Source of the DNA: Minisyncoccota bacterium | GTDB taxonomy: Bacteria > Patescibacteriota > Microgenomatia > Levybacterales > UBA12049 | Length of the DNA: 37,457 nt | Assembly: GCA_025449795.1 (NCBI GenBank) | Contig: JANWIQ010000053.1 | Span: 1-37,457 of the forward strand | Reading direction: 5' to 3' | Part shown: piece by piece, positions 1 to 37,457 of the stretch | Numbering within the stretch: position 1 is the first letter of the stretch | Layout: each line of letters starts with the position of its first letter | Translations under genes and position numbers: made by a program | Notes under the pieces: generated by a model | What the model was told of the DNA's origin: nothing | Database searches by the model: none | What the model saw: only the letters and a program-made list of their open reading frames with translations

Positions 1-309
1 AACCCGACATGGGAAAATACGGAAGTGATAAAAGGTATTAAAGAATTAAAAGAGCTAAAGAACTCAAACGGTCCAGATCTACAGGTGTATGGAAGCGCTA
101 ATCTTATCCAGTCATTAATGGAGTATGATTTAGTGGATGAATTTTGGCTTAAAATATTCCCCCTCACTTTAGGTAGCGGAAAACGATTGTTTGATAAAGG
201 TACAATACCTGCTGCTTTCACACTCTTTCAGTCTAAAGTCACCCCAAGTGGTGTTATAATTACCTACTATAAGCGTGACGGTAAAGTCAAAACCCAAGAC
301 ATAGCATAA
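1..309 (+). CDS. Dihydrofolate reductase-family protein (RibD C-terminal domain-like); 5' end lies outside the window
   Basis: Frame 1 is open from base 1 (NPTWENTEVIKG...). The C-terminal pattern VYGSANLIQSLMEYDLVDEFWLKIFPLTLGSGKRLF...GVIITYY is typical of the RibD_C/DHFR-like family. Stop is at 307-309. Confidence 0.6.
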   Translation, partial: NPTWENTEVIKGIKELKELKNSNGPDLQVYGSANLIQSLMEYDLVDEFWLKIFPLTLGSGKRLFDKGTIPAAFTLFQSKVTPSGVIITYYKRDGKVKTQDIA

Positions 310-512
310 AAAGTTCCCACATAGTCCATTATCCCCAGCAAAAATTTTAGCCTTGAATTTTCATCGGTATTTATATCAAACCCTATCAAACAGGAGTTGG
401 ATTCGAACTGGTAGTCTAAAGATGATATGATTTATGGTAGACATTAAGACAAAGACCGCCCTTACTTGTCCGAAATGTGTGCCCTACTAATGCTTGTCAA
501 GTATGAAAAATC

Positions 513-541
513 TTGACTTATTTTCTATCCAGATGTATTAT
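513..541 (+). promoter_or_regulatory. Sigma70-like promoter for the arsR operon
   Basis: TTGACT (513-518), exact 17-nt spacer, TATTAT (536-541), 29 nt upstream of the ATG at 571. Confidence 0.55.
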
Positions 542-543
542 GC

Positions 544-567
544 AATTATTGAAGTCTATCAATAATT
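544..567. promoter_or_regulatory. Perfect 9-bp inverted repeat; candidate ArsR/SmtB operator
   Basis: AATTATTGA (544-552), 6-nt gap, TCAATAATT (559-567). It lies between the -10 box and the arsR start codon, the classic autoregulatory position. Confidence 0.45.
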
Positions 568-570
568 AAT

Positions 571-843
571 ATGTCAAAGCAAACTCTGAAAATTCTTAAA
601 GCATTAGGTGATGAAACACGAGTAGAAATTGTAAAACAATTAGTGCCTGTTAAGGAAATGACTTGCCAAGACTTAATGAAAAAATTTTCTCTTTCTCAGC
701 CAACTCTTTCACATCATTTTAATAAATTGGTAGAAGCTGGAATATTAGATTCAGAACGAAATGGAGTACTTTGGATTTATCGACTGCGGAAAAAATACTT
801 GAAAGAACAAGGCATTGATATTACAAAACTAGTAGCAAATTAA
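571..843 (+). CDS. ArsR/SmtB-family transcriptional regulator
   Basis: 90 aa. Winged-HTH signature LKALGDETRVEIVKQL...CQDLMKKFSLSQPTLSHHFNKLVEAGIL. Confidence 0.85.
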   Translation: MSKQTLKILKALGDETRVEIVKQLVPVKEMTCQDLMKKFSLSQPTLSHHFNKLVEAGILDSERNGVLWIYRLRKKYLKEQGIDITKLVAN

Positions 844-846
844 GAC

Positions 847-1533
847 ATGAAATTACAATTGATTGATAGAAAAACAGAAGTTTCCAACGTAGAATCCTTT
901 ATTTTTCAGCCTGAAGAGCCTCTATCCTGGAAAGCAGGACAATTTTTACATTATATTCTCCATCATGAGCCAACTGATGATAGGGGGTCTGATAGATGGT
1001 TTACTATTTCAGCAGCTCCCTTTGAAGGGCATGTTATGCTGACAACGCGATTTACTGATGAAAAAGGAAGTAGTTTTAAAAATAAGCTGAGAAATTTAAA
1101 AATTGGCAAATCAATAGAGGTATCTTTTCTGGAAGGAGATTTTACGCTTGAGGATCCAGAAAAAGAGCATGTATTTATTGCAGGAGGAATAGGTATTACT
1201 CCATTTAGATCTATTCTCAAGCAATTAGATCAGGATAAAAAACCTATAAATGTAACACTTCTTTACTCCAATAGGGACCAAAACATTGTGTACAAAGACG
1301 AATTAGAAGAAATTGCAAAGAGTAATTTAAATTTTAAAATTCACTATATTTTTTCCCCAGAACACATTGATGAGAAGAAAATTCGCGAGCTTATTCCAGA
1401 TATACAAAAACCAATCTTTTATATTTCAGGTCCAGAACCAATGGTAGAAAATTTGGGCACTCTTCTTAAAGGGATGGGTATAGCAGAGGATCATATCAAA
1501 CAAGATTGGTTTCCTGGCTATCCATTGGAGTAG
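847..1533 (+). CDS. FAD/NAD(P)-binding oxidoreductase (ferredoxin-NADP reductase-like fold)
   Basis: 228 aa. Carries an RxFTIS-type FAD motif (RWFTISAAP) and an NAD(P) motif (FIAGGIGITPFRSIL). Starts 3 nt after the arsR stop. Confidence 0.8.
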   Translation: MKLQLIDRKTEVSNVESFIFQPEEPLSWKAGQFLHYILHHEPTDDRGSDRWFTISAAPFEGHVMLTTRFTDEKGSSFKNKLRNLKIGKSIEVSFLEGDFTLEDPEKEHVFIAGGIGITPFRSILKQLDQDKKPINVTLLYSNRDQNIVYKDELEEIAKSNLNFKIHYIFSPEHIDEKKIRELIPDIQKPIFYISGPEPMVENLGTLLKGMGIAEDHIKQDWFPGYPLE

Positions 1534-1536
1534 TAT

Positions 1537-1875
1537 ATGCAGTCGTCTCATTTACAAAATAAACATTGTGTGCCTTGCGAAGGAGGAGAGCCACCATTAA
1601 CAGAAGAGCAGGAGAATGCATTAAAACCTCAGATTCCAACATGGTTACTACTGAGAGACACAGAGCATAGACTGCGTAAACAATTTACACTTAAAAATTT
1701 TAAAGAAGCGGTATCATTCGTAAATAGAGTAGCGAAAGTTGCAGAAGAAGAAGGGCATCATCCCGATATTTATATTTTTTATAACAAAGTGCAGATAGAT
1801 CTATTTACTCATGCGGTTGGTGGATTATCGAAAAATGACTTTATTATGGCTGCAAAAATTGATGAGCTTTCATAA
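1537..1875 (+). CDS. 4a-hydroxytetrahydrobiopterin (pterin-4a-carbinolamine) dehydratase
   Basis: 112 aa. Family hallmarks CVPCEGG...W...F.F.NF..A..F...VA..AE.EGHHPD...V.I.L.TH..GGLS.ND...AAKID. Confidence 0.85.
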   Translation: MQSSHLQNKHCVPCEGGEPPLTEEQENALKPQIPTWLLLRDTEHRLRKQFTLKNFKEAVSFVNRVAKVAEEEGHHPDIYIFYNKVQIDLFTHAVGGLSKNDFIMAAKIDELS

Positions 1876-2724
1876 ATGCAAAAGAATAATGGCCATAAGG
1901 TTAGACATAGTTCCTTTATTGATCTCTCAGATTATGCTAGGCCAATTGCTGTCTGGATAGCATTACAATTAAAAACTACACGTATACAAGTCTATCAAAT
2001 AACACTACTCCATTTTTTTCTAATGGTTATTGCAGCAGCATTAATTGCAGTAGGTGGATTATCCAATATTCTAATTGCCTCTCTTCTTATTCTATTAAAA
2101 AACATTTTCGACGCTGTTGATGGTTCGCTTGCTAGAATTCGCAATCGACCTTCAAGGGTGGGAAGATTTTTGGATAGCAATCTTGATTTCGTAGGGAATT
2201 TATTTCTGTTTTTATCCGTTACGTACGTCCCACTATGGATACGTGTCTTTGGTTTTTTGAGTTTTGTCATTCAAGGGAGTTTTTTTAATTTCTATTATAT
2301 ACTTTTTCGTAATACCAACCATGGAGATACAACAAGTAAAGTTAACGAAGACGATCAAAGTAATTACAGTTATGATAATCGTTTTATTTTAAAGATTTTA
2401 TATTTCTTTTATAAAATCTTTTATAAATGGCAAGATGCATTTGTTTTAATTGCGGATAGAGTTATAGGAAAAAGGGGAAGAACGATACCTGCTGTATTTG
2501 TTTCCTTTTTGAGTGTTAATGGCTTGGGATTTCAATATCTAATTTTTATCTTACTATTGTCGTTGCACCAACAAATAATACTTTTTCTCTGGTTTACTAT
2601 ATTTATGAATATCTATTTAGTAATACTGTTAGCGTATTTTAGATTTTTTATACGATCCTACAGCCAATGCAGGAGAGGCAAAGAATATAGCAAAGTCTCG
2701 AAAGAGTACATCCAGCACATTTAG
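1876..2724 (+). CDS. CDP-alcohol phosphatidyltransferase-family membrane protein
   Basis: 282 aa with multiple hydrophobic helices. Full signature DAVDGSLARIRNRPSRVGRFLDSNLD (D-G-x2-A-R-x8-G-x3-D-x3-D). The ATG directly abuts the upstream stop. The non-hydrophobic C-terminal tail probably reads into the adjacent gene remnant. Confidence 0.8.
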   Translation: MQKNNGHKVRHSSFIDLSDYARPIAVWIALQLKTTRIQVYQITLLHFFLMVIAAALIAVGGLSNILIASLLILLKNIFDAVDGSLARIRNRPSRVGRFLDSNLDFVGNLFLFLSVTYVPLWIRVFGFLSFVIQGSFFNFYYILFRNTNHGDTTSKVNEDDQSNYSYDNRFILKILYFFYKIFYKWQDAFVLIADRVIGKRGRTIPAVFVSFLSVNGLGFQYLIFILLLSLHQQIILFLWFTIFMNIYLVILLAYFRFFIRSYSQCRRGKEYSKVSKEYIQHI

Positions 2725-2737
2725 ATTTGCCGCAATT

Positions 2738-2970
2738 ATGGAACATTTGGTTAAAGCAAGAGCTCATGAAAACCAATATTTCTTTGTCGCAGTCGATAGA
2801 ACAGGCTCAGACCCAAATACTTCTTACTATGGTACAAATATTATTGCCAACCCATATGCTGAGGATGTAGCAAAGCACGAAGGCATATATAGATATGCAG
2901 AAATAACCAAAGATGATATAGTTACCTTGCATAAATTCTTACCTCTGGATGGCAGTTTCAAGAAAGAATA
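2738..2970 (+). pseudogene. C-terminal fragment of a carbon-nitrogen hydrolase (nitrilase superfamily) gene
   Basis: VKARAHENQYFFVAVDRTGSDPNTSYYGTNIIANPYAEDV...YAEITKDDIVTLHKFLP matches only the last ~80 aa of nitrilase-family enzymes (RARAxENQ block). No N-terminal Glu-Lys-Cys catalytic part is present upstream. Confidence 0.6.
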
Positions 2971-3137
2971 TACGAGCGATTTTTCAGGGCGAAAGAGAAA
3001 AAAGAAAGTGACATTCCTGGACTTGGTCTTGGATTATTTATTTCCACCGAAATTGTCAAACAGCATGGGGGCAGCTTTGGGTAAAAAGCATCGAAGGAAA
3101 AGGTTCTACATTTTACTTTAGTTTACCAATTACATAA
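2935..3137 (+). pseudogene. C-terminal fragment of a histidine kinase (HATPase_c G1/G2 boxes), frameshifted
   Basis: Frame 1 reads QERIYERFFRAKEKKESDIPGLGLGLFISTEIVKQHGGSF, then hits a stop. Shifting one base near 3084 continues WVKSIEGKGSTFYFSLPIT*. There are no HisKA or sensor parts upstream. Confidence 0.65.
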
Positions 3138-3425
3138 AGACAGGACAAATGTTAGTCGATAATCTTTCATATCTTTTCTGTGTTAGTGTAGCTATGCGAG
3201 AAAGATCATTGTGCTTGAATTTATCTCCATGGGTGGCGTCCTCCAGGCACCCGGGGCCAGAAGAAGATACCGGAATCCTCTTCCAAGGGAGTGATTGTTA
3301 CGAATTTTAAGCATGCGGGGGAAGCAAAGAGCAAAATAACTATAAGATATAAATGAGCTGAATCTAATTGGCCTCGAATAACCCCCTCTTTACGAAATAA
3401 CATGAGTACGATATAATGGGTTTTC

Positions 3426-3821
3426 ATGAAACGCAAGTCCTTAGCAAAATTAATAGATTACTCTCGGCTGAAGTTTAAAGTTCGGAAAGCAATGCGCTAT
3501 GATGATGTGGGAGACTATTTTGACTCCACCATTATTTCCTACGACATGGAAAACCCAGTTTTTCATAATGCGGTGATGCTGCATGAGTTTATCGAATATA
3601 CCCTCATCAAGTCTGCGGGCATTCCCGTGTCCCTTATTGACGCATTCGATACGAAAGATGACGCGCCGGACAAGCACAAAAAAGAATATCGGCTGTACTC
3701 CAAATATCACCGTATGGCAAATACCATTGAGCGCCATTTTATCGAGAATATGGGAATGGATTGGAAAGCGTACCAACGATCCGTGTACAAAATGCAAGTA
3801 AAAGTGAAGGCAAAAAGGTAG
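3426..3821 (+). CDS. Hypothetical protein (131 aa)
   Basis: Longest ORF at this locus. An antisense ORF of similar size exists, so coding status and strand are uncertain. I recognise no motif. Confidence 0.4.
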   Translation: MKRKSLAKLIDYSRLKFKVRKAMRYDDVGDYFDSTIISYDMENPVFHNAVMLHEFIEYTLIKSAGIPVSLIDAFDTKDDAPDKHKKEYRLYSKYHRMANTIERHFIENMGMDWKAYQRSVYKMQVKVKAKR

Positions 3822-3828
3822 ATTTCCC

Positions 3829-5244
3829 CTACATGACATCCCCTATTTTTACGTTAAAGGGTATTTTGTACAATCCTCTGTCCATGCCATAATTAAGCCT
3901 ATTAAGAATAGAGGTAGGATATCCCAGAGATAGATAGTCTGCTTTTGGACGATAATATGCCTCTACAAAAGAGAATTTATCAAGAGTTCTGTACATTCTA
4001 TTGACTGCCTCCTCAACAGATTTTCCCGATCCGGTAATTGCGGCAATGGTGTCTCCATATCCGATATTTATAAGTTTTTTCCCTTTTTTCCTTACATCCC
4101 AGAGCCAAATATCTTTTTCTACCTCAGGGGTAAAATCAACGGTGAGTCCGCCGAGAATTTGCTGGGTTTCATTATCGCGATGCAAATTAAAAATTTTAAT
4201 TGAGGAAGCAACGGTCCCGAGAGTAAATGGGTTTTTCTTTTGCATAACTTTTTCAAAAAATTCATGCACACTTCCAGATTGGGCAAATTCAGTGAGTGAT
4301 GAATTATATCCTGGCCGATTTGGACAAAACTCTCCAAAATACATTTTTCCATCCCTTTTATTAATAAGGATGGAAGCATCCCAATAAAAAAGTCCCTTGT
4401 GCGCTTTGGCGAGCTCATCGACAATTGGGGGGAATGCAATTTCGTTGATCCTGTCATCGTCTGCAATGGGAAAAACCAAATCCGCAGCACAGCCCGTCTG
4501 AATAGAAATATTGCCACTCCCTAGCGGTTTATTCTCAATAAGGATAGATGACCCAAGTGGGACGCCGTCATAGTAAAGTTTTTCCGGCGTGACTTCCATG
4601 ACCGATGGAATAAGTAATTCTAAAATAAATCCTTCCGAGCCATAGGACGCAGCATCTTTATCCAATACTTCCATGACTTGTCGTGCTGCAAGTGATGGTT
4701 CGTCAACGTCCGGGACGAAAGCATTTGCGCCGTCGTTATTGCTTTTTAGCACCCATACCTCATCTGTCTCGCTTAAGAATTTTTTTGCATCCGAGATGCT
4801 GGTAAATTCTTTTTTGCGGGCAATATTTAATTTTGTGTAATATTTTTTAACAAATTCTTTTGCCTTATCCCGATCTGTTTCATATAAATAGTCTTCATGG
4901 GTTGGAAAATTTCCATGAAATCCCAGGTCTTTAATTTGTTCTGCAAGCGCATAGAGTCCGTTGGTATCAAAAAAAATAAAATATTCCTCTGGATTTTTGT
5001 ATGATTTCATTTCTTTGAGGAGTTCTTCTGCAGGTCTTTTTTTTAGCATGCCATCAAATATGGAAAGGCGTTGTTCTTTGTCCTGCTTCTCTTCAAGGAT
5101 ATATTCTGTTTCTTCCTCAGACGTAAGGGTTTCCGTATCATTCACTTGCGCAAGTACCACGTCTTGTCCCTCCATTTGTAAATGCTGGGCAATAGGTGTT
5201 CCTGATCCATCAAAAGTAAATACAATATATTTCATACAATACAA
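3829..5244 (-). CDS. ATP-grasp protein, phosphoribosylamine-glycine ligase (PurD)-like
   Basis: 471 aa. ENKPLGSGNISIQTGCAA resembles the PurD DHKR..DGDxGPNTGGMGA block, and GLFYWDASILINKRDGKMYFGEFCPNRPG resembles the PurD G.LY.GLM....GPKVLEFNCRFGDPE block. An alternative start is MKYIVF at 5235. Confidence 0.65.
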   Translation of the reverse strand: MYCMKYIVFTFDGSGTPIAQHLQMEGQDVVLAQVNDTETLTSEEETEYILEEKQDKEQRLSIFDGMLKKRPAEELLKEMKSYKNPEEYFIFFDTNGLYALAEQIKDLGFHGNFPTHEDYLYETDRDKAKEFVKKYYTKLNIARKKEFTSISDAKKFLSETDEVWVLKSNNDGANAFVPDVDEPSLAARQVMEVLDKDAASYGSEGFILELLIPSVMEVTPEKLYYDGVPLGSSILIENKPLGSGNISIQTGCAADLVFPIADDDRINEIAFPPIVDELAKAHKGLFYWDASILINKRDGKMYFGEFCPNRPGYNSSLTEFAQSGSVHEFFEKVMQKKNPFTLGTVASSIKIFNLHRDNETQQILGGLTVDFTPEVEKDIWLWDVRKKGKKLINIGYGDTIAAITGSGKSVEEAVNRMYRTLDKFSFVEAYYRPKADYLSLGYPTSILNRLNYGMDRGLYKIPFNVKIGDVM

Positions 5245-5321
5245 TGTAACATATTTTTTAAAATAATAGTATTGGAAAATTACATGAGTGGTTAGTTTTT
5301 GCAGAAGGAGAAAATGAAGAT

Positions 5322-5735
5322 TTATGCTGCTTGCAGCATGCCAACGTGGTTACCCTCTGGGTCTTCAAATGAGACATAGCGTCCAACTCCAGGAATGTCA
5401 TCAATGGTATCAGGGCCTTTTGACCCGCCAAGAATTTTCCCACCTGATGCTTGTACCCTTTCCATAGCTTCTTCAAGATTGTCTACAGAGATTACCAAAT
5501 GTGGCATATTAAAGCCTTCCCTATCTTGATAATCAAAAAATCCTCCATTAATTGCGCCGGGTGTCTTGGGCATACGATTTTCACCCGTTTCTGTTGTCGC
5601 TGCCATGAGGTAATTTCCCATTTCAGGACCCATTAATGTCATCTGCCAGCCAAATGTGGAAGAGTAAAAGTCAGAAGCTCGTTTTTTGTCTTTCGCCGGC
5701 ATTTCAAAATGGACAACCGGATTCATTTTCGCCAT
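5322..5735 (-). CDS. VOC (glyoxalase/bleomycin-resistance/dioxygenase) family protein
   Basis: Start trimmed to MAKMNPVVHFEMPAKD (ATG at 5735). The pattern ...FY...FGW.......Y.......GGF........VISVDNLEEA...V.A.GGKI...........G.....F.DPEGN..G is typical of the VOC family. Confidence 0.8.
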   Translation of the reverse strand: MAKMNPVVHFEMPAKDKKRASDFYSSTFGWQMTLMGPEMGNYLMAATTETGENRMPKTPGAINGGFFDYQDREGFNMPHLVISVDNLEEAMERVQASGGKILGGSKGPDTIDDIPGVGRYVSFEDPEGNHVGMLQAA

Positions 5736-5828
5736 ATACACACTATCGCAGATACATTGTGAGAAATCAATAGGAAAACTGCGTTTCCCTTTACAACAAT
5801 CTATGGAATTTGATACAGTATACATAAT

Positions 5829-6221
5829 ATGTTTACTCCCCTTGCAACATTCTCCGGTTTCTCGGTAAATAGTTTGGAAAAAGCAAAAGAATTTTATGAG
5901 CAGACACTTGGTGTAGAAGTGGAAGATACCAAAGGTATGGGACTGAAATTGCATTTACCTGGCGGCAGTACTCTTTTTGTGTATGAAAAAGAAAACCATA
6001 CGCCGGCAACGTATACCATACTCAATTTTATTGTAGCAAATATTGATGAAGCAGTAGACACACTTTCCCAAAAAGGTGTGAAATTTGAAAGATATGAAGG
6101 CATGCCATTTACCCAAGACGAAAAAGGTATTGCCAGAGGACTAAAAAATGGCATGGGTCCTGATATTGCATGGTTTACTGACCCCGCTGGAAATGTATTG
6201 TCTGTACTGCAGGAAAAATAA
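5829..6221 (+). CDS. VOC (glyoxalase) family protein
   Basis: 130 aa. FSVNSLEKAKEFYEQTLG...NFIVANIDEAVDTLSQKGVKFE...WFTDPAGNVLSVLQ. Divergent from the neighbouring VOC gene. Confidence 0.8.
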   Translation: MFTPLATFSGFSVNSLEKAKEFYEQTLGVEVEDTKGMGLKLHLPGGSTLFVYEKENHTPATYTILNFIVANIDEAVDTLSQKGVKFERYEGMPFTQDEKGIARGLKNGMGPDIAWFTDPAGNVLSVLQEK

Positions 6222-6295
6222 ATAGATTATATTTCTGTAAGCATTTTTGCTCCCATCCTCTGAAGTTGTTCTTTTTGCGCTAACGATAGCAATAA

Positions 6296-7444
6296 CTATA
6301 GCCGGGACCGCGCTTGGTTTGCGTTAAATCTAATTGCCCAACGTCTCAGAAGTCCGTTATCTGTTATATTGAGCTCAGGAGTTATGTGTCTGCTGTCTTC
6401 TGTTAGTAGAATCTCATTAAGGGTTGGAGGCTTCTCGCCATAGACTGCATACCGCATTTGGATTGAATGAAGAAGCCCAAAAAAATCATGTGCGAGGTCT
6501 GAAATTGGTCTATTGGTTCCTTGTACTCGTAGTCCAACATCAAGCACTTTTATGTGATACTGATAAGGTAGTTGGCTATTGCCTTTTCGAGATCCTTCTC
6601 GCACAATCACCACATTATCTCGACCATGAAGGTCGAAATCTAAATTGTATTTATTTATCAAATCGCTTCTTAACTTACAATATTGTTCATATTCAGTTTG
6701 CAATGCTTCTAGTGCAGTATTATCCGAATTTTTTAGAGCAGCAACTTCATTGAGAGTCATAATAGTTTCATTGGGTATTTCTGGCATGATATGAATTGTT
6801 CTATTCAAAGGGATGTGTAAAAAATTACGAAATGAAACATGCCTAATTATTTGCGGAGTGGGTATGAGATTTGGTAAATCAAATATATTCATTTCTTCTT
6901 GTAGTACATCCAAATTATGATTTAGTTCATCTGCATGTTTCGGGTTGCTAGGATTTAAGAAAAATTTAGGGTCTGGGGAAAATTTTGCTCCCAGTTTTAC
7001 TACATATGACCTGTCGCCAGCGTGAAATCTATATACTAGTGAATTCCATCCTTTTCCCACGTACGTAATATCACCATATCTTGTATCAACTCCTCTTCTT
7101 GTAGAGCGTTCAGAAATTTCTCCAAAAATCTCTTGATATTCATTTGTGTCTTTTTCTCCATGGTCTTCCATGTACTTTTTGACTGCATCGAGTGCATGTA
7201 CGACAGTTTGCGTTCTGATATGTTCTTCAATAATTGGTGCTCTTTCCCAAACAGGAATTTTTCGAAAAAGTGCAAGGAGTGAATAGAAACCTCCCTCCAC
7301 TGCATTTGCTCCAAGCCCGATTCCAAAATGTTGCAATGGGCTCTGTCTTCGCTGCGTTAATTTGGGCCGCGGAGGATACGAAGGTGGCCGCACTATTGGT
7401 TTTTCTACGGTAGGTGCTCCCATAAGATAAGCCCATAATACCAC
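6296..7444 (-). CDS. Uncharacterised protein with a protein-kinase-like fold signature; probable N-terminal membrane anchor
   Basis: 382 aa from a GTG start. Glycine loop plus lysine in YVGKGWNSLVYRF...SYVVKL. Catalytic-loop-like DLHGRDNVVIV. DFG-like IKVLDVGL. The hydrophobic segment continues upstream of the called start (see findings). Confidence 0.55.
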   Translation of the reverse strand: MVLWAYLMGAPTVEKPIVRPPSYPPRPKLTQRRQSPLQHFGIGLGANAVEGGFYSLLALFRKIPVWERAPIIEEHIRTQTVVHALDAVKKYMEDHGEKDTNEYQEIFGEISERSTRRGVDTRYGDITYVGKGWNSLVYRFHAGDRSYVVKLGAKFSPDPKFFLNPSNPKHADELNHNLDVLQEEMNIFDLPNLIPTPQIIRHVSFRNFLHIPLNRTIHIMPEIPNETIMTLNEVAALKNSDNTALEALQTEYEQYCKLRSDLINKYNLDFDLHGRDNVVIVREGSRKGNSQLPYQYHIKVLDVGLRVQGTNRPISDLAHDFFGLLHSIQMRYAVYGEKPPTLNEILLTEDSRHITPELNITDNGLLRRWAIRFNANQARSRL

Positions 7445-7518
7445 CGCAAGTAAGAAAAAGCAAAAAAATCTTAGAGTGTTTTCTGGAAAACAAATGACAA
7501 ATAGTATAAAATCTCTGA

Positions 7519-8580
7519 ATGAGAAGTCCAGATACTATAGTGCGCAACACGGAACAACCTGAAACAGGCGTACCCCCTTTATTTACACATATTGCTAGAA
7601 TGCAGGGAATAGCAATGGAAAATGGAATTTTACCAATTATGGTTGGTGGATGCTGGGATCGGCTTCTTGGCGACAAGTCTACTATTTTGCCTGAAGACTA
7701 CGATCCTCTTACCCATGAGCTCATTTTGCGAAATCCTGCACAAGCTACTGCGATACGCAAAGAAAACGGTACGATAGTAGATTTTGATGCCTGGGCTATT
7801 CCCTATTCACATAAAGATGGAATAGTTGATTATCCCACCTATGAAGAAGGGTACAATTTTCCTCTAGAAGAAAGGTTAGCAGCAGTACAAAAAGCGATAC
7901 GTGAAAATGAACCTTCATCAGAAAGTGCAAGCGAAGTCTGGCCAAGACCATCATTCGAACGTATTTTTTATACGCCCCAGCCTCTTGGTAAACGCCTGAG
8001 AAGAAGATTTGGTAGAGGAATACACAGTTTTGTCCCAAAATTTAATGGAGATTTGGAAATTAGGCCACCACGTGAAGATGCAAGAGGTAGGTTTTTTTAT
8101 AGATTTGGTGGACTTGTAACAGAGAGTGGCGTAGAGCAGGAAATTAGGCTCGACTCATATGAGATTGTTAAGCTACAAGTTGCTACAACAAGTGCTTCTG
8201 GGGATTTAAAAGTTTCTGATGAATTTGTGTATGCACTTACTCCAAGGGCGCTTTTAGAAAGATATTTAGGTTCTCGGGGAAATGGTCAGATTAAATCCAC
8301 TGATTTGAGAAGGGTTGGTCCCCATGCCAATATGAGAAGGATTGCGCAAGAATTTGACACTGCATATGATAGCGCAACAGGGCGAGAAAGAGCAAGTATT
8401 GAACGCTTTAAGGAGTGGGATGATTATGTCAGACAGCTTGAAGAAACAAGCGTATTTAATCACCCATTGATATGGTTAAAAAGGCAAATTTATTATCTAT
8501 TTTGGCGCCTCCCTTTAGGAAAAAAAATTGCAAATAGCGAAAGATTTGCGGGTAGTGACGTTTCAGTTTCGGGTCAATAA
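7519..8580 (+). CDS. Hypothetical protein, possibly a nucleotidyltransferase fold (ANT(2'')/Lnu-like GGW..D.LLG motif)
   Basis: 353 aa. ENGILPIMVGGCWDRLLG ... GTIVDFDAWAI recalls the GGWGVDALLG...H.DIDI signature, but with a ~35-aa insertion. The true start may be the internal MQGIAMENG. Confidence 0.5.
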   Translation: MRSPDTIVRNTEQPETGVPPLFTHIARMQGIAMENGILPIMVGGCWDRLLGDKSTILPEDYDPLTHELILRNPAQATAIRKENGTIVDFDAWAIPYSHKDGIVDYPTYEEGYNFPLEERLAAVQKAIRENEPSSESASEVWPRPSFERIFYTPQPLGKRLRRRFGRGIHSFVPKFNGDLEIRPPREDARGRFFYRFGGLVTESGVEQEIRLDSYEIVKLQVATTSASGDLKVSDEFVYALTPRALLERYLGSRGNGQIKSTDLRRVGPHANMRRIAQEFDTAYDSATGRERASIERFKEWDDYVRQLEETSVFNHPLIWLKRQIYYLFWRLPLGKKIANSERFAGSDVSVSGQ

Positions 8581-8660
8581 ACTAAAAACACAAAAATAAC
8601 ATAATTAATAAGGTCCTAGAGTTTGAAAATGTATGCTAATTGTGGTAATATGCAAAAGAC

Positions 8661-10745
8661 ATGAGTGAAGTAATTAAAGTCGATCCAAGGCCCTTAAGTC
8701 ATGAAAGTTTTTTTAGTGAGAGAATTAGTTTGGGTAAGCAATTGCGTGTAGTCGCTCTGGATTTAGAGGGAATAGAGACGGGCGGAAGACATCTGGGAGA
8801 GAATGTAAGAAAAATAAGAGACATAACAACACGAGAAAAGATTCCTCTTATTGTTTCAACTGAATCAACATATCATGAAGCGAAGCAGCAATTAGGAATT
8901 ATGAACCTTCCAGTAGTCGCCTTACTTACGGAATTCGGGACAAGAATTTATTATTCAAACCAAAGTAGAGAGCTAGTTGAGGATAAAGGCTGGCAAGAGA
9001 AGTTAGAAAATAGAGAAGTAATCATTAATGGCGTATCGCATACTTGGGGTCATGGAAAGGCAAAAGGTGCCATAGTAGCTATTATAAATGATCTTCCTGA
9101 TCTGAATTTAAAACCGCCAAGTGGTGAGAATAATTTTCTTGTAAAATTTCAAGTTTCTTCAACAAGAGCTGATGAAGTCTTAAAAAAATTAAAAATTAAG
9201 ATACAAGGAGCAAAGATTACTTATGTCAAAGATCCAGACAATACAAACAGTACTACTTTTGCAATAATTCCAGATATTGCTGGAAAAATTGCAGCCTTAA
9301 CTCTAATTGAAAATGTCGTAGGCGAAAGTAAAGAAACAATAAATTTTGCATATTTTGAACATGGAACAAGTGATATTATTGCTAACGTAAATCCTCAAAT
9401 TCATCTTCAAGAGTTTTGTTCCAAATTAGAGGAGTCAGATGTCCTAAAAAGGTATAGCATAGCTCATGCGTATCCTCCCATCCAATTAGTGAAACCTCCA
9501 ATTGAGTCTTTAAGTGCATATTTGCATGAGACAACAGATGGTGACCCAAATGCGCTCCATGCAGGTCAAGAAGCAGGAAGAAGGAGTAGGTCTGAGTTTT
9601 TGTTGAGAATTGCTGAATTATTACATCTTGCTCCGGAGGGTTTGTCTGCAAACGGCTTGAGCGTGCTTGGGGCAAGGCTAGTGAGGGATGCAGCAACTGA
9701 AGGATTTATGACAAACCAATGGGGATTGCCACAGTACTACAAATATCTTAAGGGGCTTTTTATGGATGCAATGGATGGGTATAGGGCTGGCAAAAGAAAA
9801 GAAAAAAGTCCACTTGGTGGAATTACAGATTTGGCACAAGATAGGAATGAAGAGTGGTATTTTATGCTTTTAGAGGCCATCCATTTTTGGGACAGTAAAA
9901 GCTCTAGAAGAGAAGCTATGCACAGCGTTAAAGATAGGGATAATTTTATTACCGGTTTATTATCCTCTGAGGCAACTTTTTTACCAACAATTGCTGCTGC
10001 TCAGGCGAGGATGTTTGGAGGTCTTGTTAAGGAATCAAATCCTTATGGAGGCCCACTTGTGAGAAAGTATGGAGCCGGTTCTCGACCTGACAGAGTTATT
10101 AAATTATTTGGCACGACAACTATAGGGAGATCCAATGCTGCAAGAGAAATGAAAAAACTTAAAACAAATTTACTTCAAGCGTTTACCTATAGAAGCGAAA
10201 TGACACAGCTTGCTAGGAAAAATTTAGCCGATGCAACGTCTTTTAATATTGATTCTGTTGATCCATTGGATTTTAAAAATGCATCTAATTCTCAAAGAGA
10301 AAATATAGCGATTTGGATGGTGATGGTTGAATCTTTACAAAGGGCACATGAGGTGACAGTAAGAATTTTACAAGAAGCTGTGGAAGGGGGAAAAATTAAT
10401 CAGGATATCGTCAATGAATTTATTAAAGAATCACAGATACAAAATGGACAATATCTTATCGTTGATATAAAAGTATTGCAGGAAAAATGGCATGATGCTT
10501 TTTATGATCCAAAAGAGCCAGGAAATGAAACATTTGATTTTAGGAGATATGCCCATTTGCTTCCGGAGAGTTTACTTGAATTACCAACAGAACCAGGAAA
10601 AATGTTTAATCCTTTCTTTGGAATACTTCCGCCTATAAGATCTGTAAGAGAACAAACCCGTATTATTTCAAGTGATGTTGCAATTACCGATGGAAAGCGT
10701 TATGTTTCTTCGACTAGACGCGGCCGGAGAAGTCCTGCTTTCTAG
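8661..10745 (+). CDS. Large two-part protein: N-terminal HAD-IIB/sucrose-phosphatase-like domain plus a region carrying a CDP-alcohol phosphotransferase signature
   Basis: 694 aa. HAD-like motifs VVALDLEGI (motif I with the second Asp replaced by Glu), PLIVST, AGKIAAL and a degenerate EHGTSD. At aa 372-394, DGYRAGKRKEKSPLGGITDLAQD equals D-G-x2-A-[G]-x8-G-x3-D-x3-D. No obvious TM helices. Confidence 0.65.
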   Translation: MSEVIKVDPRPLSHESFFSERISLGKQLRVVALDLEGIETGGRHLGENVRKIRDITTREKIPLIVSTESTYHEAKQQLGIMNLPVVALLTEFGTRIYYSNQSRELVEDKGWQEKLENREVIINGVSHTWGHGKAKGAIVAIINDLPDLNLKPPSGENNFLVKFQVSSTRADEVLKKLKIKIQGAKITYVKDPDNTNSTTFAIIPDIAGKIAALTLIENVVGESKETINFAYFEHGTSDIIANVNPQIHLQEFCSKLEESDVLKRYSIAHAYPPIQLVKPPIESLSAYLHETTDGDPNALHAGQEAGRRSRSEFLLRIAELLHLAPEGLSANGLSVLGARLVRDAATEGFMTNQWGLPQYYKYLKGLFMDAMDGYRAGKRKEKSPLGGITDLAQDRNEEWYFMLLEAIHFWDSKSSRREAMHSVKDRDNFITGLLSSEATFLPTIAAAQARMFGGLVKESNPYGGPLVRKYGAGSRPDRVIKLFGTTTIGRSNAAREMKKLKTNLLQAFTYRSEMTQLARKNLADATSFNIDSVDPLDFKNASNSQRENIAIWMVMVESLQRAHEVTVRILQEAVEGGKINQDIVNEFIKESQIQNGQYLIVDIKVLQEKWHDAFYDPKEPGNETFDFRRYAHLLPESLLELPTEPGKMFNPFFGILPPIRSVREQTRIISSDVAITDGKRYVSSTRRGRRSPAF

Positions 10746-10752
10746 ATAGCTA

Positions 10753-12291
10753 CTATATCTCCATTGGGTGCTCCATCTCAATATCCTTTGCAGTTGCAAA
10801 ATCCCTTTTGCTTTCTTTGACAAAAAGTGCTGCCAATCCCCCAATAATCATAAAGAAAATTGCCCAGTGGAAGACGGTTGCATAGGCATTGATATTTGCT
10901 TTTGTCGCCATGAGCGCAAAAATTTCTCCAAGCAGTTGTGGAGATGTCGTATGAATGGTTGAGTATTTTTGAATTTGCAAGAGGTTTGCGGTAACGCTAT
11001 TTGACAACACTGTTGCAAAAATTGCCGTCCCAAATGCGCCCGCAATATTTCTCGCAAGCGCAAGGACCGAGGACGCAATGCCTACCTCGTGAAGAGGGAC
11101 AGTATTGGTGGCAGCCTGGGTAAGAGGTGCCAGGCCAATACCAAGCCCAAATGCCATAATAAAAAGCCGCCAGATAATATCCCACTCAGTCCAACGAATA
11201 TCTATGCCAGAGAAAAGATAAAAGGCAAATGCTGCAGTAAGCATGCCTGCTGCCGTAAGAAAACGTGGCGGCATTTTGGTGGATAGCCGTGCTCCAATTT
11301 GTGCTGCTATGGCAATAGCAAATGCCATAGGAATAAAGAGAAGCCCTGTTTTGGTAACAGAATACCCCAAATATGTCTGGGCAAAAAGAGGAATAAGAAA
11401 AATTCCCCCAATCATGCCCATGAAAGACAAAAAAGAAGTAATAATAGAGGCAGTAAAGGTAGCATTTTTGAAAAATTTCAAATCCACAACCGGTTCTTTC
11501 TGTCTTTGTTCTACCAAAATAAATAAGACAAATGTTGCGATAGAGACAATATAAGACAGGATACTTTTTCCATCTATCCAGCCCCAGCTTTGTCCCTGAT
11601 CGAGGACAAGCACCATACTTCCAAGGGCAATACCCAAGAGTACAGAGCCAAGGACATCGAAATTCTTCAGGCCTCTAATTTTTTTCACTGGCTCCTCGAT
11701 ATATTTAAAAGCCAAAAACGTCCCAATAGCCCCAAGTGGTACATTCACATAAAATACCGAGCGCCATCCAAAGGTATCAATAAGTGGGCCTCCTAAGAGT
11801 GGACCAAATACCGCGGCTGCAGCAAAGACTGCAGACCATATGCCCATTGCCTGTGCTCTTTTGCCTTTGTCCTCAAAGGTAAAGGCAATGATAGAGAGTG
11901 CAATCGGATAATCGATGGAGACAATAATTGCCTGCAGGACACGAAATACCAAAAGAGAAGATAAATTAAAAGAAAAGCCGGCAAGTACAGAGGCAATGGT
12001 AAAGCCGACAATCCCCCAAATATAGAGAATTTTTCTTCCCATCATATCTCCCAATTTGCCAAATACCGGGACAAAAATTGCATTTGCAATAATGTAGGCA
12101 GTGGAAATCCAGCTTGCTTGAGTAACGGTAATACCAAAGTCGATAATAATTTTAGGAAGTGCCAAATTTACAATGGTCCCATCCAGTCTTCCGAGAAAAG
12201 ACCCTAGCATAAGGGTTGCAAGGATAATCCATTCGTGGGACTGAAAGCCTTTTTGAGAAGTGGAAGTAGGAGAAGTAGTTGTTTTCTTCAT
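10753..12291 (-). CDS. MFS transporter, DHA2 (EmrB/QacA-type, 14-TMS) drug:H+ antiporter
   Basis: 512 aa. LDGTIVNLALPKI, GKLGDMMGRK and WRSVFYVNVPLG are DHA2 hallmarks. About 14 hydrophobic segments. Confidence 0.9.
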   Translation of the reverse strand: MKKTTTSPTSTSQKGFQSHEWIILATLMLGSFLGRLDGTIVNLALPKIIIDFGITVTQASWISTAYIIANAIFVPVFGKLGDMMGRKILYIWGIVGFTIASVLAGFSFNLSSLLVFRVLQAIIVSIDYPIALSIIAFTFEDKGKRAQAMGIWSAVFAAAAVFGPLLGGPLIDTFGWRSVFYVNVPLGAIGTFLAFKYIEEPVKKIRGLKNFDVLGSVLLGIALGSMVLVLDQGQSWGWIDGKSILSYIVSIATFVLFILVEQRQKEPVVDLKFFKNATFTASIITSFLSFMGMIGGIFLIPLFAQTYLGYSVTKTGLLFIPMAFAIAIAAQIGARLSTKMPPRFLTAAGMLTAAFAFYLFSGIDIRWTEWDIIWRLFIMAFGLGIGLAPLTQAATNTVPLHEVGIASSVLALARNIAGAFGTAIFATVLSNSVTANLLQIQKYSTIHTTSPQLLGEIFALMATKANINAYATVFHWAIFFMIIGGLAALFVKESKRDFATAKDIEMEHPMEI

Positions 12292-12300
12292 ATAATTCCT

Positions 12301-12394
12301 GGGTCCTGCCGCTCGTAAAACTCGCAGTGCTTACTCCCTGCGCTATACAGCTTGTGGTCGTTGCGCCCCTGTTAGCATTTTACTCGCGTCACCC
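12301..12394 (-). repeat. Divergent (94-nt) member of the structured element family found at 19333 and 21642
   Basis: It shares both termini with the other copies: GGGTCCTGCC at the gene-proximal end and ACTCGCG..CACCC at the distal end. It has its own internal hairpin (CGCAG-GGAGUAAGCA-CUGCG in gene sense). It ends 9 nt upstream of the MFS ATG. Confidence 0.5.
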
Positions 12395-12445
12395 ATCAAT
12401 CTATTAACCCGTTATTCCTAAATCTTAAATCATAATTCCTACTTC

Positions 12446-13084
12446 TTATTTGGTATTGGTGAAGATGGTCATCTTGGCAGACATGCCTTGTTTTATTTGC
12501 GGATACGTACTGCTGTTAAAGGTTGCGTAGACAACAAATTGTTGAGTAGGACGCTCCGAAGAGATGGAAAATGTCGCTTGGGTTGTTTTGGCAGCAGGGC
12601 TAATTTCATCCACATACCCCCAAAATGTTTGTCCAGGGAGTGCATCCACGGTAAAAGAAACTACTTGGCCAAGAGCTATATCACTGAGCCCTTTATTTTC
12701 ATCGATGGTGCCGGCAATTCTCGTATTTGCAGGATTAATAAGTTGGGCAACTGGATTTTGGCTACTCACAGTACTTCCTATTTGGTTATTTGCCATCACC
12801 ACAGTGCCACTCACCGGTGCAGGAATTGTCTGTCCGTCAACAATTGCGACCGTATCTCCTTTTTTGACAACTTCCCCTTCATAGACATCAAGCTCTTGTA
12901 AAGTGCCAGGATTGGTCGGAGAAAGGGAGCTTACCGGACTTTGCACCAGAGAATCGTCGATAAAGACTCTGCCCATGTCCAACTCTATAAAGATAATTCC
13001 TCCTACTGCAAGAATAAGGATAAGTAATCCAATAAGTACTCGTACTATTTTTGGATTTTTTATGTGTGAGAATAATTTTTTCAT
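12446..13084 (-). CDS. HlyD-family membrane fusion protein (short form)
   Basis: 212 aa. N-terminal TM (VRVLIGLLILILAVGGIIFI) and a lipoyl-like hairpin (VVKKGDTVAIVDG). Overlaps the upstream MFP gene by 4 nt. Confidence 0.75.
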   Translation of the reverse strand: MKKLFSHIKNPKIVRVLIGLLILILAVGGIIFIELDMGRVFIDDSLVQSPVSSLSPTNPGTLQELDVYEGEVVKKGDTVAIVDGQTIPAPVSGTVVMANNQIGSTVSSQNPVAQLINPANTRIAGTIDENKGLSDIALGQVVSFTVDALPGQTFWGYVDEISPAAKTTQATFSISSERPTQQFVVYATFNSSTYPQIKQGMSAKMTIFTNTK

Positions 13085-14181
13085 AGTGCGTTATATTTGT
13101 CTGCGGCAACGATTTGCGGATTGGTAATAATGGCATCTTGGGAAGTTAGGCCGCTGACTATTTCGGTAAGGGCATCATGCGTTTTTCCAAGCACTACATT
13201 TTTTAGCACTGCTTTATTATTTTCCAAAACCCATACTGCAGTATGGCCTACGATTGTCCACGTTGGGACAAGAATGGTTGCTTGTTTTGCATTGCTTTCG
13301 ATCGCCACAACGCCTGTCTGTCCTAATTTTGCAATGTTGTTTATGGGTTGGGCTGTGACATCCACCACATAGACATCTTCCCCATCCGGGAGTGTTACTT
13401 TTTGTGGATAAATTTTACTTACGATACCGGTGAGTTTGGTTGTTGACCCAGTGAGTTGTACGTGGGCCTGTGCTCCAACACTTACAAAATCAATATCTTC
13501 TGCAGAAATATTTGCCTTCATGAGAAGCTGCGTTGGGTCCGCGAGAAAAAATGCTGTTGCCGGAGTAACATTTTGGTTGGGGGTGGTGATATCCTCACTC
13601 ACCAATACACCACTAAAAGGAGCAGAAAGTGTGGCAAGCTGGAGGGCATAATTTGCCAATTGTACATTAATTACCGAGTTATTGAGGGTGGATTGGTTTT
13701 GGTCCAGAATTCGTTTTACTGCATCGTTAATCGCATTATTTTGGGAGTCTCCACCAAGAGAAGACTGGTTGTATATATTGAGAGTATTTTTTTGGCCCAG
13801 TTGGAGGACGCCGGTTTGGGCATTTGCCTGTCCCTGGTCGAATGCATCCCGTGTGGATTGGTAGTTGTTGAGCGCTTGGGTGAGCTGCTGTTGTAATATG
13901 TAGGTATCGAGTTGTGCAATGGTTGCGCCTTGTGCTACCGCGTCTCCTTCCTTAAAAGGAAGATAGGTCACTTTTCCGCCTGTTTGGAAGTGCAATGTTG
14001 CTTCTTGGGATGAGTGAATTGTTCCACTTCCAACAATTGTCTCGCCAACTTGTTTGACAGCGATGGTTGTGGTGGCGTGTTGCAGGGAGGTTTTGGTAAG
14101 TTTGTCCAGAAGCACGTGAGTAGCAGACAGTGCAATGATGACAACTAGCATAAGGCCAGCGATGTAGGTCTTATTTTTCAT
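13081..14181 (-). CDS. Efflux-transporter periplasmic adaptor (HlyD/MFP family)
   Basis: 366 aa. N-terminal TM, KEGDAVAQGATIAQLD lipoyl motif, coiled-coil Q-rich middle and a beta-barrel C-terminus. Confidence 0.8.
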   Translation of the reverse strand: MKNKTYIAGLMLVVIIALSATHVLLDKLTKTSLQHATTTIAVKQVGETIVGSGTIHSSQEATLHFQTGGKVTYLPFKEGDAVAQGATIAQLDTYILQQQLTQALNNYQSTRDAFDQGQANAQTGVLQLGQKNTLNIYNQSSLGGDSQNNAINDAVKRILDQNQSTLNNSVINVQLANYALQLATLSAPFSGVLVSEDITTPNQNVTPATAFFLADPTQLLMKANISAEDIDFVSVGAQAHVQLTGSTTKLTGIVSKIYPQKVTLPDGEDVYVVDVTAQPINNIAKLGQTGVVAIESNAKQATILVPTWTIVGHTAVWVLENNKAVLKNVVLGKTHDALTEIVSGLTSQDAIITNPQIVAADKYNAL

Positions 14182-14608
14182 ATACTCTTTCTATTGTAGC
14201 AATCATTTTTTGTAAAATCCGCAGTAAATCACTTTTGTCCTCGGTAGACAAATGGGATAGAAAAACTTGCATTTTTTTGGTTCTTTCTTTTATCGCGTCT
14301 TTAAAAAGCTTTTCTCCTGATGTGGTAAGGTTGATGCGTACCAATCTTCTATCTTTTGGATCTGTTTTTCGGGCAACGAGCTTTGCATTTACCAGCGTCT
14401 TGATACTGCTTGTTGCAGAAGGTAATTCTATCTTAAATTTCGCAGCAATATCACTCATCTGGCACGTAGGAGTTTTGGCAATAAAAACAAGCGTTTGTAG
14501 TTGGAGAAAAGTCAAATTGCCAACTTTGGAATGGATGGCCATTTGGTCTTTCATAAGCCGGGAAAGAGTAAACATCTCCTCAATTAGTTTGGTTGTTTGG
14601 GTATCCAT
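14171..14608 (-). CDS. MarR-family transcriptional regulator
   Basis: 145 aa. LTFLQLQTLVFI....CQMSDIAAKFKIELPSATSSIKTLVNAKLVARKTDPKDRRLVRINLT is the canonical MarR wHTH. Confidence 0.9.
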   Translation of the reverse strand: MDTQTTKLIEEMFTLSRLMKDQMAIHSKVGNLTFLQLQTLVFIAKTPTCQMSDIAAKFKIELPSATSSIKTLVNAKLVARKTDPKDRRLVRINLTTSGEKLFKDAIKERTKKMQVFLSHLSTEDKSDLLRILQKMIATIERVYEK

Positions 14609-14636
14609 AGATACTTAGATACTCTAATATTTTGAT

Positions 14637-14665
14637 AGTATAACTAAATACAGATAGATTGTCAA
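14637..14665 (-). promoter_or_regulatory. Promoter of the marR-MFP-MFP-MFS operon
   Basis: On the minus strand: TTGACA (14660-14665), 17-nt spacer, TATACT (14637-14642). The leader contains the direct repeat AGTATCT-A-AGTATCT just before the ATG. Confidence 0.55.
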
Positions 14666-14678
14666 CTGTCTTCCCTGC

Positions 14679-14707
14679 TTGCTATCGAAAATAACATTCT
14701 TTATACT
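14679..14707 (+). promoter_or_regulatory. Promoter of the PfkB kinase gene (back-to-back with the marR promoter)
   Basis: TTGCTA (14679-14684), 17-nt spacer, TATACT (14702-14707), 9 nt before the ATG at 14717. Confidence 0.5.
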
Positions 14708-14716
14708 TTTGTACGT

Positions 14717-15547
14717 ATGCCACAGATTACGTATAGCGTGTTGGGTGATTGCTGCGTAGACAATTTTGTCGATGAAGGAAAAAGATTTCTTGGCGGTACG
14801 GCATTTAATGTGGCCTACCATGCAAAGCAAGCAGGAGCCCAGTCTACCCTTCTTTCTGCAGTTGGTACAGATGCGTTGGGAAAGAAGTATATAGCGGCAT
14901 GTCACACGTGCCATATTGCGACAAAATTTTTGACAGAAGAAAAAGGGAATACAAGCACCGTTGACATTATCCGCACGAGTAGCACGGATTCGCATTTTGC
15001 CAATTGGGATATTGGCGTATTGCAAGAAAGAATGCTGCGTGAAGAAGAAAAAGATTTTCTCAAAACCCAAGACATCGCACGAGCTGTACTATTTAAGCCG
15101 GTAACTGCTCTGTTTGAAAGTTTTGTCCAGCTTGTTTTGCCACATACAGTAAAAGTGGGAGATTTTTTAGGATCTTCAACGTATAGTTTTCGGACAGATC
15201 CTATTGAAAAGTTTGCTCCCAACTTGGACATTGTTATGAAAAGTGTTGAAGAGAAAGAAACCGAGTCGTTAAATTTTTTGCATTACATTGCCCAAACCTA
15301 CGATACAGTAGTAGTTGCATTGCGTGGGGAAAAAGGGAGCATCGTGTTTACTTCCGACAATACGTATCAGCAAGATGCCTTTCCAACAACCGTCGTGAAT
15401 ACTACAGGTGCTGGAGATGCGTATCAAGCGTATTTTTGTTATTGGTATAAAAAATCGGGAGATATTCCAAAAGCAATGCTGGAGGCAACAAAAGCAGCGA
15501 CTGGTACTATCCAACATCTTGGCGCATCGTACCAAAAAGAAGTCTAG
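14717..15547 (+). CDS. PfkB-family carbohydrate kinase (ribokinase/fructokinase-like)
   Basis: 276 aa. N-terminal G.CCVD....GG.AFNVAYHAKQAGA and C-terminal NTTGAGDAYQAYF (GAGD anion-hole motif). Confidence 0.85.
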   Translation: MPQITYSVLGDCCVDNFVDEGKRFLGGTAFNVAYHAKQAGAQSTLLSAVGTDALGKKYIAACHTCHIATKFLTEEKGNTSTVDIIRTSSTDSHFANWDIGVLQERMLREEEKDFLKTQDIARAVLFKPVTALFESFVQLVLPHTVKVGDFLGSSTYSFRTDPIEKFAPNLDIVMKSVEEKETESLNFLHYIAQTYDTVVVALRGEKGSIVFTSDNTYQQDAFPTTVVNTTGAGDAYQAYFCYWYKKSGDIPKAMLEATKAATGTIQHLGASYQKEV

Positions 15548-15560
15548 CCTTTGGTATAAT

Positions 15561-16061
15561 ATGCCAATGCTCTATATACTTTTTGGGTTGCCTGGGGCGG
15601 GCAAAACATTCACCGGAAACATATTCCAGAAAAATTTTGGATTTTATTTTTATGATGGTGATGCGTTACTTCCTGGGGATATGCGCGAGGCAATTCACAC
15701 GCAAAAAAAAGTAACAGATGCAATGCGGGATAGATTTTTTGCAAGCATATTGAGAAAGATAGAAGAATTAAAAAGTGCACACACACATCTTGTTATTGCC
15801 CAGACGTACATCAAAGAGAAATACCGGCAACAAGTATTGAAGAAATTCCCTGATGCACAATTTGTCCTTATTGAAAATAATGACCCTATCCGCAGTGAGC
15901 GTCTCCTGCACCAAAATACCTATCCCCTCACCCTGGCCTACGTAAGAAAAATGGTTGCAAATTTCGATGCGCCAAATATCCCCCATCGGACAATAACAAA
16001 TAATTCTGACGGGGAAGAAGAATTGTTAGCCCAGGTACGTGATTTTCTCCAGATGAAATAA
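15561..16061 (+). CDS. P-loop kinase, gluconokinase (GntK/IdnK)-like
   Basis: Start trimmed to MPMLYILFGLPGAGKTF. The pattern FYDGDALLPGDMREAIHTQKKVTDAMRDRF parallels the gluconokinase DGDxxHPxxNxxKMxxGxPLxDxDRxPW block. Confidence 0.7.
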   Translation: MPMLYILFGLPGAGKTFTGNIFQKNFGFYFYDGDALLPGDMREAIHTQKKVTDAMRDRFFASILRKIEELKSAHTHLVIAQTYIKEKYRQQVLKKFPDAQFVLIENNDPIRSERLLHQNTYPLTLAYVRKMVANFDAPNIPHRTITNNSDGEEELLAQVRDFLQMK

Positions 16062-16073
16062 AAGACTGTATAT

Positions 16074-16358
16074 TTATTGAGAATGGGAGATATGAAGAAC
16101 ATCTTCTACTTTTTTCAATCTTTGTCCATGCATGAGATAACCAGCACTCATAAGTTCAGAAAGAGCATTTATTGTGTCTTCTTGGCTATCTTTTACCACC
16201 TCAACTCTCATTTCAACTGTATTTAATTGGCTTTTACGTCCATGCACATCTTGCTGGATCGGATTAATTTCTTCTTTACTAATTCCCTTTATCGCTTGAA
16301 GGTCATCAGAAGTTAATATAGCATCAGTACCATACTTTAGGTAATTATGTGATGTCAA
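16074..16358 (-). CDS. Hypothetical small protein (about 94 aa, TTG start)
   Basis: The tracked 152-aa ORF overlaps coaBC. Only the part downstream of the coaBC stop is plausibly coding, starting at a TTG at 16358. No motif recognised. Confidence 0.3.
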   Translation of the reverse strand: MTSHNYLKYGTDAILTSDDLQAIKGISKEEINPIQQDVHGRKSQLNTVEMRVEVVKDSQEDTINALSELMSAGYLMHGQRLKKVEDVLHISHSQ

Positions 16359-16359
16359 T

Positions 16360-17577
16360 TTACGCTTTATGAAGAAAAACCACTTGCAGGATTTTTTGGG
16401 CGATTTCTTTTTTGGACGCATAAGGAATATGCGAATATTTTCCGTCAGGAAAAACAATATATACCTCATTGCTATCTGCAGCAAAACCGCTTTCTTTTTT
16501 CCCCACATCATTGGCAATAATAGCATCTGCACGTGCTTCTTTTAGTTTTCGTAGCGCATGTTGGACAAGCTCTTTTTCCCTCATGCTATATTCTGCCTTA
16601 AAGCCAAAAAGATGGATATTTGGATTTATTTTTTTAATGAAAGCAATAAGTTTTTCTTGCGGAGATAATACGAGCGTTATTTCTTTGTTGCTTTCTAATT
16701 TTCCTTTGTGATAATTTGTTACTTGAAAATCCCCTACTGCTGTAGTATGGAAAATATAATCAAAATTTTTCACTTGTTCTTGTAATAGCGTCCGTAAGTC
16801 TTCTGGACTTTCAAAGACATATTCACGAACAGGAGAGAAAGGGGTTACTGCTGTATTTGACCGAAGAAGTACTACGTCTGCTCCCTGCAAAAAAGCTTCT
16901 TCTGCCAAAGCCCGTCCCATTTTTCCAGAACTTCTGTTGGTGATATAGCGCACGTCATCAATTTTTTCTTTTGTCGCGCCCGCAGTAACCAAAATCTTTT
17001 TTCCTGCGAGACTATTTTTATTTGCAAGCACTTCTTCAATTTCTTCCAGAATGGTTGGGATGTTTTCCAGCTTTCCTTTTCCTTCATCCCCACAAGCCAA
17101 CATGCCGCTTGTTGGTTCGACAATCGTGTAGTGATAGGTGCGAAGAAGAGAAAGATTGTGTTGCGTGATTGGGTTGGTCCACATATTGGTATTCATTGCC
17201 GGACAAAGAATGACCGGTGCTTTTGTCGCAAGAATACTGGTAGTCAAAAAATTGTCGGCAATGCCATAGGCAAGTTTGGCAATAGTATTTGCAGTTGCCG
17301 GGACAACAACAAATACATCTGCCATTTTGGCAAGAGAGATATGGTCTACTACTCTGCTTTCCAAAATCTGCTTGTAGTCAAAGTCTTTGGGAAAAAGATC
17401 AACAGATACCGTATGTCCTGTTATCTTTTCAAATTCTTCTACCGGGATCATCTGTGCGGCTTGTGGAGTCATCGCCGCATAGACGTCGTATTTTTTCTCT
17501 TTAAGAAGTGTGATAAGTGTAATAGCCTTAAATGCGGCAATACTGCTCGTGATGCCAATAACAATTGTCTTTTTCAT
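16360..17577 (-). CDS. coaBC: Bifunctional phosphopantothenoylcysteine decarboxylase / phosphopantothenate-cysteine ligase
   Basis: 405 aa. N-terminal flavoprotein domain (KKTIVIGITSSIAAFKAITLITLL...PAMNTNMW) and C-terminal DFP domain (ILVTAGATKEKIDDVRYITNRSSGKMG). Confidence 0.92.
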   Translation of the reverse strand: MKKTIVIGITSSIAAFKAITLITLLKEKKYDVYAAMTPQAAQMIPVEEFEKITGHTVSVDLFPKDFDYKQILESRVVDHISLAKMADVFVVVPATANTIAKLAYGIADNFLTTSILATKAPVILCPAMNTNMWTNPITQHNLSLLRTYHYTIVEPTSGMLACGDEGKGKLENIPTILEEIEEVLANKNSLAGKKILVTAGATKEKIDDVRYITNRSSGKMGRALAEEAFLQGADVVLLRSNTAVTPFSPVREYVFESPEDLRTLLQEQVKNFDYIFHTTAVGDFQVTNYHKGKLESNKEITLVLSPQEKLIAFIKKINPNIHLFGFKAEYSMREKELVQHALRKLKEARADAIIANDVGKKESGFAADSNEVYIVFPDGKYSHIPYASKKEIAQKILQVVFLHKA

Positions 17578-17583
17578 GCTCAG

Positions 17584-17592
17584 ATTATACCA
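17584..17592 (-). promoter_or_regulatory. Extended -10 box (TGGTATAAT) 6 nt upstream of the coaBC ATG
   Basis: Minus strand reads TGGTATAAT-CTGAGC-ATG. No Shine-Dalgarno sequence fits in the 6-nt gap. Confidence 0.4.
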
Positions 17593-17629
17593 GAAAAGTC
17601 AGTAGAAACGAGCTTATCGATCTACTGAC
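17591..17629 (-). terminator. Rho-independent terminator after the efflux operon
   Basis: Minus strand: GUCAGUAGA - 14-nt loop - UCUACUGAC (9-bp stem) followed by UUUUCUGG. It lies 26 nt downstream of the stop of the 145-aa gene. Confidence 0.6.
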
Positions 17630-17654
17630 CTTCTGAATTCATCCGAATATCTGT

Positions 17655-18092
17655 TTACTGTGTCGGTGTACCCGATGGTCTTGGACGGAACATTTGTACT
17701 GGATTAATTTGAATGTTTTGTGCCGTGACAGATCCATCAGAATTTGTTGTACCAAATACAGCTACCTCTGTTCCTGTAGTCAAGTCAGAAGAAGTTGCTG
17801 TACTAGATTTTACTATTCTCGTGCTTCCAGAGTAATTTACAATTTTACTGCTGCCGTCTGGAAGTTGGACGGTAACGCTATTGGTGTCCGTACTGATAAT
17901 TTTCCCAACCGTAGTACCTGCACCATTTCTGCCACCGCCAAATCTTCCGAAGCCCCCTTGTCCTGCAAATTGGGCAAAGCCGGATCTTGCTTGGGATTGT
18001 TGATATTTTTCTCCGCCAAAAAATGCAGCACCCCCAACAATTATGGCAACAAGAATAGTAATAATAAGAGAGTTTTTATTCATACTGTTCAC
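17655..18092 (-). CDS. Small membrane-anchored or secreted protein (DUF5666-like beta-rich domain, recalled from memory)
   Basis: 145 aa. N-terminal TM (SLIITILVAIIVGGAAFFGG), then a G/F/R-rich linker. The next stretch, GKIISTDTNSVTVQLPDGSSKIV...TRIV....ATSSDLTTGTEVAVFGTTNSDGSVTAQNIQI, looks beta-rich. Starts 5 nt after the permease gene. Confidence 0.6.
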   Translation of the reverse strand: MNSMNKNSLIITILVAIIVGGAAFFGGEKYQQSQARSGFAQFAGQGGFGRFGGGRNGAGTTVGKIISTDTNSVTVQLPDGSSKIVNYSGSTRIVKSSTATSSDLTTGTEVAVFGTTNSDGSVTAQNIQINPVQMFRPRPSGTPTQ

Positions 18093-18097
18093 CTCCT

Positions 18098-19324
18098 TTA
18101 CTCATAACGTAATGCTTCAATTGGTTGTAAATTTGCTGCGCGCCTTGCAGGATACCATCCAAAAAGTACGCCAATGCCAGCGGATACGATAAATGCGAGA
18201 AGGATAGATGATACCGATATAACAAAACCAATTTTAATAAGTGTCGAAAGCAGCAGTGAAACGCCGATACCAAGAAGAATACCAATAATTCCTCCGATAA
18301 AAGTTAAAAGCAGTGCCTCGATAAGAAACTGGGTGACAATGACTTGTTTTTTTGCTCCGAGCGCTTTTCTGAGGCCTATTTCCCGTGTCCTTTCGGTGAC
18401 CGAAACAAGCATAATATTCATAATGCCAATACCTCCGACAAGAAGCGATATTGCGGCAATGCCAGAGAGTAGTGCGGTAAAGGTATTCGTGGTAGTGGTG
18501 GCAGCTTGTAAAATATCTGCTTCGGAAAGAATACTAAAATCAGCTTGCGTTGGATTTTGTAACTTGTGCCGCGAAAGAAGTACGTAGCCAATTTGGTTTT
18601 CTGCGTCGGTCATAAGGTCTGCAGATTTTACCTGGACGGAAATACTGGTAAGGTGCGTTACGCCAAATACTTCTTCTTGTGCCGTGGAAAGGGGAATATA
18701 GATATTATCATCCTGGTTGAGAAAGCCGGTACCGCCCTTGGAAACAGTCACGCCGACAATATGAAACGCAATATTGTTAATACGGATGAGTTGCCCGATG
18801 GGGTCAGCGCCATCTGAGAAAAGATTTGCCGCTGCTTGAGGCCCAACAACAGCAACTCTTGTAAGCGCTTGTTGGTCCTGTGTGGTGATAAAATTTCCCT
18901 CTGCAACTTGTACATTGCTCACTACGGCATAGGATGGGGTAACGCCAATCACAGAGGTATTGGTATTGTTGCCACCTGCAACAACCTGCACTCTTCCGGT
19001 ATAGGTTGGTGAAACAGCTGCGACATCGGTTATCTGGGGAGATGTTTGTATAGCGGTTGCATCATCGTTTGTCAGGGTTGTTGCGCCTCCCTGAGCCCCT
19101 CGTATCGCGCCGGCGTTGATAGACCCCGGGGTAATGGAAAGCAAGTTAGACCCAAGGCTTTGGATTTGGTTTTGGATTGTTTGCTGTGTTGCCTGTCCCA
19201 GTGAAAGGAGCGCAATCACACTCCCAATACCTATTACAATACCCAAAATCGCAAGTCCTGTCCTGAGCTTATTCAGGAAAAGTGTTGCAATGCTTTCTTT
19301 GATTATTTCTAAAAAATCATGCAT
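18098..19324 (-). CDS. ABC transporter permease, MacB/FtsX type (4 TM plus periplasmic core domain)
   Basis: Start trimmed to MHDFLEIIKESIATLFLNKLRTGLAILGIVIGIGSVI (ATG at 19324). C-terminal FtsX block ERTREIGLRKALGAKK...YPARRAANLQPIEALRYE. Confidence 0.88.
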   Translation of the reverse strand: MHDFLEIIKESIATLFLNKLRTGLAILGIVIGIGSVIALLSLGQATQQTIQNQIQSLGSNLLSITPGSINAGAIRGAQGGATTLTNDDATAIQTSPQITDVAAVSPTYTGRVQVVAGGNNTNTSVIGVTPSYAVVSNVQVAEGNFITTQDQQALTRVAVVGPQAAANLFSDGADPIGQLIRINNIAFHIVGVTVSKGGTGFLNQDDNIYIPLSTAQEEVFGVTHLTSISVQVKSADLMTDAENQIGYVLLSRHKLQNPTQADFSILSEADILQAATTTTNTFTALLSGIAAISLLVGGIGIMNIMLVSVTERTREIGLRKALGAKKQVIVTQFLIEALLLTFIGGIIGILLGIGVSLLLSTLIKIGFVISVSSILLAFIVSAGIGVLFGWYPARRAANLQPIEALRYE

Positions 19325-19332
19325 ATATCTTC

Positions 19333-19445
19333 GGGGTCCTGCCAATCGCAACTTTTCCCTTCGGTACCCTCAGGGCAAGCCAGTGCTTGCGACCCTTTTT
19401 ATCCTGAGCAAAGTCGAAGGAGAAAAAACTCGCGCCTGTTACCCC
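19333..19445 (-). repeat. 113-nt structured repeat element, copy A, between the ABC ATPase stop and the permease start
   Basis: About 94% identical to 21642-21755 (6 substitutions and 1 indel by hand alignment). It folds as an interrupted rod (see findings). It ends 8 nt upstream of the permease ATG. Confidence 0.8.
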
Positions 19446-19446
19446 T

Positions 19447-20172
19447 TTAATCTGTTGTATGTAGCCGTTTTGCTTTTTTCTGTTTTTTATTTCTATCATC
19501 TGCAATAATTTTTCCGTCTTTCACATGGATGATTCGTTTGCTATGCTCTGCAATGTCTGGCTCGTGAGTGATCATGACAATCGTATGTCCTCTGTTGTTA
19601 ATTTCCTGAAAAATTGCCATAATTTCTTCTGCCTGAGCAGAGGCAATGTTGCCAGTTGGCTCGTCTGCAAGAAGAAGAGCGGGGTTCATGACAAGTGCAC
19701 GGGCTATAGCAACGCGCTGTTGCTGACCGCCTGAAATTTGATTGGACGAGTGAGAGAGTCTTTTTCCCAGTCCCACCATTTCCAAATACTGGCGCGCTTT
19801 TTCTTCTCTTTCTTTTTCCGGCATTCCCCCATAGCGCATAGGGAGCATGACGTTTTGCAGAAGGGTAATGCGAGGCAATAGGTTAAAGGCCTGGAAAATA
19901 AACCCAATTTTTTTATTCCGAATATCTGCAAGTTCGTCATCGGAGAGTTTTTCCACATTTTGCCCGTCCAAGATGTAGGTACCGTTGGTTGGTGTATCTA
20001 ATGCTCCTAAAATATGCATGAGCGTTGACTTTCCACTTCCCGATGGTCCCATGATGGCAACAAATTCACCCTTACTGATAGAAAATGAAACATCGTCCAA
20101 GGCAACGGTTTGCATGGCTTCTGTTTGGTAGATTTTTGAAATATGTGAGATATCAATAGTTATGCTATTCAT
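19447..20172 (-). CDS. ABC transporter ATP-binding protein (MacB/LolD subfamily)
   Basis: Start trimmed to MNSITIDISHISKIY (ATG at 20172). Walker A GPSGSGKST, signature LSGGQQQRVAIARAL, Walker B LLLADEPT, H-loop ITHE. Confidence 0.92.
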   Translation of the reverse strand: MNSITIDISHISKIYQTEAMQTVALDDVSFSISKGEFVAIMGPSGSGKSTLMHILGALDTPTNGTYILDGQNVEKLSDDELADIRNKKIGFIFQAFNLLPRITLLQNVMLPMRYGGMPEKEREEKARQYLEMVGLGKRLSHSSNQISGGQQQRVAIARALVMNPALLLADEPTGNIASAQAEEIMAIFQEINNRGHTIVMITHEPDIAEHSKRIIHVKDGKIIADDRNKKQKKAKRLHTTD

Positions 20173-20228
20173 CTTCAGATAAACTCGGATAGAACTCGGT
20201 TTTCCGGCTATCAGATAATTCTGGTGTT

Positions 20229-20247
20229 CTGGTACCCTAAGTACCAG
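20229..20247 (-). other. Intercistronic hairpin between the MFP and ATPase genes
   Basis: CUGGUAC-UUAGG-GUACCAG (7-bp perfect stem), nested inside a flanking AUCAGAU...AUCUGAU inverted repeat. Confidence 0.4.
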
Positions 20248-20263
20248 CTGAGTTTCATCTGAT

Positions 20264-21631
20264 TTATTGTCCCCTTGCTCCACCTGCTCCTGAGCCACCT
20301 GATCGGAAAACAGCTCCCCCGCCGCCAAAACCTCCAAATCCGCGGGTTGCACTAAAAGGTGAAGAAGCGCTTGTGCCACTTGCTGTTGTGGAAATACCAG
20401 TTACCACGCTCTGTCCTTCAGAAAGTCCAGAGGTAATTTCTGTATCTGTATCAGAGCTAATACCGATAGTGACAGGTACTTGTTGTATTTGGCCATTTTG
20501 TAAGACCCGGACTGTTGGAGATGTTCCTGTGTTTTGTATTGCAGCAGAAGGGACAGTAAGGACGTCATCTTTGCGTGCTGTTTGTATATTGACTGTTGCA
20601 GACATGCCTGGTTCTATCTCCTCTGGTGCAGCAAGAAAAGCAACATATATATTGTAGGTAACTACGCCAGAGGTAACTGTACCTACCGTATCTACTCCTT
20701 GCACTTGCCCGACAAATGTTTTACCAGGAAATGCATTCAGGGTTATAGTTGCTTTTTGCCCTGTTTTAATTTTTGGAATGTCTACTTCACTTGCCTGAAT
20801 TTTAATAGTTGGACGTGAAAAGTCACCAACAGTAAGGACAGTGGTGCCGGATGCGGTATTGGCAGAAGAAGCAAGTTCGCTTGTCAGATTGCCGCTACTT
20901 GCGGTTACTTGGGAGCCAACTTGGACAGAAATATTTGCAATTGTACCGCTAATTGGCGAGGTGACAAGTGAATCCTGAGTTGCTTGGTATGCTAAAGATG
21001 CAGAGTTAAGGCCAGCTTGGGCTGCGTTGATGACGCCTTGCTGGTTAGTATAATCTGCTTGCGCCTGCAGCCATGCCGCATTTTCTTCAATATATTTTGG
21101 ATCTGCCATCTGGCCAACGCTTGGATTGGCTACCCCTCTATCCGTAACGAATGCTTGGTTGGCAACAAAAAGTGCTTCTTGTAAAGAATTCATTTTTGCC
21201 TGTGCGCTATTGAGGGTATTTTGGGCCGCAAGCAAAGACGCATATGCGCTGGCAATCTCTTGTGAAGTTGCCGTACTTTTTACTTTAAATAAATTTTGCC
21301 CAACCGTTACGGTATCGCCGTCTTTTACATACAATGCCTCAACAACCCCTGTGGTGGGCGAGCCAATGCCGCCTTGGCTATTGGTAGAAATATTTCCAGA
21401 CTCACTTACAGAGGCAATAATGGTGCGCTTTGTCACCTGGGCTGTCTGGTATTGTGGCGAAGAAGTACTTTGGGTAAATGTTTTCCATCCAAAAAACCCA
21501 AGAATTACCACAAAAAAAAGCGTAAGGAACGTTCGCCATTTTGTGCCAAAAAGGAGTGGTTTTGTCTGTTGAAGCGTATGCACAAAAAAAGAATTTTTAT
21601 TTTCTTTGGCAATTTGCTTATCTGTTGTCAT
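20264..21631 (-). CDS. Efflux periplasmic adaptor subunit (MacA/HlyD family) with a Gly-rich C-terminal tail
   Basis: Start trimmed to MTTDKQIAKE (ATG at 21631). TM (FLTLFFVVILGFFGW), lipoyl motif VKDGDTVTVGQNLFKV, coiled coil, beta-barrel. The tail is GFGGFGGGGAVFRSGGSGAGGARGQ. Confidence 0.85.
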   Translation of the reverse strand: MTTDKQIAKENKNSFFVHTLQQTKPLLFGTKWRTFLTLFFVVILGFFGWKTFTQSTSSPQYQTAQVTKRTIIASVSESGNISTNSQGGIGSPTTGVVEALYVKDGDTVTVGQNLFKVKSTATSQEIASAYASLLAAQNTLNSAQAKMNSLQEALFVANQAFVTDRGVANPSVGQMADPKYIEENAAWLQAQADYTNQQGVINAAQAGLNSASLAYQATQDSLVTSPISGTIANISVQVGSQVTASSGNLTSELASSANTASGTTVLTVGDFSRPTIKIQASEVDIPKIKTGQKATITLNAFPGKTFVGQVQGVDTVGTVTSGVVTYNIYVAFLAAPEEIEPGMSATVNIQTARKDDVLTVPSAAIQNTGTSPTVRVLQNGQIQQVPVTIGISSDTDTEITSGLSEGQSVVTGISTTASGTSASSPFSATRGFGGFGGGGAVFRSGGSGAGGARGQ

Positions 21632-21641
21632 AATTTTTTTC

Positions 21642-21755
21642 GGGGTCCTGCCAACCGCAACTTTTTCCCTTCGGTACACCCAGGGCAAGCCAGTGCTTGC
21701 GACCCTTTTTATCCTGAGCAAAGTCGAAGGAGAAAAAACTCGTGCCTGTCATCCC
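21642..21755 (-). repeat. 114-nt structured repeat element, copy B, between the histidine kinase and the MFP start
   Basis: Near-identical to 19333-19445. It ends 10 nt upstream of the MFP ATG. Confidence 0.8.
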
Positions 21756-21809
21756 TTCTCGTATCCTCTCTATGCACTATAGTTTTACCATCTGAAAAAG
21801 TGCTGAAAG

Positions 21810-22814
21810 TTATTTTTCAAGCGGCAAGAAAACAGTAAAGGTTGTTTTATTTCCCAAAATGCTCTTGACTGCTATATGTCCATGATGCTCGGTAATTATT
21901 TTTTTCGCAATAGATAGACCCAATCCATATCCTGGAATTTCCTGCTTTGTGCGGGATATATCTGCGCGATAAAATCTATCGAAGATATGGGGAATTGCTG
22001 CCTCTTCTATCCCCATTCCCTGGTCTGTTATTTGGATTGCTGCTTTGTCATCTACCATGTGTATGGTAATAGTGATTACGGTTTTTTTTGGGCTATATTT
22101 GATGGCATTATCAAGAAGAATGGCAAATACCTGAGACAGGCTGTCTTTGTCTCCTTTTACTCGAAGGTCACGGGTCGGTTTTTTTATGGAAATATTTTTT
22201 TGTTTTGCCAATTTTTCCGTTTTTTTCATCGCCATTTGTAGCACGTGCTGAAGGGAGATAGGAGTAGATACGTGGCGTTGGGATTTTTGCTCCCGCACGA
22301 GTTGTATCAGATTGTCAGACAATATGTGCAAATTATTTACCTCTTCAAGATTGCTTACCAGGAGTGCATCTGCTTCTTCTTTGGTGCGATGTTTGCTTCG
22401 CAAATAGACTTCTATTTCGGATTTGAGCGACGTAATAGGGGTACGAAGCTCGTGGGAAACGTCGGTAACAAATCGATTTTGCTCATCCATCATTTGTTTT
22501 ATTGGACGCAGAGTAAATCCTGCTAAGATGTATCCTCCAATACCTGAAACGCCAAAAATAATACAATTTACGTAAATAAGAATCCATTGTATTCTGTCTT
22601 CTGATGCTTGCAGATAGGAAGGTTCTAATAGCTGAGGATTCATCTGTGGCGCCAGAGCACCAAATTCCTGGGAGTACCTTTGCGTAATCCTATGGAAGCT
22701 GCGGTCAAGTTCGTTTGTTAGAATATGGTAGATAGAAAAACTAAACATAATGCTAATAAGCATAATAATGAGAAGATACCATATGGTGAGTGTAATGCGG
22801 GCTGTAGTAAACAT
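21810..22814 (-). CDS. Sensor histidine kinase (two TM segments, HisKA plus HATPase_c)
   Basis: 334 aa. H-box VSHELRTPITSL, N-box LLDNAIKYS, G-boxes DQGMGI and GYGLGLSIAKKIITEHHG. Confidence 0.9.
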   Translation of the reverse strand: MFTTARITLTIWYLLIIMLISIMFSFSIYHILTNELDRSFHRITQRYSQEFGALAPQMNPQLLEPSYLQASEDRIQWILIYVNCIIFGVSGIGGYILAGFTLRPIKQMMDEQNRFVTDVSHELRTPITSLKSEIEVYLRSKHRTKEEADALLVSNLEEVNNLHILSDNLIQLVREQKSQRHVSTPISLQHVLQMAMKKTEKLAKQKNISIKKPTRDLRVKGDKDSLSQVFAILLDNAIKYSPKKTVITITIHMVDDKAAIQITDQGMGIEEAAIPHIFDRFYRADISRTKQEIPGYGLGLSIAKKIITEHHGHIAVKSILGNKTTFTVFLPLEK

Positions 22815-22815
22815 A

Positions 22816-23487
22816 TTATCCTATCTTGTATCCAAATCCTCGTACGGTGTGAATAAGCGGGTTTGTAAAGGGTTTGTCTATTTTGCTGCGCAGTAATTTG
22901 ATATACACCTCTACGGTATTGGGAAGAATATTTGCGTCATAATTCCATACGTGCGCAATAATTTGTTCTTTTGTGAGGACTTTTTGGGCATGTCGCATAA
23001 GGTATTCTAAAAGTGAAAATTCTTTACTGGAAAGCGCAAGGGGTCTGCCTTCCCTTTCCACGGAAAAAGTAAGCGTATCGAGCGTGAGTGTCCCAACGGA
23101 AAGGACATGTCCAAGCGTAGCCTTTGGCCTTCGCGTGAGAGCTCTTACTCGTGCAAGCAGCTCTTCAAAAGCAAAAGGTTTCGCAAGATAGTCATCTGCA
23201 CCAGCATTAAGGCCTTCTACCTTGTCTTCTACCTGTCCTTTTGCGGTAAGAAGGAGAATTGGCGTGTGGATTTCCTGCGAGCGCAATTTTTTGCAAATTT
23301 CAATGCCATCAATTCCCGGAAGTAATCTATCCAGAATAATAAGGTCATATTCTTCGCTTGCTGCCATGTCATATCCTTCGCTTCCCGTGTATATGGCATC
23401 TGCTGCAAAAAGCTCCTGCGCCAGACCCTTTTTTATGGAGTTGGCAATCTTATGTTCGTCTTCAACAACGAGGATTCTCATACCCAT
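22816..23487 (-). CDS. OmpR/PhoB-family response regulator
   Basis: 223 aa. Receiver domain (RILVVEDE...DLIILDRLLPGIDG...LLLTAKG) and winged-helix trans_reg_C domain (LTLD...LSSKEFSLLEYLM...VRGFGYKI). An alternative start is the second ATG at 23481. Confidence 0.92.
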   Translation of the reverse strand: MGMRILVVEDEHKIANSIKKGLAQELFAADAIYTGSEGYDMAASEEYDLIILDRLLPGIDGIEICKKLRSQEIHTPILLLTAKGQVEDKVEGLNAGADDYLAKPFAFEELLARVRALTRRPKATLGHVLSVGTLTLDTLTFSVEREGRPLALSSKEFSLLEYLMRHAQKVLTKEQIIAHVWNYDANILPNTVEVYIKLLRSKIDKPFTNPLIHTVRGFGYKIG

Positions 23488-23493
23488 ATTATA
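23488..23493 (-). promoter_or_regulatory. TATAAT box abutting the response-regulator start codons
   Basis: Minus strand reads TATAAT-ATGGGT-ATGAGA. The second ATG (MRILVVEDE) lies 6 nt downstream of the -10 box. Confidence 0.4.
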
Positions 23494-23496
23494 CGC

Positions 23497-23514
23497 AAAT
23501 TTGCTGAAATTTGC
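23497..23514. promoter_or_regulatory. Direct repeat AAATTTGC x2 with 10-bp periodicity; candidate OmpR-family binding site
   Basis: AAATTTGC at 23497-23504 and 23507-23514. The first copy is part of the palindrome GCAAATTTGC. Located just upstream of the RR -10 box. Confidence 0.35.
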
Positions 23515-23535
23515 CTGATAGTGACAAACAGAGGG

Positions 23536-23564
23536 TTGTCTTTAGGCTACTTTTGTGCTATACT
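23536..23564 (+). promoter_or_regulatory. Promoter with extended -10 for the zinc-ribbon gene
   Basis: TTGTCT (23536-23541), 17-nt spacer ending in TGC, TATACT (23559-23564). The ATG follows 12 nt later. Confidence 0.6.
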
Positions 23565-23576
23565 ATCCCTGTCTTC

Positions 23577-23876
23577 ATGATGAAAAGTACTTCATACGTT
23601 GATTTTCCTTGTCCTCGCTGCGGTAGCGCACAGCGTATTTCTAAAAAATGGAAGGAAAAAGTACCTACATTTTCCGGCAGTATCATGGTTGATTGTTCAC
23701 AAATTGTTTGCACGAATACGCTTTGCCAAAAAGCCTTTACAAAAAATCTTGCGGAAGAAACGCAAAAAAGAAATGCAGCAAAAATAAAAAAGGATGAAAG
23801 CGATAAAGAACGAAAGACCAATTCACTTTTACACGCAGCCGAAGCCAGAAAACAAAAAAATAACCTCGTCATCTAA
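23577..23876 (+). CDS. Small zinc-ribbon protein with a Lys-rich tail (hypothetical)
   Basis: Start trimmed to MMKSTSYVDFPCPRCGS. Two Cys pairs, CPRC ... C(x6)C..C, followed by a KKDESDKERK basic tail. Confidence 0.5.
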   Translation: MMKSTSYVDFPCPRCGSAQRISKKWKEKVPTFSGSIMVDCSQIVCTNTLCQKAFTKNLAEETQKRNAAKIKKDESDKERKTNSLLHAAEARKQKNNLVI

Positions 23877-23966
23877 TCGCGTAGCGCACTGCTTCCACTT
23901 CTTACCTATTTCTTATCTTCCTTTTACTTTTTTCTTGTCTCCCAAGATAGATACTTAAGTATTCAT

Positions 23967-25130
23967 GTGAAAGTAAACGCTTCACTACAAGTACTTTCTG
24001 GCATAAGTGTTCATTTATTGAAGCCACTTTCTCCTGAGGATACCTATGCAATGCTTCTTCGCGAGGCAAAAAAAGCTTTTGGTATTGCTTCTGGGTCGAT
24101 ATTTCTCAGATACCGCGCCAGTTGGCACCGCGTCTACTCAACTGTTCCGCAAGACGGTCAAGTTACCCCTCGTGCAAGGGGATTTTCCTATAAAGTATTT
24201 GCTACCCAATCCCCCATGCTCGTAAGGAAAAAGCTATTTGTAAGCCATCACCCTGAGGCAAAGCATATTGCCATGGAGACGCTCCTTATTGTCCCCTTGA
24301 GCTATGGCGGCCGTCCGCTTGGTATTATGGCGCTTCGTACAGTTACCATAAAAACACTTACAAAAAAATTGCGCCACGGACTGCTTATGTACAGCTCTTT
24401 GGCAACGCTCGCTATTAAAAATACGCAGCTCTATGAAGAAAGCAAAGAAGCACTACGGATACGGGATTTATTTATTTCCCTTGCAGCACACGAACTTCGT
24501 ACGCCGCTCACCGCAATCAATGTCTACACACAACTTCTTCTCAGAAAACTTCGCGTCCTCAATTTCCCCTATTTGCAATGGGCGCAAGAGCTATCCGATG
24601 AGACATCCCATCTCATCCGTCTGGTAAACGAATTATTGAATGTTGACCTAATTCAACATGGCGTATTTTTTTACCAAATGAAACCCGTCTTGCTTGCGGA
24701 CGTGGTGCAGCGGGCTGTTCGGCAATTTTCCCTTACAAATCCCCTCTTCTCTGTGCATATAAAAAATCACGTGCAGCCAAGCGGAAAAATTATTGCAGAT
24801 CCAGACAAACTTCTCGAACTTTTTACCTGTATTTTGCAAAATGCGGGTAAATTTTCTCAAGAGAAAAAGGACATCGAGATAACCATTGAAGAGAAACCCA
24901 AAACAGTTTCTATTATCATTCAAGATAACGGGGTGGGTATCCTCACAAAGGATAAGGGAAAAATATTTGAAGCATTTTACAAAGGAAATAATGCCACATA
25001 CGAGGGCATGGGACTTGGATTATTTTTGAGTAAACGTATTGTGGAAAAACATAACGGTACGATTGTGATTGCACCCCGAAAAAGCAGAGGAACGTCAGTA
25101 GTAGTAACTTTTCCAAGAAAAACCATATGA
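23967..25130 (+). CDS. Cytoplasmic sensor histidine kinase with an N-terminal GAF-like domain
   Basis: 387 aa from a GTG start, no TM. H-box LAAHELRTPLTAI, N-box ILQNAGKFS, G-boxes QDNGVGI and GMGLGLFLSKRIVEKHNG. The first ~150 aa resemble GAF (LLIVPLSYGGRPLGIMAL). Confidence 0.85.
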   Translation: MKVNASLQVLSGISVHLLKPLSPEDTYAMLLREAKKAFGIASGSIFLRYRASWHRVYSTVPQDGQVTPRARGFSYKVFATQSPMLVRKKLFVSHHPEAKHIAMETLLIVPLSYGGRPLGIMALRTVTIKTLTKKLRHGLLMYSSLATLAIKNTQLYEESKEALRIRDLFISLAAHELRTPLTAINVYTQLLLRKLRVLNFPYLQWAQELSDETSHLIRLVNELLNVDLIQHGVFFYQMKPVLLADVVQRAVRQFSLTNPLFSVHIKNHVQPSGKIIADPDKLLELFTCILQNAGKFSQEKKDIEITIEEKPKTVSIIIQDNGVGILTKDKGKIFEAFYKGNNATYEGMGLGLFLSKRIVEKHNGTIVIAPRKSRGTSVVVTFPRKTI

Positions 25131-26278
25131 GTGCAGCAAGTGCTGAAATATCATGGAGTGCAGGTATTTCCCCGCGTATTATTGGGAAGGGGTCGAAGGT
25201 TGCATTTCCTCTGCGGCAGGACAACGCACCTCGGAGAAAAAATGCAGGCGTAAAACCAGAAGTGATTCCTGAGGCAGTAGTCCGTATTGCGCCTTTCTCT
25301 ACCACTCCTCTACCTGTTGCGCATGAAGTGTTGGAAAATCTCTACCGTGTTGGCGTCCAATCGCCGGAAGCAAAAGCAGGAATACGTCTTGTTGATGCCG
25401 TCCGTAAAGATTCCCATATTCAGACAGTTGCTTTTATGGGTCCTCCGGGTGCTGGAAAGACTACGGTGATTGAGCAATTCGTCGAGGCGTTATTCTTGCG
25501 TGCACAAGGTGAAATATCGGTGAAAATTACTTCATTTGATCCCGCATTCCAACGGATGATAAAATATCTGCCAAGAGAATTTTGGGAGAATGTCCATTGG
25601 AAATTTATTAATGATAGTCTTATTCTTACATCAAAAACCAAGGAAAGAAAAATGCGTGCAAGACGGAAATTGGGTCCTGCACGGGAGATAGAGATTATTG
25701 AAGTGCCTTTTATTGGAAGCAAAGCAACAAGTGATCGGGGGAGAAGTTTTGTAGAAAGAAGATGGCAAGAAGCGCAAGAAAGGGATGAAGGAGCCAGTAT
25801 GCTTTTTGTACCCTTTGTCCCTGTCGCGTCCGTTACAAGAAGAACAGCCTCATTTAGAGAAGAAATTAACCGAGCTTCAGGAATGGTTGAGCAAGTAGCG
25901 GTACTTGCAAAATACGGTATAGAAATCTCTGTAGATTTAGTAAGAAACGCCGGAAAACGGGCAAAAGAAATCATACAGGAAGTTATCCAGCAAGTGCTTC
26001 AGTCTGCAAGCAAAAAACAACTTGAGGTAGTTGTGCTGGATATGCGAAAAGAATTACGCGAAGAATTGCCAAACTTACCTCCACGATTTTTAGAAGAGTT
26101 TATTCTGCTTCCCCAAGGAGTACATTTTTCTCCTGACGAAGCGTATAACATACGACGTCATACATTTTTTTGGGAAAAGGAATTTGATGAGATGGGAATT
26201 CCGTCTATGCAGCGATATATTATGTGTAATCCTCCAATGCGAACTGTCCGCAGAAGTCCTATCCAAATGGCAGCATAA
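25127..26278 (+). CDS. Uncharacterised P-loop NTPase
   Basis: 383 aa. Walker A AFMGPPGAGKTTVIEQF and a possible Walker B EIEIIEVPF. The ATG overlaps the HK stop (ATGA). Confidence 0.65.
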   Translation: MSAASAEISWSAGISPRIIGKGSKVAFPLRQDNAPRRKNAGVKPEVIPEAVVRIAPFSTTPLPVAHEVLENLYRVGVQSPEAKAGIRLVDAVRKDSHIQTVAFMGPPGAGKTTVIEQFVEALFLRAQGEISVKITSFDPAFQRMIKYLPREFWENVHWKFINDSLILTSKTKERKMRARRKLGPAREIEIIEVPFIGSKATSDRGRSFVERRWQEAQERDEGASMLFVPFVPVASVTRRTASFREEINRASGMVEQVAVLAKYGIEISVDLVRNAGKRAKEIIQEVIQQVLQSASKKQLEVVVLDMRKELREELPNLPPRFLEEFILLPQGVHFSPDEAYNIRRHTFFWEKEFDEMGIPSMQRYIMCNPPMRTVRRSPIQMAA

Positions 26279-26297
26279 CCTTTGGTATACTTATAAT

Positions 26298-27365
26298 GTG
26301 AAGCGCTTTTTGCATATTGATTTTCTTCGTGCCGTTGCAATTCTCGCAGTGATTGTCATCCATGTATTTTCCGATAATCTTACGAGCAGACTCAATTTTT
26401 ATATATGGAATTATCTGCATGTGATTATTGTTGCATTTGTTTTTAGCTCGGGATACGTCCTCTATGCACACTATGCCTCCAAAATTACCAATTGGCCTGG
26501 TGCACTCATGTGGTATAAAAAAAGGCTGTTTCGGCTGCTTGTGCCTTTTTACTGGTATTTACTTCTGCATTACGCGCTTTTGTTGGCATTCCCCAGATTT
26601 TTTTCCGGACTTGGGTTGACATTTTCCTGGAGTTTTCTTCTCCAAAGCGTCACGCTAACGGGAGGCATTAGTCTCAATTGGTTACCGCTTCTTTTTTTGC
26701 AGCTTGCTGTTATTTTTCCCCCCTTGGTACTTTTGTTGCGCAAGCAGAAAAAAATATTTTGGCTATTTGTTGGTTTTGCCATCCTAACTACGATTGCAGG
26801 GAGCGTATGGCAATTTCCCTATAGCGAATATAGAAGTGTCATGTGGATTCCATGGTCACTTATTTTTCTTGCCTCCTGGTATTTTTATACAAAAGAGTCA
26901 TCCTTTGCTAATGCTACAGATGATAAACAAAAAAAACAATCAATTTTCCCTTACTTTTCCATATCGATAGCAAGTTTTATCGTTTTTATTTTTCTCTATG
27001 TCCTCTGGCAGCACCTAGGAAGGTCACTCACCCTTATCGACAATAAATATCCACCGAATATGTTCTATATTTCTTATGAAACAGCAGGAAGCTTTTTGCT
27101 GCTTGGAATAGGCCTCCTTCCTTTTTTCCAGCGACACTGGACAAGATTGTATTTATTTGTGAGCAGAAATTCCTATGGCCTCTTCTTTATTCATTATATT
27201 GTGATGGATTTCATGCTTTCCATAAATCATCTGTCAGGTGGGAGGATTTCGGTATGGGTACAAACCGATTTTGTCCTCTCTGTGAGTGTGGGTATTGCAT
27301 ACGTACTTTCCTATAGCCAAAAGTACTTACAAGCACATAGTCCATTCCTTACTGCAGCATCATAG
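26298..27365 (+). CDS. Acyltransferase family 3 (integral membrane O-acyltransferase)
   Basis: Start trimmed to GTG at 26298 (VKRFLHIDFLRAVAILAVIVIHV, the canonical acyl_transf_3 N-terminus). About 10 hydrophobic helices. Confidence 0.8.
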   Translation: MKRFLHIDFLRAVAILAVIVIHVFSDNLTSRLNFYIWNYLHVIIVAFVFSSGYVLYAHYASKITNWPGALMWYKKRLFRLLVPFYWYLLLHYALLLAFPRFFSGLGLTFSWSFLLQSVTLTGGISLNWLPLLFLQLAVIFPPLVLLLRKQKKIFWLFVGFAILTTIAGSVWQFPYSEYRSVMWIPWSLIFLASWYFYTKESSFANATDDKQKKQSIFPYFSISIASFIVFIFLYVLWQHLGRSLTLIDNKYPPNMFYISYETAGSFLLLGIGLLPFFQRHWTRLYLFVSRNSYGLFFIHYIVMDFMLSINHLSGGRISVWVQTDFVLSVSVGIAYVLSYSQKYLQAHSPFLTAAS

Positions 27366-27439
27366 ACACCTTACAAGTTCTTTCTTTGCTCTCACAAGAT
27401 TTTTGTCCATCTGTTATGTGCATGCCCTACCTTCGTTGT

Positions 27440-27964
27440 ATGGCCCAAACAATTATCGGAGTATTTGCAAATCGAGCAGATGCAGACGGAGCGATAGATG
27501 ACTTGCGACATGCAGGTTATCATCCACAGGATATCTCAATTGTCATGCGGGATAATGAAGAAGTCAGAAAAACTACAGTTGCCAGTCCCCCCGGTGAAGG
27601 GGTAGCTACTGGGGCAACTACAGGTGCCATTATTGGCGGAATTGCAGGACTTCTTATTGGAATTGGCGCGATTGCGATTCCTGGTATAGGGGCAGTGCTT
27701 ATTGGTGGGCCAATTGCAGCTGCGTTGGGAGCAACTGGCGCCGCTGTTACGACTATTTCTGGGGCTGCAACAGGGGCAGTTGCGGGTGGAATTATTGGTC
27801 TTTTAGGCGGACTTGGTGTACCAGAAGAAGAAGCTCGAGGGTATGAAGAGCGTATCCGTCAAGGTGCCATTCTTGTGGCAGTAAGTGCTCAGGATGATAG
27901 TGTTCGGGTAAAAAATATTTTAGAGGATAATAATGCCGAAAAAATTCGAGTTTTAAATACCTAA
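27440..27964 (+). CDS. General-stress protein, YflT/GSP17M-like N-domain plus glycine-zipper membrane segment
   Basis: Start trimmed to MAQTIIGVFANRADADGAIDDLRHAGYHPQDISIVM. Central GAIIGGIAGLLIGIGAIAIPGIGAVLIGG. C-terminal EEEARGYEERIRQGAILVAV. Confidence 0.8.
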   Translation: MAQTIIGVFANRADADGAIDDLRHAGYHPQDISIVMRDNEEVRKTTVASPPGEGVATGATTGAIIGGIAGLLIGIGAIAIPGIGAVLIGGPIAAALGATGAAVTTISGAATGAVAGGIIGLLGGLGVPEEEARGYEERIRQGAILVAVSAQDDSVRVKNILEDNNAEKIRVLNT

Positions 27965-27965
27965 T

Positions 27966-28331
27966 CTAGGACATTTTACAATATTTTTCTACCAAGACTA
28001 ACAGGTCTGCAATGTCAAATGGTTTTGCAAGAAAATCTTCGGCACCCACCTGTTTTGCTGACTTTTCACCACTTGGATGGGCAGAAATAATAACGATAGG
28101 AATATGCTTGGTCTCTGGTGTACTTTTTAATTCCTTGGTAACTTCTTTGCCATTTTTTCCCGACAAAAGCAAGTCCAGCAGGATAATTCCCGGTTTGAAA
28201 TGAATGACCTCCTGGATAATATTGTCTGCTTTTGTGAGTGAGCGGACGGTATAGTGCTCCGTTGACAAAATGAGCTCGACTGCCTCTAAGATATGCAAAT
28301 TGTCATCTACAAGAAGTACGCGCTTGTTCAT
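27966..28331 (-). CDS. Single-domain response regulator (CheY-like receiver)
   Basis: Start trimmed to MNKRVLLVDDN. Phospho-acceptor context ILLDLLLSGKNG, then PIVIISAH and AEDFLAKPFD. Confidence 0.85.
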   Translation of the reverse strand: MNKRVLLVDDNLHILEAVELILSTEHYTVRSLTKADNIIQEVIHFKPGIILLDLLLSGKNGKEVTKELKSTPETKHIPIVIISAHPSGEKSAKQVGAEDFLAKPFDIADLLVLVEKYCKMS

Positions 28332-28523
28332 GATCGTATACACCATACTAAATTTATCCCGCGTTGTAAAGTAAAAATACACAGAAAAGATGAGTTTGAG
28401 CTTTTCTTGCACTATTGTTACACAGTTTTGCCATAACCTTTACCAATAATTGATACGTTTACCATGATTTCTCAGCCCAGGCGGGAGATCAAAGAAATTT
28501 TTGTAAGATTGGGGGTGAAATAG

Positions 28524-28679
28524 ATGGCAAAAAGTAAAAGAGGATTAGCATCCGCAGATGAAGAAACACGAAAAAGAGTGGGACAAAAAGGCGGAAGGGC
28601 AAAGCATAAATTGCGAGGGCTTCAAGCAGCAAGTAGTGAAACACGACAACGTGTTGCGCGAATGGGCGGAAAAGCATAA
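28524..28679 (+). CDS. KGG-repeat stress-induced small protein (51 aa); not in the supplied ORF track
   Basis: GGGGGTGA RBS 5 nt upstream of the ATG. The product is MAKSKRGLASADEETRKRVGQKGGRAKHKLRGLQAASSETRQRVARMGGKA. This is two tandem copies of the RG(F/L)A..d.e.R..v...GG.A KGG motif, followed by a terminator. Confidence 0.7.
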   Translation: MAKSKRGLASADEETRKRVGQKGGRAKHKLRGLQAASSETRQRVARMGGKA

Positions 28680-28692
28680 CGTTTTTCAGAAA

Positions 28693-28720
28693 ACATCCCG
28701 TGTTGTGCGGGATGTTTTTG
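28693..28720. terminator. Rho-independent (bidirectional) terminator between convergent genes
   Basis: ACAUCCCG-UGUUGUG-CGGGAUGU stem-loop, flanked by an A-run (5') and UUUUGUUG (3'). Confidence 0.6.
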
Positions 28721-28724
28721 TTGC

Positions 28725-29222
28725 TCACTCCATCCGTGAAGAAAGTATCTGTTGTGCAGGATGAAGCGTAACGATTTGTGTACGAGGATACAGAAGAATC
28801 TTTTGAAAAAGAGTCATTGTTTTGGAAAGGGCTTGGGTAAGAAAAACTTTGTCTTGCTCGTCTATGCCAATTTCTATGTGAAACGTACCGTACGGGTCTC
28901 TATTCCAGTTCCATCGTGTCATACCGCTAAACGTTGCTTCAGAAAATCCGGTATTAATTTTTGCCAGGCAAAGATATTCAAGCAAAATATGCTCGAATAA
29001 ATGTCCAAGCTCTGTAGAAATAACTTCTTTATAAAATGGAATATTTTCTTCATTAAAGCACTTTGACCTGAAAATAGTTGGTAGGTCTTTTTTTAACATT
29101 TGGCGAATAAAGGGCATCTGTGTGGTCGTGACTTCGTCCCCATAGAGCATGATGGTAAAGGTAATAGTAGCGGGAGAATCTGCAAAAGAGAGAGAAAAGT
29201 AGGGAGAAGTAAGGGATGGCAT
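28725..29222 (-). CDS. Hypothetical protein (165 aa) with an HxxEH motif
   Basis: Clean ORF with no convincing competing frame. ELGHLFEHILLEY resembles the inverted zincin motif of M16 peptidases, but the protein is far shorter than an M16 domain pair. Confidence 0.5.
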   Translation of the reverse strand: MPSLTSPYFSLSFADSPATITFTIMLYGDEVTTTQMPFIRQMLKKDLPTIFRSKCFNEENIPFYKEVISTELGHLFEHILLEYLCLAKINTGFSEATFSGMTRWNWNRDPYGTFHIEIGIDEQDKVFLTQALSKTMTLFQKILLYPRTQIVTLHPAQQILSSRME

Positions 29223-29405
29223 AGCATGCTGTTACGGAAGGATTACTTCTCTCTTACCGTAATCTTACCTCTTACTATACCCGCAGCCACGCATTCTGTC
29301 AAGCAAGCACACAGCCTTTTGTTTACACTCCTCATACCCTTCCTTTAGGCAACCTTGATGTAAAAGTTTTATTTCTAGATAGGGATATCTTGAGGGAGGT
29401 GAAAT

Positions 29406-29618
29406 ATGGCCTATTCATATAAGAATAACAAAGGACTTACCTATTATCTGCATCGCAAGGTAGTGACGCTTCGTGGCGGAAATAGACAACAGACAATATA
29501 TTACTTTGCCAAACAAGCGGGAAGTGATGCAATTGACGAAGTGCCTGAAGGATTCCATGTGGTGGAAAATCAAAAAACAGGACTTCCCGTGTTACGCAGA
29601 AATGAAAATAAAAAATAA
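29406..29618 (+). CDS. Hypothetical small protein (70 aa)
   Basis: Strong RBS GAGGGAGGTGA 4 nt upstream of the ATG. Basic, with no motif recognised. Confidence 0.6.
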   Translation: MAYSYKNNKGLTYYLHRKVVTLRGGNRQQTIYYFAKQAGSDAIDEVPEGFHVVENQKTGLPVLRRNENKK

Positions 29619-29619
29619 T

Positions 29620-30288
29620 TTAAATTCTGTCGGGAAAATCCGTAATAATACCGTCGACATGGATCTGTTTTAGGCGAGTAATTTCTTTGGGATCATTCGC
29701 TACCCAGGCAAAAATTTGCAGGCCGAATTGATGCGCAAGCGTGACCGTTTCTTTTGAAACATGTTGTAACTTTAGCTGCACAGACATGGTATTGTGAAAT
29801 CTTGCTGCAAGCTTGATAAAGGTAGTAGGAAGAAAAAATATCAGTAAAGATGTTGCAATATGGTTATTTAATTTACTTATGGTGAAAAGGGTTCTGGGAT
29901 TGTAGGTGGTGACCAAAAACGCGTCATACGAACGGCCTTTTTGGACTGCATGCTCAATAGCCGCAACGACTTCTTCGGTTGCTTTTGTGTCTTTTATATC
30001 GATGTCTATTCGGACATGAGGAGGAATGATGGCAATCGCTTCGTTGAGGGTTGGAATTTTCTCATTTTTTGCAATATGGATTCGTTGCAAATCCACCAGA
30101 GAAATACTTTTTAGTCTAATTTTTTTCGACTGGATAAACTTATCATGGATTACTATTGCTTCACCTGTTTTACATCTTCGTACATCCAGCTCTACCATAT
30201 CCACGCCCAATTCTACTGCTTTCTTAAATGCGCTGAGGGTATTTCCAACTTTATACCCTGAGGCTCCCCTGTGTGCGATTTTTAACAT
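29620..30288 (-). CDS. Glycerophosphodiester phosphodiesterase (GDPD family)
   Basis: Start trimmed to MLKIAHRGASGYKVGNTLSAFKKAVELGVDMVELDVRRCKTGEAIVIHD (HR...E.D signature). The longer tracked ORF would overlap obg. Confidence 0.85.
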   Translation of the reverse strand: MLKIAHRGASGYKVGNTLSAFKKAVELGVDMVELDVRRCKTGEAIVIHDKFIQSKKIRLKSISLVDLQRIHIAKNEKIPTLNEAIAIIPPHVRIDIDIKDTKATEEVVAAIEHAVQKGRSYDAFLVTTYNPRTLFTISKLNNHIATSLLIFFLPTTFIKLAARFHNTMSVQLKLQHVSKETVTLAHQFGLQIFAWVANDPKEITRLKQIHVDGIITDFPDRI

Positions 30289-30301
30289 ATTAGGTATTGT
30301 A

Positions 30302-31276
30302 TCAGGAAGATATGAAAGCCTCCAGAGTTTTGTGCAAAGTAGTAAGCGACGCATCATCCAAGATGCTAACAGTAAAAACCTTCTTCTGTAGTACATTTTC
30401 CATATCTTTTACTTTTTTCTCTGCTTCCTCAGGGGCAATGAGGTCTGTCTTTGTAAGAAGAATTATTTCGGGTTTTTCCAACATAGTTGGACTATATGCG
30501 CCAAGTTCTTTACGTATGGTAGTGTAGGAGTCGATGCTTTGTGTATTAGTACAGTCAATGCAGTGGACAAGAAGCTTGGTTTTTTCGGTATGCCGAAGAA
30601 ATTCTGTGCCAAGCCCTTTCCCTTTGGATGCGCCCTCAATAAGGCCCGGAATGTCTGCGAGTGCAATATTTCCCATCATCCCAATATTTGGTTCAAGCGT
30701 CGTAAAGGGATAATTGCCTATTTTTGGGGTTGCATTCGTGAGTGCTTGTAAGAGGCTACTTTTGCCTGCATTGGGTAATCCAATAAATCCAATATCGGCA
30801 ATGATCCGAAGTTCTAGGTGTAATTCTTTTTCCTCGCCTACTGTCCCCTTCTCTGCATAATGGGGAGCCTGGTCCGTTGCAGTTTTGAATTCATTATTCC
30901 CACGTCCTCCTATGCCTCCCTTAGCAACGAGAATTTTTTTATTTGTTTCTGTTATTTCAAACTGTTCGTGTGTATTGGTATTGGTAACGAGTGTACCAAG
31001 AGGAATTTTTACCACAAGGTCTTTGCCATTTCTGCCAAAAAGATTTTGTCTTCCGCCTTTAATGCCATTTTCCGCAGTAAGACTTTTTTTAAAGCGAAAT
31101 TCTTGCAAACCCAAGATATCGTCAATGCCCTGAAAATACACATTGCCCCCATTGCCGCCATTGCCCCCGTCTGGGCCGCCGCGTGCTGTTTGGGCATTGC
31201 GTCGAAAATGGACTGACCCATTTCCCCCATTTCCAGCTTTCACACTAATAGTCACTGTGTCAACTAACATGTCCAC
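30302..31276 (-). CDS. obg: GTPase Obg/CgtA (short form, no C-terminal extension)
   Basis: 324 aa. Obg-fold Gly-rich N-domain (VKAGNGGNGSVHFRR...GGPDGGNGGNGGNVYF) and G-domain (GLPNAGKSSLL, YPFTTL, DIPGLIEGA, LTKTD). Confidence 0.93.
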   Translation of the reverse strand: MDMLVDTVTISVKAGNGGNGSVHFRRNAQTARGGPDGGNGGNGGNVYFQGIDDILGLQEFRFKKSLTAENGIKGGRQNLFGRNGKDLVVKIPLGTLVTNTNTHEQFEITETNKKILVAKGGIGGRGNNEFKTATDQAPHYAEKGTVGEEKELHLELRIIADIGFIGLPNAGKSSLLQALTNATPKIGNYPFTTLEPNIGMMGNIALADIPGLIEGASKGKGLGTEFLRHTEKTKLLVHCIDCTNTQSIDSYTTIRKELGAYSPTMLEKPEIILLTKTDLIAPEEAEKKVKDMENVLQKKVFTVSILDDASLTTLHKTLEAFISS

Positions 31277-31314
31277 ATTGTATCATGAATTACACTGAGT
31301 GCTCTGCCTTTCCC

Positions 31315-31339
31315 AAACGTACACCTCGGGAGTGTACTT
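31315..31339 (+). repeat. Left hairpin repeat flanking the Y1 transposase gene
   Basis: AAACGTACACCTCGGGAGTGTACTT. It contains the hairpin GTACAC-CTCGGGA-GTGTAC. Its reverse complement recurs at 32060-32084 (24/25 identical). Confidence 0.8.
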
Positions 31340-31372
31340 GACAGAGAGAAAAAGTAAGGCAATAATGGTTGT

Positions 31373-32059
31373 ATGCCAGGTAGATTGGTTCCTTTGGTGA
31401 AAGGTGAAATGTATCATGTATTTAACCGGGGCATAAATAAGCAGATCATCTTTACCTCACAAAGAGATTACCGGAGAGTACTTGAAGTACTTGAATTTTA
31501 TTCCTATAAGAAGCCTCGCCTAAGTTACTCCAAATATTTACTATTGCATCCTGAAAGCCAACAATTATTTTTTGAAGAATTACGAGAAAGTGGCGAAAAG
31601 ATAGTTGAAATAATTTCTTACTGTTTTATGCCTAACCATTTTCATTTGCAGCTTCGTCAATTAGATGAAAATGGTATATCTATATTTTTAGGTAACCTAC
31701 AGAATAGTTACACGCGCTACTTTAATACGAAGTATCACAAAATTGGACCACTACTTCAAGGAAGATTTAAGGCAATTTTAATTGAAAATATGTTTCAGTT
31801 ACTTCATGTTTCTCGATATATTCATCTCAATCCTTACTCCTCAGGTATTTGCCAAACAGCGGAAGATCTTTTGAAGTATCCTTGGTCTTCCTTGGGGGAA
31901 TATATTGCAGATAGCAATACTACCTCGCTCTGCACAAAAAGGGATGTTCTTTCAGAATTTAATGCATCAAGTTATAAGGATTTTGTTTTAGATCAAGCAG
32001 ACTATCAAAGAGAATTAGACCAAATAAAACACGTGTTGCTTGAAGATGAAGATTTTTGA
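31373..32059 (+). CDS. Y1 (HUH) transposase, IS200-like / RAYT family
   Basis: 228 aa. YHVFNRGINKQIIF, HUH motif CFMPNHFHLQL, catalytic-Tyr block VSRYIHLNPYSSGI, and YPWSSLGEY. This is the typical Y1_Tnp/RAYT pattern. Confidence 0.85.
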   Translation: MPGRLVPLVKGEMYHVFNRGINKQIIFTSQRDYRRVLEVLEFYSYKKPRLSYSKYLLLHPESQQLFFEELRESGEKIVEIISYCFMPNHFHLQLRQLDENGISIFLGNLQNSYTRYFNTKYHKIGPLLQGRFKAILIENMFQLLHVSRYIHLNPYSSGICQTAEDLLKYPWSSLGEYIADSNTTSLCTKRDVLSEFNASSYKDFVLDQADYQRELDQIKHVLLEDEDF

Positions 32060-32084
32060 AAGTACACTCCCGAGGTGTATGTTT
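32060..32084 (-). repeat. Right hairpin repeat (inverted copy) flanking the Y1 transposase gene
   Basis: AAGTACACTCCCGAGGTGTATGTTT is the reverse complement of 31315-31339 with one mismatch. Confidence 0.8.
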
Positions 32085-32127
32085 AAAGAGGGTTTTCTGG
32101 GTATATGGGTTTTGATATACTCATAGA

Positions 32128-33081
32128 ATGAGACTGCCTTCTGCGATATATTTTTTAATTCTTTTTTTGTTGGTAGTACTGGGCTGTTTTGTTGCATGGC
32201 TTGTGCAACCTTTTTCTTCCCCTGCAATTACCAAAGTCTCATCCCCACTCCCCGATGCGATGACAAGGTTTGTGAATGGGCAGGTAACAAGCCTTGATGT
32301 GTGGTTTCCCAATCCCTCATCCAACACCAAGGCTTTTCGATTGAGCGCAAAATCTGCTTTTTCTTATGACCTTACCACAAATACGGTTCTTTTTGCCAAA
32401 AATCCTTCACAACAGCTTCCGATGGCATCTATTACCAAAATCATGACTGCGATTGTTGCGCTGGAGCACCCGCAGCAAAGCTATGGGGTAACGCAACAAG
32501 ATCTTGTTGGGGAAGATAGTATGGGACTTGCTGTAGGGGAAAAACTTACGCTTTCCGAGCTTTTGTACGGTCTCATACTCCACTCAGGGAATGATGCAGC
32601 AGAGACACTTGCTTCCAATTTCCCCGGTGGGAGAGATGCTTTTATTGTCGCAATGAATGAAAAGGCATTATCTTTGGGGCTATCCCATACGCACTTTACC
32701 AATCCGACAGGTCTTGAAGGAGATGGCAAGCAGTATACAACTGCAGCAGATCTTATTGTCATAACGCGCTACGGGCTTGTGCACTTCCCTCTTTTTGCAA
32801 CTGTTGTTGCAACCTTTGATTACACCATTCCCGCAACCAGTACTCACGCCGCATATTATTTAGAGAATGAGACCAATCTTCTCACAAGCTACCCTGGAGT
32901 AAAAGGCGTGAAGACAGGGTACACCCCAGAGGCAGGACTGTGTCTGGTTACTTATTTAGAGTATGGCGGTCACCAGGTGCTTGCGGTTGTTTTGGGAAGT
33001 GACAATCGAAGAGGGGAAATGATAGATATTCTTGATTATTCACTGGAGCGTTTAGGGATTACTCCGCCCACTCATGGATAG
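32128..33081 (+). CDS. D-alanyl-D-alanine carboxypeptidase (peptidase S11, PBP5/6-like), membrane anchored
   Basis: 317 aa. N-terminal TM. SxxK (ASITKIM), SxN (HSGND) and KTG (VKTGYT) motifs. Confidence 0.88.
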   Translation: MRLPSAIYFLILFLLVVLGCFVAWLVQPFSSPAITKVSSPLPDAMTRFVNGQVTSLDVWFPNPSSNTKAFRLSAKSAFSYDLTTNTVLFAKNPSQQLPMASITKIMTAIVALEHPQQSYGVTQQDLVGEDSMGLAVGEKLTLSELLYGLILHSGNDAAETLASNFPGGRDAFIVAMNEKALSLGLSHTHFTNPTGLEGDGKQYTTAADLIVITRYGLVHFPLFATVVATFDYTIPATSTHAAYYLENETNLLTSYPGVKGVKTGYTPEAGLCLVTYLEYGGHQVLAVVLGSDNRRGEMIDILDYSLERLGITPPTHG

Positions 33082-33754
33082 TGTGGACAAACAGGAGCGT
33101 GCCCTTTTTAAATGAAACAGTTGCGCGAGCTGTAGTGAGCACATTGCTTACGCCGCGAGGTTTTCCAAATACGAATGTATCATTGGTAAGTGGATAATAG
33201 AGTCCGGTACTGGTTATTCCCTCTACTTTTTGGCTGAGGGGAATAAGGGAAAGCGTGTCTCCTTTCTCACCGGAAATTACCTGCTTGGTTGGTCCTTTTC
33301 CCACCCATGCGATTTGGTTGACAGAAAGAAATTGCATTGGAATTGGGTACATTGTTGCAAGCAGGATGTTTGCAATAATATGATCCAGCCTGTTGCCCGC
33401 TATGCCACCCAAAATGGTAATTTTTGTGGCGCCATGCTGCAGGGCATATGCAATCGCAAGCTCTGTATCTGTTTGGTCTTTTTCGGATGGAGTGGGCGGC
33501 CTTGTTTTTCCAAAAGGCACAGAGACTAGTGTTGTTGGCATGTTGGAAAATATACTTCCATGTTGTTGTAAAAGTTTTTGTGTCTTTTGTGAAAGCGAGT
33601 CCATGTCCCCCACCACGACAGAGGGAAAAATATTTTGTAGTACTGCAGTATCTGCGCCGCTATCTGCGGCAATTATGGTATCTGCTTCTTGCAGTATTTT
33701 TTGGAAAAGAGGATGCGGGTTGAATTGACCTCCGGTGAAAATGACGTAATGCAT
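33059..33754 (-). CDS. Thiamine pyrophosphokinase
   Basis: 231 aa. IIAADSGAD, VVGDMDS, KDQTDTELA and GGIAGNRLDH catalytic-domain motifs plus a C-terminal B1-binding beta domain. Its 3' end overlaps the convergent carboxypeptidase gene by 23 nt. Confidence 0.85.
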   Translation of the reverse strand: MHYVIFTGGQFNPHPLFQKILQEADTIIAADSGADTAVLQNIFPSVVVGDMDSLSQKTQKLLQQHGSIFSNMPTTLVSVPFGKTRPPTPSEKDQTDTELAIAYALQHGATKITILGGIAGNRLDHIIANILLATMYPIPMQFLSVNQIAWVGKGPTKQVISGEKGDTLSLIPLSQKVEGITSTGLYYPLTNDTFVFGKPRGVSNVLTTARATVSFKKGTLLFVHTIHEWAE

Positions 33755-33930
33755 AAAACTATTCTCATGTAGTATACTCCTTAGGTCTTCTGCTATTCAG
33801 TTTGTGTTTGCTCACTCAATTCATAGATTGGTTCTGTTTTGGGTGTAGCGATGCCTTCCTTTAAATGGACTGCAACTGCCATGAATTTATCCCTATGGTA
33901 GTAGAGTCAGCGTATCATAAAGCTTTCTTT

Positions 33931-34293
33931 TTACTTTCCCAGGAAAGCTATGGATTCTAAGTATACTTGTAAATTTTTTCTTTGGGTTTGGGATAAGGTA
34001 GATACTATGTCTTTGATATAATCTTGGAATAACTCGCTAGAGGCGGTTTGCAATGCCTCTTCTGTTTGCGTTTTACCAAAATTTGAGTATAAAATTTGCT
34101 GAATTTCTTCCGGGCTAGAGGTTAAAAGCTGTCTTGTGAGAATTGTCCTTTTTTGTTCTTCTAAGGGAGATACGAGTAGAATTATTGTTTTTTTATAACA
34201 AAAGATCAAAAATTGGTTTATAAATTTTTCCTTGCTTGGTCCATAGTCAATAATTTCTAAAATAGAATACAGGATATCTGTTGGTGAAAGCAT
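33931..34293 (-). CDS. Hypothetical protein (120 aa), AT-rich gene
   Basis: Only sizeable ORF at the locus. Predicted helical, with no motif recognised. Confidence 0.45.
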   Translation of the reverse strand: MLSPTDILYSILEIIDYGPSKEKFINQFLIFCYKKTIILLVSPLEEQKRTILTRQLLTSSPEEIQQILYSNFGKTQTEEALQTASSELFQDYIKDIVSTLSQTQRKNLQVYLESIAFLGK

Positions 34294-34332
34294 AGATTAA
34301 TTTTATTAGAATATGCAAGTAACAAAAACGTT

Positions 34333-34710
34333 CTATTCAATACCTCTAGCTCTATTCCACATTACTGCTAATATCTTAGCTGGGGGGTATGAAAGACCGA
34401 CTATCAAAGCTGCTATGCCTCCGAATGCCATTCCCGCAAAAACTGTTGCACCGAACCACCCAACGAATACTAAAGAAGCTCTATCAAAATCTCTACGTTC
34501 CTGTTCGAAATCTGGACTTTTACGTTGAATGGTCATGGTCCAGCTGGCAAGAAAATCAAGTGTTTTGACAATTTGACCACCGGCTCTTTCGAGCCATCTA
34601 TCTGATCTTTCTCTTGGAGTTTCTGTCTCCAGTTCAGGCCTAGGAGCAGGATTATCTGGGTTTCCTGACATATTAGCGACAACTTTATCACCGAAAGATT
34701 GTTCTGTCAA
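34333..34710 (-). CDS. Hypothetical small membrane protein with a C-terminal glycine-zipper helix
   Basis: 125 aa from a TTG start (an internal ATG gives MSGNPDNP). C-terminal LVFVGWFGATVFAGMAFGGIAALIVGL. Confidence 0.45.
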   Translation of the reverse strand: MTEQSFGDKVVANMSGNPDNPAPRPELETETPRERSDRWLERAGGQIVKTLDFLASWTMTIQRKSPDFEQERRDFDRASLVFVGWFGATVFAGMAFGGIAALIVGLSYPPAKILAVMWNRARGIE

Positions 34711-34788
34711 GGCAATGGAAATTGGCGCTGCTAGAATCCCATTTTGGGAGGCTAAATTTGTCGGGGAAAGAGGACTTAAGCAAAAATT

Positions 34789-35139
34789 TTAGGTAATGTT
34801 TCTTATTTCATAGTGAGTTTTTGAGTGACAATTTTTACAAAGCACAATACATTTAGCTATTTCTTTTTGAATACTTTTTATTGCATACCCTTCACTTATC
34901 ATATTTCCTATAGTTCCCTCTTTTTGAGAAGGATTCAGATGGTGAAAATCTAAGCAAGCAGGATGATTTTCATTGCAATTAATGCAAAACAAATGTGATT
35001 TATACTCTTTAAGCCATGAAGATAGTTTTTCTCTTCGTAACTGTTTATCTTTACGATGTTTAACCTTTCTTTTTCCCCAGGTTCTTAGATGGTACTCTTT
35101 GTAGTAAATTTTAGCTTTCGTTTTATCAAGATAGGGCAT
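34789..35139 (-). CDS. HNH endonuclease
   Basis: ATG at 35139 (a TTG alternative lies at 35175). CINCNENHPACLDFHHLNP...IVLCKNCHSKTH is a Cys4 zinc-finger HNH motif. Confidence 0.8.
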   Translation of the reverse strand: MPYLDKTKAKIYYKEYHLRTWGKRKVKHRKDKQLRREKLSSWLKEYKSHLFCINCNENHPACLDFHHLNPSQKEGTIGNMISEGYAIKSIQKEIAKCIVLCKNCHSKTHYEIRNIT

Positions 35140-35351
35140 GAACCAAGTATAAGTGGGTTCAATCCTTCTTGTCAATTTATTAGTAGAGATTGCTCGAGTC
35201 TTGCTCCATGTGTTAATTTAAGGTAAAATATGCTGTACGTCGCGATGGTGTATGTGCCGCTACGAAGTAGCAAATCCCTTTAGGGAGTATACACGCGAAG
35301 CGGTAGGGTTTATTAAAAATCGAAAAGAAAATAAATTAATGTAGAATATAT

Positions 35352-35435
35352 GCCGCGGTGGTGAAATGGTATACACGGAGGCCTTAAGAGCCTTTGTCCT
35401 TATACGACGTGCGAGTTCGAGTCTCGCCCGCGGCA
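35352..35435 (+). tRNA. tRNA-Leu (anticodon UAA), class II long variable arm; no encoded CCA
   Basis: Hand-folded. Acceptor GCCGCGG/CCGCGGC, D stem GUG/CAC, anticodon arm GAGGC-CUUAAGA-GCCUU, T arm GCGAG-UUCGAGU-CUCGC, discriminator A. Confidence 0.9.
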
Positions 35436-35458
35436 CACACCTGGTAAAATATATACAA

Positions 35459-35532
35459 CGGGGATTAGCTCAGTTGGCTAGAGCGCGCGGTTTGGGACCG
35501 TGAGGTCGGAAGTTCGAGTCTTCTATCCCCGA
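35459..35532 (+). tRNA. tRNA-Pro (anticodon UGG); no encoded CCA
   Basis: Acceptor CGGGGAU/AUCCCCG, D arm GCUC-AGUUGGCUA-GAGC, anticodon arm CGCGG-UUUGGGA-CCGUG, T arm GGAAG-UUCGAGU-CUUCU. Confidence 0.9.
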
Positions 35533-35537
35533 CACAT

Positions 35538-35612
35538 GCGGGTTTAGCTCAGTGGTAGAGCATCTGCTTTCCAAGCAGAGTGTCGTGGGTTCGAGTCCCA
35601 TAACCCGCTCCA
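35538..35612 (+). tRNA. tRNA-Gly (anticodon UCC) with encoded CCA
   Basis: Acceptor GCGGGUU/AACCCGC, anticodon arm UCUGC-UUUCCAA-GCAGA, T arm GUGGG-UUCGAGU-CCCAU, discriminator U, then CCA. Confidence 0.9.
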
Positions 35613-35614
35613 CT

Positions 35615-35687
35615 GCTCCCATAGCTCAGTGGATAGAGCATTTCGGTTCTAACGAAGTGGTCGGGGGTTCGAATCCCTCTGGGAGCG
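35615..35687 (+). tRNA. tRNA-Arg (anticodon UCU); no encoded CCA
   Basis: Acceptor GCUCCCA/UGGGAGC, D arm GCUC-AGUGGAUA-GAGC, anticodon arm UUUCG-GUUCUAA-CGAAG, T arm GGGGG-UUCGAAU-CCCUC, discriminator G. Confidence 0.88.
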
Positions 35688-35690
35688 CAG

Positions 35691-35733
35691 AAACTTTTTT
35701 AAGGCTTTTTGTCTTAAAAAAGTTTTTTGATTT
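35691..35733 (+). terminator. Rho-independent terminator of the tRNA cluster
   Basis: Perfect 13-bp stem AAACUUUUUUAAG / CUUAAAAAAGUUU with a 9-nt loop, followed by UUUGAUUUU. Confidence 0.7.
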
Positions 35734-35758
35734 TCAATAGGATTCGAACTGCCGGACG

Positions 35759-35830
35759 AACGAAGTGAGGAGGCGGGCTCGCGAGGCCGAGCTGAAATCG
35801 AGGAACTTGTGAGGAGAATCCCTCTGGAGA
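35759..35830 (+). pseudogene. Degenerate duplicate of the tRNA-Arg 3' half, interrupted by about 48 nt
   Basis: AACGAAGTG (35759-35767) and GAATCCCTCTGG (35816-35827) are identical to, and collinear with, tRNA-Arg 35651-35659 and 35671-35682. No 5' half is present and it does not fold as a tRNA. Confidence 0.4.
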
Positions 35831-35940
35831 ATTTTTTCTAATTTTTAGAATTATCCGAACCTGAAACCCAGTCCACGCTGTTTAAACTCTAAGCATTCCA
35901 TAGTTGAAATATCCTTTATTATAGGATATAATACCTGCTT

Positions 35941-37002
35941 ATGAGGATGCTTATTACCGGTGGAACCGGATTTGTGGGCACAAACTGTGTAGATTTTATG
36001 CTCCGAAAATATAAAGATCTTACTATCACAGTTGTAGACAATGGAGATGCTTCAACCAATAGACATAATAAGGATTATTTATTAGCTACGTATCCAGATC
36101 GATGTATCGTATATCATGTGGATGTTCGAGATAGACAAGCATTGGAAGAAGTATTTCGAGATCAGAAGCGCTTTGACACGGTTATTCATCTGGCTGCAGT
36201 TGGGTCAAATTGGCACGCACTAGATAATCCCAAATTTGCTTTTGAAACAAATATTCAAGGAACAATAAATGTATTTGATTTAGCCCAACAGTATGGAGTA
36301 GACAAATTTTGCAATAATTCAACAACAGAAACATATGGGCCGCGTCATCCCAGTTCAACATTCTTTACAGAAGAGTCTCCCCTACAACCGAGAACTCCCT
36401 ACAATATATCTAAAGCAGAGGCAGATAAATATATCCTGGAGCATATGAATGATACAATGCGCACGTTTATAACAAGGTCATCTAATATCTATGGGGAAAG
36501 ACAACACCCTCATGCTGTCATTGCATCTATGATTCGAAGTTGCCTTCTTGGAAAACCAATTAAAATAACTGGAGATGGAAATCAATCAAGAGAATTTACA
36601 CATGTGATGGATGTATGTAGTGCTTTTGATACAATTTTGCACAAAGGTCAACCAGGAATTTATAATATCGGTAGTGGCGAAAATGTGTCTATTAATCGTC
36701 TTGCAGAAATAATTCAAGGCCATTTTGATAGAGAAGAGGACTTAAGAATATATGGTAATCAAAGACCGTATGATGATCGCCAGTATGGACTGAATCATAC
36801 CAAGCTAGGCGGTTTAGGTTGGAAACCAACAGTAGAGCTTGAAGGAGGACTTAGAAGAACCGTTGAGTGGTATAAAAGTATTAGGGGTGAATTGGATTTT
36901 GAAATAATTGAAAGTTCATTTGGTGAAGTACAGCAACGAGTTTTGATGAAACAAAATTTATTTAATACAGATTCTGTTCATCCTTCCCTGAGTAGGGCAT
37001 GA
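35941..37002 (+). CDS. NAD-dependent epimerase/dehydratase (extended SDR; dTDP-glucose 4,6-dehydratase-like)
   Basis: 353 aa. Rossmann motif ITGGTGFVGTN and catalytic YNISKAEADKY (YxxxK). Typical RfbB/GalE-family layout. Confidence 0.88.
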   Translation: MRMLITGGTGFVGTNCVDFMLRKYKDLTITVVDNGDASTNRHNKDYLLATYPDRCIVYHVDVRDRQALEEVFRDQKRFDTVIHLAAVGSNWHALDNPKFAFETNIQGTINVFDLAQQYGVDKFCNNSTTETYGPRHPSSTFFTEESPLQPRTPYNISKAEADKYILEHMNDTMRTFITRSSNIYGERQHPHAVIASMIRSCLLGKPIKITGDGNQSREFTHVMDVCSAFDTILHKGQPGIYNIGSGENVSINRLAEIIQGHFDREEDLRIYGNQRPYDDRQYGLNHTKLGGLGWKPTVELEGGLRRTVEWYKSIRGELDFEIIESSFGEVQQRVLMKQNLFNTDSVHPSLSRA

Positions 37003-37076
37003 CGTATATATTTGTAATTTTCAAATTTTGGTTTCTTTATCCACCACTGTCTTTATTAATTTTCCAAAAATCACTC

Positions 37077-37457
37077 TCATGCTGCTTGAGGTAACGTTTG
37101 CTGTTGATTTGATCTCCCTAAACTTTCGTCAATTTTAGGAAGGTTTTTTAACAGTGCGTCCGTTACTGCTTGCACAGAGTGACTTTTTTGAATAAGATCT
37201 CTATATCGATCAATTTTTCCCAATGCTAATGCGCTTTCAAAACCCTCTGCTAATGGCCTATCCTCGGGAACTAAGCAACCTATTTCTCCACCCATCTTTC
37301 GAAATTCCTTAATAGTGTCACCTGGCCCCTGTACATCATATGCTAAAGTAGGAATTCCTGATGCTGCCGCTTCCAAGACTACTAATCCTAGGGTGTCCGT
37401 TTTGCAAGGGTATACATGGAGGTTTAAAGAGCGTACGTATTGAGCCAATTCCTCGCC
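37077..37457 (-). CDS. Glycosyltransferase family 1 (GT-B), C-terminal part; 5' end lies outside the window
   Basis: VYPCKTDTLGLVVLEAAASGIPTLAYDVQGPGDTI is the GT1 C-terminal nucleotide-sugar-binding block. The frame is open to the window edge. Confidence 0.8.
   Translation of the reverse strand, partial: GEELAQYVRSLNLHVYPCKTDTLGLVVLEAAASGIPTLAYDVQGPGDTIKEFRKMGGEIGCLVPEDRPLAEGFESALALGKIDRYRDLIQKSHSVQAVTDALLKNLPKIDESLGRSNQQQTLPQAA

What the first reader, a model, noticed from the sequence alone, without database searches (positions are those of the whole stretch)
6296..10745. Lower-GC trio of large orphan proteins that all carry phospho- or nucleotidyl-transfer signatures
Three adjacent genes carry recognisable catalytic motifs in unusual contexts: one on the minus strand, divergent from two on the plus strand. 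The first is protein-kinase-like (GKGWNSLVY...VVKL, DLHGRDN, LDVG). The second is ANT(2'')/Lnu-like nucleotidyltransferase-like (GGCWDRLLG ... VDFD). The third is a 694-aa HAD-IIB-like protein with a CDP-alcohol phosphotransferase signature. Together they suggest a pathway that activates and transfers a phospho-alcohol or nucleotide onto a substrate. Candidates are an envelope polymer, a lipid head group or a xenobiotic. The last option fits loosely with the MarR/MFS efflux operon next door. By eye the block is more AT-rich than its right-hand neighbours. I recognise no described system with this composition.
Basis: partly seen in the sequence, partly recalled or inferred. Interest (0 to 1): 0.7.

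Follow-up and report, generated by a model that had tools for sequence, protein, structure and literature searches.

The report
Kinase plus membrane-less CDP-alcohol phosphotransferase module
Three neighbouring unannotated genes form a rare gene module that recurs in other uncultured bacteria: a stripped-down kinase-like protein, a protein of unknown fold, and a fusion of a phosphatase domain with the catalytic core of a lipid-headgroup transferase that, unlike every described relative, has no membrane-spanning segments.

Summary
The three ORFs and every quoted motif are at the stated coordinates. The low GC is only a mild GC3 dip.

- **Not true orphans.** An exhaustive HMMER search found 14 distant relatives of the 694-aa protein (C).
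- **Linkage.** In 15 informative loci, a homologue of the first gene (A) lies next to the C homologue in 12 and a homologue of the second gene (B) in 6. Both are present in 3 and neither in 1. No other neighbour is shared with the window.
- **C.** It is an N-terminal HAD-IIB (S6PP-type) domain fused to a domain carrying the class I CDP-alcohol phosphotransferase signature. The signature residues are the invariant columns of the family. All 15 PDB matches of the domain profile are such enzymes, best CHPT1/CEPT1. No family member has a predicted transmembrane helix.
- **A.** It has a protein-kinase-like fold (moderate-confidence model) with invariant Lys, Asn and DxG.
- **B.** Its fold is undetermined, so the Lnu/ANT reading is unproven.

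My best reading is a Kennedy/Lic-like route: a kinase makes a phospho-alcohol, it is activated as a CDP-alcohol, and C transfers it, with a phosphatase step. This pathway is inferred, not shown.

The window's own C has altered phosphatase motifs and an Arg-to-Gly change in the signature. The MarR/MFS link is not conserved. I rate it a new variant of known kinds.

The parts
6296..7444 (-). Gene A: 382-aa (NCBI aa) minimal protein-kinase-like protein, transcribed divergently from B and C
   Evidence: ORF. AF2 model pLDDT 69.2, pTM 0.67. Foldseek top hits are all kinase-fold proteins. Eleven homologues are aligned. No Pfam, NCBIfam, PADLOC or PDB-sequence hit.
6989..7057 (-). A: Gly-rich-loop-like GKGWNSLVY (res 130-138) and beta3-lysine-like VVKLG (res 148-152; K150 invariant)
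   Evidence: Coordinates. V148, K150 and G152 are invariant and G132 nearly invariant in the family. Predicted strands at 120-145.
6533..6640 (-). A: catalytic-loop-like DFDLHGRDNVVIV (res 269-281; D/E271, N277 invariant) and DFG-like YHIKVLDVG (res 296-304; D302 and G304 invariant)
   Evidence: The D-to-N spacing is +6, not the +5 I recall for canonical kinases (own knowledge, not tested here).
7445..7518 (.). A/B divergent intergenic region (74 nt) with weak promoter-like matches on both strands
   Evidence: Promoter-like sites are not enriched over shuffles (11 found against 15.1 expected), so this is weak evidence only.
7519..8580 (+). Gene B: 353-aa protein of undetermined fold, recurrently linked to C homologues
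   Evidence: ORF. Homologues are in L001 (BLASTP E=9e-6), L007, L011 and L024 (HMM hits). L009 has a C-terminal fragment matched by eye only, with no HMM hit. AF2 pLDDT 36. No family or fold hit.
7636..7971 (+). B: conserved IMVGGCWDRLLG (res 40-51, V42/G43 invariant), IVDFDAW (res 86-92, D88/D90 invariant) and PSFERIFY (res 144-151, E147/Y151 invariant). This is compatible with a G...DxD...E nucleotidyltransferase-type site but does not prove one.
   Evidence: hhalign against the Lnu family aligns the GG segment, but P=0.06.
8661..10745 (+). Gene C: 694-aa fusion of HAD-IIB phosphatase, CDP-alcohol-phosphotransferase-like domain and conserved C-terminal helical region, with no predicted TM helix
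8733..9530 (+). C: HAD-IIB (S6PP/Cof-type) domain. Motif I is LDLEGI (8757-8774; D34 kept, D+2 is Glu, Thr is Ile). Motif II Thr lies in VSTES (8853-8867). Motif III Lys lies in IAGK (9276-9287). Motif IV is FEHGTSD (9354-9374; relatives have FGDxxxD).
   Evidence: Pfam S6PP E=1e-7. TIGR02471 and TIGR01485 hits are below cut-off. The profile hits MPGP 1xvi at 6e-5 and SPP 1s2o. Motif comparison, coordinates.
9591..9872 (+). C: region homologous to the N-terminal catalytic part of class I CDP-alcohol phosphotransferases. It includes LSANGLSVLG (9642-9671) and the signature D369xxD372G373xxA376[G377]x8G386xxxD390xxxD394 (9765-9842).
   Evidence: NCBIfam archaetidylinositol-phosphate synthase E=0.005, res 311-404. 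Motif. The invariant family columns are the signature residues. All 15 PDB hits of the domain profile are CDP-alcohol phosphotransferases.
9873..10520 (+). C: family-conserved C-terminal region. It holds LPTIAAAQAR (9981-10010), R478 in GSRPDR (10077-10094) and R511. It is hydrophilic and has no detectable homology to TM4-6 of the canonical enzymes.
   Evidence: L441 is invariant and R478 and R511 are invariant or nearly so. GRAVY of res 300-694 is -0.45, against +0.45 for the membrane CDP-OH transferase at 1876-2724.

Best explanation
**Shown.** Genes A, B and C form a rare, conserved functional module whose core is C.
- C combines a HAD-IIB phosphatase domain with a catalytic domain descended from class I CDP-alcohol phosphotransferases. 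That domain keeps the metal- and CDP-binding signature but has lost all membrane-spanning helices. It is therefore probably a cytoplasmic or at most peripheral enzyme.
- A is a minimal atypical kinase of the protein-kinase-like fold.
- B is a conserved partner of unknown fold.

**Inferred mechanism: a Kennedy/Lic-like route.**
1. A phosphorylates an alcohol with ATP.
2. The phospho-alcohol is activated as a CDP-alcohol. B may do this. In other genomes a cytidylyltransferase encoded elsewhere, or the CarS-like protein that fills B's slot, may do it instead.
3. C's transferase domain moves the phospho-alcohol from CDP onto a hydroxyl acceptor and releases CMP.
4. The fused phosphatase either removes a terminal phosphate from the product or makes the free-hydroxyl acceptor. 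The first option parallels the PIP, PGP, DIPP and sucrose-6-phosphate two-step syntheses.

Because C is hydrophilic, the product is more likely a soluble phosphodiester or a modified macromolecule than a bulk membrane lipid.

In the window's own C the phosphatase motifs I and IV are altered (DxD to DxE; GD to EH) and the signature Arg is Gly. This copy may have weakened or changed activity.
For: **Linkage.**
- There are 15 informative distinct loci. A homologue of A lies next to the C homologue in 12 and a homologue of B in 6. Both are present in 3 (window, L001, L011). Neither is present in 1 (L023).
- Only A, B and C are shared between the window and the other loci.
- Arrangements differ: A divergent from C; B then C on one strand, with a 4-nt overlap in L024.

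**C.**
- Pfam S6PP is above cut-off. Among 13 relatives, 10 hit S6PP, 6 hit Hydrolase_3 and 9 hit PF01066.
- The invariant family columns are D369, D372, G373, A376, D390 and D394, plus R375, R395 and E398.
- All 15 PDB hits of the C-terminal-domain profile are CDP-alcohol phosphotransferases. The best are CHPT1/CEPT1 at E=6e-4, with the alignment running from the 'PN-IT-llG'-like segment through the signature.
- No family member has a sustained hydropathy peak: one single 19-residue window reaches 1.64, in the fragment P0004, and no other window exceeds 1.6. GRAVY is -0.45.

**A.** Kinase fold with invariant K150, N277 and D302xG304.

**Precedents.**
- The signature and roles of D1-D4, and PIP synthesis followed by a separate phosphatase step: PMC4634129.
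- An NTP transferase + CDP-alcohol transferase + HAD cluster, with a transferase-HAD fusion: PMC9246714.
- Kennedy pathway composition: established knowledge.
Against: - No substrate, donor or acceptor is identified.
- B's fold is unknown, and Pol-beta-type nucleotidyltransferases are not the usual makers of CDP-alcohols (own knowledge).
- Most main-clade loci lack B nearby.
- Only the first 100 or so residues of the transferase fold are detectably homologous.
- The PDB E-values are modest (6e-4). The window protein itself reaches only E=0.005 against one NCBIfam model, below its cut-off.
- The absence of TM helices rests on Kyte-Doolittle hydropathy only.
- A's model is of moderate quality (TM-scores 0.26-0.34). 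Its Asp-to-Asn spacing is atypical and its Gly-rich loop is not conserved.
- The window's C has substitutions at positions that are catalytic in both of its domains.
- Many main-clade loci are closely syntenic, so they do not count as independent observations.
Confidence: 0.5

Rival explanations
1. **Peripheral lipid-headgroup enzyme.** C docks on the membrane and uses CDP-diacylglycerol (or transfers onto diacylglycerol) to make or remodel phospholipid headgroups of the PI, PG, PC or PE type. The HAD domain acts as the PIP/PGP-type phosphatase or as a lipin-like phosphatidate phosphatase. A acts as a lipid or headgroup kinase. This would be useful to reduced-genome bacteria that scavenge lipids.
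For: - Nearly all characterised class I enzymes act on lipids (PMC4634129).
- The best PDB matches are CHPT1/CEPT1, PI synthase and PIPS.
- L005/L006 carry a CarS-like/CTP_transf_1 membrane protein in the slot between MGMT and A, where L011 has B.
- BacA is a conserved neighbour in the main clade.
- There is one moderately hydrophobic conserved helix, 'SCILPSIARAQAE'.
- Two of the seven MAGs are labelled Patescibacteria.
Against: - No TM helix is predicted in any member, and the C-terminal half is hydrophilic (GRAVY -0.45).
- The window already encodes a canonical membrane CDP-OH transferase at 1876-2724.
- The S6PP/MPGP-type HAD domains I know of act on soluble sugar phosphates (established knowledge).
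- BacA and CarS-like are absent from the window and from L001.
Confidence: 0.25
2. **Xenobiotic or antibiotic modification.** A is an APH-like phosphotransferase and B an ANT/Lnu-like nucleotidyltransferase. Together they inactivate a small molecule, in cooperation with the adjacent MarR/MFS efflux system.
For: - APH(9) and NahK are among A's fold hits.
- B has a GG...DxD motif, and hhalign places its GG segment on the GG segment of Lnu(A).
- The MarR-HlyD-HlyD-MFS operon ends 8 nt from C's stop codon.
Against: - The efflux operon is not conserved next to the module in any other locus.
- B against Lnu is not significant (P=0.06, probability below 1%).
- The conserved core of the module is C, whose domains are biosynthetic in type.
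- There are no PADLOC or resistance-family hits.
Confidence: 0.07
3. **Effector or signalling module, or pseudo-enzymes.** A is a protein kinase or pseudokinase that regulates C, or that acts on a host or partner cell. C's domains serve binding or regulation rather than catalysis. This would apply at least to the window's copy, by analogy with the non-catalytic SPP-like domain of sucrose-phosphate synthase.
For: - Most of A's fold hits are eukaryotic-type protein kinases.
- The window's C has DxE and EH substitutions in HAD motifs I and IV and an Arg-to-Gly change in the signature.
- C's best NCBIfam hit is the SPP-like domain of sucrose-phosphate synthase.
- The family is very sparse and divergent.
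Against: - The four signature Asp residues, and the HAD motifs in the other members, are strictly conserved, which argues for catalysis in the family.
- A lacks the activation segment and substrate-binding C-lobe of protein kinases: only about 45 residues follow DxG in the main clade.
- By eye, none of the three N-termini looks like a signal peptide.
- In the main clade the module sits among housekeeping genes.
Confidence: 0.13

Closest known systems
Kennedy (CDP-choline/CDP-ethanolamine) pathway and its terminal enzymes CHPT1/CEPT1; bacterial Lic pathway (LicA kinase, LicC cytidylyltransferase, LicD phosphotransferase)
   Same: The logic is the same: a kinase of the protein-kinase-like fold, then CDP activation, then transfer of the phospho-alcohol from CDP. 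The best PDB matches of C's catalytic domain are CHPT1/CEPT1 (E=6e-4 to 8e-4). They share the segment before the signature, 'DG-x-ARR' and 'G-(E/Q)-L-x-D'.
   Different: CHPT1/CEPT1 are polytopic membrane proteins; C has no TM helix. A matches no choline-kinase/APH profile. B is not a recognisable cytidylyltransferase of either known soluble type. C carries an extra HAD domain. The substrates are unknown.
Two-step prokaryotic syntheses through a phosphorylated intermediate: PIP synthase + PIP phosphatase, archaetidylinositol-phosphate synthase, IPCT/DIPP synthase, PGP synthase + phosphatase
   Same: They share the D1xxD2GxxAR...GxxxD3xxxD4 signature (PMC4634129). A phosphatase step follows the transferase step, which gives a rationale for the HAD fusion. 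C has a weak NCBIfam hit to archaetidylinositol-phosphate synthase. DIPP synthase shows that this fold can handle purely soluble substrates.
   Different: All of these are integral membrane proteins. The phosphatases identified so far are of other families, for example the PgpA-like BT_1525 (PMC9246714). No inositol-phosphate synthase lies near the module. Homology beyond about 100 residues is undetectable.
Putative 'alternative' inositol-lipid cluster of Bacteroides/Prevotella (NTP transferase + CDP-alcohol phosphatidyltransferase + HAD hydrolase; transferase and HAD fused in Prevotella veroralis)
   Same: The gene content is a nucleotidyltransferase-like protein, a CDP-alcohol transferase and a HAD hydrolase, and a transferase-HAD fusion is on record (PMC9246714).
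   Different: That cluster sits beside MIPS, its functions are unconfirmed, and its nucleotidyltransferase has a recognised NTP-transferase domain. Here there is no MIPS, B has no recognisable domain, a kinase is the most constant partner, and the transferase domain lacks TM helices. Sequence relatedness to those proteins was not tested.
Sucrose-phosphate synthase/phosphatase and mannosyl-3-phosphoglycerate phosphatase (HAD-IIB, S6PP family)
   Same: C's N-terminal domain belongs to this family (Pfam S6PP above cut-off; 1xvi at 6e-5 and 1s2o). They also set the precedent of a synthase fused to an SPP-like domain.
   Different: The partner synthase here is a CDP-alcohol transferase, not a glycosyltransferase. 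The window's copy has non-canonical motifs I and IV.
Minimal or atypical protein-kinase-like kinases (WaaP, APH(9), NahK, RIO/Bud32-type)
   Same: The fold matches. The conserved Lys, Asn and DxG are present. The C-lobe is short, with no activation segment.
   Different: No profile-level similarity to any Pfam, NCBIfam or PDB kinase sequence. The Asp/Glu-to-Asn spacing is +6. The Gly-rich loop is degenerate in most members.

Membership tests
Class I CDP-alcohol phosphotransferases (Pfam PF01066) | Signature D1xxD2G1xxAR...G2xxxD3xxxD4, eight conserved residues (PMC4634129) | tested here: met
   The window's C has DAMDGYRAG-x8-GGITDLAQD at res 369-394, which is 7 of 8 residues (Arg is replaced by Gly). 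Most relatives have all 8. The signature residues are the invariant or nearly invariant columns of the family alignments.
Class I CDP-alcohol phosphotransferases (Pfam PF01066) | Profile-level sequence homology to the family | tested here: met
   The match is marginal in strength but specific. All 15 PDB hits (E<=1) of the C-terminal-domain profile are family members, best 5.9e-4. Nine of 13 relatives hit PF01066, best 2.7e-5. The window protein alone reaches only E=0.005 against an AIP-synthase model, below its cut-off, and has no PF01066 hit.
Class I CDP-alcohol phosphotransferases (Pfam PF01066) | Integral membrane protein with the signature on TM2-TM3 (PMC4634129) | tested here: not met
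   The window's C has no 19-residue window with Kyte-Doolittle hydropathy above 1.6. Among the 13 family members there is a single such window, 1.64 in the fragment P0004. GRAVY of C res 300-694 is -0.45, against +0.45 for the canonical enzyme at 1876-2724, which has several TM-like segments. No dedicated TM predictor or structure model was run.
Class I CDP-alcohol phosphotransferases (Pfam PF01066) | Metal-dependent transfer of a phospho-alcohol from a CDP-alcohol with release of CMP | not testable with these tools
   Needs enzyme assays.
HAD superfamily, subfamily IIB (S6PP / Cof type) | Profile match above the curated threshold | tested here: met
   PF05116 gives 32.2 bits against a cut-off of 20.3. 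Ten of 13 relatives hit S6PP and 6 of 13 hit Hydrolase_3. The PDB profile hits 1xvi and 1s2o.
HAD superfamily, subfamily IIB (S6PP / Cof type) | Catalytic motifs: I DxDx(T/V), II S/T, III K, IV (G)DxxxD | tested here: not met
   The window's C has motif I D34-L-E36-G-I38 and motif IV E-H-G-T-S-D238; motif II Thr and motif III K209 are kept. The relatives have canonical DxDGT and FGDxxxD. The family therefore meets the feature but the window copy does not meet it fully.
Protein-kinase-like (PKL) superfamily | Bilobal kinase fold | tested here: met
   AF2 with a 10-sequence alignment gives pLDDT 69.2 and pTM 0.67. Foldseek against the PDB gives 69 hits at E<=1e-3; the top 50 are all PKL proteins, including APH(9), NahK and WaaP. 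TM-scores are only 0.26-0.34 and rmsd is high.
Protein-kinase-like (PKL) superfamily | Conserved ATP/Mg residues: beta3 Lys, catalytic-loop Asp...Asn, DxG Asp | tested here: met
   K150, N277, D302 and G304 are invariant, and position 271 is Asp or Glu, in 11 homologues. The Asp-to-Asn spacing is +6, and the Gly-rich loop is conserved only in the window/L001 branch.
Protein-kinase-like (PKL) superfamily | Membership of a described kinase family by sequence profile (Pkinase, APH, choline kinase, RIO, Kdo/WaaP and others) | tested here: not met
   There are no Pfam hits for any of 11 members at E<=10 other than noise. NCBIfam, PHROGs and PADLOC give nothing. The family profile against PDB sequences gives nothing.
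Pol-beta-type nucleotidyltransferases, Lnu / ANT(2'') group | hG[GS] ... DxD ... third carboxylate on successive strands | tested here: inconclusive
   G43, D88, D90 and E147 are invariant in 4 homologues. In the low-confidence model they fall at or near strand ends. The G-to-DxD distance is about 45 residues, much longer than in Lnu(A), where GG and DID are about 17 residues apart (sequence).
Pol-beta-type nucleotidyltransferases, Lnu / ANT(2'') | Profile or fold similarity to the family | tested here: not met
   hhalign of the B family against Lnu(A), Lnu(C) and a Streptomyces homologue gives P=0.063 and probability 0.9%; negative controls give P=0.66-0.8. No Pfam or PDB hits. The model has pLDDT 36 and Foldseek finds no hit at E<=1e-3. 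The negative result is weak because the alignment has only 4 sequences.
Bacteroidetes 'alternative' inositol-lipid cluster (PMC9246714) | Clustered with myo-inositol-phosphate synthase; NTP-transferase-domain protein present | tested here: not met
   Twenty-nine of the window's larger ORFs were scanned against Pfam and none hits an inositol-phosphate synthase or NTP_transferase domain. B has no domain hit.

The most novel reading that the evidence does not exclude
[quoted passage not shown] In this branch the catalytic helices were recast into a water-soluble domain, fused to a HAD-IIB phosphatase, and paired with a dedicated minimal kinase. Together they would make a soluble phosphodiester metabolite, or phospho-alcohol-modify a macromolecule, in uncultured bacteria.
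Probability: 0.4. Interest if true: 0.75.

Novelty: new variant of a known kind. Interest (0 to 1): 0.6.

Why it matters
- **A membrane fold that may have become soluble.** Class I CDP-alcohol phosphotransferases make most phospholipid headgroups and are described as transmembrane enzymes (PMC4634129). A natural branch that keeps the full catalytic signature without membrane helices would show how such a fold can become soluble. It would also be far easier to express, crystallise and engineer, for example for enzymatic synthesis of phosphodiesters from CDP-alcohols.
- **A route to function.** The fusion to a phosphatase and the constant pairing with an unannotated kinase family outline a compact pathway. 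Its substrate could be found directly by assays.
- **Annotation.** Three protein families now labelled 'hypothetical' in MAGs (labelled Patescibacteria and others) would gain testable annotations.
- **If C proves inactive or an ordinary peripheral lipid enzyme.** The finding then reduces to a divergent member of known families.

Tried and rejected
**Searches that found nothing**
- Word-indexed homologue searches for all three proteins returned only self hits.
- A genome-collection scan with C alone found nothing.
- A metagenome scan with the window and L001 A alignment found only L001's own contig.
- PADLOC and PHROGs gave nothing meaningful, so a defence-system or phage origin was dropped.
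- Single-sequence PDB searches for A, B and C gave only noise: antibody, gp120 and designed repeat proteins.
- Family profiles of A and B against PDB sequences gave nothing.
- Pfam on every A and B family member gave nothing.
- BLASTP of C's C-terminal half against the window's own membrane CDP-OH transferase showed no significant similarity.

**Structure work**
I worked around this by looking the homologues up to obtain protein ids. One look-up call was wasted on wrong minus-strand coordinates.
- B's structure model was too poor to use (pLDDT 36), and its Foldseek output is noise.

**Other tests**
- hhalign of B against the Lnu family was contaminated in the first run by a wrong-frame Nonomuraea ORF. 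The clean run was not significant.
- The first alignment given to the genome scan was too divergent to yield search patterns.
- Horizontal transfer inferred from low GC was rejected, because the GC and GC3 of the trio lie within the spread of the window's genes.
- Promoter and terminator scans were not above the shuffled expectation.

Full report
**1. The observation**

The window is a whole 37,457-nt NCBI contig.
- A: 6296-7444(-), 382 aa (NCBI aa).
- B: 7519-8580(+), 353 aa.
- C: 8661-10745(+), 694 aa.

Every quoted motif is present. The claim of lower GC is weak:
- Gene GC is 0.376-0.411, against a window gene mean of 0.412 (sd 0.037).
- GC3 is 0.26-0.28 (z -1.2 to -1.5). That is below the efflux genes on the right (0.37-0.41).
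- Four other genes in the window have equally low or lower GC3.

I see no compositional evidence for a foreign island.

**2. Orphan status**

Pfam, NCBIfam, PADLOC and PHROGs give nothing credible for A or B. The word-indexed search of 5.8 billion proteins returned only the window's own proteins.

The exhaustive HMMER search of 1.84 billion cluster representatives found 14 distant relatives of C (E from 1e-16 to 6e-4, 24-35% identity). Most are 570-720 aa with the same two-part architecture. The family is real but very sparsely sampled. A metagenome scan for close relatives of A recovered only one already-known contig.

**3. What C is**

*N-terminal part.* Residues 46-215 match Pfam S6PP (HAD-IIB) above the gathering score. 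The family profile hits mannosyl-3-phosphoglycerate phosphatase 1xvi (6e-5) and sucrose phosphatase 1s2o.

*C-terminal part.*
- Residues 369-394 read D-AM-DG-YR-A-G-x8-G-GIT-D-LAQ-D. This is the class I CDP-alcohol phosphotransferase signature D1xxD2GxxAR...GxxxD3xxxD4 (definition in PMC4634129), with Gly in place of the Arg.
- In a 13-sequence family alignment the invariant columns are D369, D372, G373, R375, A376, D390, D394, R395, E398 and L441. These are the signature plus a few flanking residues.
- Nine of 13 members hit Pfam PF01066.
- A profile of the C-terminal domain alone matches 15 PDB sequences at E<=1, and all 15 are class I CDP-alcohol phosphotransferases. The best are CHPT1/CEPT1 (6e-4). 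PI synthase, PIPS, DIPP synthase, PS synthase, PgsA and AF2299 follow. The alignments run from the 'PN-IT-llG' segment through the signature.
- The homology covers only about 100 residues.

*The surprise: no membrane segments.*
- The described enzymes are transmembrane, with the signature on TM2-TM3.
- Neither C nor any relative has a transmembrane-like hydropathy segment. Kyte-Doolittle 19-residue windows never exceed 1.6, apart from one single window of 1.64 in the fragment P0004.
- C's residues 300-694 have GRAVY -0.45. The canonical membrane CDP-OH transferase in the same window (1876-2724) has +0.45 and several TM-like peaks.
- One relative, P0010 (843 aa), carries the domain twice in tandem.

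*The window's copy is atypical in its family.*
- HAD motif I is D-L-E-G-I instead of DxDGT.
- HAD motif IV is F-E-H-G-T-S-D instead of FGDxxxD.
- The signature Arg is Gly.
- Its phosphatase, and perhaps its transferase, may be weakened or repurposed.

**4. What A is**

Homologues of A were found next to C homologues (see section 6). In 11 sequences F107-G108-E109, V148, K150, G152, P165-S166, P197-Q198, N277, H297, D302 and G304 are invariant, and position 271 is Asp or Glu. This is the Lys / Asp...Asn / DxG pattern of ATP-dependent kinases of the protein-kinase-like fold. The Asp-Asn spacing is one residue longer than I recall for canonical kinases.

An AlphaFold2 model with a 10-sequence alignment reached pLDDT 69.2 and pTM 0.67. 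Foldseek against the PDB gave 69 hits at E<=1e-3, and the top 50 are all kinases of this fold:
- Eukaryotic-type protein kinases: RIPK2, IRE1, Wee1, PAK, SRPK and PKR.
- Small-molecule or sugar kinases: APH(9), NahK and WaaP.

TM-scores are low, 0.26-0.34.

Main-clade members are only about 275 aa, with about 45 residues after DxG. There is therefore no room for an activation segment or a protein-substrate lobe. I conclude that A is a minimal atypical kinase, more probably acting on a small molecule than on a protein. It belongs to no described kinase family by sequence.

**5. What B is**

B has recognisable homologues in L001 (BLASTP E=9e-6), L007, L011 and L024. A fragment at the start of L009 resembles B's C-terminus by eye, but the B profile did not detect it. 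V42, G43, R80, D88, D90, P142, E147 and Y151 are invariant in the four aligned sequences.

This is compatible with the G...DxD...E arrangement of Pol-beta-type nucleotidyltransferases, but I could not confirm it:
- No Pfam or PDB-sequence hits.
- The model has pLDDT 36, and its Foldseek output is noise.
- hhalign against verified Lnu(A), Lnu(C) and a Streptomyces homologue aligns the GG segment only. It gives P=0.063 and probability below 1%, against P=0.66-0.8 in the controls.

B's fold stays open.

**6. Linkage**

I fetched the DNA around the C homologues:
- L001-L009 and L022-L024 by exact-protein look-up.
- L010-L016 by a genome scan.

I then searched six-frame ORFs with profiles of A, B and C.

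| Loci (15 informative, distinct) | Count | Which |
|---|---|---|
| A homologue beside the C homologue | 12 | Usually divergent with a gap of about 40-50 nt; B lies between A and C in the window and L001 |
| B homologue present | 6 | Window, L001, L007, L009 (fragment, by eye), L011, L024 |
| Both A and B | 3 | Window, L001, L011 |
| Neither | 1 | L023 |

In L024, B overlaps C by 4 nt.

The main clade shows extensive background synteny (BacA - MazG-like - MGMT - A - C - ClpB), so those loci are not independent. The window, L001, L022, L023 and L024 have quite different surroundings. A, B and C are the only proteins the window shares with any other locus, apart from one generic MFS match 4-6 kb away.

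In L005/L006 a CarS-like/CTP_transf_1 membrane protein sits in the slot between MGMT and A. L011 has B in that slot. This is a hint, no more, that B's role is tied to CTP-dependent activation.

**7. How it most likely works**

*Shown:*
- The domain identities of C.
- The kinase fold of A.
- Conservation of the catalytic residues.
- The gene linkage.

*Inferred: a Kennedy/Lic-like sequence.*
1. A phosphorylates an alcohol.
2. The phospho-alcohol is converted to a CDP-alcohol, by B or by an enzyme encoded elsewhere.
3. C's transferase domain passes the phospho-alcohol to an acceptor hydroxyl and releases CMP. D1-D3 bind metal and D4 acts as base, as in PIPS.
4. The fused HAD domain either removes a terminal phosphate from the product or produces the free acceptor. 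The first option parallels PIP, PGP, DIPP and sucrose-6-phosphate.

Three observations favour a soluble CDP-alcohol donor and a soluble or macromolecular product:
- The closest structural relatives are CHPT1/CEPT1.
- The HAD domain is of the sugar-phosphate type.
- The protein is hydrophilic.

I give this reading about 0.5. The rivals are:
- A peripheral lipid-headgroup enzyme, 0.25.
- An effector, regulatory or pseudo-enzyme module, 0.13.
- Xenobiotic modification, 0.07. The MarR-HlyD-HlyD-MFS operon next door is real but is not conserved with the module.

**8. Comparison with what is known, and novelty**

The composition is not unprecedented:
- The Kennedy and Lic pathways have the same three-step logic (established knowledge).
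[quoted passage not shown] The last two are fused in Prevotella veroralis (PMC9246714).

What I could not find described, in four full-text literature searches:
- A CDP-alcohol phosphotransferase-type domain without membrane helices.
- Its fusion to an S6PP-type HAD domain.
- Its constant pairing with an unannotated minimal kinase family.

The literature library is incomplete, so absence there is weak evidence.

I rate the finding a new variant of known kinds, with moderate to high interest (0.6). The main uncertainties are these:
- The 'soluble' claim rests on hydropathy alone.
- B's fold is unknown.
- No substrate is identified.
- The window's own copy of C looks partly degenerate.
- The organism of the window was not identified.

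Noticed in passing
window 1876-2724 (+): A canonical membrane CDP-alcohol phosphatidyltransferase lies only 6 kb from the module. It hits Pfam PF01066 at E=6.7e-12, has the signature DAVDGSLARx8GRFLDSNLD and has several TM-like segments. Its gene has the lowest GC in the window (0.322). It served as an internal contrast for hydropathy.
   Followed up: partly
window 3829-5244 (-): A 471-aa ORF with only weak, sub-threshold similarity to PurD/ATP-grasp (TIGR00877 E=2e-7, 30 bits against a cut-off of 288; GARS_C E=0.015). It may be another poorly characterised ATP-grasp ligase. No homologue was seen next to the module in other loci.
   Followed up: no
window 5322-5954 (-) and 5829-6221 (+): Two divergent glyoxalase/bleomycin-resistance-family genes whose mechanical ORFs overlap. 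The Pfam match on the minus-strand ORF begins at residue 80, so its true start is probably the Met at about nt 5732.
   Followed up: no
window 10753-14608 (-): A MarR-like regulator (14171-14608), two HlyD-type adaptor genes (13081-14181 and 12446-13084) and an MFS transporter (10753-12291) form one minus-strand operon. It is convergent with C, and its end lies 8 nt from C's stop codon. It is not conserved beside the module elsewhere.
   Followed up: partly
L005 4173-6704 and L006 5751-8282 (protein P0010, 843 aa): This relative carries the HAD domain followed by two tandem copies of the CDP-alcohol-transferase-like domain. Canonical enzymes of this family are dimers (own knowledge), so the tandem copies could form a pseudo-dimer.
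   Followed up: no
L005 2753-3307 (+) and L006 4331-4885 (+) compared with L011 3605-4450 (+): A 184-aa CarS-like/CTP_transf_1 membrane protein sits between MGMT and the A homologue in L005/L006. L011 has a B homologue in that slot.
   Followed up: partly
L010-L016 (record titles): The MAGs carrying closely syntenic loci (BacA - MazG-like - MGMT - A - C - ClpB) are labelled 'uncultured Gammaproteobacteria', 'Patescibacteria group' and 'Candidatus Eisenbacteria'. Some of these taxonomic labels are probably wrong.
   Followed up: no
L024 9153-10004 and 10001-11701 (+): The B homologue's stop overlaps the C homologue's start by 4 nt, which suggests translational coupling of B and C.
   Followed up: no
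window 31373-32059 (+): A low-GC (0.342) ORF with an IS200-like Y1 transposase domain (PF01797, E=4e-6). It may be a domesticated or REP-associated tyrosine transposase.
   Followed up: no
window 35352-35688 (+): A tight cluster of four tRNA genes: Leu-TAA, Pro-TGG, Gly-TCC and Arg-TCT.
   Followed up: no

What the first reader, a model, noticed from the sequence alone, without database searches (positions are those of the whole stretch)
9774..9842. Near-perfect CDP-alcohol phosphotransferase signature in an apparently soluble HAD-fusion protein
Residues 372-394 of the 694-aa protein read DGYRAGKRKEKSPLGGITDLAQD. This matches D-G-x2-A-R-x8-G-x3-D-x3-D at every fixed position except R-to-G. It is preceded by SANGLSVLGARLV, which resembles the (T)PN.(I/L)T..R N-terminal helix of that family. 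Known members, including the bona fide one at 1876-2724, embed this motif in a polytopic membrane domain. Here the flanking sequence is hydrophilic with no obvious TM helix. The region is also fused to a HAD-IIB/sucrose-phosphatase-like domain whose motif I is DLEG rather than DxDG. My rough estimate is that six fixed residues with this spacing would arise by chance about once in a thousand windows of this size. A soluble or peripheral derivative of this family would be novel.
Basis: partly seen in the sequence, partly recalled or inferred. Interest (0 to 1): 0.65.

Follow-up and report, generated by a model that had tools for sequence, protein, structure and literature searches.

The report
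Membrane-free CDP-alcohol phosphotransferase fused to phosphatase
This gene encodes a divergent member of a very rare bacterial protein family in which an enzyme fold so far known only buried in membranes (CDP-alcohol phosphotransferase) appears as a water-soluble domain fused to a sugar-phosphatase-like domain, which would be the first soluble form of this textbook membrane enzyme.

Summary
Residues 369-394 of the 694-aa ORF (8661..10745, +) match the extended signature D-x2-D-G-x2-A-R-x8-G-x3-D-x3-D at 7 of 8 fixed positions.

The match is not chance. It never occurred in 300 shuffles.

About 25 homologues exist among billions of proteins. All keep D1-D4, both glycines and the alanine. 18 of 20 keep the Arg, and all carry the helix-1 (S/T)PN..(S/T) motif.

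- **Sequence profiles:** family profiles hit only CDP-alcohol phosphotransferases, and several members pass Pfam's own PF01066 cut-off.
- **Fold:** AlphaFold models superpose on the whole six-helix M. tuberculosis PIP synthase (TM-score 0.70-0.72).
- **Membrane helices:** no family member has any.

The window copy is the odd member. Its transferase site lacks only Arg377, a change shared with one other homologue. Its HAD phosphatase site has lost three catalytic residues that are otherwise near-invariant.

Two orphan genes (6296..7444 and 7519..8580) travel with the gene.

The most likely function is a cytoplasmic CDP-alcohol:polyol(-phosphate) phosphotransferase, coupled to a phosphatase in canonical members. 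The chemistry is inferred, not shown.

The parts
8661..10745 (+). [not shown]
   Evidence: ORF. Homologues. No hydrophobic segment.
8742..9425 (+). N-terminal HAD-IIB (sucrose-phosphatase-like) domain, residues ~28-255
   Evidence: Pfam S6PP at 32.2 bits. AF2 model pLDDT is 70-90 here. Best Foldseek hit is 1s2o sucrose phosphatase, E 8.8e-7.
8760..8771 (+). HAD motif I, D34-L-E36-G. The Asp+2 general acid/base is replaced by Glu.
   Evidence: This position is D in 19 of 20 family members and E only in the window protein.
9354..9374 (+). HAD motif IV, F-E233-H234-G-T-S-D238. The family consensus is F-G-D-x3-D.
   Evidence: G-D occurs in 19 of 20 members and E-H only here. D238, T67 and K209 are kept in 20/20.
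9426..9620 (+). Low-confidence linker, residues 256-320
   Evidence: pLDDT is below 50 for residues 276-320.
9621..10205 (+). Core of the C-terminal domain, residues ~321-515. These helices correspond to the six TM helices of CDP-alcohol phosphotransferases.
   Evidence: The AF2 domain model has pTM 0.79. Its top 10 PDB hits are all CDP-alcohol phosphotransferases, with PgsA1 at TMt 0.71-0.72 over 214-228 columns. The top 3 BFVD hits are the same family. Helices have mean hydropathy -0.9 to +0.65 and 1-8 charged residues each.
9642..9671 (+). Helix-1 motif L-S-A-N331-G-L-S334-V-L-G, the counterpart of (T)PN.(I/L)T..(R/G)
   Evidence: It aligns with the PNLIT and PNLVT helices of CEPT1 and CHPT1. 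N331 is kept in 18/20, S/T334 in 19/20 and G337 in 19/20. In M. tuberculosis PgsA1, D31 and T34 on TM1 bind the cytidine (PMC6506517). Equating them with N331 and S334 is my inference.
9765..9845 (+). Signature D369-A-M-D372-G373-Y-R375-A376-G377 ... G386 ... D390 ... D394-R395
   Evidence: It matches 7 of 8 fixed positions. D369, D372, G373, R375, A376, D390, D394, R395 and E398 are kept in 20/20. Position 377 is R in 18/20 and G in the window and L011.
10287..10502 (+). C-terminal helical extension, residues 543-614. It is absent from membrane enzymes and predicted to belong to the same compact domain.
   Evidence: pLDDT is 83-95. It is conserved in full-length homologues. A role in covering the former lipid-facing surface is inference.
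10578..10745 (+). Disordered, window-specific C-terminal tail, residues ~640-694
   Evidence: pLDDT is below 40. No counterpart exists in most homologues.
6296..7444 (-). Gene X: conserved orphan neighbour, 382 aa here and ~276 aa elsewhere
   Evidence: It lies next to or near Z in 11 of 13 loci, including the distant L002 at 35% identity, E 9e-44. It has no significant hit in Pfam, NCBIfam, PDB sequences or PADLOC.
7519..8580 (+). Gene Y: second orphan neighbour, 353 aa, directly upstream of Z
   Evidence: It is homologous to L002 8725-9897, which lies between X and Z there (BLASTP E 9e-6). It resembles Z-adjacent genes in L007, L011 and L014 only weakly, E 0.03-0.05 in a 236-ORF set. No family hit was found.

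Best explanation
The 694-aa protein is a real but divergent member of a very rare family of cytoplasmic two-domain proteins.

**Domain architecture.**
- The N-terminal domain is a HAD-IIB, sucrose-phosphatase-like phosphatase.
- The C-terminal domain is a true homologue of the CDP-alcohol phosphotransferase fold. Its six formerly transmembrane helices have become amphipathic or polar, and three extra helices have been added.

**Conserved active-site elements (shown).**
- The cytidine-binding helix-1 motif.
- Both glycines and the alanine that line the nucleotide cleft.
- All four metal-binding and catalytic aspartates.
- An invariant Arg immediately after D4.

**Proposed mechanism for canonical members (inferred).**
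1. The C-domain binds a soluble CDP-alcohol with two Mg2+ ions.
2. D4 deprotonates a hydroxyl of a soluble polyol or polyol-phosphate acceptor.
3. A phosphodiester forms and CMP is released.
4. The fused HAD domain removes the leftover phosphate.

This is the synthase-plus-phosphatase logic of PIP synthase with PIP phosphatase, PGP synthase with PGP phosphatase, DIPP synthase with its phosphatase, and sucrose-phosphate synthase with sucrose phosphatase.

**The window copy.** The transferase site is nearly intact. Only R377 is lost, a change shared with one other homologue, and the family-invariant R375 sits two residues away. The HAD site has lost three otherwise near-invariant catalytic residues: D36E, G233E and D234H. 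This copy therefore most likely keeps transferase, or at least CDP-alcohol and metal binding, function, with a disabled or repurposed phosphatase domain.

Homology, motif conservation and the absence of TM helices are shown. The fold is predicted. Substrates, catalysis and true solubility are inferred.
For: **Motif statistics.** 7/8 match, with 0 of 300 shuffles reaching it.

**Family.** 14 relatives among 1.84 billion cluster representatives, 9 loci among 185,579 species genomes, and one metagenome locus.

**Conservation across 20 full-length members.**
- D369, D372, G373, R375, A376, D390, D394, R395 and E398 are kept in 20/20.
- R377 is kept in 18/20 and G386 in 19/20.
- N331 is kept in 18/20 and S/T334 in 19/20.

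**Profile evidence.**
- PF01066 is hit by 11 of 14 members, four of them above the 22-bit gathering score.
- NF040950 is hit by 7 of 7 central members, best E 1.4e-8, covering profile positions 12-134 of 191.
- The window protein itself hits NF040950 at E 0.0054 over residues 311-404.
- The family profile finds 15 CDP-alcohol phosphotransferases among 16 PDB hits.
- hhalign gives 78% probability, E 1.8e-5.

**Fold.** The domain model has pTM 0.79. Its top 10 PDB hits are all this family, with PgsA1 at TM-score 0.70-0.72. The top 3 viral-library hits are the same family.

**No TM helices.** The core has GRAVY -0.37, 26% charged residues and 0 TM-like segments. Bona fide relatives have +0.40, 17% and 3-6 segments.

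**Residue roles in M. tuberculosis PgsA1 (PMC6506517).**
- D1-D4 bind two Mg2+ ions.
- G72, A75 and G85 line the nucleotide cleft.
- R76 and G72 hold the alpha-phosphoryl group.
- R94, the residue after D4, is critical for inositol-phosphate binding.

**Other supporting observations.**
- The nearest subfamilies (AIP, PIP and PGP synthases) all use phosphorylated polyol acceptors whose products need a phosphatase.
- HAD catalytic motifs are intact in 19 of 20 members.
- Stand-alone C-domains exist in L014 and L015, so the domain is an autonomous unit.
- One protein, P0008, carries two C-domains in tandem. Known enzymes are homodimers.
- The R377G change recurs in L011, which has a canonical HAD domain.
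Against: - There is no biochemical evidence of any kind.
- The window protein alone is below every curated family threshold: PF01066 at 12.9 against 22 bits, and NF040950 at 16.6 against 180 bits.
- Foldseek E-values are modest, 0.01-0.2, despite probability 1.00.
- hhalign covers only the first 87 columns.
- The alignment behind the AF2 model has only 14-15 sequences.
- R377 contacts the CDP alpha-phosphate in PgsA1, so its loss could cripple catalysis.
- Three HAD catalytic residues are lost in this copy only, with no close relative to show that the changes are selected. This is what a decaying or non-catalytic paralogue would look like.
- An Arg after D4 is also found, from my memory, in eukaryotic PI synthases that use free inositol. 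It does not prove a phosphorylated acceptor.
- No cytidylyltransferase or inositol-phosphate synthase gene is linked.
- The conserved neighbours X and Y have no recognisable fold.
- Hydropathy cannot exclude peripheral membrane binding.
Confidence: 0.6

Rival explanations
1. The window copy is a non-catalytic paralogue, either a pseudoenzyme or a decaying gene, of the soluble family. It keeps the fold and perhaps ligand binding. It neither transfers phospho-alcohols nor hydrolyses phosphate esters. Any role it has is regulatory, as a scaffold, or none.
For: - It is the only one of 20 members with E at the HAD Asp+2 position and E-H instead of G-D in motif IV.
- It lacks the signature Arg.
- Family-conserved R446 and E450 on helix 4 are also changed.
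- It is only 20-29% identical to relatives.
- It carries a unique disordered 55-residue tail.
- It is a singleton in the protein collection.
Against: - The ORF is intact over 694 codons.
- All four Asp, both Gly, the Ala, R375, R395, E398 and the helix-1 N/S pair are retained.
- R377G recurs in L011 next to a canonical HAD domain.
- The R446 and E450 changes are shared with P0002 and P0006, which keep the full signature, so they define a subclade rather than decay.
- The X-Y-Z gene trio is kept as in L002.
Confidence: 0.25
2. The family is a peripheral, monotopic membrane enzyme rather than a truly soluble one. It docks on the bilayer through amphipathic helices and uses a lipid donor such as CDP-diacylglycerol to make a phospholipid head group (PIP- or PGP-like). 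The HAD domain then dephosphorylates the product.
For: - The closest subfamilies by profile and fold are lipid enzymes: AIP synthase, PIP synthase and PgsA.
- Several helices have high hydrophobic moments.
- A few segments approach, but do not pass, the TM threshold, with a maximum of 1.64.
- Some host MAGs are labelled Patescibacteria or Levyibacteriota. From my own knowledge, such organisms are thought to lack standard lipid synthesis.
Against: - No hydrophobic segment long enough to hold acyl chains or span a leaflet was found in any member.
- The core is 26% charged residues.
- In PgsA1 the acyl chains lie along the lipid-exposed faces of TM2 and TM5, and those faces are polar here.
- The window genome already encodes a bona fide membrane enzyme of the same subfamily, at 1876..2724.
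Confidence: 0.15
3. The motif is a chance match in an unrelated helical protein.
For: The window protein alone gives only sub-threshold profile scores: PF01066 at E 0.15 and NF040950 at E 0.0054.
Against: - 0 of 300 shuffles reach 7/8.
- The motif is invariant in homologues.
- Family profiles hit only this enzyme family.
- The predicted fold matches the whole enzyme.
Confidence: 0.01

Closest known systems
Phosphatidylinositol-phosphate synthase (M. tuberculosis PgsA1, PDB 6h53/6h59; PIPS 5d92, 6wm5) and archaetidylinositol-phosphate synthase (NCBIfam NF040950), class I CDP-alcohol phosphotransferases, Pfam PF01066
   Same: - The signature D1xxD2GxxAR...GxxxD3xxxD4 is shared.
- The helix-1 PN..T motif is shared.
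- Both have an Arg immediately after D4.
- The predicted six-helix arrangement superposes on the whole enzyme at TM-score 0.70-0.72.
- These are the best profile hits.

Supporting calls: 43, 56, 73.
   Different: - This family has no transmembrane helices: GRAVY -0.37 against +0.40.
- It has an extra family-invariant Arg (DGxRAR), an invariant E398, and a conserved LPSIARAQAE helix.
- It has a ~70-residue C-terminal helical extension.
- It is fused to a HAD phosphatase.
- The window copy lacks the signature Arg.
- Scores are far below the equivalog cut-offs, 34.8 against 180 bits.
IPCT/DIPPS (PDB 4mnd) and AF2299 (4o6m): CDP-alcohol phosphotransferases with soluble substrates or fused cytoplasmic domains
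   Same: - DIPP synthase makes a soluble phosphodiester from CDP-inositol and inositol-1-phosphate, and the product is then dephosphorylated. This comes from my own knowledge (Rodrigues et al. 2007) and was not checked here. It shows that the chemistry does not need a lipid substrate.
- Both are multi-domain fusions with a soluble partner domain.
- Both appear among the profile and fold hits.
   Different: - Their transferase domain is still a six-TM membrane domain.
- Their fused partner is a cytidylyltransferase, or a domain of that type, not a HAD phosphatase.
Sucrose-phosphate phosphatase / mannosyl-3-phosphoglycerate phosphatase group of HAD-IIB (Pfam PF05116 S6PP; PDB 1s2o, 1wzc)
   Same: - The N-terminal domain passes the S6PP gathering score.
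- It matches 1s2o best by fold.
- These phosphatases are second-step enzymes of synthase-plus-phosphatase pathways and are often fused to their synthase, for example in TIGR02471.
   Different: - The fused partner here is a CDP-alcohol-phosphotransferase-like domain, not a glycosyltransferase.
- In the window copy, motif I is DLE rather than DxD, and motif IV is EH...D rather than GD...D.

Membership tests
CDP-alcohol phosphotransferase (Pfam PF01066, class I CDP-AP) | Signature D1-x2-D2-G-x2-A-R-x(7-8 or more)-G-x3-D3-x3-D4 | tested here: met
   The window protein matches 7 of 8 positions, with R377 changed to G. In the family, seven positions are kept in 19-20 of 20 members and the Arg in 18 of 20. 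For the window protein alone the Arg position is not met.
CDP-alcohol phosphotransferase (Pfam PF01066, class I CDP-AP) | Score at or above Pfam's gathering threshold of 22 bits | tested here: not met
   The window protein scores 12.9 bits, E 0.15. Among relatives, P0008 scores 29.7, L015 24.3, P0009 23.5 and P0015 23.0, which pass. P0011 scores 21.9, P0013 19.5 and P0003 18.3, which do not.
CDP-alcohol phosphotransferase (Pfam PF01066, class I CDP-AP) | Six-helix fold with the signature on helices 2 and 3 and the PN..T motif on helix 1 | tested here: met
   This rests on a predicted structure only. The domain model has pTM 0.79. PgsA1 matches at TM-score 0.70-0.72 and rmsd 4.4-5.1 A over 214-228 columns. 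The helix-1 motif aligns.
CDP-alcohol phosphotransferase (Pfam PF01066, class I CDP-AP) | Polytopic integral membrane protein with about 6 or more TM helices | tested here: not met
   There are 0 TM-like segments (Kyte-Doolittle 19-residue mean of 1.6 or more) in the window protein and in 14 of 15 C-domains, with a family maximum of 1.64. The 20 bona fide relatives have 3-6 segments each. DeepTMHMM and TMHMM were not available.
CDP-alcohol phosphotransferase (Pfam PF01066, class I CDP-AP) | Catalyses CDP-alcohol + alcohol -> phosphodiester + CMP, dependent on Mg2+ or Mn2+ | not testable with these tools
   This needs an enzyme assay.
Archaetidylinositol-phosphate / PIP synthase equivalogs (NCBIfam NF040950, NF045883) | Score at or above the equivalog cut-off (180 and 170 bits) | tested here: not met
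   The window protein scores 16.6 bits. The best family member scores 34.8 bits. These are the nearest subfamilies, but the protein is not a member of them.
HAD-IIB phosphatase, sucrose-phosphatase-like (Pfam PF05116) | Pfam gathering score and a Rossmann-like core plus C2B cap fold | tested here: met
   The score is 32.2 bits against a 20.3-bit cut-off. Foldseek finds 1s2o at E 8.8e-7, followed by many HAD-IIB structures.
HAD-IIB phosphatase, sucrose-phosphatase-like (Pfam PF05116) | Four catalytic motifs: I DxD, II S/T, III K/R, IV (G/S)D-x3-4-D | tested here: not met
   In the window protein, motif I is D34-L-E36, motif II is T67 (kept), motif III is K209 (kept), and motif IV is E233-H234-x3-D238. 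The other 19 members have DxD and GD-x3-D.

The most novel reading that the evidence does not exclude
Nature has converted a polytopic membrane enzyme fold into a catalytically active water-soluble enzyme. Together with the two conserved orphan genes X and Y, it forms a previously unknown cytoplasmic pathway. That pathway builds a soluble phosphodiester metabolite, or phospho-alcohol modification, from a CDP-activated alcohol in uncultivated bacteria.
Probability: 0.35. Interest if true: 0.85.

Novelty: new variant of a known kind. Interest (0 to 1): 0.7.

Why it matters
CDP-alcohol phosphotransferases make the head groups of most phospholipids in all domains of life. The papers read here describe them as integral membrane or transmembrane enzymes (PMC6506517 and PMC4634129).

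A naturally soluble version would have several consequences:
- It would show that the fold and the two-metal active site do not need a bilayer.
- It would give an easy-to-handle model for a family that includes drug targets such as M. tuberculosis PgsA1 and fungal PS synthase.
- It would provide a natural counterpart to the designed soluble analogues of membrane proteins.
- It would point to unknown soluble phosphodiester metabolism in poorly known bacteria.

The fusion to a phosphatase, and the two conserved orphan partners, give concrete handles for finding the substrates.

Tried and rejected
**Searches that added nothing**
- The word-indexed homologue search found only the query itself, both with the protein and with the family alignment.
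- The window protein against PDB sequences found only a designed repeat protein at E 0.21.
- A genome scan with the 12-sequence alignment failed because it was too divergent. It worked with 7 closer sequences.
- The metagenome scan for close relatives of the window copy gave only one locus, L015, a stand-alone C-domain at 28% identity. Whether the window-specific substitutions are conserved therefore could not be tested.

**Gene X as a kinase: rejected as unsupported**
- By eye it has a Gly-rich loop, an invariant Lys, an Asn and a D-x-G.
- Profile searches of PDB sequences, Pfam, NCBIfam and PADLOC found nothing significant.

**Gene Y as a nucleotidyltransferase: untested**
- The idea rests on a GG ... 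DxD pattern seen by eye.
- No hit was found in Pfam, NCBIfam, PDB sequences or PADLOC.

**Other dead ends**
- The organism could not be identified.
- The promoter and terminator scan was at background level.
- Three literature searches for a soluble or TM-less CDP-alcohol phosphotransferase, one of them also requiring a haloacid-dehalogenase term, and one for the enzyme in Candidate Phyla Radiation bacteria, found none in the held library. That library is incomplete.
- A defence-system reading is unsupported, because PADLOC gave no hits for X, Y or Z.
Full report
**1. The observation**

The ORF at 8661..10745 (+) encodes 694 aa.

The full family signature is D1-x2-D2-G-x2-A-R-x8-G-x3-D3-x3-D4. 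The protein matches it at 7 of 8 fixed positions, and only R377 is replaced, by Gly.

A six-frame scan of the window finds only one other match at 6/8 or better. That is the bona fide membrane enzyme at 1876..2724, which scores 8/8.

Chance expectation is low:
- In 300 residue shuffles of the six translations, no match at 7/8 or better appeared, and matches at 6/8 or better occurred 0.01 times per window.
- The analytic expectation at six-frame composition is 4.7e-5 per window for 7/8 or better.
- With typical coding composition I estimate about 2e-4. This is my own arithmetic.

The highest 19-residue Kyte-Doolittle mean in the whole protein is 1.5, and it lies in the HAD domain. The bona fide enzyme reaches 2.6.

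**2. A rare family with an invariant motif**

The word-indexed protein search found only the query. An exhaustive HMMER scan of 1.84 billion cluster representatives found 14 relatives at E values from 1e-16 to 6e-4. Nearly all are singletons from metagenome assemblies.

A pattern scan of one genome per species (185,579 species) added nine loci. The MAGs are labelled uncultured Gammaproteobacteria, Patescibacteria, Levyibacteriota and Eisenbacteria. A metagenome scan added one more locus.

Conservation in a 20-sequence alignment of full-length members:

| Element | Residue (window numbering) | Kept in family |
|---|---|---|
| Signature | D369, D372, G373, A376, D390, D394 | 20/20 |
| Signature | G386 | 19/20 |
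| Signature Arg | R377 | 18/20 (Gly in the window and in L011) |
| Family-specific | R375 (giving DGxRAR), R395 (directly after D4), E398 | 20/20 |
| Helix 1 | N331 | 18/20 |
| Helix 1 | S/T334, G337 | 19/20 each |

The upstream helix is conserved as (S/T)(P/A)N(E/D)(I/V)(S/T)xxG.

The motif therefore does not vary freely. It is the most conserved feature of the family.

**3. Homology to CDP-alcohol phosphotransferases**

On its own, the window protein gives only sub-threshold hits. PF01066 scores 12.9 bits at E 0.15. NCBIfam archaetidylinositol-phosphate synthase scores E 0.0054 over residues 311-404.

The family gives consistent evidence:
- 11 of 14 members hit PF01066.
- Four proteins pass its 22-bit gathering score: P0008 at 29.7, the L015 stand-alone domain at 24.3, P0009 at 23.5 and P0015 at 23.0.
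- All seven central members hit NF040950, best E 1.4e-8, covering profile positions 12-134 of 191. Three also hit PIP synthase and two hit PgsA.
- A profile of the C-terminal domain searched against all PDB sequences returns 16 hits, and 15 are CDP-alcohol phosphotransferases. These include CEPT1 at E 2.7e-4, CHPT1, PI and PIP synthases, DIPPS, AF2299, PS synthase and PgsA. The alignment runs from the PN..T helix through D4.
- hhalign against 20 bona fide relatives of the window's own membrane enzyme gives 78% probability and E 1.8e-5 over 87 columns.

**4. Predicted fold**

The AlphaFold2 model of the whole protein has pLDDT 69.6, built from a 14-sequence alignment. It shows a HAD domain, a low-confidence linker (residues 276-320) and an all-helical C-terminal domain.

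Foldseek against the PDB first finds HAD-IIB phosphatases, with sucrose phosphatase 1s2o at E 8.8e-7. The first non-HAD hits are PIP synthases, with 6h59_B at TM-score 0.70 normalised to the target.

The domain-only model has pLDDT 75.9 and pTM 0.79. Its top ten PDB hits are all CDP-alcohol phosphotransferases. M. tuberculosis PgsA1 superposes over 214-228 columns, which is the entire 191-199-residue enzyme, at TM-score 0.71-0.72 and rmsd 4.4-5.1 A.

In the viral structure library, the top three hits are giant-virus CDP-alcohol phosphatidyltransferases.

The Foldseek E-values are modest (0.01-0.2) although the probabilities are 1.00. The model rests on a shallow alignment. I could not inspect the coordinates, so I could not check that the four Asp residues cluster.

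**5. No membrane helices**

None of the relatives has a 19-residue window above 1.64.

| Measure | Soluble-family core | 20 bona fide relatives |
|---|---|---|
| Mean GRAVY | -0.37 | +0.40 |
| Charged residues | 26% | 17% |
| TM-like segments | 0 in 14 of 15 domains | 3-6 each |

In the window protein, the helices that correspond to TM1-TM6 have mean hydropathy between -0.9 and +0.65 and carry 1-8 charged residues each. Three additional, confidently predicted helices (residues 543-614) follow the core. That they cover the former lipid-facing surface is my inference.

TMHMM and DeepTMHMM were not available. Hydropathy cannot exclude peripheral membrane binding.

**6. What is special about the window copy**

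Canonical members have all four HAD motifs: DxDGT, T, K and FGDxxxD. The window protein keeps D34, T67, K209 and D238. It is the only one of 20 with Glu at the Asp+2 position and with E233-H234 in place of Gly-Asp in motif IV. Its phosphatase is therefore probably disabled or altered.

In the transferase domain it lacks only R377. In M. tuberculosis PgsA1, the equivalent R76, together with G72, holds the alpha-phosphoryl group of CDP (PMC6506517), so this could matter. Two observations soften the concern:
- The same R-to-G change occurs in the L011 homologue, which has a canonical HAD domain.
- L011 shares a response-regulator, histidine-kinase and HlyD block with the window.

The family-invariant R375 lies two residues away. 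That it can compensate is my inference.

Changes at the family-conserved R446 and E450 are shared with P0002 and P0006, which keep the full signature.

**7. Genomic context**

An all-against-all comparison of ORFs in 13 loci shows that an orphan gene, X, lies beside or near the family gene in 11 of them. In the window it is at 6296..7444 (-).

These 11 loci include L002, which shares no other neighbour with the window. X is 35% identical there, at E 9e-44.

A second orphan, Y, lies directly upstream at 7519..8580 (+). It is homologous to the gene between X and Z in L002 (E 9e-6). It resembles Z-adjacent genes in L007, L011 and L014 only weakly.

Neither X nor Y matches anything significant in Pfam, NCBIfam, PDB sequences or PADLOC. 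My by-eye impression that X looks kinase-like was not supported by hhalign against PKA or NPTII.

Most of the other shared neighbours among L005-L014 probably reflect relatedness of those genomes.

Other architectures in the family:
- Stand-alone C-domains occur in L014 and L015.
- P0008 carries two C-domains in tandem. This fits the homodimeric nature of the membrane enzymes.

**8. Mechanism**

Shown:
- The domain is homologous to CDP-alcohol phosphotransferases.
- It keeps every residue that in PgsA1 binds the two Mg2+ ions (D1-D4) and lines the nucleotide cleft (two Gly and one Ala).
- It keeps what I take to be the counterparts, on helix 1, of the residues that contact the cytidine.
- It keeps the Arg after D4, which in PgsA1 is critical for inositol-phosphate binding.

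Inferred:
1. The domain binds a soluble CDP-alcohol.
2. It transfers the phospho-alcohol to a hydroxyl of a soluble polyol or polyol-phosphate, releasing CMP.
3. In canonical members, the fused HAD-IIB domain removes the remaining phosphate.

This parallels PIP synthase followed by PIP -> PI + Pi. It also parallels PGP synthase with its phosphatase, DIPP synthase with its phosphatase, and sucrose-phosphate synthase with sucrose phosphatase. The last three rest on my own knowledge.

The alternative order is not excluded. The phosphatase could act first to produce the acceptor.

For the window copy, I consider transferase-only function, or CDP-alcohol binding only, most likely. A non-catalytic paralogue is the main rival.

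**9. Comparison with what is known, and novelty**

The nearest known enzymes are the AIP, PIP and PGP synthase group of class I CDP-alcohol phosphotransferases.

- Features met: the signature (apart from R377 in the window copy), the helix-1 motif and the predicted fold.
- Defining feature tested and not met: polytopic membrane embedding.
- Curated thresholds: the window protein is below all of them.

It should therefore not simply be filed as a PF01066 enzyme. It is a TM-less derivative of that fold.

The papers read here describe the family as integral membrane or transmembrane enzymes. Four text searches found no report of a soluble member, although the held library is incomplete.

I rate it a new variant of a known kind. 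Interest is about 0.7. It would surprise specialists and is directly testable, but it rests entirely on sequence analysis and predicted structure.

Noticed in passing
window 6296-7444 (-) and homologues L002 7574-8740, L005 9119-9964, L006-L010, L012-L014: Orphan gene X lies beside or near the family gene in 11 of 13 loci. Invariant residues (window numbering) include K150, E173, N277, H297 and D302-x-G304. It has no significant hit in any library, and a kinase-like reading by eye was not supported by hhalign.
   Followed up: partly
window 7519-8580 (+); L002 8725-9897 (-); weakly L007 3617-4453, L011 7066-8010, L014 6329-7135: Orphan gene Y lies between X and Z. Its homologues share a 'VGG...GLL ... 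DGTxxDxD' stretch and a C-terminal 'KR...YW..G' stretch. The fold is unknown, and a nucleotidyltransferase-like pattern is only a guess.
   Followed up: partly
P0008 (843 aa, JGI metagenome): One family member has one HAD domain followed by two complete C-terminal domains in tandem, with signatures at residues 345 and 628. This suggests that the soluble domain works as a dimer, as the membrane enzymes do.
   Followed up: no
L011 7833-9605 (+): A second homologue carries the same Arg-to-Gly change in the signature (DVADGIRAGR) but has a canonical HAD motif, DFDGT. L011 also shares a response-regulator (64% identity), histidine-kinase and HlyD block with window 20264-23487.
   Followed up: partly
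L014 7986-8912 (+) and L015 5740-6831 (+): These are stand-alone versions of the TM-less C-terminal domain, 308 and 363 aa, without a HAD domain. L015 has no X or Y nearby.
   Followed up: partly
L012, L013, L014 family genes: Some members have long Lys-rich insertions between DGIRAR and the G-x3-D-x3-D half of the signature. The x8 spacing is therefore not universal in this family.
   Followed up: no
window 1876-2724 (+): This bona fide membrane CDP-alcohol phosphotransferase has 8/8 signature positions. Its best NCBIfam hits are the inositol-phosphate-type synthases (NF040950 at E 6e-15, then DIPPS and PIPS). Its named relatives are mostly Acidobacteria MAGs at about 45-50% identity.
   Followed up: partly
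window 3829-5244 (-): A 471-aa ORF has only a weak ATP-grasp-like match (purD, TIGR00877, E 2.3e-7, residues 101-209) and no Pfam family above threshold. It lies between the bona fide transferase and the X-Y-Z trio.
   Followed up: no
window 5322-5954 (-) and 5829-6221 (+): Two ORFs on opposite strands overlap at their 5' ends, and both carry a glyoxalase/VOC domain. The start of the minus-strand gene is probably further downstream than the first start codon.
   Followed up: no
window 35352-35688 (+): A tight cluster of four tRNA genes: Leu-TAA, Pro-TGG, Gly-TCC and Arg-TCT.
   Followed up: no
L005-L014 (titles, synteny): Loci labelled Gammaproteobacteria, Patescibacteria, Eisenbacteria and Levyibacteriota share long stretches of gene order (BacA, RF-1, ClpB, Nramp and others) and 29-37% GC. 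Some of these MAG taxonomic labels are therefore probably wrong.
   Followed up: no

What the first reader, a model, noticed from the sequence alone, without database searches (positions are those of the whole stretch)
12301..12394. Third, divergent member of the structured-element family, again just upstream of an efflux-pump start codon
Between the short MFP gene and the DHA2 MFS gene lies a 94-nt element. In gene sense it begins GGGUGACGCGAG and ends GCGGCAGGACCC, the same termini as the copies at 19333 and 21642. Those copies read GGGGUAACAGGCGCGAG...UUGGCAGGACCCC. The interior differs but is also self-complementary: CGCGAGUAAAA pairs with UUUUACGAGCG with 2 mismatches, and there is an apical CGCAG-GGAGUAAGCA-CUGCG hairpin. 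It ends 9 nt before the ATG, and an AGGA lies in those 9 nt. Conserved ends with a diverged but still structured interior, and the same position and orientation in a second, unrelated efflux operon, argue that this is more than a local duplication.
Basis: seen in the sequence. Interest (0 to 1): 0.6.

Follow-up and report, generated by a model that had tools for sequence, protein, structure and literature searches.

The report
Mobile hairpin repeat, not pump riboswitch
The 94-nt structured element in front of the MFS efflux gene is one copy of a dispersed, hairpin-forming DNA repeat. The repeat also sits in frame inside essential genes, in either orientation, in tiny-genome (CPR) bacteria and several other phyla, so it is selfish or mobile DNA like the Rickettsia palindromic elements, not a pump-specific RNA switch.

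Summary
Window 12301-12394 (-) carries a rod-like element that shares its termini (GGGUGAC...GGCAGGACCC) with the copies at 19331 and 21640. It ends 9 nt before the MFS start codon.

It is not an efflux leader.
- A covariance model finds 13-14 copies in this 852-kb genome. Hits occur in 14 of 61 relatives and 24 of 401 genomes of the phylum, and also in MAGs labelled Omnitrophota, Thermoanaerobaculia, Planctomycetia and Gammaproteobacteria.
- About 45% of the copies examined lie in frame inside unrelated housekeeping genes (folD, radA, dnaX, infB, carB, ychF, map, tkt, ksgA, uvrD), in both orientations.
- Six orthologous MFP-MFS operons lack the element at this junction.
- Neighbouring genes are co-oriented at 20 loci and opposed at 20.
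- Orientation instead follows the chromosome strand. It is uniform in 13 of 14 multi-copy contigs, and the element's sense strand is the C-rich strand in 45 of 50 loci.
- Helices covary strongly, while the loops and an AGG bulge are conserved.
- No Rfam family matches. Copy-rich genomes lack both Y1 transposase and reverse transcriptase, and no consistent target duplication is seen.

Best reading: an RPE-like palindromic mobile repeat that acts as single-stranded DNA at replication forks. The mobilising agent is unknown.

The parts
12298..12397 (-). The element copy under study. The covariance-model hit includes 2-3 flanking nt on each side.
   Evidence: R2 scores it 50.5 bits with E = 2e-9.
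12301..12312 (-). The 3' terminal block GCGGCAGGACCC. It holds the 3' strand of stem P1 (ACCC, 12304-12301) and the family-invariant unpaired AGG bulge (12307-12305).
   Evidence: Read. Columns 166-168 and 169-173 of alignment A4 are invariant or nearly so.
12383..12394 (-). The 5' terminal block GGGUGACGCGAG. It holds the 5' strand of P1 (GGGU), the G-C / A.G / C-G step, and the tandem G.A/A.G at the start of stem P2.
   Evidence: Position 9 (A or G) covaries with position 164 (G or A) across copies.
12313..12382 (-). The variable interior. It contains stem P2 (UAAAA/UUUUA), stem CAG/CUG, the conserved internal loop GGGCGCAA / UAAGCA, and the lineage-specific tip GCU-GUAU-AGC.
   Evidence: Other own-genome copies of this type are at C63:9020-9117, C71:10437-10536 and C59:17807-17907.
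12398..12445 (-). AT-rich leader of degenerate 7-nt tandem repeats (GGAAUUA UGAUUUA AGAUUUA GGAAUAA ...). It lies between the MFP stop codon (12448-12446) and the rod. Such leaders precede many intergenic copies. Whether the leader belongs to the element is unknown.
   Evidence: Periodicity score is 0.455 upstream against 0.376 downstream (p = 4e-4) and 0.365 in distant windows (p = 2e-6).
12289..12300 (-). AGGAAUUAU followed by the ATG of the MFS gene. The Shine-Dalgarno sequence lies outside the rod. The 9-mer AGGAAUUAU also occurs at 12440-12432.
19331..19447 (-). Sister copy (type A interior) in the spacer between the MacB-type ATPase and permease genes.
21640..21757 (-). Sister copy (type A interior) in the spacer between the histidine kinase gene and the HlyD-type adaptor gene.
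10753..12291 (-). MFS (MFS_1) transporter gene downstream of the element. It is host context, not part of the repeat.
12446..13084 (-). Short HlyD-type adaptor gene upstream of the element. It is host context.

Best explanation
The 94-nt element is one copy of a dispersed, non-coding, imperfectly palindromic (rod-forming) DNA repeat family. The family behaves like the Rickettsia palindromic elements. It has spread to many unrelated sites, both intergenic and, in frame and free of stop codons, inside housekeeping genes.

Shown here: the copy at 12301-12394 is an insertion, specific to this lineage, into the short spacer between the adaptor gene and the MFS gene. It leaves the Shine-Dalgarno sequence and the ATG intact.

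Inferred mechanism:
- The element acts as folded single-stranded DNA during replication. Its orientation is locked to the chromosome strand: the sense strand is on the C-rich strand, so its complement would lie in the lagging-strand template. Its orientation is not tied to transcription.
- Only copies that keep the rod, the AGG bulge and the conserved loops stay able to propagate. That would produce helices that covary around conserved unpaired motifs.
- Inside genes, only insertions in the one or two stop-free frames and in tolerant loops or linkers survive. They are most likely translated as Gly/Ala/Ser/Pro/Arg-rich surface loops.

The mobilising activity is not identified. Copy-rich genomes lack both Y1 (HUH) transposases and reverse transcriptases.

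Any effect on the efflux operon, such as a stable hairpin in the polycistronic mRNA, would be a by-product.
For: Family size and spread:
- 13 R1 hits in the own genome at E<=1 (the weakest, on C45, looks false) and one more copy on C3 found with R2.
- Hits in 14 of 61 relatives and 24 of 401 genomes sampled from the phylum.
- Model-confirmed copies in MAGs labelled Thermoanaerobaculia, Omnitrophota, Planctomycetia, Gammaproteobacteria, Acidobacteriota, Saccharibacteria, Daviesbacteria and Doudnabacteria.

In-frame copies in both orientations:
- 17 of the first 38 copies examined are spanned by long ORFs.
- Pfam identifies the hosts as folD, radA, dnaX (three), IF-2 (two), carB, an amidohydrolase, ychF, map, transketolase, Wzy_C, GT1, a Mur ligase and DUF2298.
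- In other phyla the hosts are ksgA (two copies), uvrD, tatD and a methyltransferase.

Empty sites:
- Six orthologous MFP-MFS operons (64-68% identical MFS) have nothing at the junction.
- FolD in nearly all 40 relatives lacks the ~37-residue insert.

Orientation:
- Neighbouring genes are co-oriented at 20 loci and opposed at 20.
- Orientation is uniform in 13 of 14 multi-copy contigs. 19 of 20 extra copies agree, binomial p about 2e-5.
- GC skew of the flanks is negative on the element's sense strand in 45 of 50 loci (p = 4e-9).
- After regression on gene orientation the intercept is -0.081 +/- 0.007.
- All 10 own-genome contigs that carry copies show the same sign.

Structure: covariation statistics.

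No Rfam family matches.
Against: - No transposase or other mobilising protein is identified. Y1_Tnp and RVT_1 do not track the element, and G030 and G010 (12 and 16 copies) lack both.
- There is no consistent direct target duplication.
- Terminal inverted repeats are only about 5+3 bp, unlike classical MITEs.
- Insertions at the same protein sites in different genera (dnaX three times, IF-2 twice, folD in the own genome and G016) could mean ancient vertical inheritance with maintained structure. That would hint at a function rather than pure selfishness.
- Translation of the intragenic copies is inferred, not shown.
- GC skew as a proxy for replication direction is an assumption for these fragmented MAGs.
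- In the own genome, 4 of about 9 intergenic copies end 7-11 nt before a co-oriented start codon. I attribute this to very short spacers, but I did not test it against a null.
Confidence: 0.82

Rival explanations
1. One reading: a cis-regulatory structured RNA (riboswitch or leader) that controls efflux-pump genes and is placed just 5' of their start codons.
For: - Three copies in this window are co-oriented with efflux genes and end 8-10 nt before their start codons.
- Loops are conserved and helices covary, as in real RNA families.
Against: - Only 3 of 13-14 copies in the genome are near efflux genes.
- Two intergenic copies are antisense to both neighbours, and copies lie inside ORFs in both orientations.
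- Six orthologous MFP-MFS junctions are empty.
- Orientation follows the DNA strand, not the genes.
- No Rfam family matches.
Confidence: 0.03
2. An exapted RNA hairpin. The repeat arrived as selfish DNA, but the copies inside operons now serve as intercistronic mRNA stabilisers, processing sites or translation modulators, as shown for some REP and ERIC elements. This reading does not exclude the main explanation.
For: - Four own-genome copies sit in tiny spacers within operons, co-oriented and 7-11 nt before the next start codon.
- The rod is stable (-30 to -46 kcal/mol).
- The unpaired AGGA at the 3' end resembles a Shine-Dalgarno sequence.
Against: - The site is not conserved in relatives.
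- The own Shine-Dalgarno sequence of the MFS gene lies outside the rod.
- No terminator or promoter signal is found at the element.
- The same AGG bulge is invariant in copies inside genes and in antisense copies, so it is not kept for translation.
Confidence: 0.12
3. A REP/REPIN-type element mobilised by a RAYT (Y1 HUH transposase), for example the RAYT-like gene at window 31374-32060.
For: - The genome has 7 Y1_Tnp hits.
- Hairpin repeats with orientation tied to replication are typical of single-strand HUH transposition.
- There is no direct target duplication.
Against: - The RAYT-like gene in the window is flanked by a different hairpin (GTACACCTCGGGAGTGTAC), which has only 4 copies in the genome.
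- Y1_Tnp is present in 9 of 14 genomes with the element and 21 of 47 without it.
- Y1_Tnp is absent from the copy-rich G030 (100% complete), G010 and G033.
- REPs are extragenic, while this family is often intragenic.
Confidence: 0.1
4. A retro-element (SINE-like) copied through RNA, possibly derived from a housekeeping RNA such as SRP RNA.
For: - The conservation pattern is RNA-like.
- G.U pairs outnumber A.C pairs 40 to 21 on the sense strand.
- From memory only, the termini and the CUCCCG...CGGGA block resemble the basal stem of E. coli 4.5S RNA.
- Rfam SRP models find no SRP RNA in six of these genomes.
Against: - RVT_1 is absent from the own genome, G010 and G030.
- The SRP covariance models do not hit the element.
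- There is no conserved GNRA/domain IV motif.
- Orientation follows the DNA strand.
- The resemblance to 4.5S RNA was not tested statistically.
Confidence: 0.03

Closest known systems
Rickettsia palindromic elements (RPE-1 to RPE-10; Ogata et al. 2000 and 2002, as summarised in PMC10969869)
   Same: - About 100-150-bp imperfect palindromes.
- Many dispersed copies in a small genome.
- About half are inserted in frame in unrelated housekeeping ORFs and apparently tolerated.
- No transposase is known.
   Different: - A different phylum, and in fact several phyla.
- No sequence relationship to RPEs was shown; I did not compare sequences.
- Orientation is locked to the chromosome strand.
- The conserved core and AGG bulge are shared across phyla.
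REP/REPIN elements with RAYT transposases, and IS200/IS605 single-strand transposition
   Same: - Hairpin-forming repeats.
- No direct target duplication.
- Orientation bias relative to replication.
- Compensatory changes in the stems.
   Different: - No linkage to a Y1 transposase.
- Copies occur inside genes.
- The rod is about 95-118 nt and has several conserved internal loops, rather than being a 20-40-nt REP or a REP doublet.
Classical bacterial MITEs (Correia, ERIC, BOX, RUP, QMITE; PMC10969869, PMC5896051)
   Same: - Short non-autonomous repeats.
- Sometimes intragenic, giving in-frame fusions.
- Co-transcribed with operons.
   Different: - Terminal inverted repeats of only about 5+3 bp.
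- No consistent direct target duplication.
- No parent IS element recognised.

Membership tests
Riboswitch or cis-regulatory 5' leader of efflux genes | Conserved position upstream of orthologous genes across species | tested here: not met
   Six orthologous MFP-MFS junctions lack the element. The best covariance-model hit there has E = 0.93.
Riboswitch or cis-regulatory 5' leader of efflux genes | Same orientation as the regulated gene, and association with one functional class of genes | tested here: not met
   Neighbouring genes are co-oriented at 20 loci and opposed at 20. The contexts are unrelated to one another.
Riboswitch or cis-regulatory 5' leader of efflux genes | Match to a curated RNA family | tested here: not met
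   No Rfam 15 match at the gathering threshold, and nothing relevant at E <= 10.
RPE-like in-frame palindromic repeat (a kind, not sequence membership) | Dispersed, multi-copy, imperfect palindrome of about 100 bp | tested here: met
RPE-like in-frame palindromic repeat (a kind, not sequence membership) | In-frame, stop-free copies inside unrelated protein-coding genes | tested here: met
   17 of 38 copies are spanned by long ORFs, with Pfam-identified hosts. FolD homologues lack the insert.
RPE-like in-frame palindromic repeat (a kind, not sequence membership) | Sequence homology to RPE-1 to RPE-10 of Rickettsia | not tested
   No RPE sequences were at hand. Given the phyla involved and the GC-rich consensus, homology is not expected.
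RPE-like in-frame palindromic repeat (a kind, not sequence membership) | The insert is retained in mRNA and protein | not testable with these tools
REP/REPIN-RAYT system | A cognate RAYT gene flanked by the same repeats and co-occurring with them | tested here: not met
   The RAYT-like gene in the window has a different hairpin. Y1_Tnp is absent from the copy-rich G030, G010 and G033.
REP/REPIN-RAYT system | Extragenic location | tested here: not met
   About 45% of copies are intragenic.
Classical MITE | Terminal inverted repeats of 10 bp or more and direct target-site duplications | tested here: not met
   The termini share only GGGGT plus G-N-C. Direct repeats of 8 nt or more flank 10% of copies against 2% in the null, with no fixed length or position.
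IS200/IS605-like single-strand DNA transposition (mechanism) | Strand-specific orientation relative to replication | tested here: met
   and uniform orientation within contigs. GC skew is used as a proxy for replication direction.
IS200/IS605-like single-strand DNA transposition (mechanism) | Presence of a TnpA (Y1) enzyme | tested here: not met
Retro-element or SINE | Reverse transcriptase present in genomes with recent copies | tested here: not met
   No RVT_1 hit in G000, G010 or G030.

The most novel reading that the evidence does not exclude
The family is a previously undescribed class of hairpin element that spans several phyla and needs no dedicated transposase or reverse transcriptase. 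On this reading it either propagates as folded single-stranded DNA at replication forks, for example by template switching or capture by host replication and repair enzymes, or it has been domesticated as a replication-polar DNA signal. This would account for four features: strand-locked orientation, lack of direct target duplications, occasional inverted outer stems built from host flank, and sequence-conserved loops shared between CPR bacteria, Omnitrophota and Acidobacteriota.
Probability: 0.2. Interest if true: 0.8.

Novelty: new variant of a known kind. Interest (0 to 1): 0.5.

Why it matters
For annotation, this element and its relatives should not be called riboswitches or leaders. The 30-40-residue Gly/Ala/Ser/Pro/Arg-rich inserts in CPR housekeeping proteins are repeat-derived.

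For biology, an RPE-like phenomenon was until now described essentially in Rickettsia. Here it appears in ultra-small-genome bacteria and in several other phyla. It has a conserved structured core and an orientation tied to the replication strand, and no recognisable mobilising enzyme.

This makes the long-open question of how such palindromic elements move testable. The family offers many independent copies, empty sites and a clear strand rule.

Tried and rejected
- Rfam at the gathering and E-value thresholds, on the window copies and on a canonical copy: nothing.
- Alternative genetic code. An in-frame TGA in atpC suggested code 25 or 4. No tRNA-UCA was found, and TGA acts as a stop in several genes, so table 11 was kept.
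- SRP-RNA origin. RF00169 and RF01854 hit neither the element nor anything else in six genomes. The resemblance to 4.5S RNA is from memory and was not tested.
- Similarity of the termini to Tn3-family inverted repeats (GGGGTC...). This was seen by eye and from memory only, and I did not pursue it.
- Association with Y1 transposase or reverse transcriptase: none.
- Direct target duplications: none consistent.
- Inverted outer stems made from flank. They are real in 5 of 71 copies but not general in this family.
- The idea that the hypervariable stem P2 is written at each insertion. I rejected it because P2 variants cluster with subfamilies defined by other differences in the same copies (G030). 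P2 is therefore simply the least sequence-constrained helix.
- Literature search for the terminal motifs as strings: only chance primer hits.
- Phage and plasmid collections: no match.
- IMG/VR viral contigs: only two weak hits driven by the termini.
- Peptide-region search of 5.8 billion proteins: only the query's own gene fragment and one RecJ of a Levyibacteriota MAG.
- Two oppositely oriented copies in G459, examined as a possible composite or autonomous unit. They bracket the RNase P RNA gene, not a transposase.

Full report
**1. The observation**

On the minus strand the sequence reads GAU-GGGUGACGCGAGUAAAAUGCUAACAGGGGCGCAACGACCACAAGCUGUAUAGCGCAGGGAGUAAGCACUGCGAGUUUUACGAGCGGCAGGACCC-AGGAAUUAU-AUG.
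- The rod spans 12394 to 12301. The next 9 nt contain AGGA, and the MFS gene starts at 12291.
- The copies at 19331-19446 and 21640-21756 have the same ends.
- On its own the fold is unremarkable (-30.3 kcal/mol, z = -1.67).

The genes around it are MarR, two HlyD-type adaptors and an MFS transporter. Further on lie a response regulator, a histidine kinase, a HlyD adaptor, an ABC ATPase and a MacB-type permease.

**2. It is a genome-wide family**

BLAST within the genome first found five near-identical "type A" copies. A motif scan then found divergent copies with the same termini and different interiors.

I built covariance model R1 from four copies whose interior resembles this one. It found 13 hits in the 852-kb, 74-contig genome at E<=1, of which the weakest, on C45, looks false. 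A second model found one more.

Contexts in the own genome:

| Context | Copies |
|---|---|
| Next to efflux genes | the 3 copies in this window |
| Between atpD and atpC | 1 |
| Between an HxlR gene and a tRNA | 1 |
| 44 nt before otsA (GT20) | 1 |
| At a contig end | 1 |
| On contig C3, with a canonical core | 1 |
| Antisense to both neighbours (ybeY/dnaX and serS/secA) | 2 |
| Inside long ORFs, in frame (folD sense, an integrase-like ORF sense, radA antisense) | 3 |

**3. Relatives and other phyla**

- R1 hits 14 of 61 relatives. Some are multi-copy: G010 has 16, G030 has 12, and G028 and G033 have 5 each.
- R2, built from 38 copies, hits 24 of 401 genomes sampled across the phylum, scattered over many families.
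- A pattern scan of GTDB species genomes followed by the model gave confirmed copies in MAGs labelled Thermoanaerobaculia, Omnitrophota, Planctomycetia, Gammaproteobacteria, Acidobacteriota, Solirubrobacterales, Saccharibacteria, Daviesbacteria and Doudnabacteria.
- The consensus is (G/A)A-GGGGUG(A/G)C-[P2]-GGAAGGG-CUCCCGACAG-CGCGCA-[lineage-specific tip]-GAGCA-CUGGCGGGAG-GGAAA-[P2']-G(G/A)C-AGG-ACCCC-GA.

**4. Copies inside genes**

- Of the first 38 copies, 17 are spanned by long ORFs: 7 in sense and 10-11 in antisense orientation.
- Pfam identifies the hosts as FolD, RadA, DnaX (three), IF-2 (two), CarB, an amidohydrolase, YchF, methionine aminopeptidase, transketolase, an O-antigen-ligase-like protein, GT1, a Mur-ligase/FolC-like protein and DUF2298.
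- Elsewhere the hosts are KsgA (two copies in one gene), UvrD, TatD and a methyltransferase.
- Sense copies are read as ..GVTRAG...GPR or RGDASGG...GPR. The third sense frame contains TGA.
- Antisense copies are always read as RGP(A/V)...(T)P. Only stop-free frames are seen.
- FolD of almost all 40 relatives aligns in two blocks that abut. The closest relative (G014, 64-67% identical) lacks about 37 residues exactly where the own copy sits, in the interdomain linker.
- G016 has a shortened copy (QGVTRAGDP...) at the same site.

**5. The junction studied here is empty elsewhere**

Six relatives have an orthologous MFS gene (64-68% identity) preceded by the same adaptor gene. Their spacers range from 0 to about 300 nt, and none contains the element. 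With filters off, the best model hit there has E = 0.93. Three of these genomes carry the family at other sites.

**6. Structure**

I drew 22 pairs by hand on the 38-copy alignment. Several of them were not in the model used to make the alignment.
- 87.9% of cells are paired, against 72.1% in shuffles.
- 139 cells have changes on both sides, against 46.
- The covariation score is 0.438, against 0.170.
- Structures slid by 1-3 columns give 34-47% paired.
- Invariant or nearly invariant features are the GGGGU/ACCCC stem, the 3-nt AGG bulge, a purine-purine pair that switches between A.G and G.A, and the loop sequences.
- Stem P2 is the most variable helix. Within G030 its variants go together with other subfamily-specific differences, so it is ordinary compensatory divergence.
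- On the sense strand, G.U pairs outnumber A.C pairs 40 to 21. In copies antisense to their host gene the ratio is still 10 to 2. The favoured strand is therefore the element's own, not that of the host mRNA.

**7. Orientation follows the chromosome, not the genes**

- Local genes are co-oriented with the element at 20 loci and opposed at 20.
- Within contigs that carry several copies, orientation is uniform in 13 of 14. 19 of 20 additional copies agree with the first, p about 2e-5.
- The 3 kb of flanking DNA has negative GC skew on the element's sense strand in 45 of 50 loci (mean -0.084, sign test p = 4e-9).
- After regression on local gene orientation the intercept is -0.081 +/- 0.007.
- All ten own-genome contigs that carry copies have the same sign.
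- Under the usual rule that the leading strand is G-rich, the complement of the element lies in the lagging-strand template. This last step is an inference.

**8. What moves it**

This is not resolved.
- Y1_Tnp (PF01797) is present in 9 of 14 genomes with the element and 21 of 47 without it. It is absent from G030 (100% complete), G010 and G033.
- The RAYT-like gene in this window is bracketed by a different hairpin that has four copies in the genome.
- RVT_1 is absent from the own genome, G010 and G030.
- There is no consistent direct target duplication.
- An inverted outer stem made of flanking sequence occurs in 5 of 71 copies, against 0.8% expected, and in one further case next to rnpB.
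- Intergenic copies, especially in this genome, are preceded by AT-rich tandem repeats of 7-9 nt.
- The family was not found in the phage or plasmid collections.

**9. Comparison with what is known**

- The closest described phenomenon is the Rickettsia palindromic elements, as summarised in PMC10969869. That review does not mention Patescibacteria or CPR bacteria.
- My literature searches found no description of this family.
- Earlier notes from this scan had reached a similar reading for the two type A copies and for look-alike repeats in other CPR genomes. I treated them as leads.
- I re-tested three of their claims on my own data: absence at orthologous sites, strand-locked orientation, and inverted flanks.

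**10. Verdict**

The element is a member of an RPE-like, hairpin-forming repeat family with strand-locked orientation, spread across several phyla, and its mobilising agent is unknown.

Shown:
- family membership
- covariation
- in-frame copies inside genes
- empty orthologous sites
- orientation statistics
- lack of linkage to Y1 transposase or reverse transcriptase

Inferred:
- a single-stranded DNA mechanism at replication forks
- translation of the intragenic copies
- neutrality of this copy for the pump operon

Noticed in passing
G000 contig C59, about 17393-17800 (locus L016), just downstream of the copy at C59:17807-17907: atpC has an in-frame TGA at about codon 31, at the position of the hydrophobic residue in the GE-x-G-I-L-P motif. 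Aragorn finds no tRNA with a UCA anticodon among the 28 assembled tRNAs. TGA serves as a stop codon for folD, an adaptor gene and ybeY.
   Followed up: partly
window 31315-32084: A RAYT/IS200-like Y1 gene (31374-32060) is bracketed by inverted copies of the hairpin GTACACCTCGGGAGTGTAC. That hairpin has only 4 copies in the genome, while the genome has 7 Y1_Tnp hits. It is unrelated in sequence to the family studied here.
   Followed up: partly
whole genomes G000, G030, G010, G033, G028, G014: Neither the Bacteria_small_SRP model (RF00169) nor the Bacteria_large_SRP model (RF01854) finds an SRP RNA in any of these six genomes. The control genomes do give hits. Either the SRP RNA of this lineage is very divergent or the pre-filter lost it.
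   Followed up: no
window 12398-12445, and the 5' flanks of copies on C63, C32, C71, C59 and C15: Intergenic copies are preceded by 3-6 degenerate AT-rich tandem repeats with a period of 7-9 nt. The repeat sequence differs from copy to copy. The periodicity is significantly above that of the 3' flanks and of distant windows.
   Followed up: partly
window 12432-12440 and 12292-12300: The 9-mer AGGAATTAT (Shine-Dalgarno region plus spacer) occurs twice in direct orientation. The two occurrences bracket the AT-rich leader plus the rod. This could be a footprint of the insertion event or a duplication of the original ribosome-binding site.
   Followed up: partly
L223 (G459:C2:1500-6500), about 2150-2232 (+) and 2740-2822 (-): Two copies in opposite orientation bracket the RNase P RNA gene. 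The upstream copy sits inside a 12-bp inverted outer stem (TTGGTGAAAAA...TTTTTCACCAA). This is the only multi-copy contig where the orientations are mixed.
   Followed up: partly
L122:6825-6939 and L139:3280-3394: Copies in a Thermoanaerobaculia MAG and a Solirubrobacterales (Actinomycetota) MAG are 94% identical and share about 25 nt of conserved 5' extension, while the more distant flanks are unrelated. This points to recent horizontal transfer or a mis-binned contig.
   Followed up: no
L108:411-1487: A ksgA/rsmA gene in an Omnitrophica MAG carries two in-frame sense copies. Each is embedded in an 11-13-bp inverted duplication of flanking coding sequence.
   Followed up: partly
FolD interdomain linker in relatives (L053, L055, L059, L061): The linker where the own genome carries the element varies from 0 to about 37 residues among genera. 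It often starts with a (Q/E/P)GV... motif, which looks like the decayed remains of older insertions at the same site.
   Followed up: no

What the first reader, a model, noticed from the sequence alone, without database searches (positions are those of the whole stretch)
19333..21755. Two ~94%-identical 113/114-nt rod-shaped elements lie directly 5' of start codons inside the TCS-MacAB efflux operon
Copies at 19333-19445 and 21642-21755 differ by 6 substitutions and 1 indel (hand alignment). Both are in gene orientation and end 8 nt and 10 nt upstream of the permease and adaptor ATGs. In gene sense the RNA folds into an interrupted rod with five helices. The outer helix is GGGGU/ACCCC, followed by CGCGA/UUGCG. 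Next comes an 11-bp helix, UUUUC(U)CCUUCG/CGAAGGGAAAA. The last two are CUCAGG/CCUGAG and the apical hairpin GCAAGC-ACUG-GCUUGC. One substitution changes a U-A pair to U-G in the CUCAGG/CCUGRG helix, which preserves the structure. Other changes, in the outer helices, are not compensated. The 3' arm ends in GGCAGGACCCC, containing the only SD-like AGGA near these starts, and the 5' GGGGU can pair with its ACCCC. ORF callers read through both copies and create false N-terminal extensions (MRLAGPRRY..., MLRIKRVASTGLPWVYRREKVAVGRTPKKI...). I can see three candidate roles: a cis-regulatory leader for efflux genes, an intercistronic mRNA stability or processing element (REP/BIME-like), or a small non-autonomous mobile element. 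I do not recognise it as a known RNA family.
Basis: seen in the sequence. Interest (0 to 1): 0.75.

Follow-up and report, generated by a model that had tools for sequence, protein, structure and literature searches.

The report
Mobile palindromic repeats inside efflux operons
The two 113-nt "rods" are real, but they are recent insertions of a small non-coding palindromic repeat (REP-dimer/MITE-like) that related bacteria lack at the same spots, so they are most likely selfish or exapted hairpin DNA rather than a conserved riboswitch-like leader, although the small family they belong to sits oddly consistently in front of efflux-gene start codons.

Summary
The copies at 19333-19445 and 21642-21755 (minus strand, gene sense) differ by 6 substitutions and 1 indel (93.9% identity). 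They fold into the described rod and end 8 and 10 nt before the permease and adaptor ATGs.

- **No known RNA family:** there is no Rfam match.
- **Empty sites in relatives:** orthologous operons (permease 76-81% identical) have an overlapping TAATG at the ATPase/permease junction and a 13-60-nt HK/adaptor spacer. The rods are therefore lineage-specific insertions, not a conserved leader.
- **Widespread arms:** the inner arms are an inverted pair of a widespread TGTC/CGTC-tagged REP-like hairpin unit (ATCCTGAGCRAAGYCGAAGGA). This unit occurs in at least 200 unrelated metagenome and viral contigs, next to unrelated genes and often as inverted dimers.
- **A local family:** the outer ends (5' RGGGRTGRC ... 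RCAGGACCCC 3') define a small family with variable interiors. It has a third, diverged copy upstream of the MFS efflux gene (12301-12394) and copies at other efflux-operon junctions in relatives. All are gene-sense and lie just upstream of an ATG.

A Y1 (RAYT-like) transposase gene lies 12 kb away, but a different hairpin flanks it.

Best reading: a non-autonomous copy-and-paste palindromic repeat acting, if at all, as an intercistronic mRNA hairpin. The efflux and orientation bias is unexplained.

The parts
19333..19445 (-). Copy A of the 113-nt palindromic element. It fills the ATPase-permease junction, starting 1 nt after the ATPase TAA and ending 8 nt before the permease ATG.
   Evidence: Relatives L010, L011 and L021 have TAATG or a 1-nt spacer here.
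21642..21755 (-). Copy B (114 nt), in the HK-adaptor spacer. It lies downstream of a conserved TTTTCAG-N-TATAGT block and ends 10 nt before the adaptor ATG.
   Evidence: Relatives have 13-60-nt spacers without it.
19399..19420 (+). REP-like unit 1 inside copy A (ATCCTGAGCAAAGTCGAAGGAG, read on the + strand). It forms the 5' arm of the rod in gene sense. The same unit lies in copy B at 21709-21730.
   Evidence: 21/22 match to the widespread unit tgtcATCCTGAGCRAAGYCGAAGGAtct. Here the TGTC/CGTC tag is replaced by TTTT.
19358..19374 (-). REP-like unit 2 inside copy A (CCTGAGGGTACCGAAGG). It is inverted relative to unit 1, so the unit 5' ends face inward (a 'TT' dimer).
   Evidence: A 28-35-nt relative of this half lies directly downstream of a Y1 transposase homologue in contig L140 (shuffle p<0.003).
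19375..19390 (-). Apical hairpin GCAAGC-ACTG-GCTTGC, the spacer of the dimer. On the + strand it is followed by GACCCTTTTT, giving a weak terminator-like site for antisense transcription.
12301..12394 (-). Copy C, a diverged family member. It shares the ends (GGGTGACGCGAGT ... GGCAGGACCC) but has an unrelated interior. It ends 9 nt before the ATG of the MFS efflux gene (12291-10753).
   Evidence: The orthologous L009 spacer (18074-18175) has the same ends and a different interior.
18098..19324 (-). MacB-type permease gene, downstream of copy A.
   Evidence: Pfam MacB_PCD + FtsX.
19447..20172 (-). ABC ATPase gene, upstream of copy A. Its C-terminus aligns to the last residue with relatives.
20264..21631 (-). 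HlyD/MFP adaptor gene, downstream of copy B.
21810..23487 (-). Two-component system, upstream of copy B: HK at 21810-22814 and OmpR-type RR at 22816-23487.
31315..32084 (+). Candidate (unproven) mobiliser: a Y1/HUH RAYT-like transposase gene at 31373-32059. It is flanked by 25-nt inverted hairpin repeats at 31315-31339 and 32060-32084 (core GTACACCTCGGGAGTGTAC).
   Evidence: Pfam Y1_Tnp, E 4.4e-6. NCBIfam REP_Tyr_transpos, 40 bits, below the cutoff. Inverted repeats. The flanking hairpin is not similar to the 113-nt element.

Best explanation
Copies A and B are two recent copies of a small non-coding, non-autonomous palindromic repeat. They were inserted into two intercistronic or leader positions of the TCS-MacAB operon in this Patescibacteria (CPR) lineage.

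**Anatomy (shown).**
- The core is an inverted pair of a REP-like hairpin unit (CCTGAGC-N4-5-CGAAGG) around a short spacer hairpin.
- This core is nested inside outer arms with conserved asymmetric ends: 5' RGGGRTGRC and RCAGGACCCC 3'.
- The inner unit belongs to a very widespread TGTC/CGTC-tagged REP-like class.
- The outer ends define a small local family that has been copied between junctions of efflux operons in related genomes.

**Propagation (inferred).** The most likely route is a DNA-level copy-and-paste process of the REP/REPIN or IS200-derived type: no target duplication, strand-specific, via single-stranded hairpins. A Y1/HUH transposase like the one 12 kb away may be involved.

**Effect (inferred).** Once inserted in the operon, the element is transcribed as a stable stem-loop of -41 to -46 kcal/mol.
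- In copy A it replaces the ancestral TAATG stop/start overlap. The outer helix abuts the ATPase stop codon and masks the 3' tail in front of the permease ATG.
- Its likely consequences are therefore those known for intercistronic REP/ERIC hairpins: a 3'-exonuclease barrier or processing site, and altered coupling of ATPase and permease translation.
- Only the gene-sense orientation would be tolerated, because the opposite orientation places a terminator-like hairpin in the operon transcript.
For: - **Recent duplication:** two near-identical copies at non-homologous sites.
- **Empty orthologous sites:**
  - The ATPase stop overlaps the permease start (GACTAATG) in L010 and L011, and is 1 nt away in L021.
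  - HK-adaptor spacers of 13-60 nt lack the element in L009, L010, L011, L023 and L024.
  - ATPase C-termini align to the last residue in the four loci aligned (window, L009, L010, L011), so the spacer is an insertion.
- **Repeated invasion of one junction:** the same junction holds different fillers in other relatives.
  - L024 has a single TGTC-tagged unit in the opposite orientation (27-nt match, shuffle p<0.002).
  - L022 and L023 have an AT-rich palindrome.
- **Widespread arm unit:**
  - Found in 88 IMG/VR contigs, against about 2 expected (my own estimate, assuming about 60 Gb for that collection).
  - 31% have an inverted partner within 90 nt, against 1.3% of random windows.
  - Stems covary: ATTC/GAAT, ATCC/GGAT, ATGG/CCAT, ATGC/GCAT. 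The 5' tag is TGTC or CGTC in 58/82.
  - Neighbours are 184 unrelated Pfam families.
- **Format match to a described class:** the unit fits the CGTC-tagged REP superfamily of Di Nocera et al. 2013 (PMC3733652).
- **Family with the same ends at other junctions:** window C, L009 MFS-upstream, and the L010 and L021 permease-DUF5666 junctions. L021 and L009 share interior sequence despite lying at different loci.
- **No coding or known RNA:** no Rfam hit and no peptide relatives in 5.8e9 proteins.
- **Possible transposase link:**
  - A Y1 transposase with HUH and Tyr motifs lies in the window.
  - A homologue in L140 has a relative of the element's 3' half directly downstream.
- **Orientation filter:** there is a terminator-like site on the antisense strand only.
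Against: - Only 2 copies (3 with C) are visible in 37 kb, and the rest of the source genome could not be reached, so high copy number is unproven.
- No exact relatives of the A/B interior were found. This covers GTDB representative genomes, JGI metagenomes and IMG/VR, each scanned only with exact-match patterns that cover part of the element.
- There is no target-site duplication, and the terminal inverted repeat is only 5 bp (GGGGT/ACCCC). This is not a classical DDE MITE.
- The window's Y1 gene is flanked by a different hairpin. Y1 homologues in L236 and L238 have no such element nearby.
- All 7 family members are gene-sense, just upstream of an ATG and inside efflux operons (rough P about 0.003). 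Random transposition does not predict this; a selected RNA function does.
- Gene-sense RNA is more stable than antisense in 5 of 7 members and about equal in L009_MFS and L010.
Confidence: 0.6

Rival explanations
1. The rods are a cis-regulatory RNA module, such as a ligand- or protein-responsive leader or a translational-coupling switch, specific to efflux pump genes. The conserved ends (SD-like 5' AGGGGUGA, invariant CAGGAC, CCCC) would form the functional core at the base of a variable hairpin. Opening of the outer helix, by an upstream ribosome or a factor, would expose the region in front of the ATG.
For: - All 7 family members are gene-sense. They lie 8-37 nt upstream of an ATG (8-19 nt in five of the seven; further in L009's ATPase-permease copy and in L021, which has its own SD after the element) and sit inside MacAB or MFS efflux operons.
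- The ends are much better conserved than the interiors.
- The C copy is retained at the orthologous MFS-upstream site in L009.
- Sense RNA is as stable as, or more stable than, antisense RNA in 7/7.
- Copy A's outer helix starts 1 nt after the ATPase stop, so a terminating ribosome would melt it.
Against: - Copies A and B are absent from orthologous sites in all close relatives.
- Presence and absence differ junction by junction.
- Interiors are unrelated, so there is no conserved pocket.
- Fold z-scores of the older members are weak, from -0.8 to -2.0.
- There is no Rfam match.
- The two operons have different regulators (an OmpR-type RR versus MarR).
- SD use is rare in this genome.
- The A/B arms are generic dispersed REP units with no gene association.
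- The sample of loci was chosen around the MacB gene, which inflates the apparent efflux association.
Confidence: 0.17
2. The element is a true REPIN. In that case it would be a REP doublet mobilised specifically by the single-copy RAYT-like Y1 transposase at 31373-32059, and part of a vertically inherited REPIN-RAYT system in a CPR bacterium.
For: - A Y1/HUH protein with RAYT-like motifs lies in the window. Its best NCBIfam hit is REP_Tyr_transpos.
- Homologues are single-copy and widespread in Microgenomates. In the two homologue loci examined (L236, L238) the gene sits in the same neighbourhood, and many homologues lie on very short contigs, as expected next to repeats.
- L140 carries a 45%-identical Y1 gene with a relative of the element's 3' half immediately downstream. 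It also has a second motif-bearing copy 2.5 kb away.
- The doublet architecture matches REPINs.
Against: - The window's Y1 gene is flanked by a different, conserved hairpin (ACACYTCGGRAGTGTA) that shows no similarity to the element.
- The NCBIfam score is below the cutoff.
- L236 and L238 have Y1 genes but no such element within 10 kb.
- CGTC-type REPs are reported to lack a dedicated transposase (PMC3733652).
- Copy number is unknown.
Confidence: 0.15
3. There is no mobility. The two copies would then result from one local duplication or gene-conversion event within the operon, as direct repeats 2.3 kb apart flanking the adaptor and ATPase genes. The resemblance to other elements would be convergent hairpin sequence.
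For: - Only two near-identical copies are seen. They are direct repeats within one operon.
- No target-site duplication is visible.
Against: - The flanks of the two copies are unrelated and the gene order is ancestral.
- A 21-nt exact match to a unit found in hundreds of contigs cannot be convergence.
- Elements with the same ends occur at four other junctions in three genomes.
Confidence: 0.08

Closest known systems
CGTC/TGTC-tagged REP superfamily (Di Nocera, De Gregorio & Rocco 2013, PMC3733652)
   Same: - The widespread unit that forms the arms has a 5' TGTC/CGTC tag.
- Its stem starts with A-T and T-A pairs, runs about 8-9 positions, and closes a short loop.
- Units are mostly arranged as inverted dimers with 20-100-nt spacers that can fold into one large hairpin.
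- They are dispersed next to unrelated genes, and no dedicated transposase is known.
   Different: - The two units in the window copies have lost the tag (TTTT and TTGC).
- They form the rarer tag-inward ('TT') dimer.
- They are nested in extra outer arms with their own conserved ends.
- The stem includes tandem G.A positions.
- I could not see the paper's consensus figures, so sequence-level membership is unverified.
REPIN-RAYT systems (Bertels & Rainey 2011, PMC3116915)
   Same: - Two inverted REP-like units with a spacer fold into a long hairpin.
- A single-copy Y1/HUH transposase gene, flanked by inverted hairpins, is present in the same genome segment.
   Different: - The hairpin flanking the Y1 gene is a different sequence.
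- There is no GTAG tag.
- Copy number is unknown.
- The host is a CPR bacterium rather than a proteobacterium.
ERIC/IRU and Correia-type intercistronic palindromic repeats (my own knowledge of the literature, not read here)
   Same: - They are imperfect palindromes of about 100-130 nt inserted in transcribed intergenic regions of operons.
- They fold in the mRNA and can change stability, processing or translation of neighbouring cistrons.
   Different: - ERIC and Correia elements have long terminal inverted repeats.
- They occur in both orientations.
- Correia elements make a TA duplication.
- None of these features is seen here.
IS200/IS605-derived non-autonomous elements (PATEs) (my own knowledge of the literature, not read here)
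   Same: - The ends are asymmetric.
- There is no target duplication.
- All copies lie on one strand.
- There is hairpin content.
- A Y1 transposase gene is nearby.
   Different: - No shared end sequences with the Y1 gene unit.
- No fixed target tetranucleotide. There is only a TTC on the + strand before the three window copies.
Riboswitches and leaders of efflux genes (e.g. guanidine-II/mini-ykkC)
   Same: A short structured RNA lies directly upstream of efflux transporter start codons.
   Different: - No Rfam match at E<=10.
- No conserved loop motif.
- Interiors are unrelated between members.
- The element is absent from orthologous sites.

Membership tests
CGTC/TGTC-tagged REP (Di Nocera 2013) | Unpaired 5' tag CGTC (or TGTC/CCTC) | tested here: not met
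   The widespread unit has TGTC in 55 and CGTC in 3 of 82. The window units are preceded by TTTT (unit 1) and TTGC (unit 2). L024's unit at the same junction has TGTC.
CGTC/TGTC-tagged REP (Di Nocera 2013) | Stem of 8-9 bp beginning with A-T and T-A pairs, with a short loop | tested here: inconclusive
   Widespread unit: the AT-NN/NN-AT stem covaries. The rest of the stem includes tandem G.A positions. Window unit 1 starts with AT, but its partner is GGAG. Unit 2 starts with CCCT.
CGTC/TGTC-tagged REP (Di Nocera 2013) | Organised mainly as inverted dimers with 20-100-bp spacers | tested here: met
   63 of 204 widespread units have an inverted partner within 90 nt (48 tag-outward, 20 tag-inward, 5 both). 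The window element is a tag-inward dimer with a 28-nt spacer.
REPIN (Bertels & Rainey 2011) | Two inverted REPs that fold into one hairpin | tested here: met
REPIN (Bertels & Rainey 2011) | Cognate RAYT gene flanked by the same REP | tested here: not met
   A Y1 gene is present, but its flanking hairpin GTACACCTCGGGAGTGTAC is unrelated to the element.
REPIN (Bertels & Rainey 2011) | Tens to hundreds of copies per genome | not testable with these tools
   Only 37 kb of the source genome is available. Its other contigs are not in the searchable collections.
Classical MITE (DDE-transposase derived) | Terminal inverted repeats of 10 bp or more, plus a target-site duplication | tested here: not met
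   The ends share only GGGGT/ACCCC. The flanks of A, B, C and the L009, L010 and L021 copies show no common duplication.
Conserved cis-regulatory RNA (riboswitch or leader) | Present at orthologous positions, with a conserved core and covarying helices | tested here: not met
   A and B are absent from 5-7 orthologous operons. The C/L009 pair conserves only the ends. Covariation is not testable for A/B. The outer helix GGGG/CCCC never varies.
Conserved cis-regulatory RNA (riboswitch or leader) | Match to a curated RNA family | tested here: not met
   Rfam 15 at the gathering threshold and at E<=10 gives nothing relevant.
Conserved cis-regulatory RNA (riboswitch or leader) | Consistent association with one gene class and one orientation | tested here: met
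   7/7 members of the termini family are gene-sense and lie in efflux operons. The inner REP unit shows no such association.

The most novel reading that the evidence does not exclude
The termini family (5' AGGGGUGAC ... CAGGACCCC 3', variable interior) would be a previously undescribed, transcription-oriented 'portable leader' of CPR bacteria. It would be a copy-and-paste RNA/DNA module that spreads specifically between cistron junctions of drug-efflux operons. There it would supply a hairpin that couples or gates translation of the downstream pump gene. It might be moved as single-stranded DNA by the RAYT-like Y1 transposase. That would make it a mobile cis-regulatory element rather than junk, and the first REPIN-like system tied to a functional gene class in Patescibacteria.
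Probability: 0.15. Interest if true: 0.7.

Novelty: new member of a known kind. Interest (0 to 1): 0.38.

Why it matters
- **Annotation.** These rods create long spacers and false N-terminal extensions in CPR efflux operons. An example is the L021 gene call that starts inside the element. They should be masked as repeats and not reported as riboswitch candidates.
- **Repeat biology.** Streamlined Patescibacteria genomes still carry REP-dimer-like repeats and a RAYT-like Y1 transposase. One widespread TGTC/CGTC-tagged hairpin unit is shared almost unchanged across contigs of GC 0.24-0.67.
- **Possible regulation.** If the orientation and efflux bias holds genome-wide, the family would be a tractable case of a mobile element exapted as an intercistronic expression module.

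Tried and rejected
- **Rfam:** the gathering-threshold scan on the window and the E<=10 scans on the A/B, C and L009 regions gave nothing relevant. The scan of 11 loci carrying the widespread unit also gave nothing.
- **Exact-pattern scans for the A/B interior:**
  - GTDB genomes gave 8 hits, all chance.
  - JGI metagenomes gave 0.
  - IMG/VR gave 0, or chance hits only.
  - A termini pattern in IMG/VR gave 0.
- **Six-frame peptides:** a search of the element's translations against 5.8e9 proteins, meant to catch spurious ORFs elsewhere, found none.
- **Source genome:** exact look-up of the window's own proteins to reach other contigs found nothing on record.
- **L009 ATPase-permease spacer as a homologue of copy A:**
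  - Smith-Waterman against shuffles is not significant (p about 0.15).
  - It scores as a family member only with a PSSM trained on a set that includes it, so I treat it as doubtful.
- **Y1 hairpin versus the element:** not significant.
- **Neighbour-gene enrichment around the widespread unit** (looking for a transposase, GIY-YIG or 23S-IVS protein): none, with 184 families among 148 neighbours.
- **Literature search** by literal DNA and peptide strings found no relevant paper.
- **Ideas rejected by reading the sequence:**
  - A hammerhead-like core: CUGA..GAA lacks the required positions.
  - A kink-turn at the base: the bulge length does not fit and it is absent in A and B.
  - A guanidine-II-like ACGR loop: the apex is ACUG.
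  - AGGA as a functional SD: spacing of 12-33 nt is inconsistent, and most genes here lack an SD.


Full report
**1.

The window contains exactly two copies of the element, at 19333-19445 and 21642-21755. A global alignment gives 6 substitutions and 1 indel, 93.9% identity.

The surrounding genes are on the minus strand (Pfam):
- OmpR-type response regulator, 23487-22816
- histidine kinase, 22814-21810
- copy B
- HlyD-type adaptor, 21631-20264
- ABC ATPase, 20172-19447
- copy A
- MacB permease, 19324-18098
- DUF5666 protein

Copy A starts 1 nt after the ATPase TAA and ends 8 nt before the permease ATG. Copy B ends 10 nt before the adaptor ATG.

Energies are -46.4 kcal/mol (z -2.8) for A and -41.3 kcal/mol (z -1.6) for B. 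One substitution gives U-A to U-G, and two break outer pairs. The antisense strand of A folds almost as well, so the palindrome exists at the DNA level.

Homologues of the permease and of the Y1 protein are named Patescibacteria/Microgenomates in public records, so the CPR origin is plausible.

**2. It is not a known RNA and not a conserved leader**

Rfam 15 gives nothing at the gathering threshold or at E<=10.

I fetched seven orthologous operons through the closest permease homologues (76-81% identity).
- At the ATPase-permease junction, L010 and L011 read GACTAATG, so stop and start overlap. L021 has a 1-nt spacer.
- ATPase C-termini align to the last residue in the four loci aligned (window, L009, L010, L011). 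The 122-nt spacer of the window is therefore an insertion between stop and start.
- At the HK-adaptor junction, relatives have 13-60-nt spacers without the element. They share with the window a conserved TTTTCAG-N-TATAGT block upstream of it.

Copies A and B are thus lineage-specific insertions.

The same ATPase-permease junction has been filled independently in other relatives.
- L022 and L023 carry an unrelated AT-rich palindrome.
- L024 carries tgtcATCCTGAACAAAGTGAAGGAtctc. This matches the 5' arm of the window element in the opposite orientation (27 nt, p<0.002 against shuffles).

**3. The arms belong to a very widespread REP-like unit**

The pattern ATCCTGARCRAAGY(N)GAAGGA hits 88 IMG/VR contigs, where I estimate about 2 expected by chance.

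Features of this unit:
- The consensus is tgtcATCCTGAGCGAAGCGAAGGAtct.
- Further units in the same contigs, not selected by my pattern, show covarying stems. These are ATTC/GAAT 38, ATCC/GGAT 20, ATGG/CCAT 14 and ATGC/GCAT 5. The 5' tag is TGTC or CGTC in 58 of 82.
- 31% of 204 units have an inverted partner within 90 nt, against 1.3% of random windows.
- Rods with the same arms occur in unrelated GC-rich contigs.
- The nearest genes are 184 different Pfam families among 148 neighbours, with none enriched.

This format matches the CGTC-tagged REP superfamily of Di Nocera et al. 2013. That class has a tag that may read TGTC, stems of 8-9 bp starting with A-T and T-A, mostly inverted dimers with 20-100-bp spacers, and no dedicated transposase (PMC3733652). 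I could not see the paper's consensus figures, so this is a format match and not a sequence-verified membership.

In the window element:
- Unit 1 (ATCCTGAGCAAAGTCGAAGGAG on the + strand) and unit 2 (CCTGAGGGTACCGAAGG on the - strand) are inverted with their 5' sides facing inward.
- They flank the GCAAGC-ACTG-GCTTGC hairpin.
- Both have lost the tag.

**4. The outer ends define a small local family**

While checking ribosome-binding sites I found GGCAGGACCC again, 9 nt before the ATG of the MFS efflux gene. That spacer holds a third, diverged rod: copy C, 12301-12394, minus strand. It has the ends GGGTGACGCGAGT ... GGCAGGACCC and an unrelated interior.

The same ends occur in relatives:
- in the orthologous MFS-upstream spacer of L009 (18074-18175)
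- between the permease and the DUF5666 gene in L010 (11255-11334) and L021 (2326-2409)
- possibly in L009's ATPase-permease spacer, which is doubtful

L021 and L009-MFS share interior sequence (GAAGGGYTCCCGC...GCGGGA) although they lie at different junctions in different genomes. This argues for copying between sites.

A position-weight scan finds these 7 and no comparable hit in 1.78 Mb of unrelated contigs. It finds none in L011, L022-L024, L140, L236 or L238.

Properties of the family:
- All 7 are gene-sense.
- All lie 8-37 nt upstream of an ATG (8-19 nt in five of the seven).
- All are inside the MacAB or MFS efflux operons. My rough count of junctions gives P about 0.003 for five independent events. 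The loci were sampled around the MacB gene, however.
- There is no target duplication.
- The ends share only GGGGT/ACCCC.
- CAGGAC is invariant.
- Sense RNA is more stable than antisense RNA in five of the seven members and about equal in the other two, but z-scores are modest, from -0.8 to -3.0.

**5. A possible mobiliser**

The gene at 31373-32059 encodes a 228-aa Y1/HUH protein.
- Pfam Y1_Tnp matches at E 4.4e-6.
- The best NCBIfam hit is REP-associated tyrosine transposase, at 40 bits and below the cutoff.
- The motifs HFHLQL and YIHLNP are present.

The gene is flanked by 25-nt inverted hairpin repeats. It sits between obg and a D-Ala-D-Ala carboxypeptidase gene, which are adjacent in L011.

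Homologues are single-copy and widespread in Microgenomates. In the two homologue loci examined (L236, L238) the gene sits in the same LemA-x-Y1-Peptidase_M48 neighbourhood, with the same kind of flanking hairpin.

That hairpin is unrelated to the 113-nt element. However, contig L140 carries a 45%-identical Y1 gene. Immediately downstream of it lies a 28-35-nt relative of the element's central and 3' part (p<0.003). A second copy bearing the unit lies 2.5 kb away. The link is suggestive only.

**6. Mechanism**

Shown:
- recent duplication
- insertion relative to relatives
- composite REP-dimer anatomy
- membership in a local family that moves between junctions

Inferred:
- Propagation is by a DNA-level, hairpin-dependent, strand-specific process without target duplication, of the REP/REPIN or IS200-derived type.
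- Orientation inside operons may be filtered. On the antisense strand the apical hairpin is followed by GACCCTTTTT, a weak terminator-like site.
- In the mRNA the rod should behave like other intercistronic REP/ERIC hairpins, as a barrier to 3' exonucleases or a processing site.
- In copy A it replaces the ancestral overlapping stop/start. A ribosome finishing the ATPase must melt the outer helix, which frees the tail before the permease ATG.

**7. Verdict**

This is a real feature. It is best classed as a new member of the known kind 'REP-dimer/MITE-like intercistronic palindromic repeat', and not as a riboswitch.

The unexplained residue is the strict gene-sense, pre-ATG, efflux-operon distribution of the termini family. 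This keeps a modest probability, about 0.15, for a mobile cis-regulatory module.

Noticed in passing
window 31315-32084: A RAYT-like Y1/HUH transposase gene (31373-32059, 228 aa) is flanked by 25-nt inverted hairpin repeats at 31315-31339 and 32060-32084. It is inserted between obg and a Peptidase_S11 gene, which are adjacent in relative L011. Homologues in L140, L236 and L238 carry the same kind of flanking hairpin (ACACYTCGGRAGTGTA) followed by TTGACA.
   Followed up: partly
L025-L112 (IMG/VR) and L116-L235 (JGI metagenomes): A near-identical 27-nt unit, tgtcATCCTGA(G/A)C(G/A)AAG(C/T)(N)GAAGGAtct, occurs in hundreds of unrelated contigs with GC content 0.24-0.67. Its stems covary and it often has an inverted partner (agaTTCTTCGC..GCTCAGAATGACa). 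It has no Rfam family, and no paper in the held library contains the strings I searched. In format it fits the CGTC-tagged REPs of Di Nocera 2013.
   Followed up: partly
L203 and L205 (JGI contigs, GC 0.34): These contigs hold tandem arrays (2 and 4 copies seen) of a roughly 46-nt unit, ggttcgactacgctcaccattaATCCTGAGCAAAGTCGAAGGAttgat. The REP-like unit is amplified head-to-tail together with its inverted partner.
   Followed up: no
L140 5640-5840 and 8090-8238: A CPR-like contig carries a 45%-identical Y1 gene. Directly downstream lie two GCTTGCCCTGAG-containing units. A 22-nt repeat (CATCCGATGTGGATTAGTCCTT) is shared with a second unit-bearing site 2.5 kb away.
   Followed up: partly
window 21756-21809 and the HK-adaptor spacers of L009, L010, L023 and L024: A conserved block, TTTTCAG-N(10-15)-TATAGT, lies upstream of the adaptor gene in the window and relatives. 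It is probably an internal promoter, perhaps dependent on the response regulator. That would place copy B in a 5' UTR rather than between cistrons.
   Followed up: no
window gene starts, e.g. 23487, 17577, 35941: Most genes lack a Shine-Dalgarno sequence. Several have a TATAAT-like box 0-10 nt before the ATG (gcgtataatATG, ggtataatctgagcATG), which suggests leaderless mRNAs.
   Followed up: no
window 19498-19516 and 24782-24800: A perfect 19-nt inverted repeat (ATCTGCAATAATTTTTCCG / CGGAAAAATTATTGCAGAT) connects the ABC ATPase gene and the GAF histidine-kinase gene. About 0.005 such matches are expected by chance in 37 kb. Both may encode GKIIAD.
   Followed up: no
L022 2203-2284, L023 5919-6000; L022 3512-3750, L023 7228-7467: These relatives carry other structured fillers at the same operon junctions. 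One is an 82-nt AT-rich palindrome between the ATPase and the permease. The other is a roughly 240-nt GC-rich hairpin-rich spacer before the DUF5666-like gene, ending in GGGGGGTGACATATG.
   Followed up: no
L021 2397-2440: The public gene call for the DUF5666-like gene starts at a GTG inside the element's 3' end. A strong SD (AAAGGAGGTGA) and an ATG follow about 35 nt later, so the call is probably a false N-terminal extension caused by the element.
   Followed up: no
window 35352-35688: A cluster of four tRNA genes: Leu-TAA, Pro-TGG, Gly-TCC and Arg-TCT. It is followed by a 42-nt imperfect inverted repeat (35662-35754) that includes the 3' end of tRNA-Arg.
   Followed up: no

What the first reader, a model, noticed from the sequence alone, without database searches (positions are those of the whole stretch)
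31315..32084. RAYT/IS200-like Y1 transposase bracketed by inverted copies of a 25-nt hairpin sequence
The 228-aa protein has the HUH (NHFHL) and catalytic Tyr (RYIHLNP) blocks of Y1 transposases. Upstream, AAACGTACACCTCGGGAGTGTACTT (31315-31339) recurs as its reverse complement right after the stop codon (32060-32084, 24/25 identical). It contains a GTACAC-N7-GTGTAC hairpin. This is the architecture of a RAYT with flanking REPs, or of IS200/IS605 subterminal hairpins. The unit is wedged between obg and a PBP gene, both housekeeping. Its hairpin differs in sequence from the 94-114-nt elements in the efflux operons, so a link between the two is untested rather than shown.
Basis: partly seen in the sequence, partly recalled or inferred. 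Interest (0 to 1): 0.6.

Follow-up and report, generated by a model that had tools for sequence, protein, structure and literature searches.

The report
Hairpin-flanked RAYT-like nuclease gene cassette
A 770-bp cassette carrying one gene for a hairpin-cutting (RAYT-class, HUH/tyrosine) single-strand-DNA nuclease, framed by two inverted copies of its own short hairpin, was inserted between two housekeeping genes of a tiny uncultured (CPR) bacterium; this kind of element is already published, so it is ordinary.

Summary
ORF 31373-32059 encodes a 228-aa Y1 HUH protein (H89, H91, Y149). It is bracketed by 25-nt inverted repeats at 31315-31339 and 32060-32084 that match 24/25, with none expected by chance.

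The protein's motifs (NHFH, YIHLNP, WSS; 228 aa) fit published TnpA-Y1 subclass 2.1, which equals RAYT Group 1 and TIRYT. Its predicted fold is closest to E. coli RAYT (PDB 4ER8). It does not fit IS200 transposases or the classical REP-associated RAYT.

The unit is an insertion. Four metagenomic loci from three relatives, plus one reference genome, keep the same gene order (two show all four genes GDPD-obg-PBP-TPK) with an empty 72-185-nt obg|PBP spacer.

The 852-kb genome holds seven intact paralogs, 33-57% identical. Each has its own flanking hairpin elements, and six of the seven have one to seven loose copies elsewhere. One loose copy sits in frame inside cysS. This gene's own hairpin has only two loose copies.

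In two other genera, a unit 92-98% identical ends exactly at the outer hairpin feet. The cassette with its ends therefore moves as a whole. No genome examined holds near-identical copies, so it does not behave like a proliferating IS.

Verdict: a TIRtron/REPtron-type cassette in a CPR lineage. It is a new member of a known kind and of modest interest.

The parts
31315..31339 (+). Left end: 25-nt inverted repeat AAACGTACACCTCGGGAGTGTACTT with the hairpin GTACAC-CTCGGGA-GTGTAC
   Evidence: It is homologous to the distal GTACACC-loop-GGTGTAT hairpin of the nearest relatives' units. DNA fold -3.8 kcal/mol.
31338..31366 (+). Promoter-like site TTGACA-17-AATAAT for the nuclease gene. It starts inside the last two bases of the left repeat.
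   Evidence: 11 of 12 consensus positions. Across the family, 42 of 102 units have TTGACA at -70..-15, against 2-4 in controls.
31373..32059 (+). 228-aa Y1 HUH nuclease gene (RAYT class, subclass 2.1-like). HuH is H89/H91 (31637-31645), the catalytic Tyr is Y149 (31817-31819), and WSS is at aa 171-173.
   Evidence: (invariant columns).
32060..32084 (-). Right end: inverted copy of the 25-nt repeat (24/25), directly after the stop codon
   Evidence: DNA fold -2.4 kcal/mol. No terminator-like T-run.
30302..31276 (-). obg (left neighbour, outside the cassette)
   Evidence: GTP1_OBG in syntenic relatives.
32128..33081 (+). D-Ala-D-Ala carboxypeptidase, Peptidase_S11 (right neighbour, outside the cassette)

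Best explanation
Bases 31315-32084 are a self-contained, roughly 770-bp TIRtron/REPtron-type cassette. It holds one gene for a RAYT-class Y1 HUH single-strand-DNA nuclease/transposase, its own promoter, and two inverted copies of the enzyme's cognate hairpin as ends.

Shown: the cassette is absent from the obg|PBP spacer of every relative found with that gene pair adjacent, so I read it as an insertion in this lineage. It is one of seven old, diverged paralogous cassettes in the genome, each with private ends.

Inferred mechanism, by homology with E. coli TnpA-REP and the IS608/ISDra2 TnpA enzymes. The enzyme binds the hairpin when the DNA is single-stranded, for example on the lagging-strand template. 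The HuH histidines hold a divalent metal. Tyr149 cuts next to the hairpin and forms a 5'-phosphotyrosine link, and strand transfer excises or re-joins the DNA. This occasionally moves the whole cassette, or a lone end in trans.

Movement is rare. The family behaves as low-copy cassettes under strong purifying selection that are exchanged horizontally, not as a proliferating insertion sequence. In this particular copy the gene-proximal 'foot' motifs of the canonical ends are missing and the hairpins are weak, so this copy may move poorly or not at all.
For: Enzyme.
- Pfam Y1_Tnp is above its cut-off.
- The RAYT model is the only NCBIfam hit, E 3e-10.
- H89, H91, Y149, S172 and S173 are invariant in a 27-sequence family alignment that includes six of the genome's seven paralogs; the seventh (C35) clears the Y1_Tnp cut-off with an open frame.
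- The family profile's best PDB hit is 4ER8.
- The AF2 model has pLDDT 90.6. Its best Foldseek hit is 4ER8 (E 2.9e-7, TM 0.69 on the target, 184 columns), followed by the IS608 and ISDra2 TnpA structures.
- The motifs NHFH, YIHLNP and WSS and the 228-aa length match Table 1 of PMC6006769 for subclass 2.1.

Insertion.
- L070 and L071 (the same PBP protein, 81% identical to ours, on two records) have an obg|PBP spacer of 185 nt.
- L072 (PBP 74% identical) has an 82-nt spacer between the PBP gene and a truncated, unannotated upstream ORF.
- L073 (PBP 73% identical) has a 72-nt spacer, and G014 (L041, PBP 62%) a 121-nt spacer.
- L071 and L073 show all four genes GDPD-obg-PBP-TPK; the other loci are cut short and show part of that order.
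- None has a gene in the spacer.
- G014 and G010 have no homolog anywhere in their genomes.

The cassette with its ends is the mobile unit.
- L022 and L036 come from two genera. They are 92-98% identical across the gene, about 80 nt upstream and about 50 nt downstream, and about 40% identical outside. The breaks fall at the outer hairpin feet.
- Their dS is 0.24.
- The ends are more conserved than synonymous sites. In L023/L038 the upstream 80 nt are 88-92% identical while dS is 1.28.

Gene and hairpin pairing across the family.
- 63 of 102 units score at least 26 for inverted flank-to-flank similarity, against 11 of 510 mismatched controls.
- All seven paralogs in this genome have their own flanking elements, and six of the seven have 1-7 loose copies.
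- A loose copy of the C61 paralog's end sits in frame in cysS. It adds about 19 aa that are absent from E. coli and Borrelia CysRS.

Selection: dN/dS is 0.04-0.15.
Against: - No activity or movement was observed directly.
- No near-identical copies exist within G000, G008 or G019.
- This hairpin has only two loose copies. One of them (C58) differs at 3 of 19 core positions, and I estimate about 0.2 such matches by chance.
- The two flanking hairpins are not thermodynamically better than shuffles.
- This copy lacks the inner-foot motif (G)ACACCTNGGTA that its nearest relatives carry.
- End orientation is not uniform in the family: 29 units are clearly inverted, 34 clearly direct and 23 palindromic. 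'Terminal inverted repeat' therefore does not define the family.
- The exact insertion point could not be mapped, because the middle of the spacer has diverged.
- Loss in the relatives, instead of gain here, is less parsimonious but not formally excluded.
Confidence: 0.7

Rival explanations
1. It is a domesticated, immobile host nuclease. On this reading the gene is kept for a cellular job, such as processing structured single-stranded DNA. The flanking repeats would be only its operator or transcript-end structures, or relics.
For: - Purifying selection is strong, with dN/dS 0.04-0.15.
- Paralogs within a genome are only 33-57% identical and none are recent duplicates.
- The left repeat abuts the gene's promoter, and in 35-42 of 102 family members the inner foot overlaps a TTGACA box. 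This would suit autoregulation.
- This copy's ends are trimmed and weak.
- Bertels 2017 argue that RAYTs are domesticated.
Against: - The gene is absent from the same junction in all the closest relatives, which keep the same gene order.
- It is present in 24 of 41 related genomes, at 0-10 copies each.
- A 92-98% identical unit sits in unrelated contexts in two genera, with breaks at the hairpin feet.
- Loose ends are dispersed, including one inside cysS.
- No terminator-like feature was found.
Confidence: 0.2
2. It is an IS200/IS605-type insertion sequence. On this reading it is an autonomous IS whose TnpA uses subterminal hairpins on one strand ('peel and paste').
For: - It has the Y1 HUH fold, and the IS608 and ISDra2 TnpA structures are among the top structural hits.
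- It is a single-gene unit with subterminal hairpins.
- 34 of 102 family members have their two flanking elements in direct orientation, as in IS608.
- The cassette inserted into an intergenic spacer.
Against: - The motifs are class 2 (NHFH, Y---NP) and not class 1.1 (DH[VI]H, Y---Q).
- The protein is 228 aa, against about 150 aa.
- The NCBIfam scan returned only the RAYT model at E <= 1, and no IS200-family model.
- The genome has no TnpB.
- This copy's ends are clearly inverted, scoring 45 against 14 for the direct comparison.
- There are no near-identical copies, whereas IS200 copies average 99% identity within a genome.
Confidence: 0.07
3. The inverted repeat is a chance or purely structural feature, such as an mRNA-stabilising stem or terminator pair, with no relation to the enzyme.
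For: The right repeat directly follows the stop codon. Both stems are short.
Against: - No shuffle reproduced the repeat.
- The same gene-plus-own-hairpin arrangement recurs in 63 of 102 homologous units, against 2% of controls.
- Hairpin sequence tracks protein relatedness.
- There is no T-run.
Confidence: 0.03

Closest known systems
TIRYT / TIRtron (Di Nocera, De Gregorio & Rocco 2013, PMC3733652), equal to TnpA-Y1 subclass 2.1 (Quentin et al. 2018, PMC6006769) and RAYT Group 1 (Bertels et al. 2017, PMC5581495)
   Same: - The signature matches: NH[YF]H, Y[IV]HLNP, an SS tail motif and a length near 238 aa.
- The gene is framed by inverted repeats that are partly self-complementary.
- The loose repeat families are small.
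- Several diverged copies share a genome at about 50% identity.
- The taxonomic distribution is patchy.
   Different: - The ends lack the GGGGWSAS motif reported for many TIRtrons. The family's canonical end here is a hairpin plus a (G)ACACCTNGGTA foot.
- Pfam finds no Bac_DnaA_C or HTH domain in the C-terminal tail.
- The 'W' position reads FK, not FQ or W[EQ].
- This genome has 7 copies and relatives have up to 10, against a published mean of 1.9.
- Quentin et al. reported no REP-like structures for subclass 2.1, whereas these units clearly have them.
- The host is a CPR/Patescibacteria lineage not covered by those surveys.
- Membership rests on motifs, not on a tree with reference sequences.
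REPtron: E. coli TnpA-REP (RAYT, subclass 2.2; PDB 4ER8) with flanking REP/BIME sequences
   Same: - It is the closest solved structure and the best profile hit.
- Both have the Y---NP motif.
- Both genes are flanked by inverted hairpin elements that also occur as loose copies.
- The inferred chemistry, hairpin-guided ssDNA cleavage by HuH plus Tyr, is the same.
   Different: - There is no GT[AG]G tetranucleotide at the hairpin foot.
- The loose copies number 2, not hundreds.
- NCBIfam scores 40 bits, below the cut-off of 80.
- The protein has an extra C-terminal tail.
- The gene is multi-copy.
- The whole cassette appears to be mobile.
IS200/IS605 family (IS608, ISDra2 TnpA)
   Same: - It shares the Y1 HUH fold.
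- It is a compact single-gene element with subterminal hairpins.
- It inserted without obvious target duplication.
   Different: - The motifs are class 2 and the protein is longer.
- This copy's ends are inverted.
- The genome has no TnpB.
- There are no near-identical copies.

Membership tests
Y1 HUH transposase superfamily (Pfam PF01797, TnpA-Y1) | HuH metal-binding motif and a single catalytic Tyr on the following helix | tested here: met
   NHFH is at aa 88-91 and RYIHLNP at 148-154. H89, H91 and Y149 are invariant in 27 sequences.
Y1 HUH transposase superfamily (Pfam PF01797, TnpA-Y1) | Profile score above the curated cut-off, and the fold | tested here: met
   Y1_Tnp scores 27.2 bits against 23. 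The Foldseek top 19 hits are all Y1 transposases, led by 4ER8 at E 2.9e-7.
Class 2 TnpA-Y1 (RAYT sensu lato, Quentin 2018) | Y motif Y---NP (class 1 has Y---Q) | tested here: met
   YIHLNP. N153 and P154 are invariant.
Classical RAYT/REPtron (subclasses 2.2, 2.4, 2.5; NCBIfam NF047646) | Equivalog HMM score at or above the cut-off | tested here: not met
   40 bits against a cut-off of 80.
Classical RAYT/REPtron (subclasses 2.2, 2.4, 2.5; NCBIfam NF047646) | Flanking REPs carry a 5' GT[AG]G tetranucleotide at the hairpin foot | tested here: not met
   The foot reads AAAC/GTAC.
Classical RAYT/REPtron (subclasses 2.2, 2.4, 2.5; NCBIfam NF047646) | The cognate hairpin is dispersed in many extragenic copies | tested here: not met
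   There are only 2 loose copies, at C12:9904-9928 and C58:4404-4428. The assembly is 85% complete, so a few copies could be missed.
Classical RAYT/REPtron (subclasses 2.2, 2.4, 2.5; NCBIfam NF047646) | Typically one copy per genome | tested here: not met
   There are seven intact paralogs, 33-57% identical.
TnpA-Y1 subclass 2.1 / TIRYT-TIRtron | Motif signature NH[YF]H, Y[IV]HLNP and an SS tail motif, with median length 238 aa | tested here: met
   NHFH, YIHLNP, WSS (S172 and S173 invariant) and 228 aa.
TnpA-Y1 subclass 2.1 / TIRYT-TIRtron | 'W' motif W[EQ] or FQ | tested here: inconclusive
   The position reads FK (G-x-FKAV, K133 nearly invariant).
TnpA-Y1 subclass 2.1 / TIRYT-TIRtron | C-terminal HTH-like domain (Bac_DnaA_C, HTH_23 or HTH_28) | tested here: not met
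   None of the 27 members gave such a Pfam hit at E <= 1. The model shows a short helical tail. Quentin et al. describe the tail of subgroup 2.1.2 as heterogeneous.
TnpA-Y1 subclass 2.1 / TIRYT-TIRtron | Gene flanked by terminal inverted repeats, some of them self-complementary | tested here: met
   A 25-nt inverted repeat matching 24/25. The inverted comparison scores 45 against 14 for the direct one.
TnpA-Y1 subclass 2.1 / TIRYT-TIRtron | Low identity among copies within a genome (about 49%) | tested here: met
   33-57% protein identity to the C53 copy. Nucleotide identity is at most about 70% in G000, G008 and G019.
TnpA-Y1 subclass 2.1 / TIRYT-TIRtron | Clusters with reference subclass 2.1 sequences in a tree or MCL clustering | not tested
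   The reference sequence sets were not available. Supplements were not held as text, or held no sequences.
IS200/IS605 (subclass 1.1) | DH[VI]H and Y[IV]ENQ motifs in a core-only protein of about 150 aa | tested here: not met
   The protein has NHFH and YIHLNP and is 228 aa. RAYT is the only NCBIfam hit.
IS200/IS605 (subclass 1.1) | Multiple near-identical copies within a genome | tested here: not met
IS200/IS605 (subclass 1.1) | Frequent tnpB partner | tested here: not met
   PF07282 gave no match in the genome. The neighbours of relatives are housekeeping genes.

The most novel reading that the evidence does not exclude
The CPR-wide branch has more than 5,700 proteins in the database and is present in 24 of the 41 genomes searched (this one and 40 relatives), at up to 10 copies. 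It may be the main autonomous mobile element of these reduced genomes. On this reading it is a single-gene ssDNA cassette that lies functionally between IS200-type insertion sequences and domesticated RAYT/REP systems.

Co-resident paralogs would have diversified into orthogonal enzyme-hairpin pairs. Each pair would mobilise only its own ends, and occasionally write them in frame into essential genes such as cysS. This would contradict the published statement that subclass 2.1 has no structured ends.
Probability: 0.35. Interest if true: 0.55.

Novelty: new member of a known kind. Interest (0 to 1): 0.3.

Why it matters
If the reading is right, streamlined CPR genomes, which carry few classical transposons, host a diverse set of small hairpin-guided nuclease cassettes. 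These cassettes insert between, and occasionally inside, essential genes.

That would matter in three ways:
- It bears on genome plasticity in CPR bacteria.
- It bears on annotation, because the genes are labelled simply 'transposase' or 'hypothetical'.
- It bears on the open question of what Group 1 / subclass 2.1 RAYT-like enzymes do.

Seven diverged enzyme-hairpin pairs in one 0.85-Mb genome would also be a convenient natural set for testing how Y1 nucleases read hairpin specificity. For this particular locus the result is mostly confirmatory.

Tried and rejected
- **PDB search with the single sequence.** It found nothing relevant. Only the family profile and the fold search did.
- **Link to the 94-119-nt palindromic elements of the efflux operons.** Blastn-short at E <= 0.1 placed none of their matches at any paralog's flanks. 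Those elements have their own copies on C59, C15 and C32.
- **Flanking hairpins as intrinsic terminators.** None was predicted.
- **TnpB partner.** None is present in the genome.
- **Defence-system or phage families.** PADLOC and PHROGs gave no hits.
- **Recent intragenomic transposition.** G000, G008 and G019 have no copy pairs above about 70% nucleotide identity. The only 100% match (L162/L164, 67 nt) is a contig-end overlap, probably of one copy.
- **Base-precise mapping of the insertion point against the closest empty site (L070).** Only the coding ends and the PBP promoter region align. The short matches near the repeat ends (CTCTGCC..TTT and AGGAGGGTTTT) are suggestive only.
- **'Terminal inverted repeat' as a family-wide rule.** Rejected. 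Orientation is split 29 inverted, 34 direct and 23 palindromic.
- **Reference sequences for a RAYT-group phylogeny.** The supplements were not held or held no sequences. Control genomes return no loci.
Full report
**1. Observation**

ORF 31373-32059 (+) encodes 228 aa. Its NHFHL motif is at residues 88-92 and RYIHLNP at 148-154.

The 25-mer AAACGTACACCTCGGGAGTGTACTT at 31315-31339 recurs as its reverse complement at 32060-32084, with one mismatch. None of 100 shuffles gave two matches. The right arm starts directly after the stop codon.

A promoter-like TTGACA-17-AATAAT (31338-31366) begins in the last two bases of the left arm. No terminator-like site is present.

One qualification: as single-stranded DNA the two flanking hairpins are weak. 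They fold at -3.8 and -2.4 kcal/mol (z -0.8 and -1.2), no better than shuffles.

**2. The protein**

- Pfam Y1_Tnp scores above its cut-off, 27.2 against 23 bits.
- The only NCBIfam hit is REP_Tyr_transpos, at 40 bits and below its cut-off of 80. No other NCBIfam model, and so no IS200-family model, appears at E <= 1.
- A 27-sequence family alignment has H89, H91, Y149, N153, P154, S172 and S173 invariant.
- The family profile's best PDB hit is E. coli TnpA-REP, 4ER8, at E 1e-3. ISDra2 TnpA follows.
- An AlphaFold2 model (pLDDT 90.6, pTM 0.86) matches 4ER8 best: E 2.9e-7, TM 0.69 on the target, 184 columns. The IS608 and ISDra2 TnpA structures come next.
- PADLOC and PHROGs gave nothing.

**3. 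Classification against the literature**

Table 1 of Quentin et al. 2018 (PMC6006769) defines class 2 by Y---NP. It defines subclass 2.1, which equals Bertels Group 1, by four features: NH[YF]H, Y[IV]HLNP, an SS motif in the tail, and a median length of 238 aa. It also gives a mean of 1.9 copies per genome at about 49% identity.

This protein has NHFH, YIHLNP and WSS, and is 228 aa. IS200 (subclass 1.1) has DH[VI]H and Y[IV]ENQ in about 150 aa, which does not fit.

Quentin et al. equate subclass 2.1 with the TIRYTs of Di Nocera et al. 2013 (PMC3733652). Those are RAYT-like genes flanked by terminal inverted repeats, some self-complementary, with moderately abundant loose-repeat families.

Three differences stand out:
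- No Bac_DnaA_C or HTH Pfam domain appears in the tail of any of the 27 members.
- The 'W' position reads FK.
- The ends do not carry GGGGWSAS.

I could not build a tree with reference sequences. Membership therefore rests on motifs.

**4. Copies in the genome**

The assembly is 852 kb in 74 contigs, 85.5% complete and 40% GC.

The hairpin core occurs four times. Two are the flanking arms. One is an exact 19-mer at C12:9906-9924. One is a three-mismatch copy at C58:4408-4426.

The two loose copies form stronger, symmetric hairpins (-6.1 and -9.2 kcal/mol). C58 pairs two 'outer' feet and C12 pairs two 'inner' feet. The C58 copy is intergenic.

The gene has seven intact paralogs; the other six are 33-57% identical to the C53 copy. 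They lie on C53, C21, C72, C61, C35, C57 and C30, and all score above the Y1_Tnp cut-off.

Each paralog is flanked on both sides by its own hairpin-forming elements. Six of the seven families have 1-7 loose copies, mostly between genes.

One loose copy of the C61 paralog's end (hairpin TAACC-TGGGG-GGTTA, spacer, foot) lies in frame inside cysS at C63:~896-955. It adds about 19 residues that E. coli and Borrelia CysRS lack.

Three of the seven paralogs lie within 450 nt of a contig end, while 8.7% of the genome lies within 500 nt of one.

The genome has no TnpB.

**5. It is an insertion**

In G014, the related reference genome with the closest Obg (66% identical), obg and the PBP gene are divergent neighbours 121 nt apart. 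The spacer ends align to the window's spacer ends.

Metagenomic contigs with closer PBP orthologs show the same arrangement:

| Locus | PBP identity | obg-PBP spacer |
|---|---|---|
| L070, L071 (the same PBP protein on two records) | 81% | 185 nt |
| L072 | 74% | 82 nt |
| L073 | 73% | 72 nt |

L071 and L073 show all four genes GDPD-obg-PBP-TPK. L070 and L072 are shorter and show part of that order; in L072 the gene upstream of the PBP gene is truncated and unannotated. None has a gene in the spacer. In the window, the same four genes surround the 770-bp unit.

G010 has an unrelated 204-aa ORF in that spacer. Neither G014 nor G010 has any homolog of the nuclease gene.

The exact insertion point could not be fixed, because the centre of the spacer has diverged.

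**6. Family behaviour**

- 24 of the 41 genomes searched (this one plus 40 from the same family or order) carry the gene, at 0-10 copies each. Some copies have stop codons or are fragments. None exceeds 57% identity to this copy.
- The protein database holds more than 5,700 homologs. The best is 62% identical, and nearly all are singleton 90% clusters. Source names include Levybacteria, Beckwithbacteria and Gottesmanbacteria.
- A scan of species-representative genomes found at least 560 loci. Most are in Microgenomates-group CPR; some are in Omnitrophota, Elusimicrobia and other phyla.
- Units in L022 and L036, from two genera, are 92-98% identical. This covers the gene, about 80 nt upstream and about 50 nt downstream. 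Outside it, identity falls to about 40%, and the breaks fall at the outer feet of the hairpins. Their dS is only 0.24. I infer recent horizontal movement of the cassette together with its ends.
- dN/dS for six close pairs is 0.04-0.15. In L023/L038 the upstream 80 nt are 88-92% identical although dS is 1.28. The ends are therefore constrained.
- No near-identical copies exist within G000, G008 or G019. This is unlike IS200.

**7. Anatomy of the ends across the family**

Of 102 units with full flanks, 63 score at least 26 for inverted flank-to-flank similarity, against 11 of 510 mismatched controls.

The canonical end is a nested palindrome: foot TACCNAGGTGNC, spacer, a lineage-specific hairpin, spacer, foot GNCACCTNGGTA. 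The C21 example folds at -19.3 kcal/mol (z -7.5).

Many units keep only the half next to the gene on each side. That makes the flanks look inverted. Others keep the whole element on both sides. Orientation is accordingly split: 29 inverted, 34 direct, 23 palindromic and 16 with no repeat.

The upstream inner foot often contains the gene's -35 box. TTGACA lies at -70..-15 in 42 of 102 units, against 2-4 in controls.

The C53 unit is clearly inverted (45 against 14). Its hairpin corresponds to the distal GTACACC-loop-GGTGTAT hairpin of its nearest relatives, P0002 and P0009. It has lost both inner feet. Both arms also share the same stem-weakening base (GGGAG where the C58 loose copy has GGGGG). 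The two arms therefore derive from each other, and this copy may be impaired.

**8. Mechanism**

Shown:
- a Y1 HUH protein with intact catalytic residues, under purifying selection
- its own hairpins as ends
- a junction that is empty in all relatives found with the obg-PBP pair adjacent, which I read as insertion in this lineage
- cassette boundaries at the hairpin feet in related units
- loose ends dispersed in the genome, including one inside a gene

Inferred from the E. coli TnpA-REP and IS608/ISDra2 paradigms:
- recognition of the hairpin in single-stranded DNA
- metal binding by the HuH histidines
- cleavage by Y149 with a 5'-phosphotyrosine intermediate, followed by strand transfer
- possible autoregulation through the end that overlaps the promoter

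**9. Novelty**

The arrangement is published as TIRtron/REPtron. Earlier notes from this scan report the same family in at least eight other CPR genomes. I treated those notes as leads, and my own tests agree with them.

Compared with the papers I read, the new points are modest:
- a CPR host
- structured ends on a subclass 2.1-like enzyme
- seven private enzyme-end pairs in one 0.85-Mb genome
- a clean empty site in the nearest relatives

I rate it a new member of a known kind, with interest 0.3.

Noticed in passing
G000 contig C63:~896-955 (outside the window): A loose copy of the C61 paralog's end element (hairpin TAACC-TGGGG-GGTTA, then AATAGCTT, then TGCACATAGGG) lies in frame inside cysS. 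It adds about 19 aa (SANLPYVQSYLTPQVKNLQ) between the conserved ...F and DIHGGG blocks. E. coli (1LI5) and Borrelia (3SP1) CysRS lack them.
   Followed up: partly
L012, L015, L026, L096, L098, L129, L134, L138-L140 (upstream or downstream flanks of family members): The outer arm plus loop of the flanking hairpin is often duplicated in tandem just outside the element, for example AAAGTTTCCACCTTAGAGGT AAAAGTTTCCACCTTAGAGGTGGAA. A tandem repeat of at least 10 nt occurs in 20 of 102 upstream and 12 of 102 downstream flanks, against 2-3 of 102 windows inside the gene. The C53 unit does not show this. It could be a footprint of cutting and rejoining at the hairpin.
   Followed up: partly
C12:9904-9928 and C58:4404-4428 (outside the window): The two loose copies of this gene's hairpin are symmetric versions of the asymmetric flanking repeat. 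C58 pairs two outer feet (AACATACACC/GGTGTATGTT, a 10-bp stem). C12 pairs two inner feet (AAGTACAC/GTGTACTT). These are the shapes expected if the two ends of a cassette were joined across their loops, but with only two examples this is a curiosity.
   Followed up: partly
window 19330-19447, 21639-21757, 12301-12394: The roughly 113-nt palindromic elements in the efflux operons have further copies at C59:14239-14342, C15:4162-4255 and C32:6555-6631, all 97-99% identical. They share no sequence with the flanks of any of the seven Y1 paralogs, so their mobilising enzyme remains unidentified.
   Followed up: partly
L055 (G010) 2540-3150: In one related genome the same obg|PBP spacer holds an unrelated 204-aa ORF with no homolog of the nuclease. 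This spacer has therefore accepted different insertions in different lineages.
   Followed up: no
G000 contig C30, about 80-130 nt downstream of the C30 paralog's stop: Four tandem copies of an 11-nt unit (TAATTTAGATCA) lie next to that paralog's downstream end, followed by further short tandem repeats (ATAATAGAGATA, TTTGTAGATTT).
   Followed up: no
G008 contigs C1, C24, C28, C10 (relative): Four of the ten family copies in this relative are cut by contig ends, and two contig ends overlap by 67 identical bases within one copy. Assemblies tend to break at these genes. In G000, three of seven paralogs also lie within 450 nt of a contig end.
   Followed up: partly
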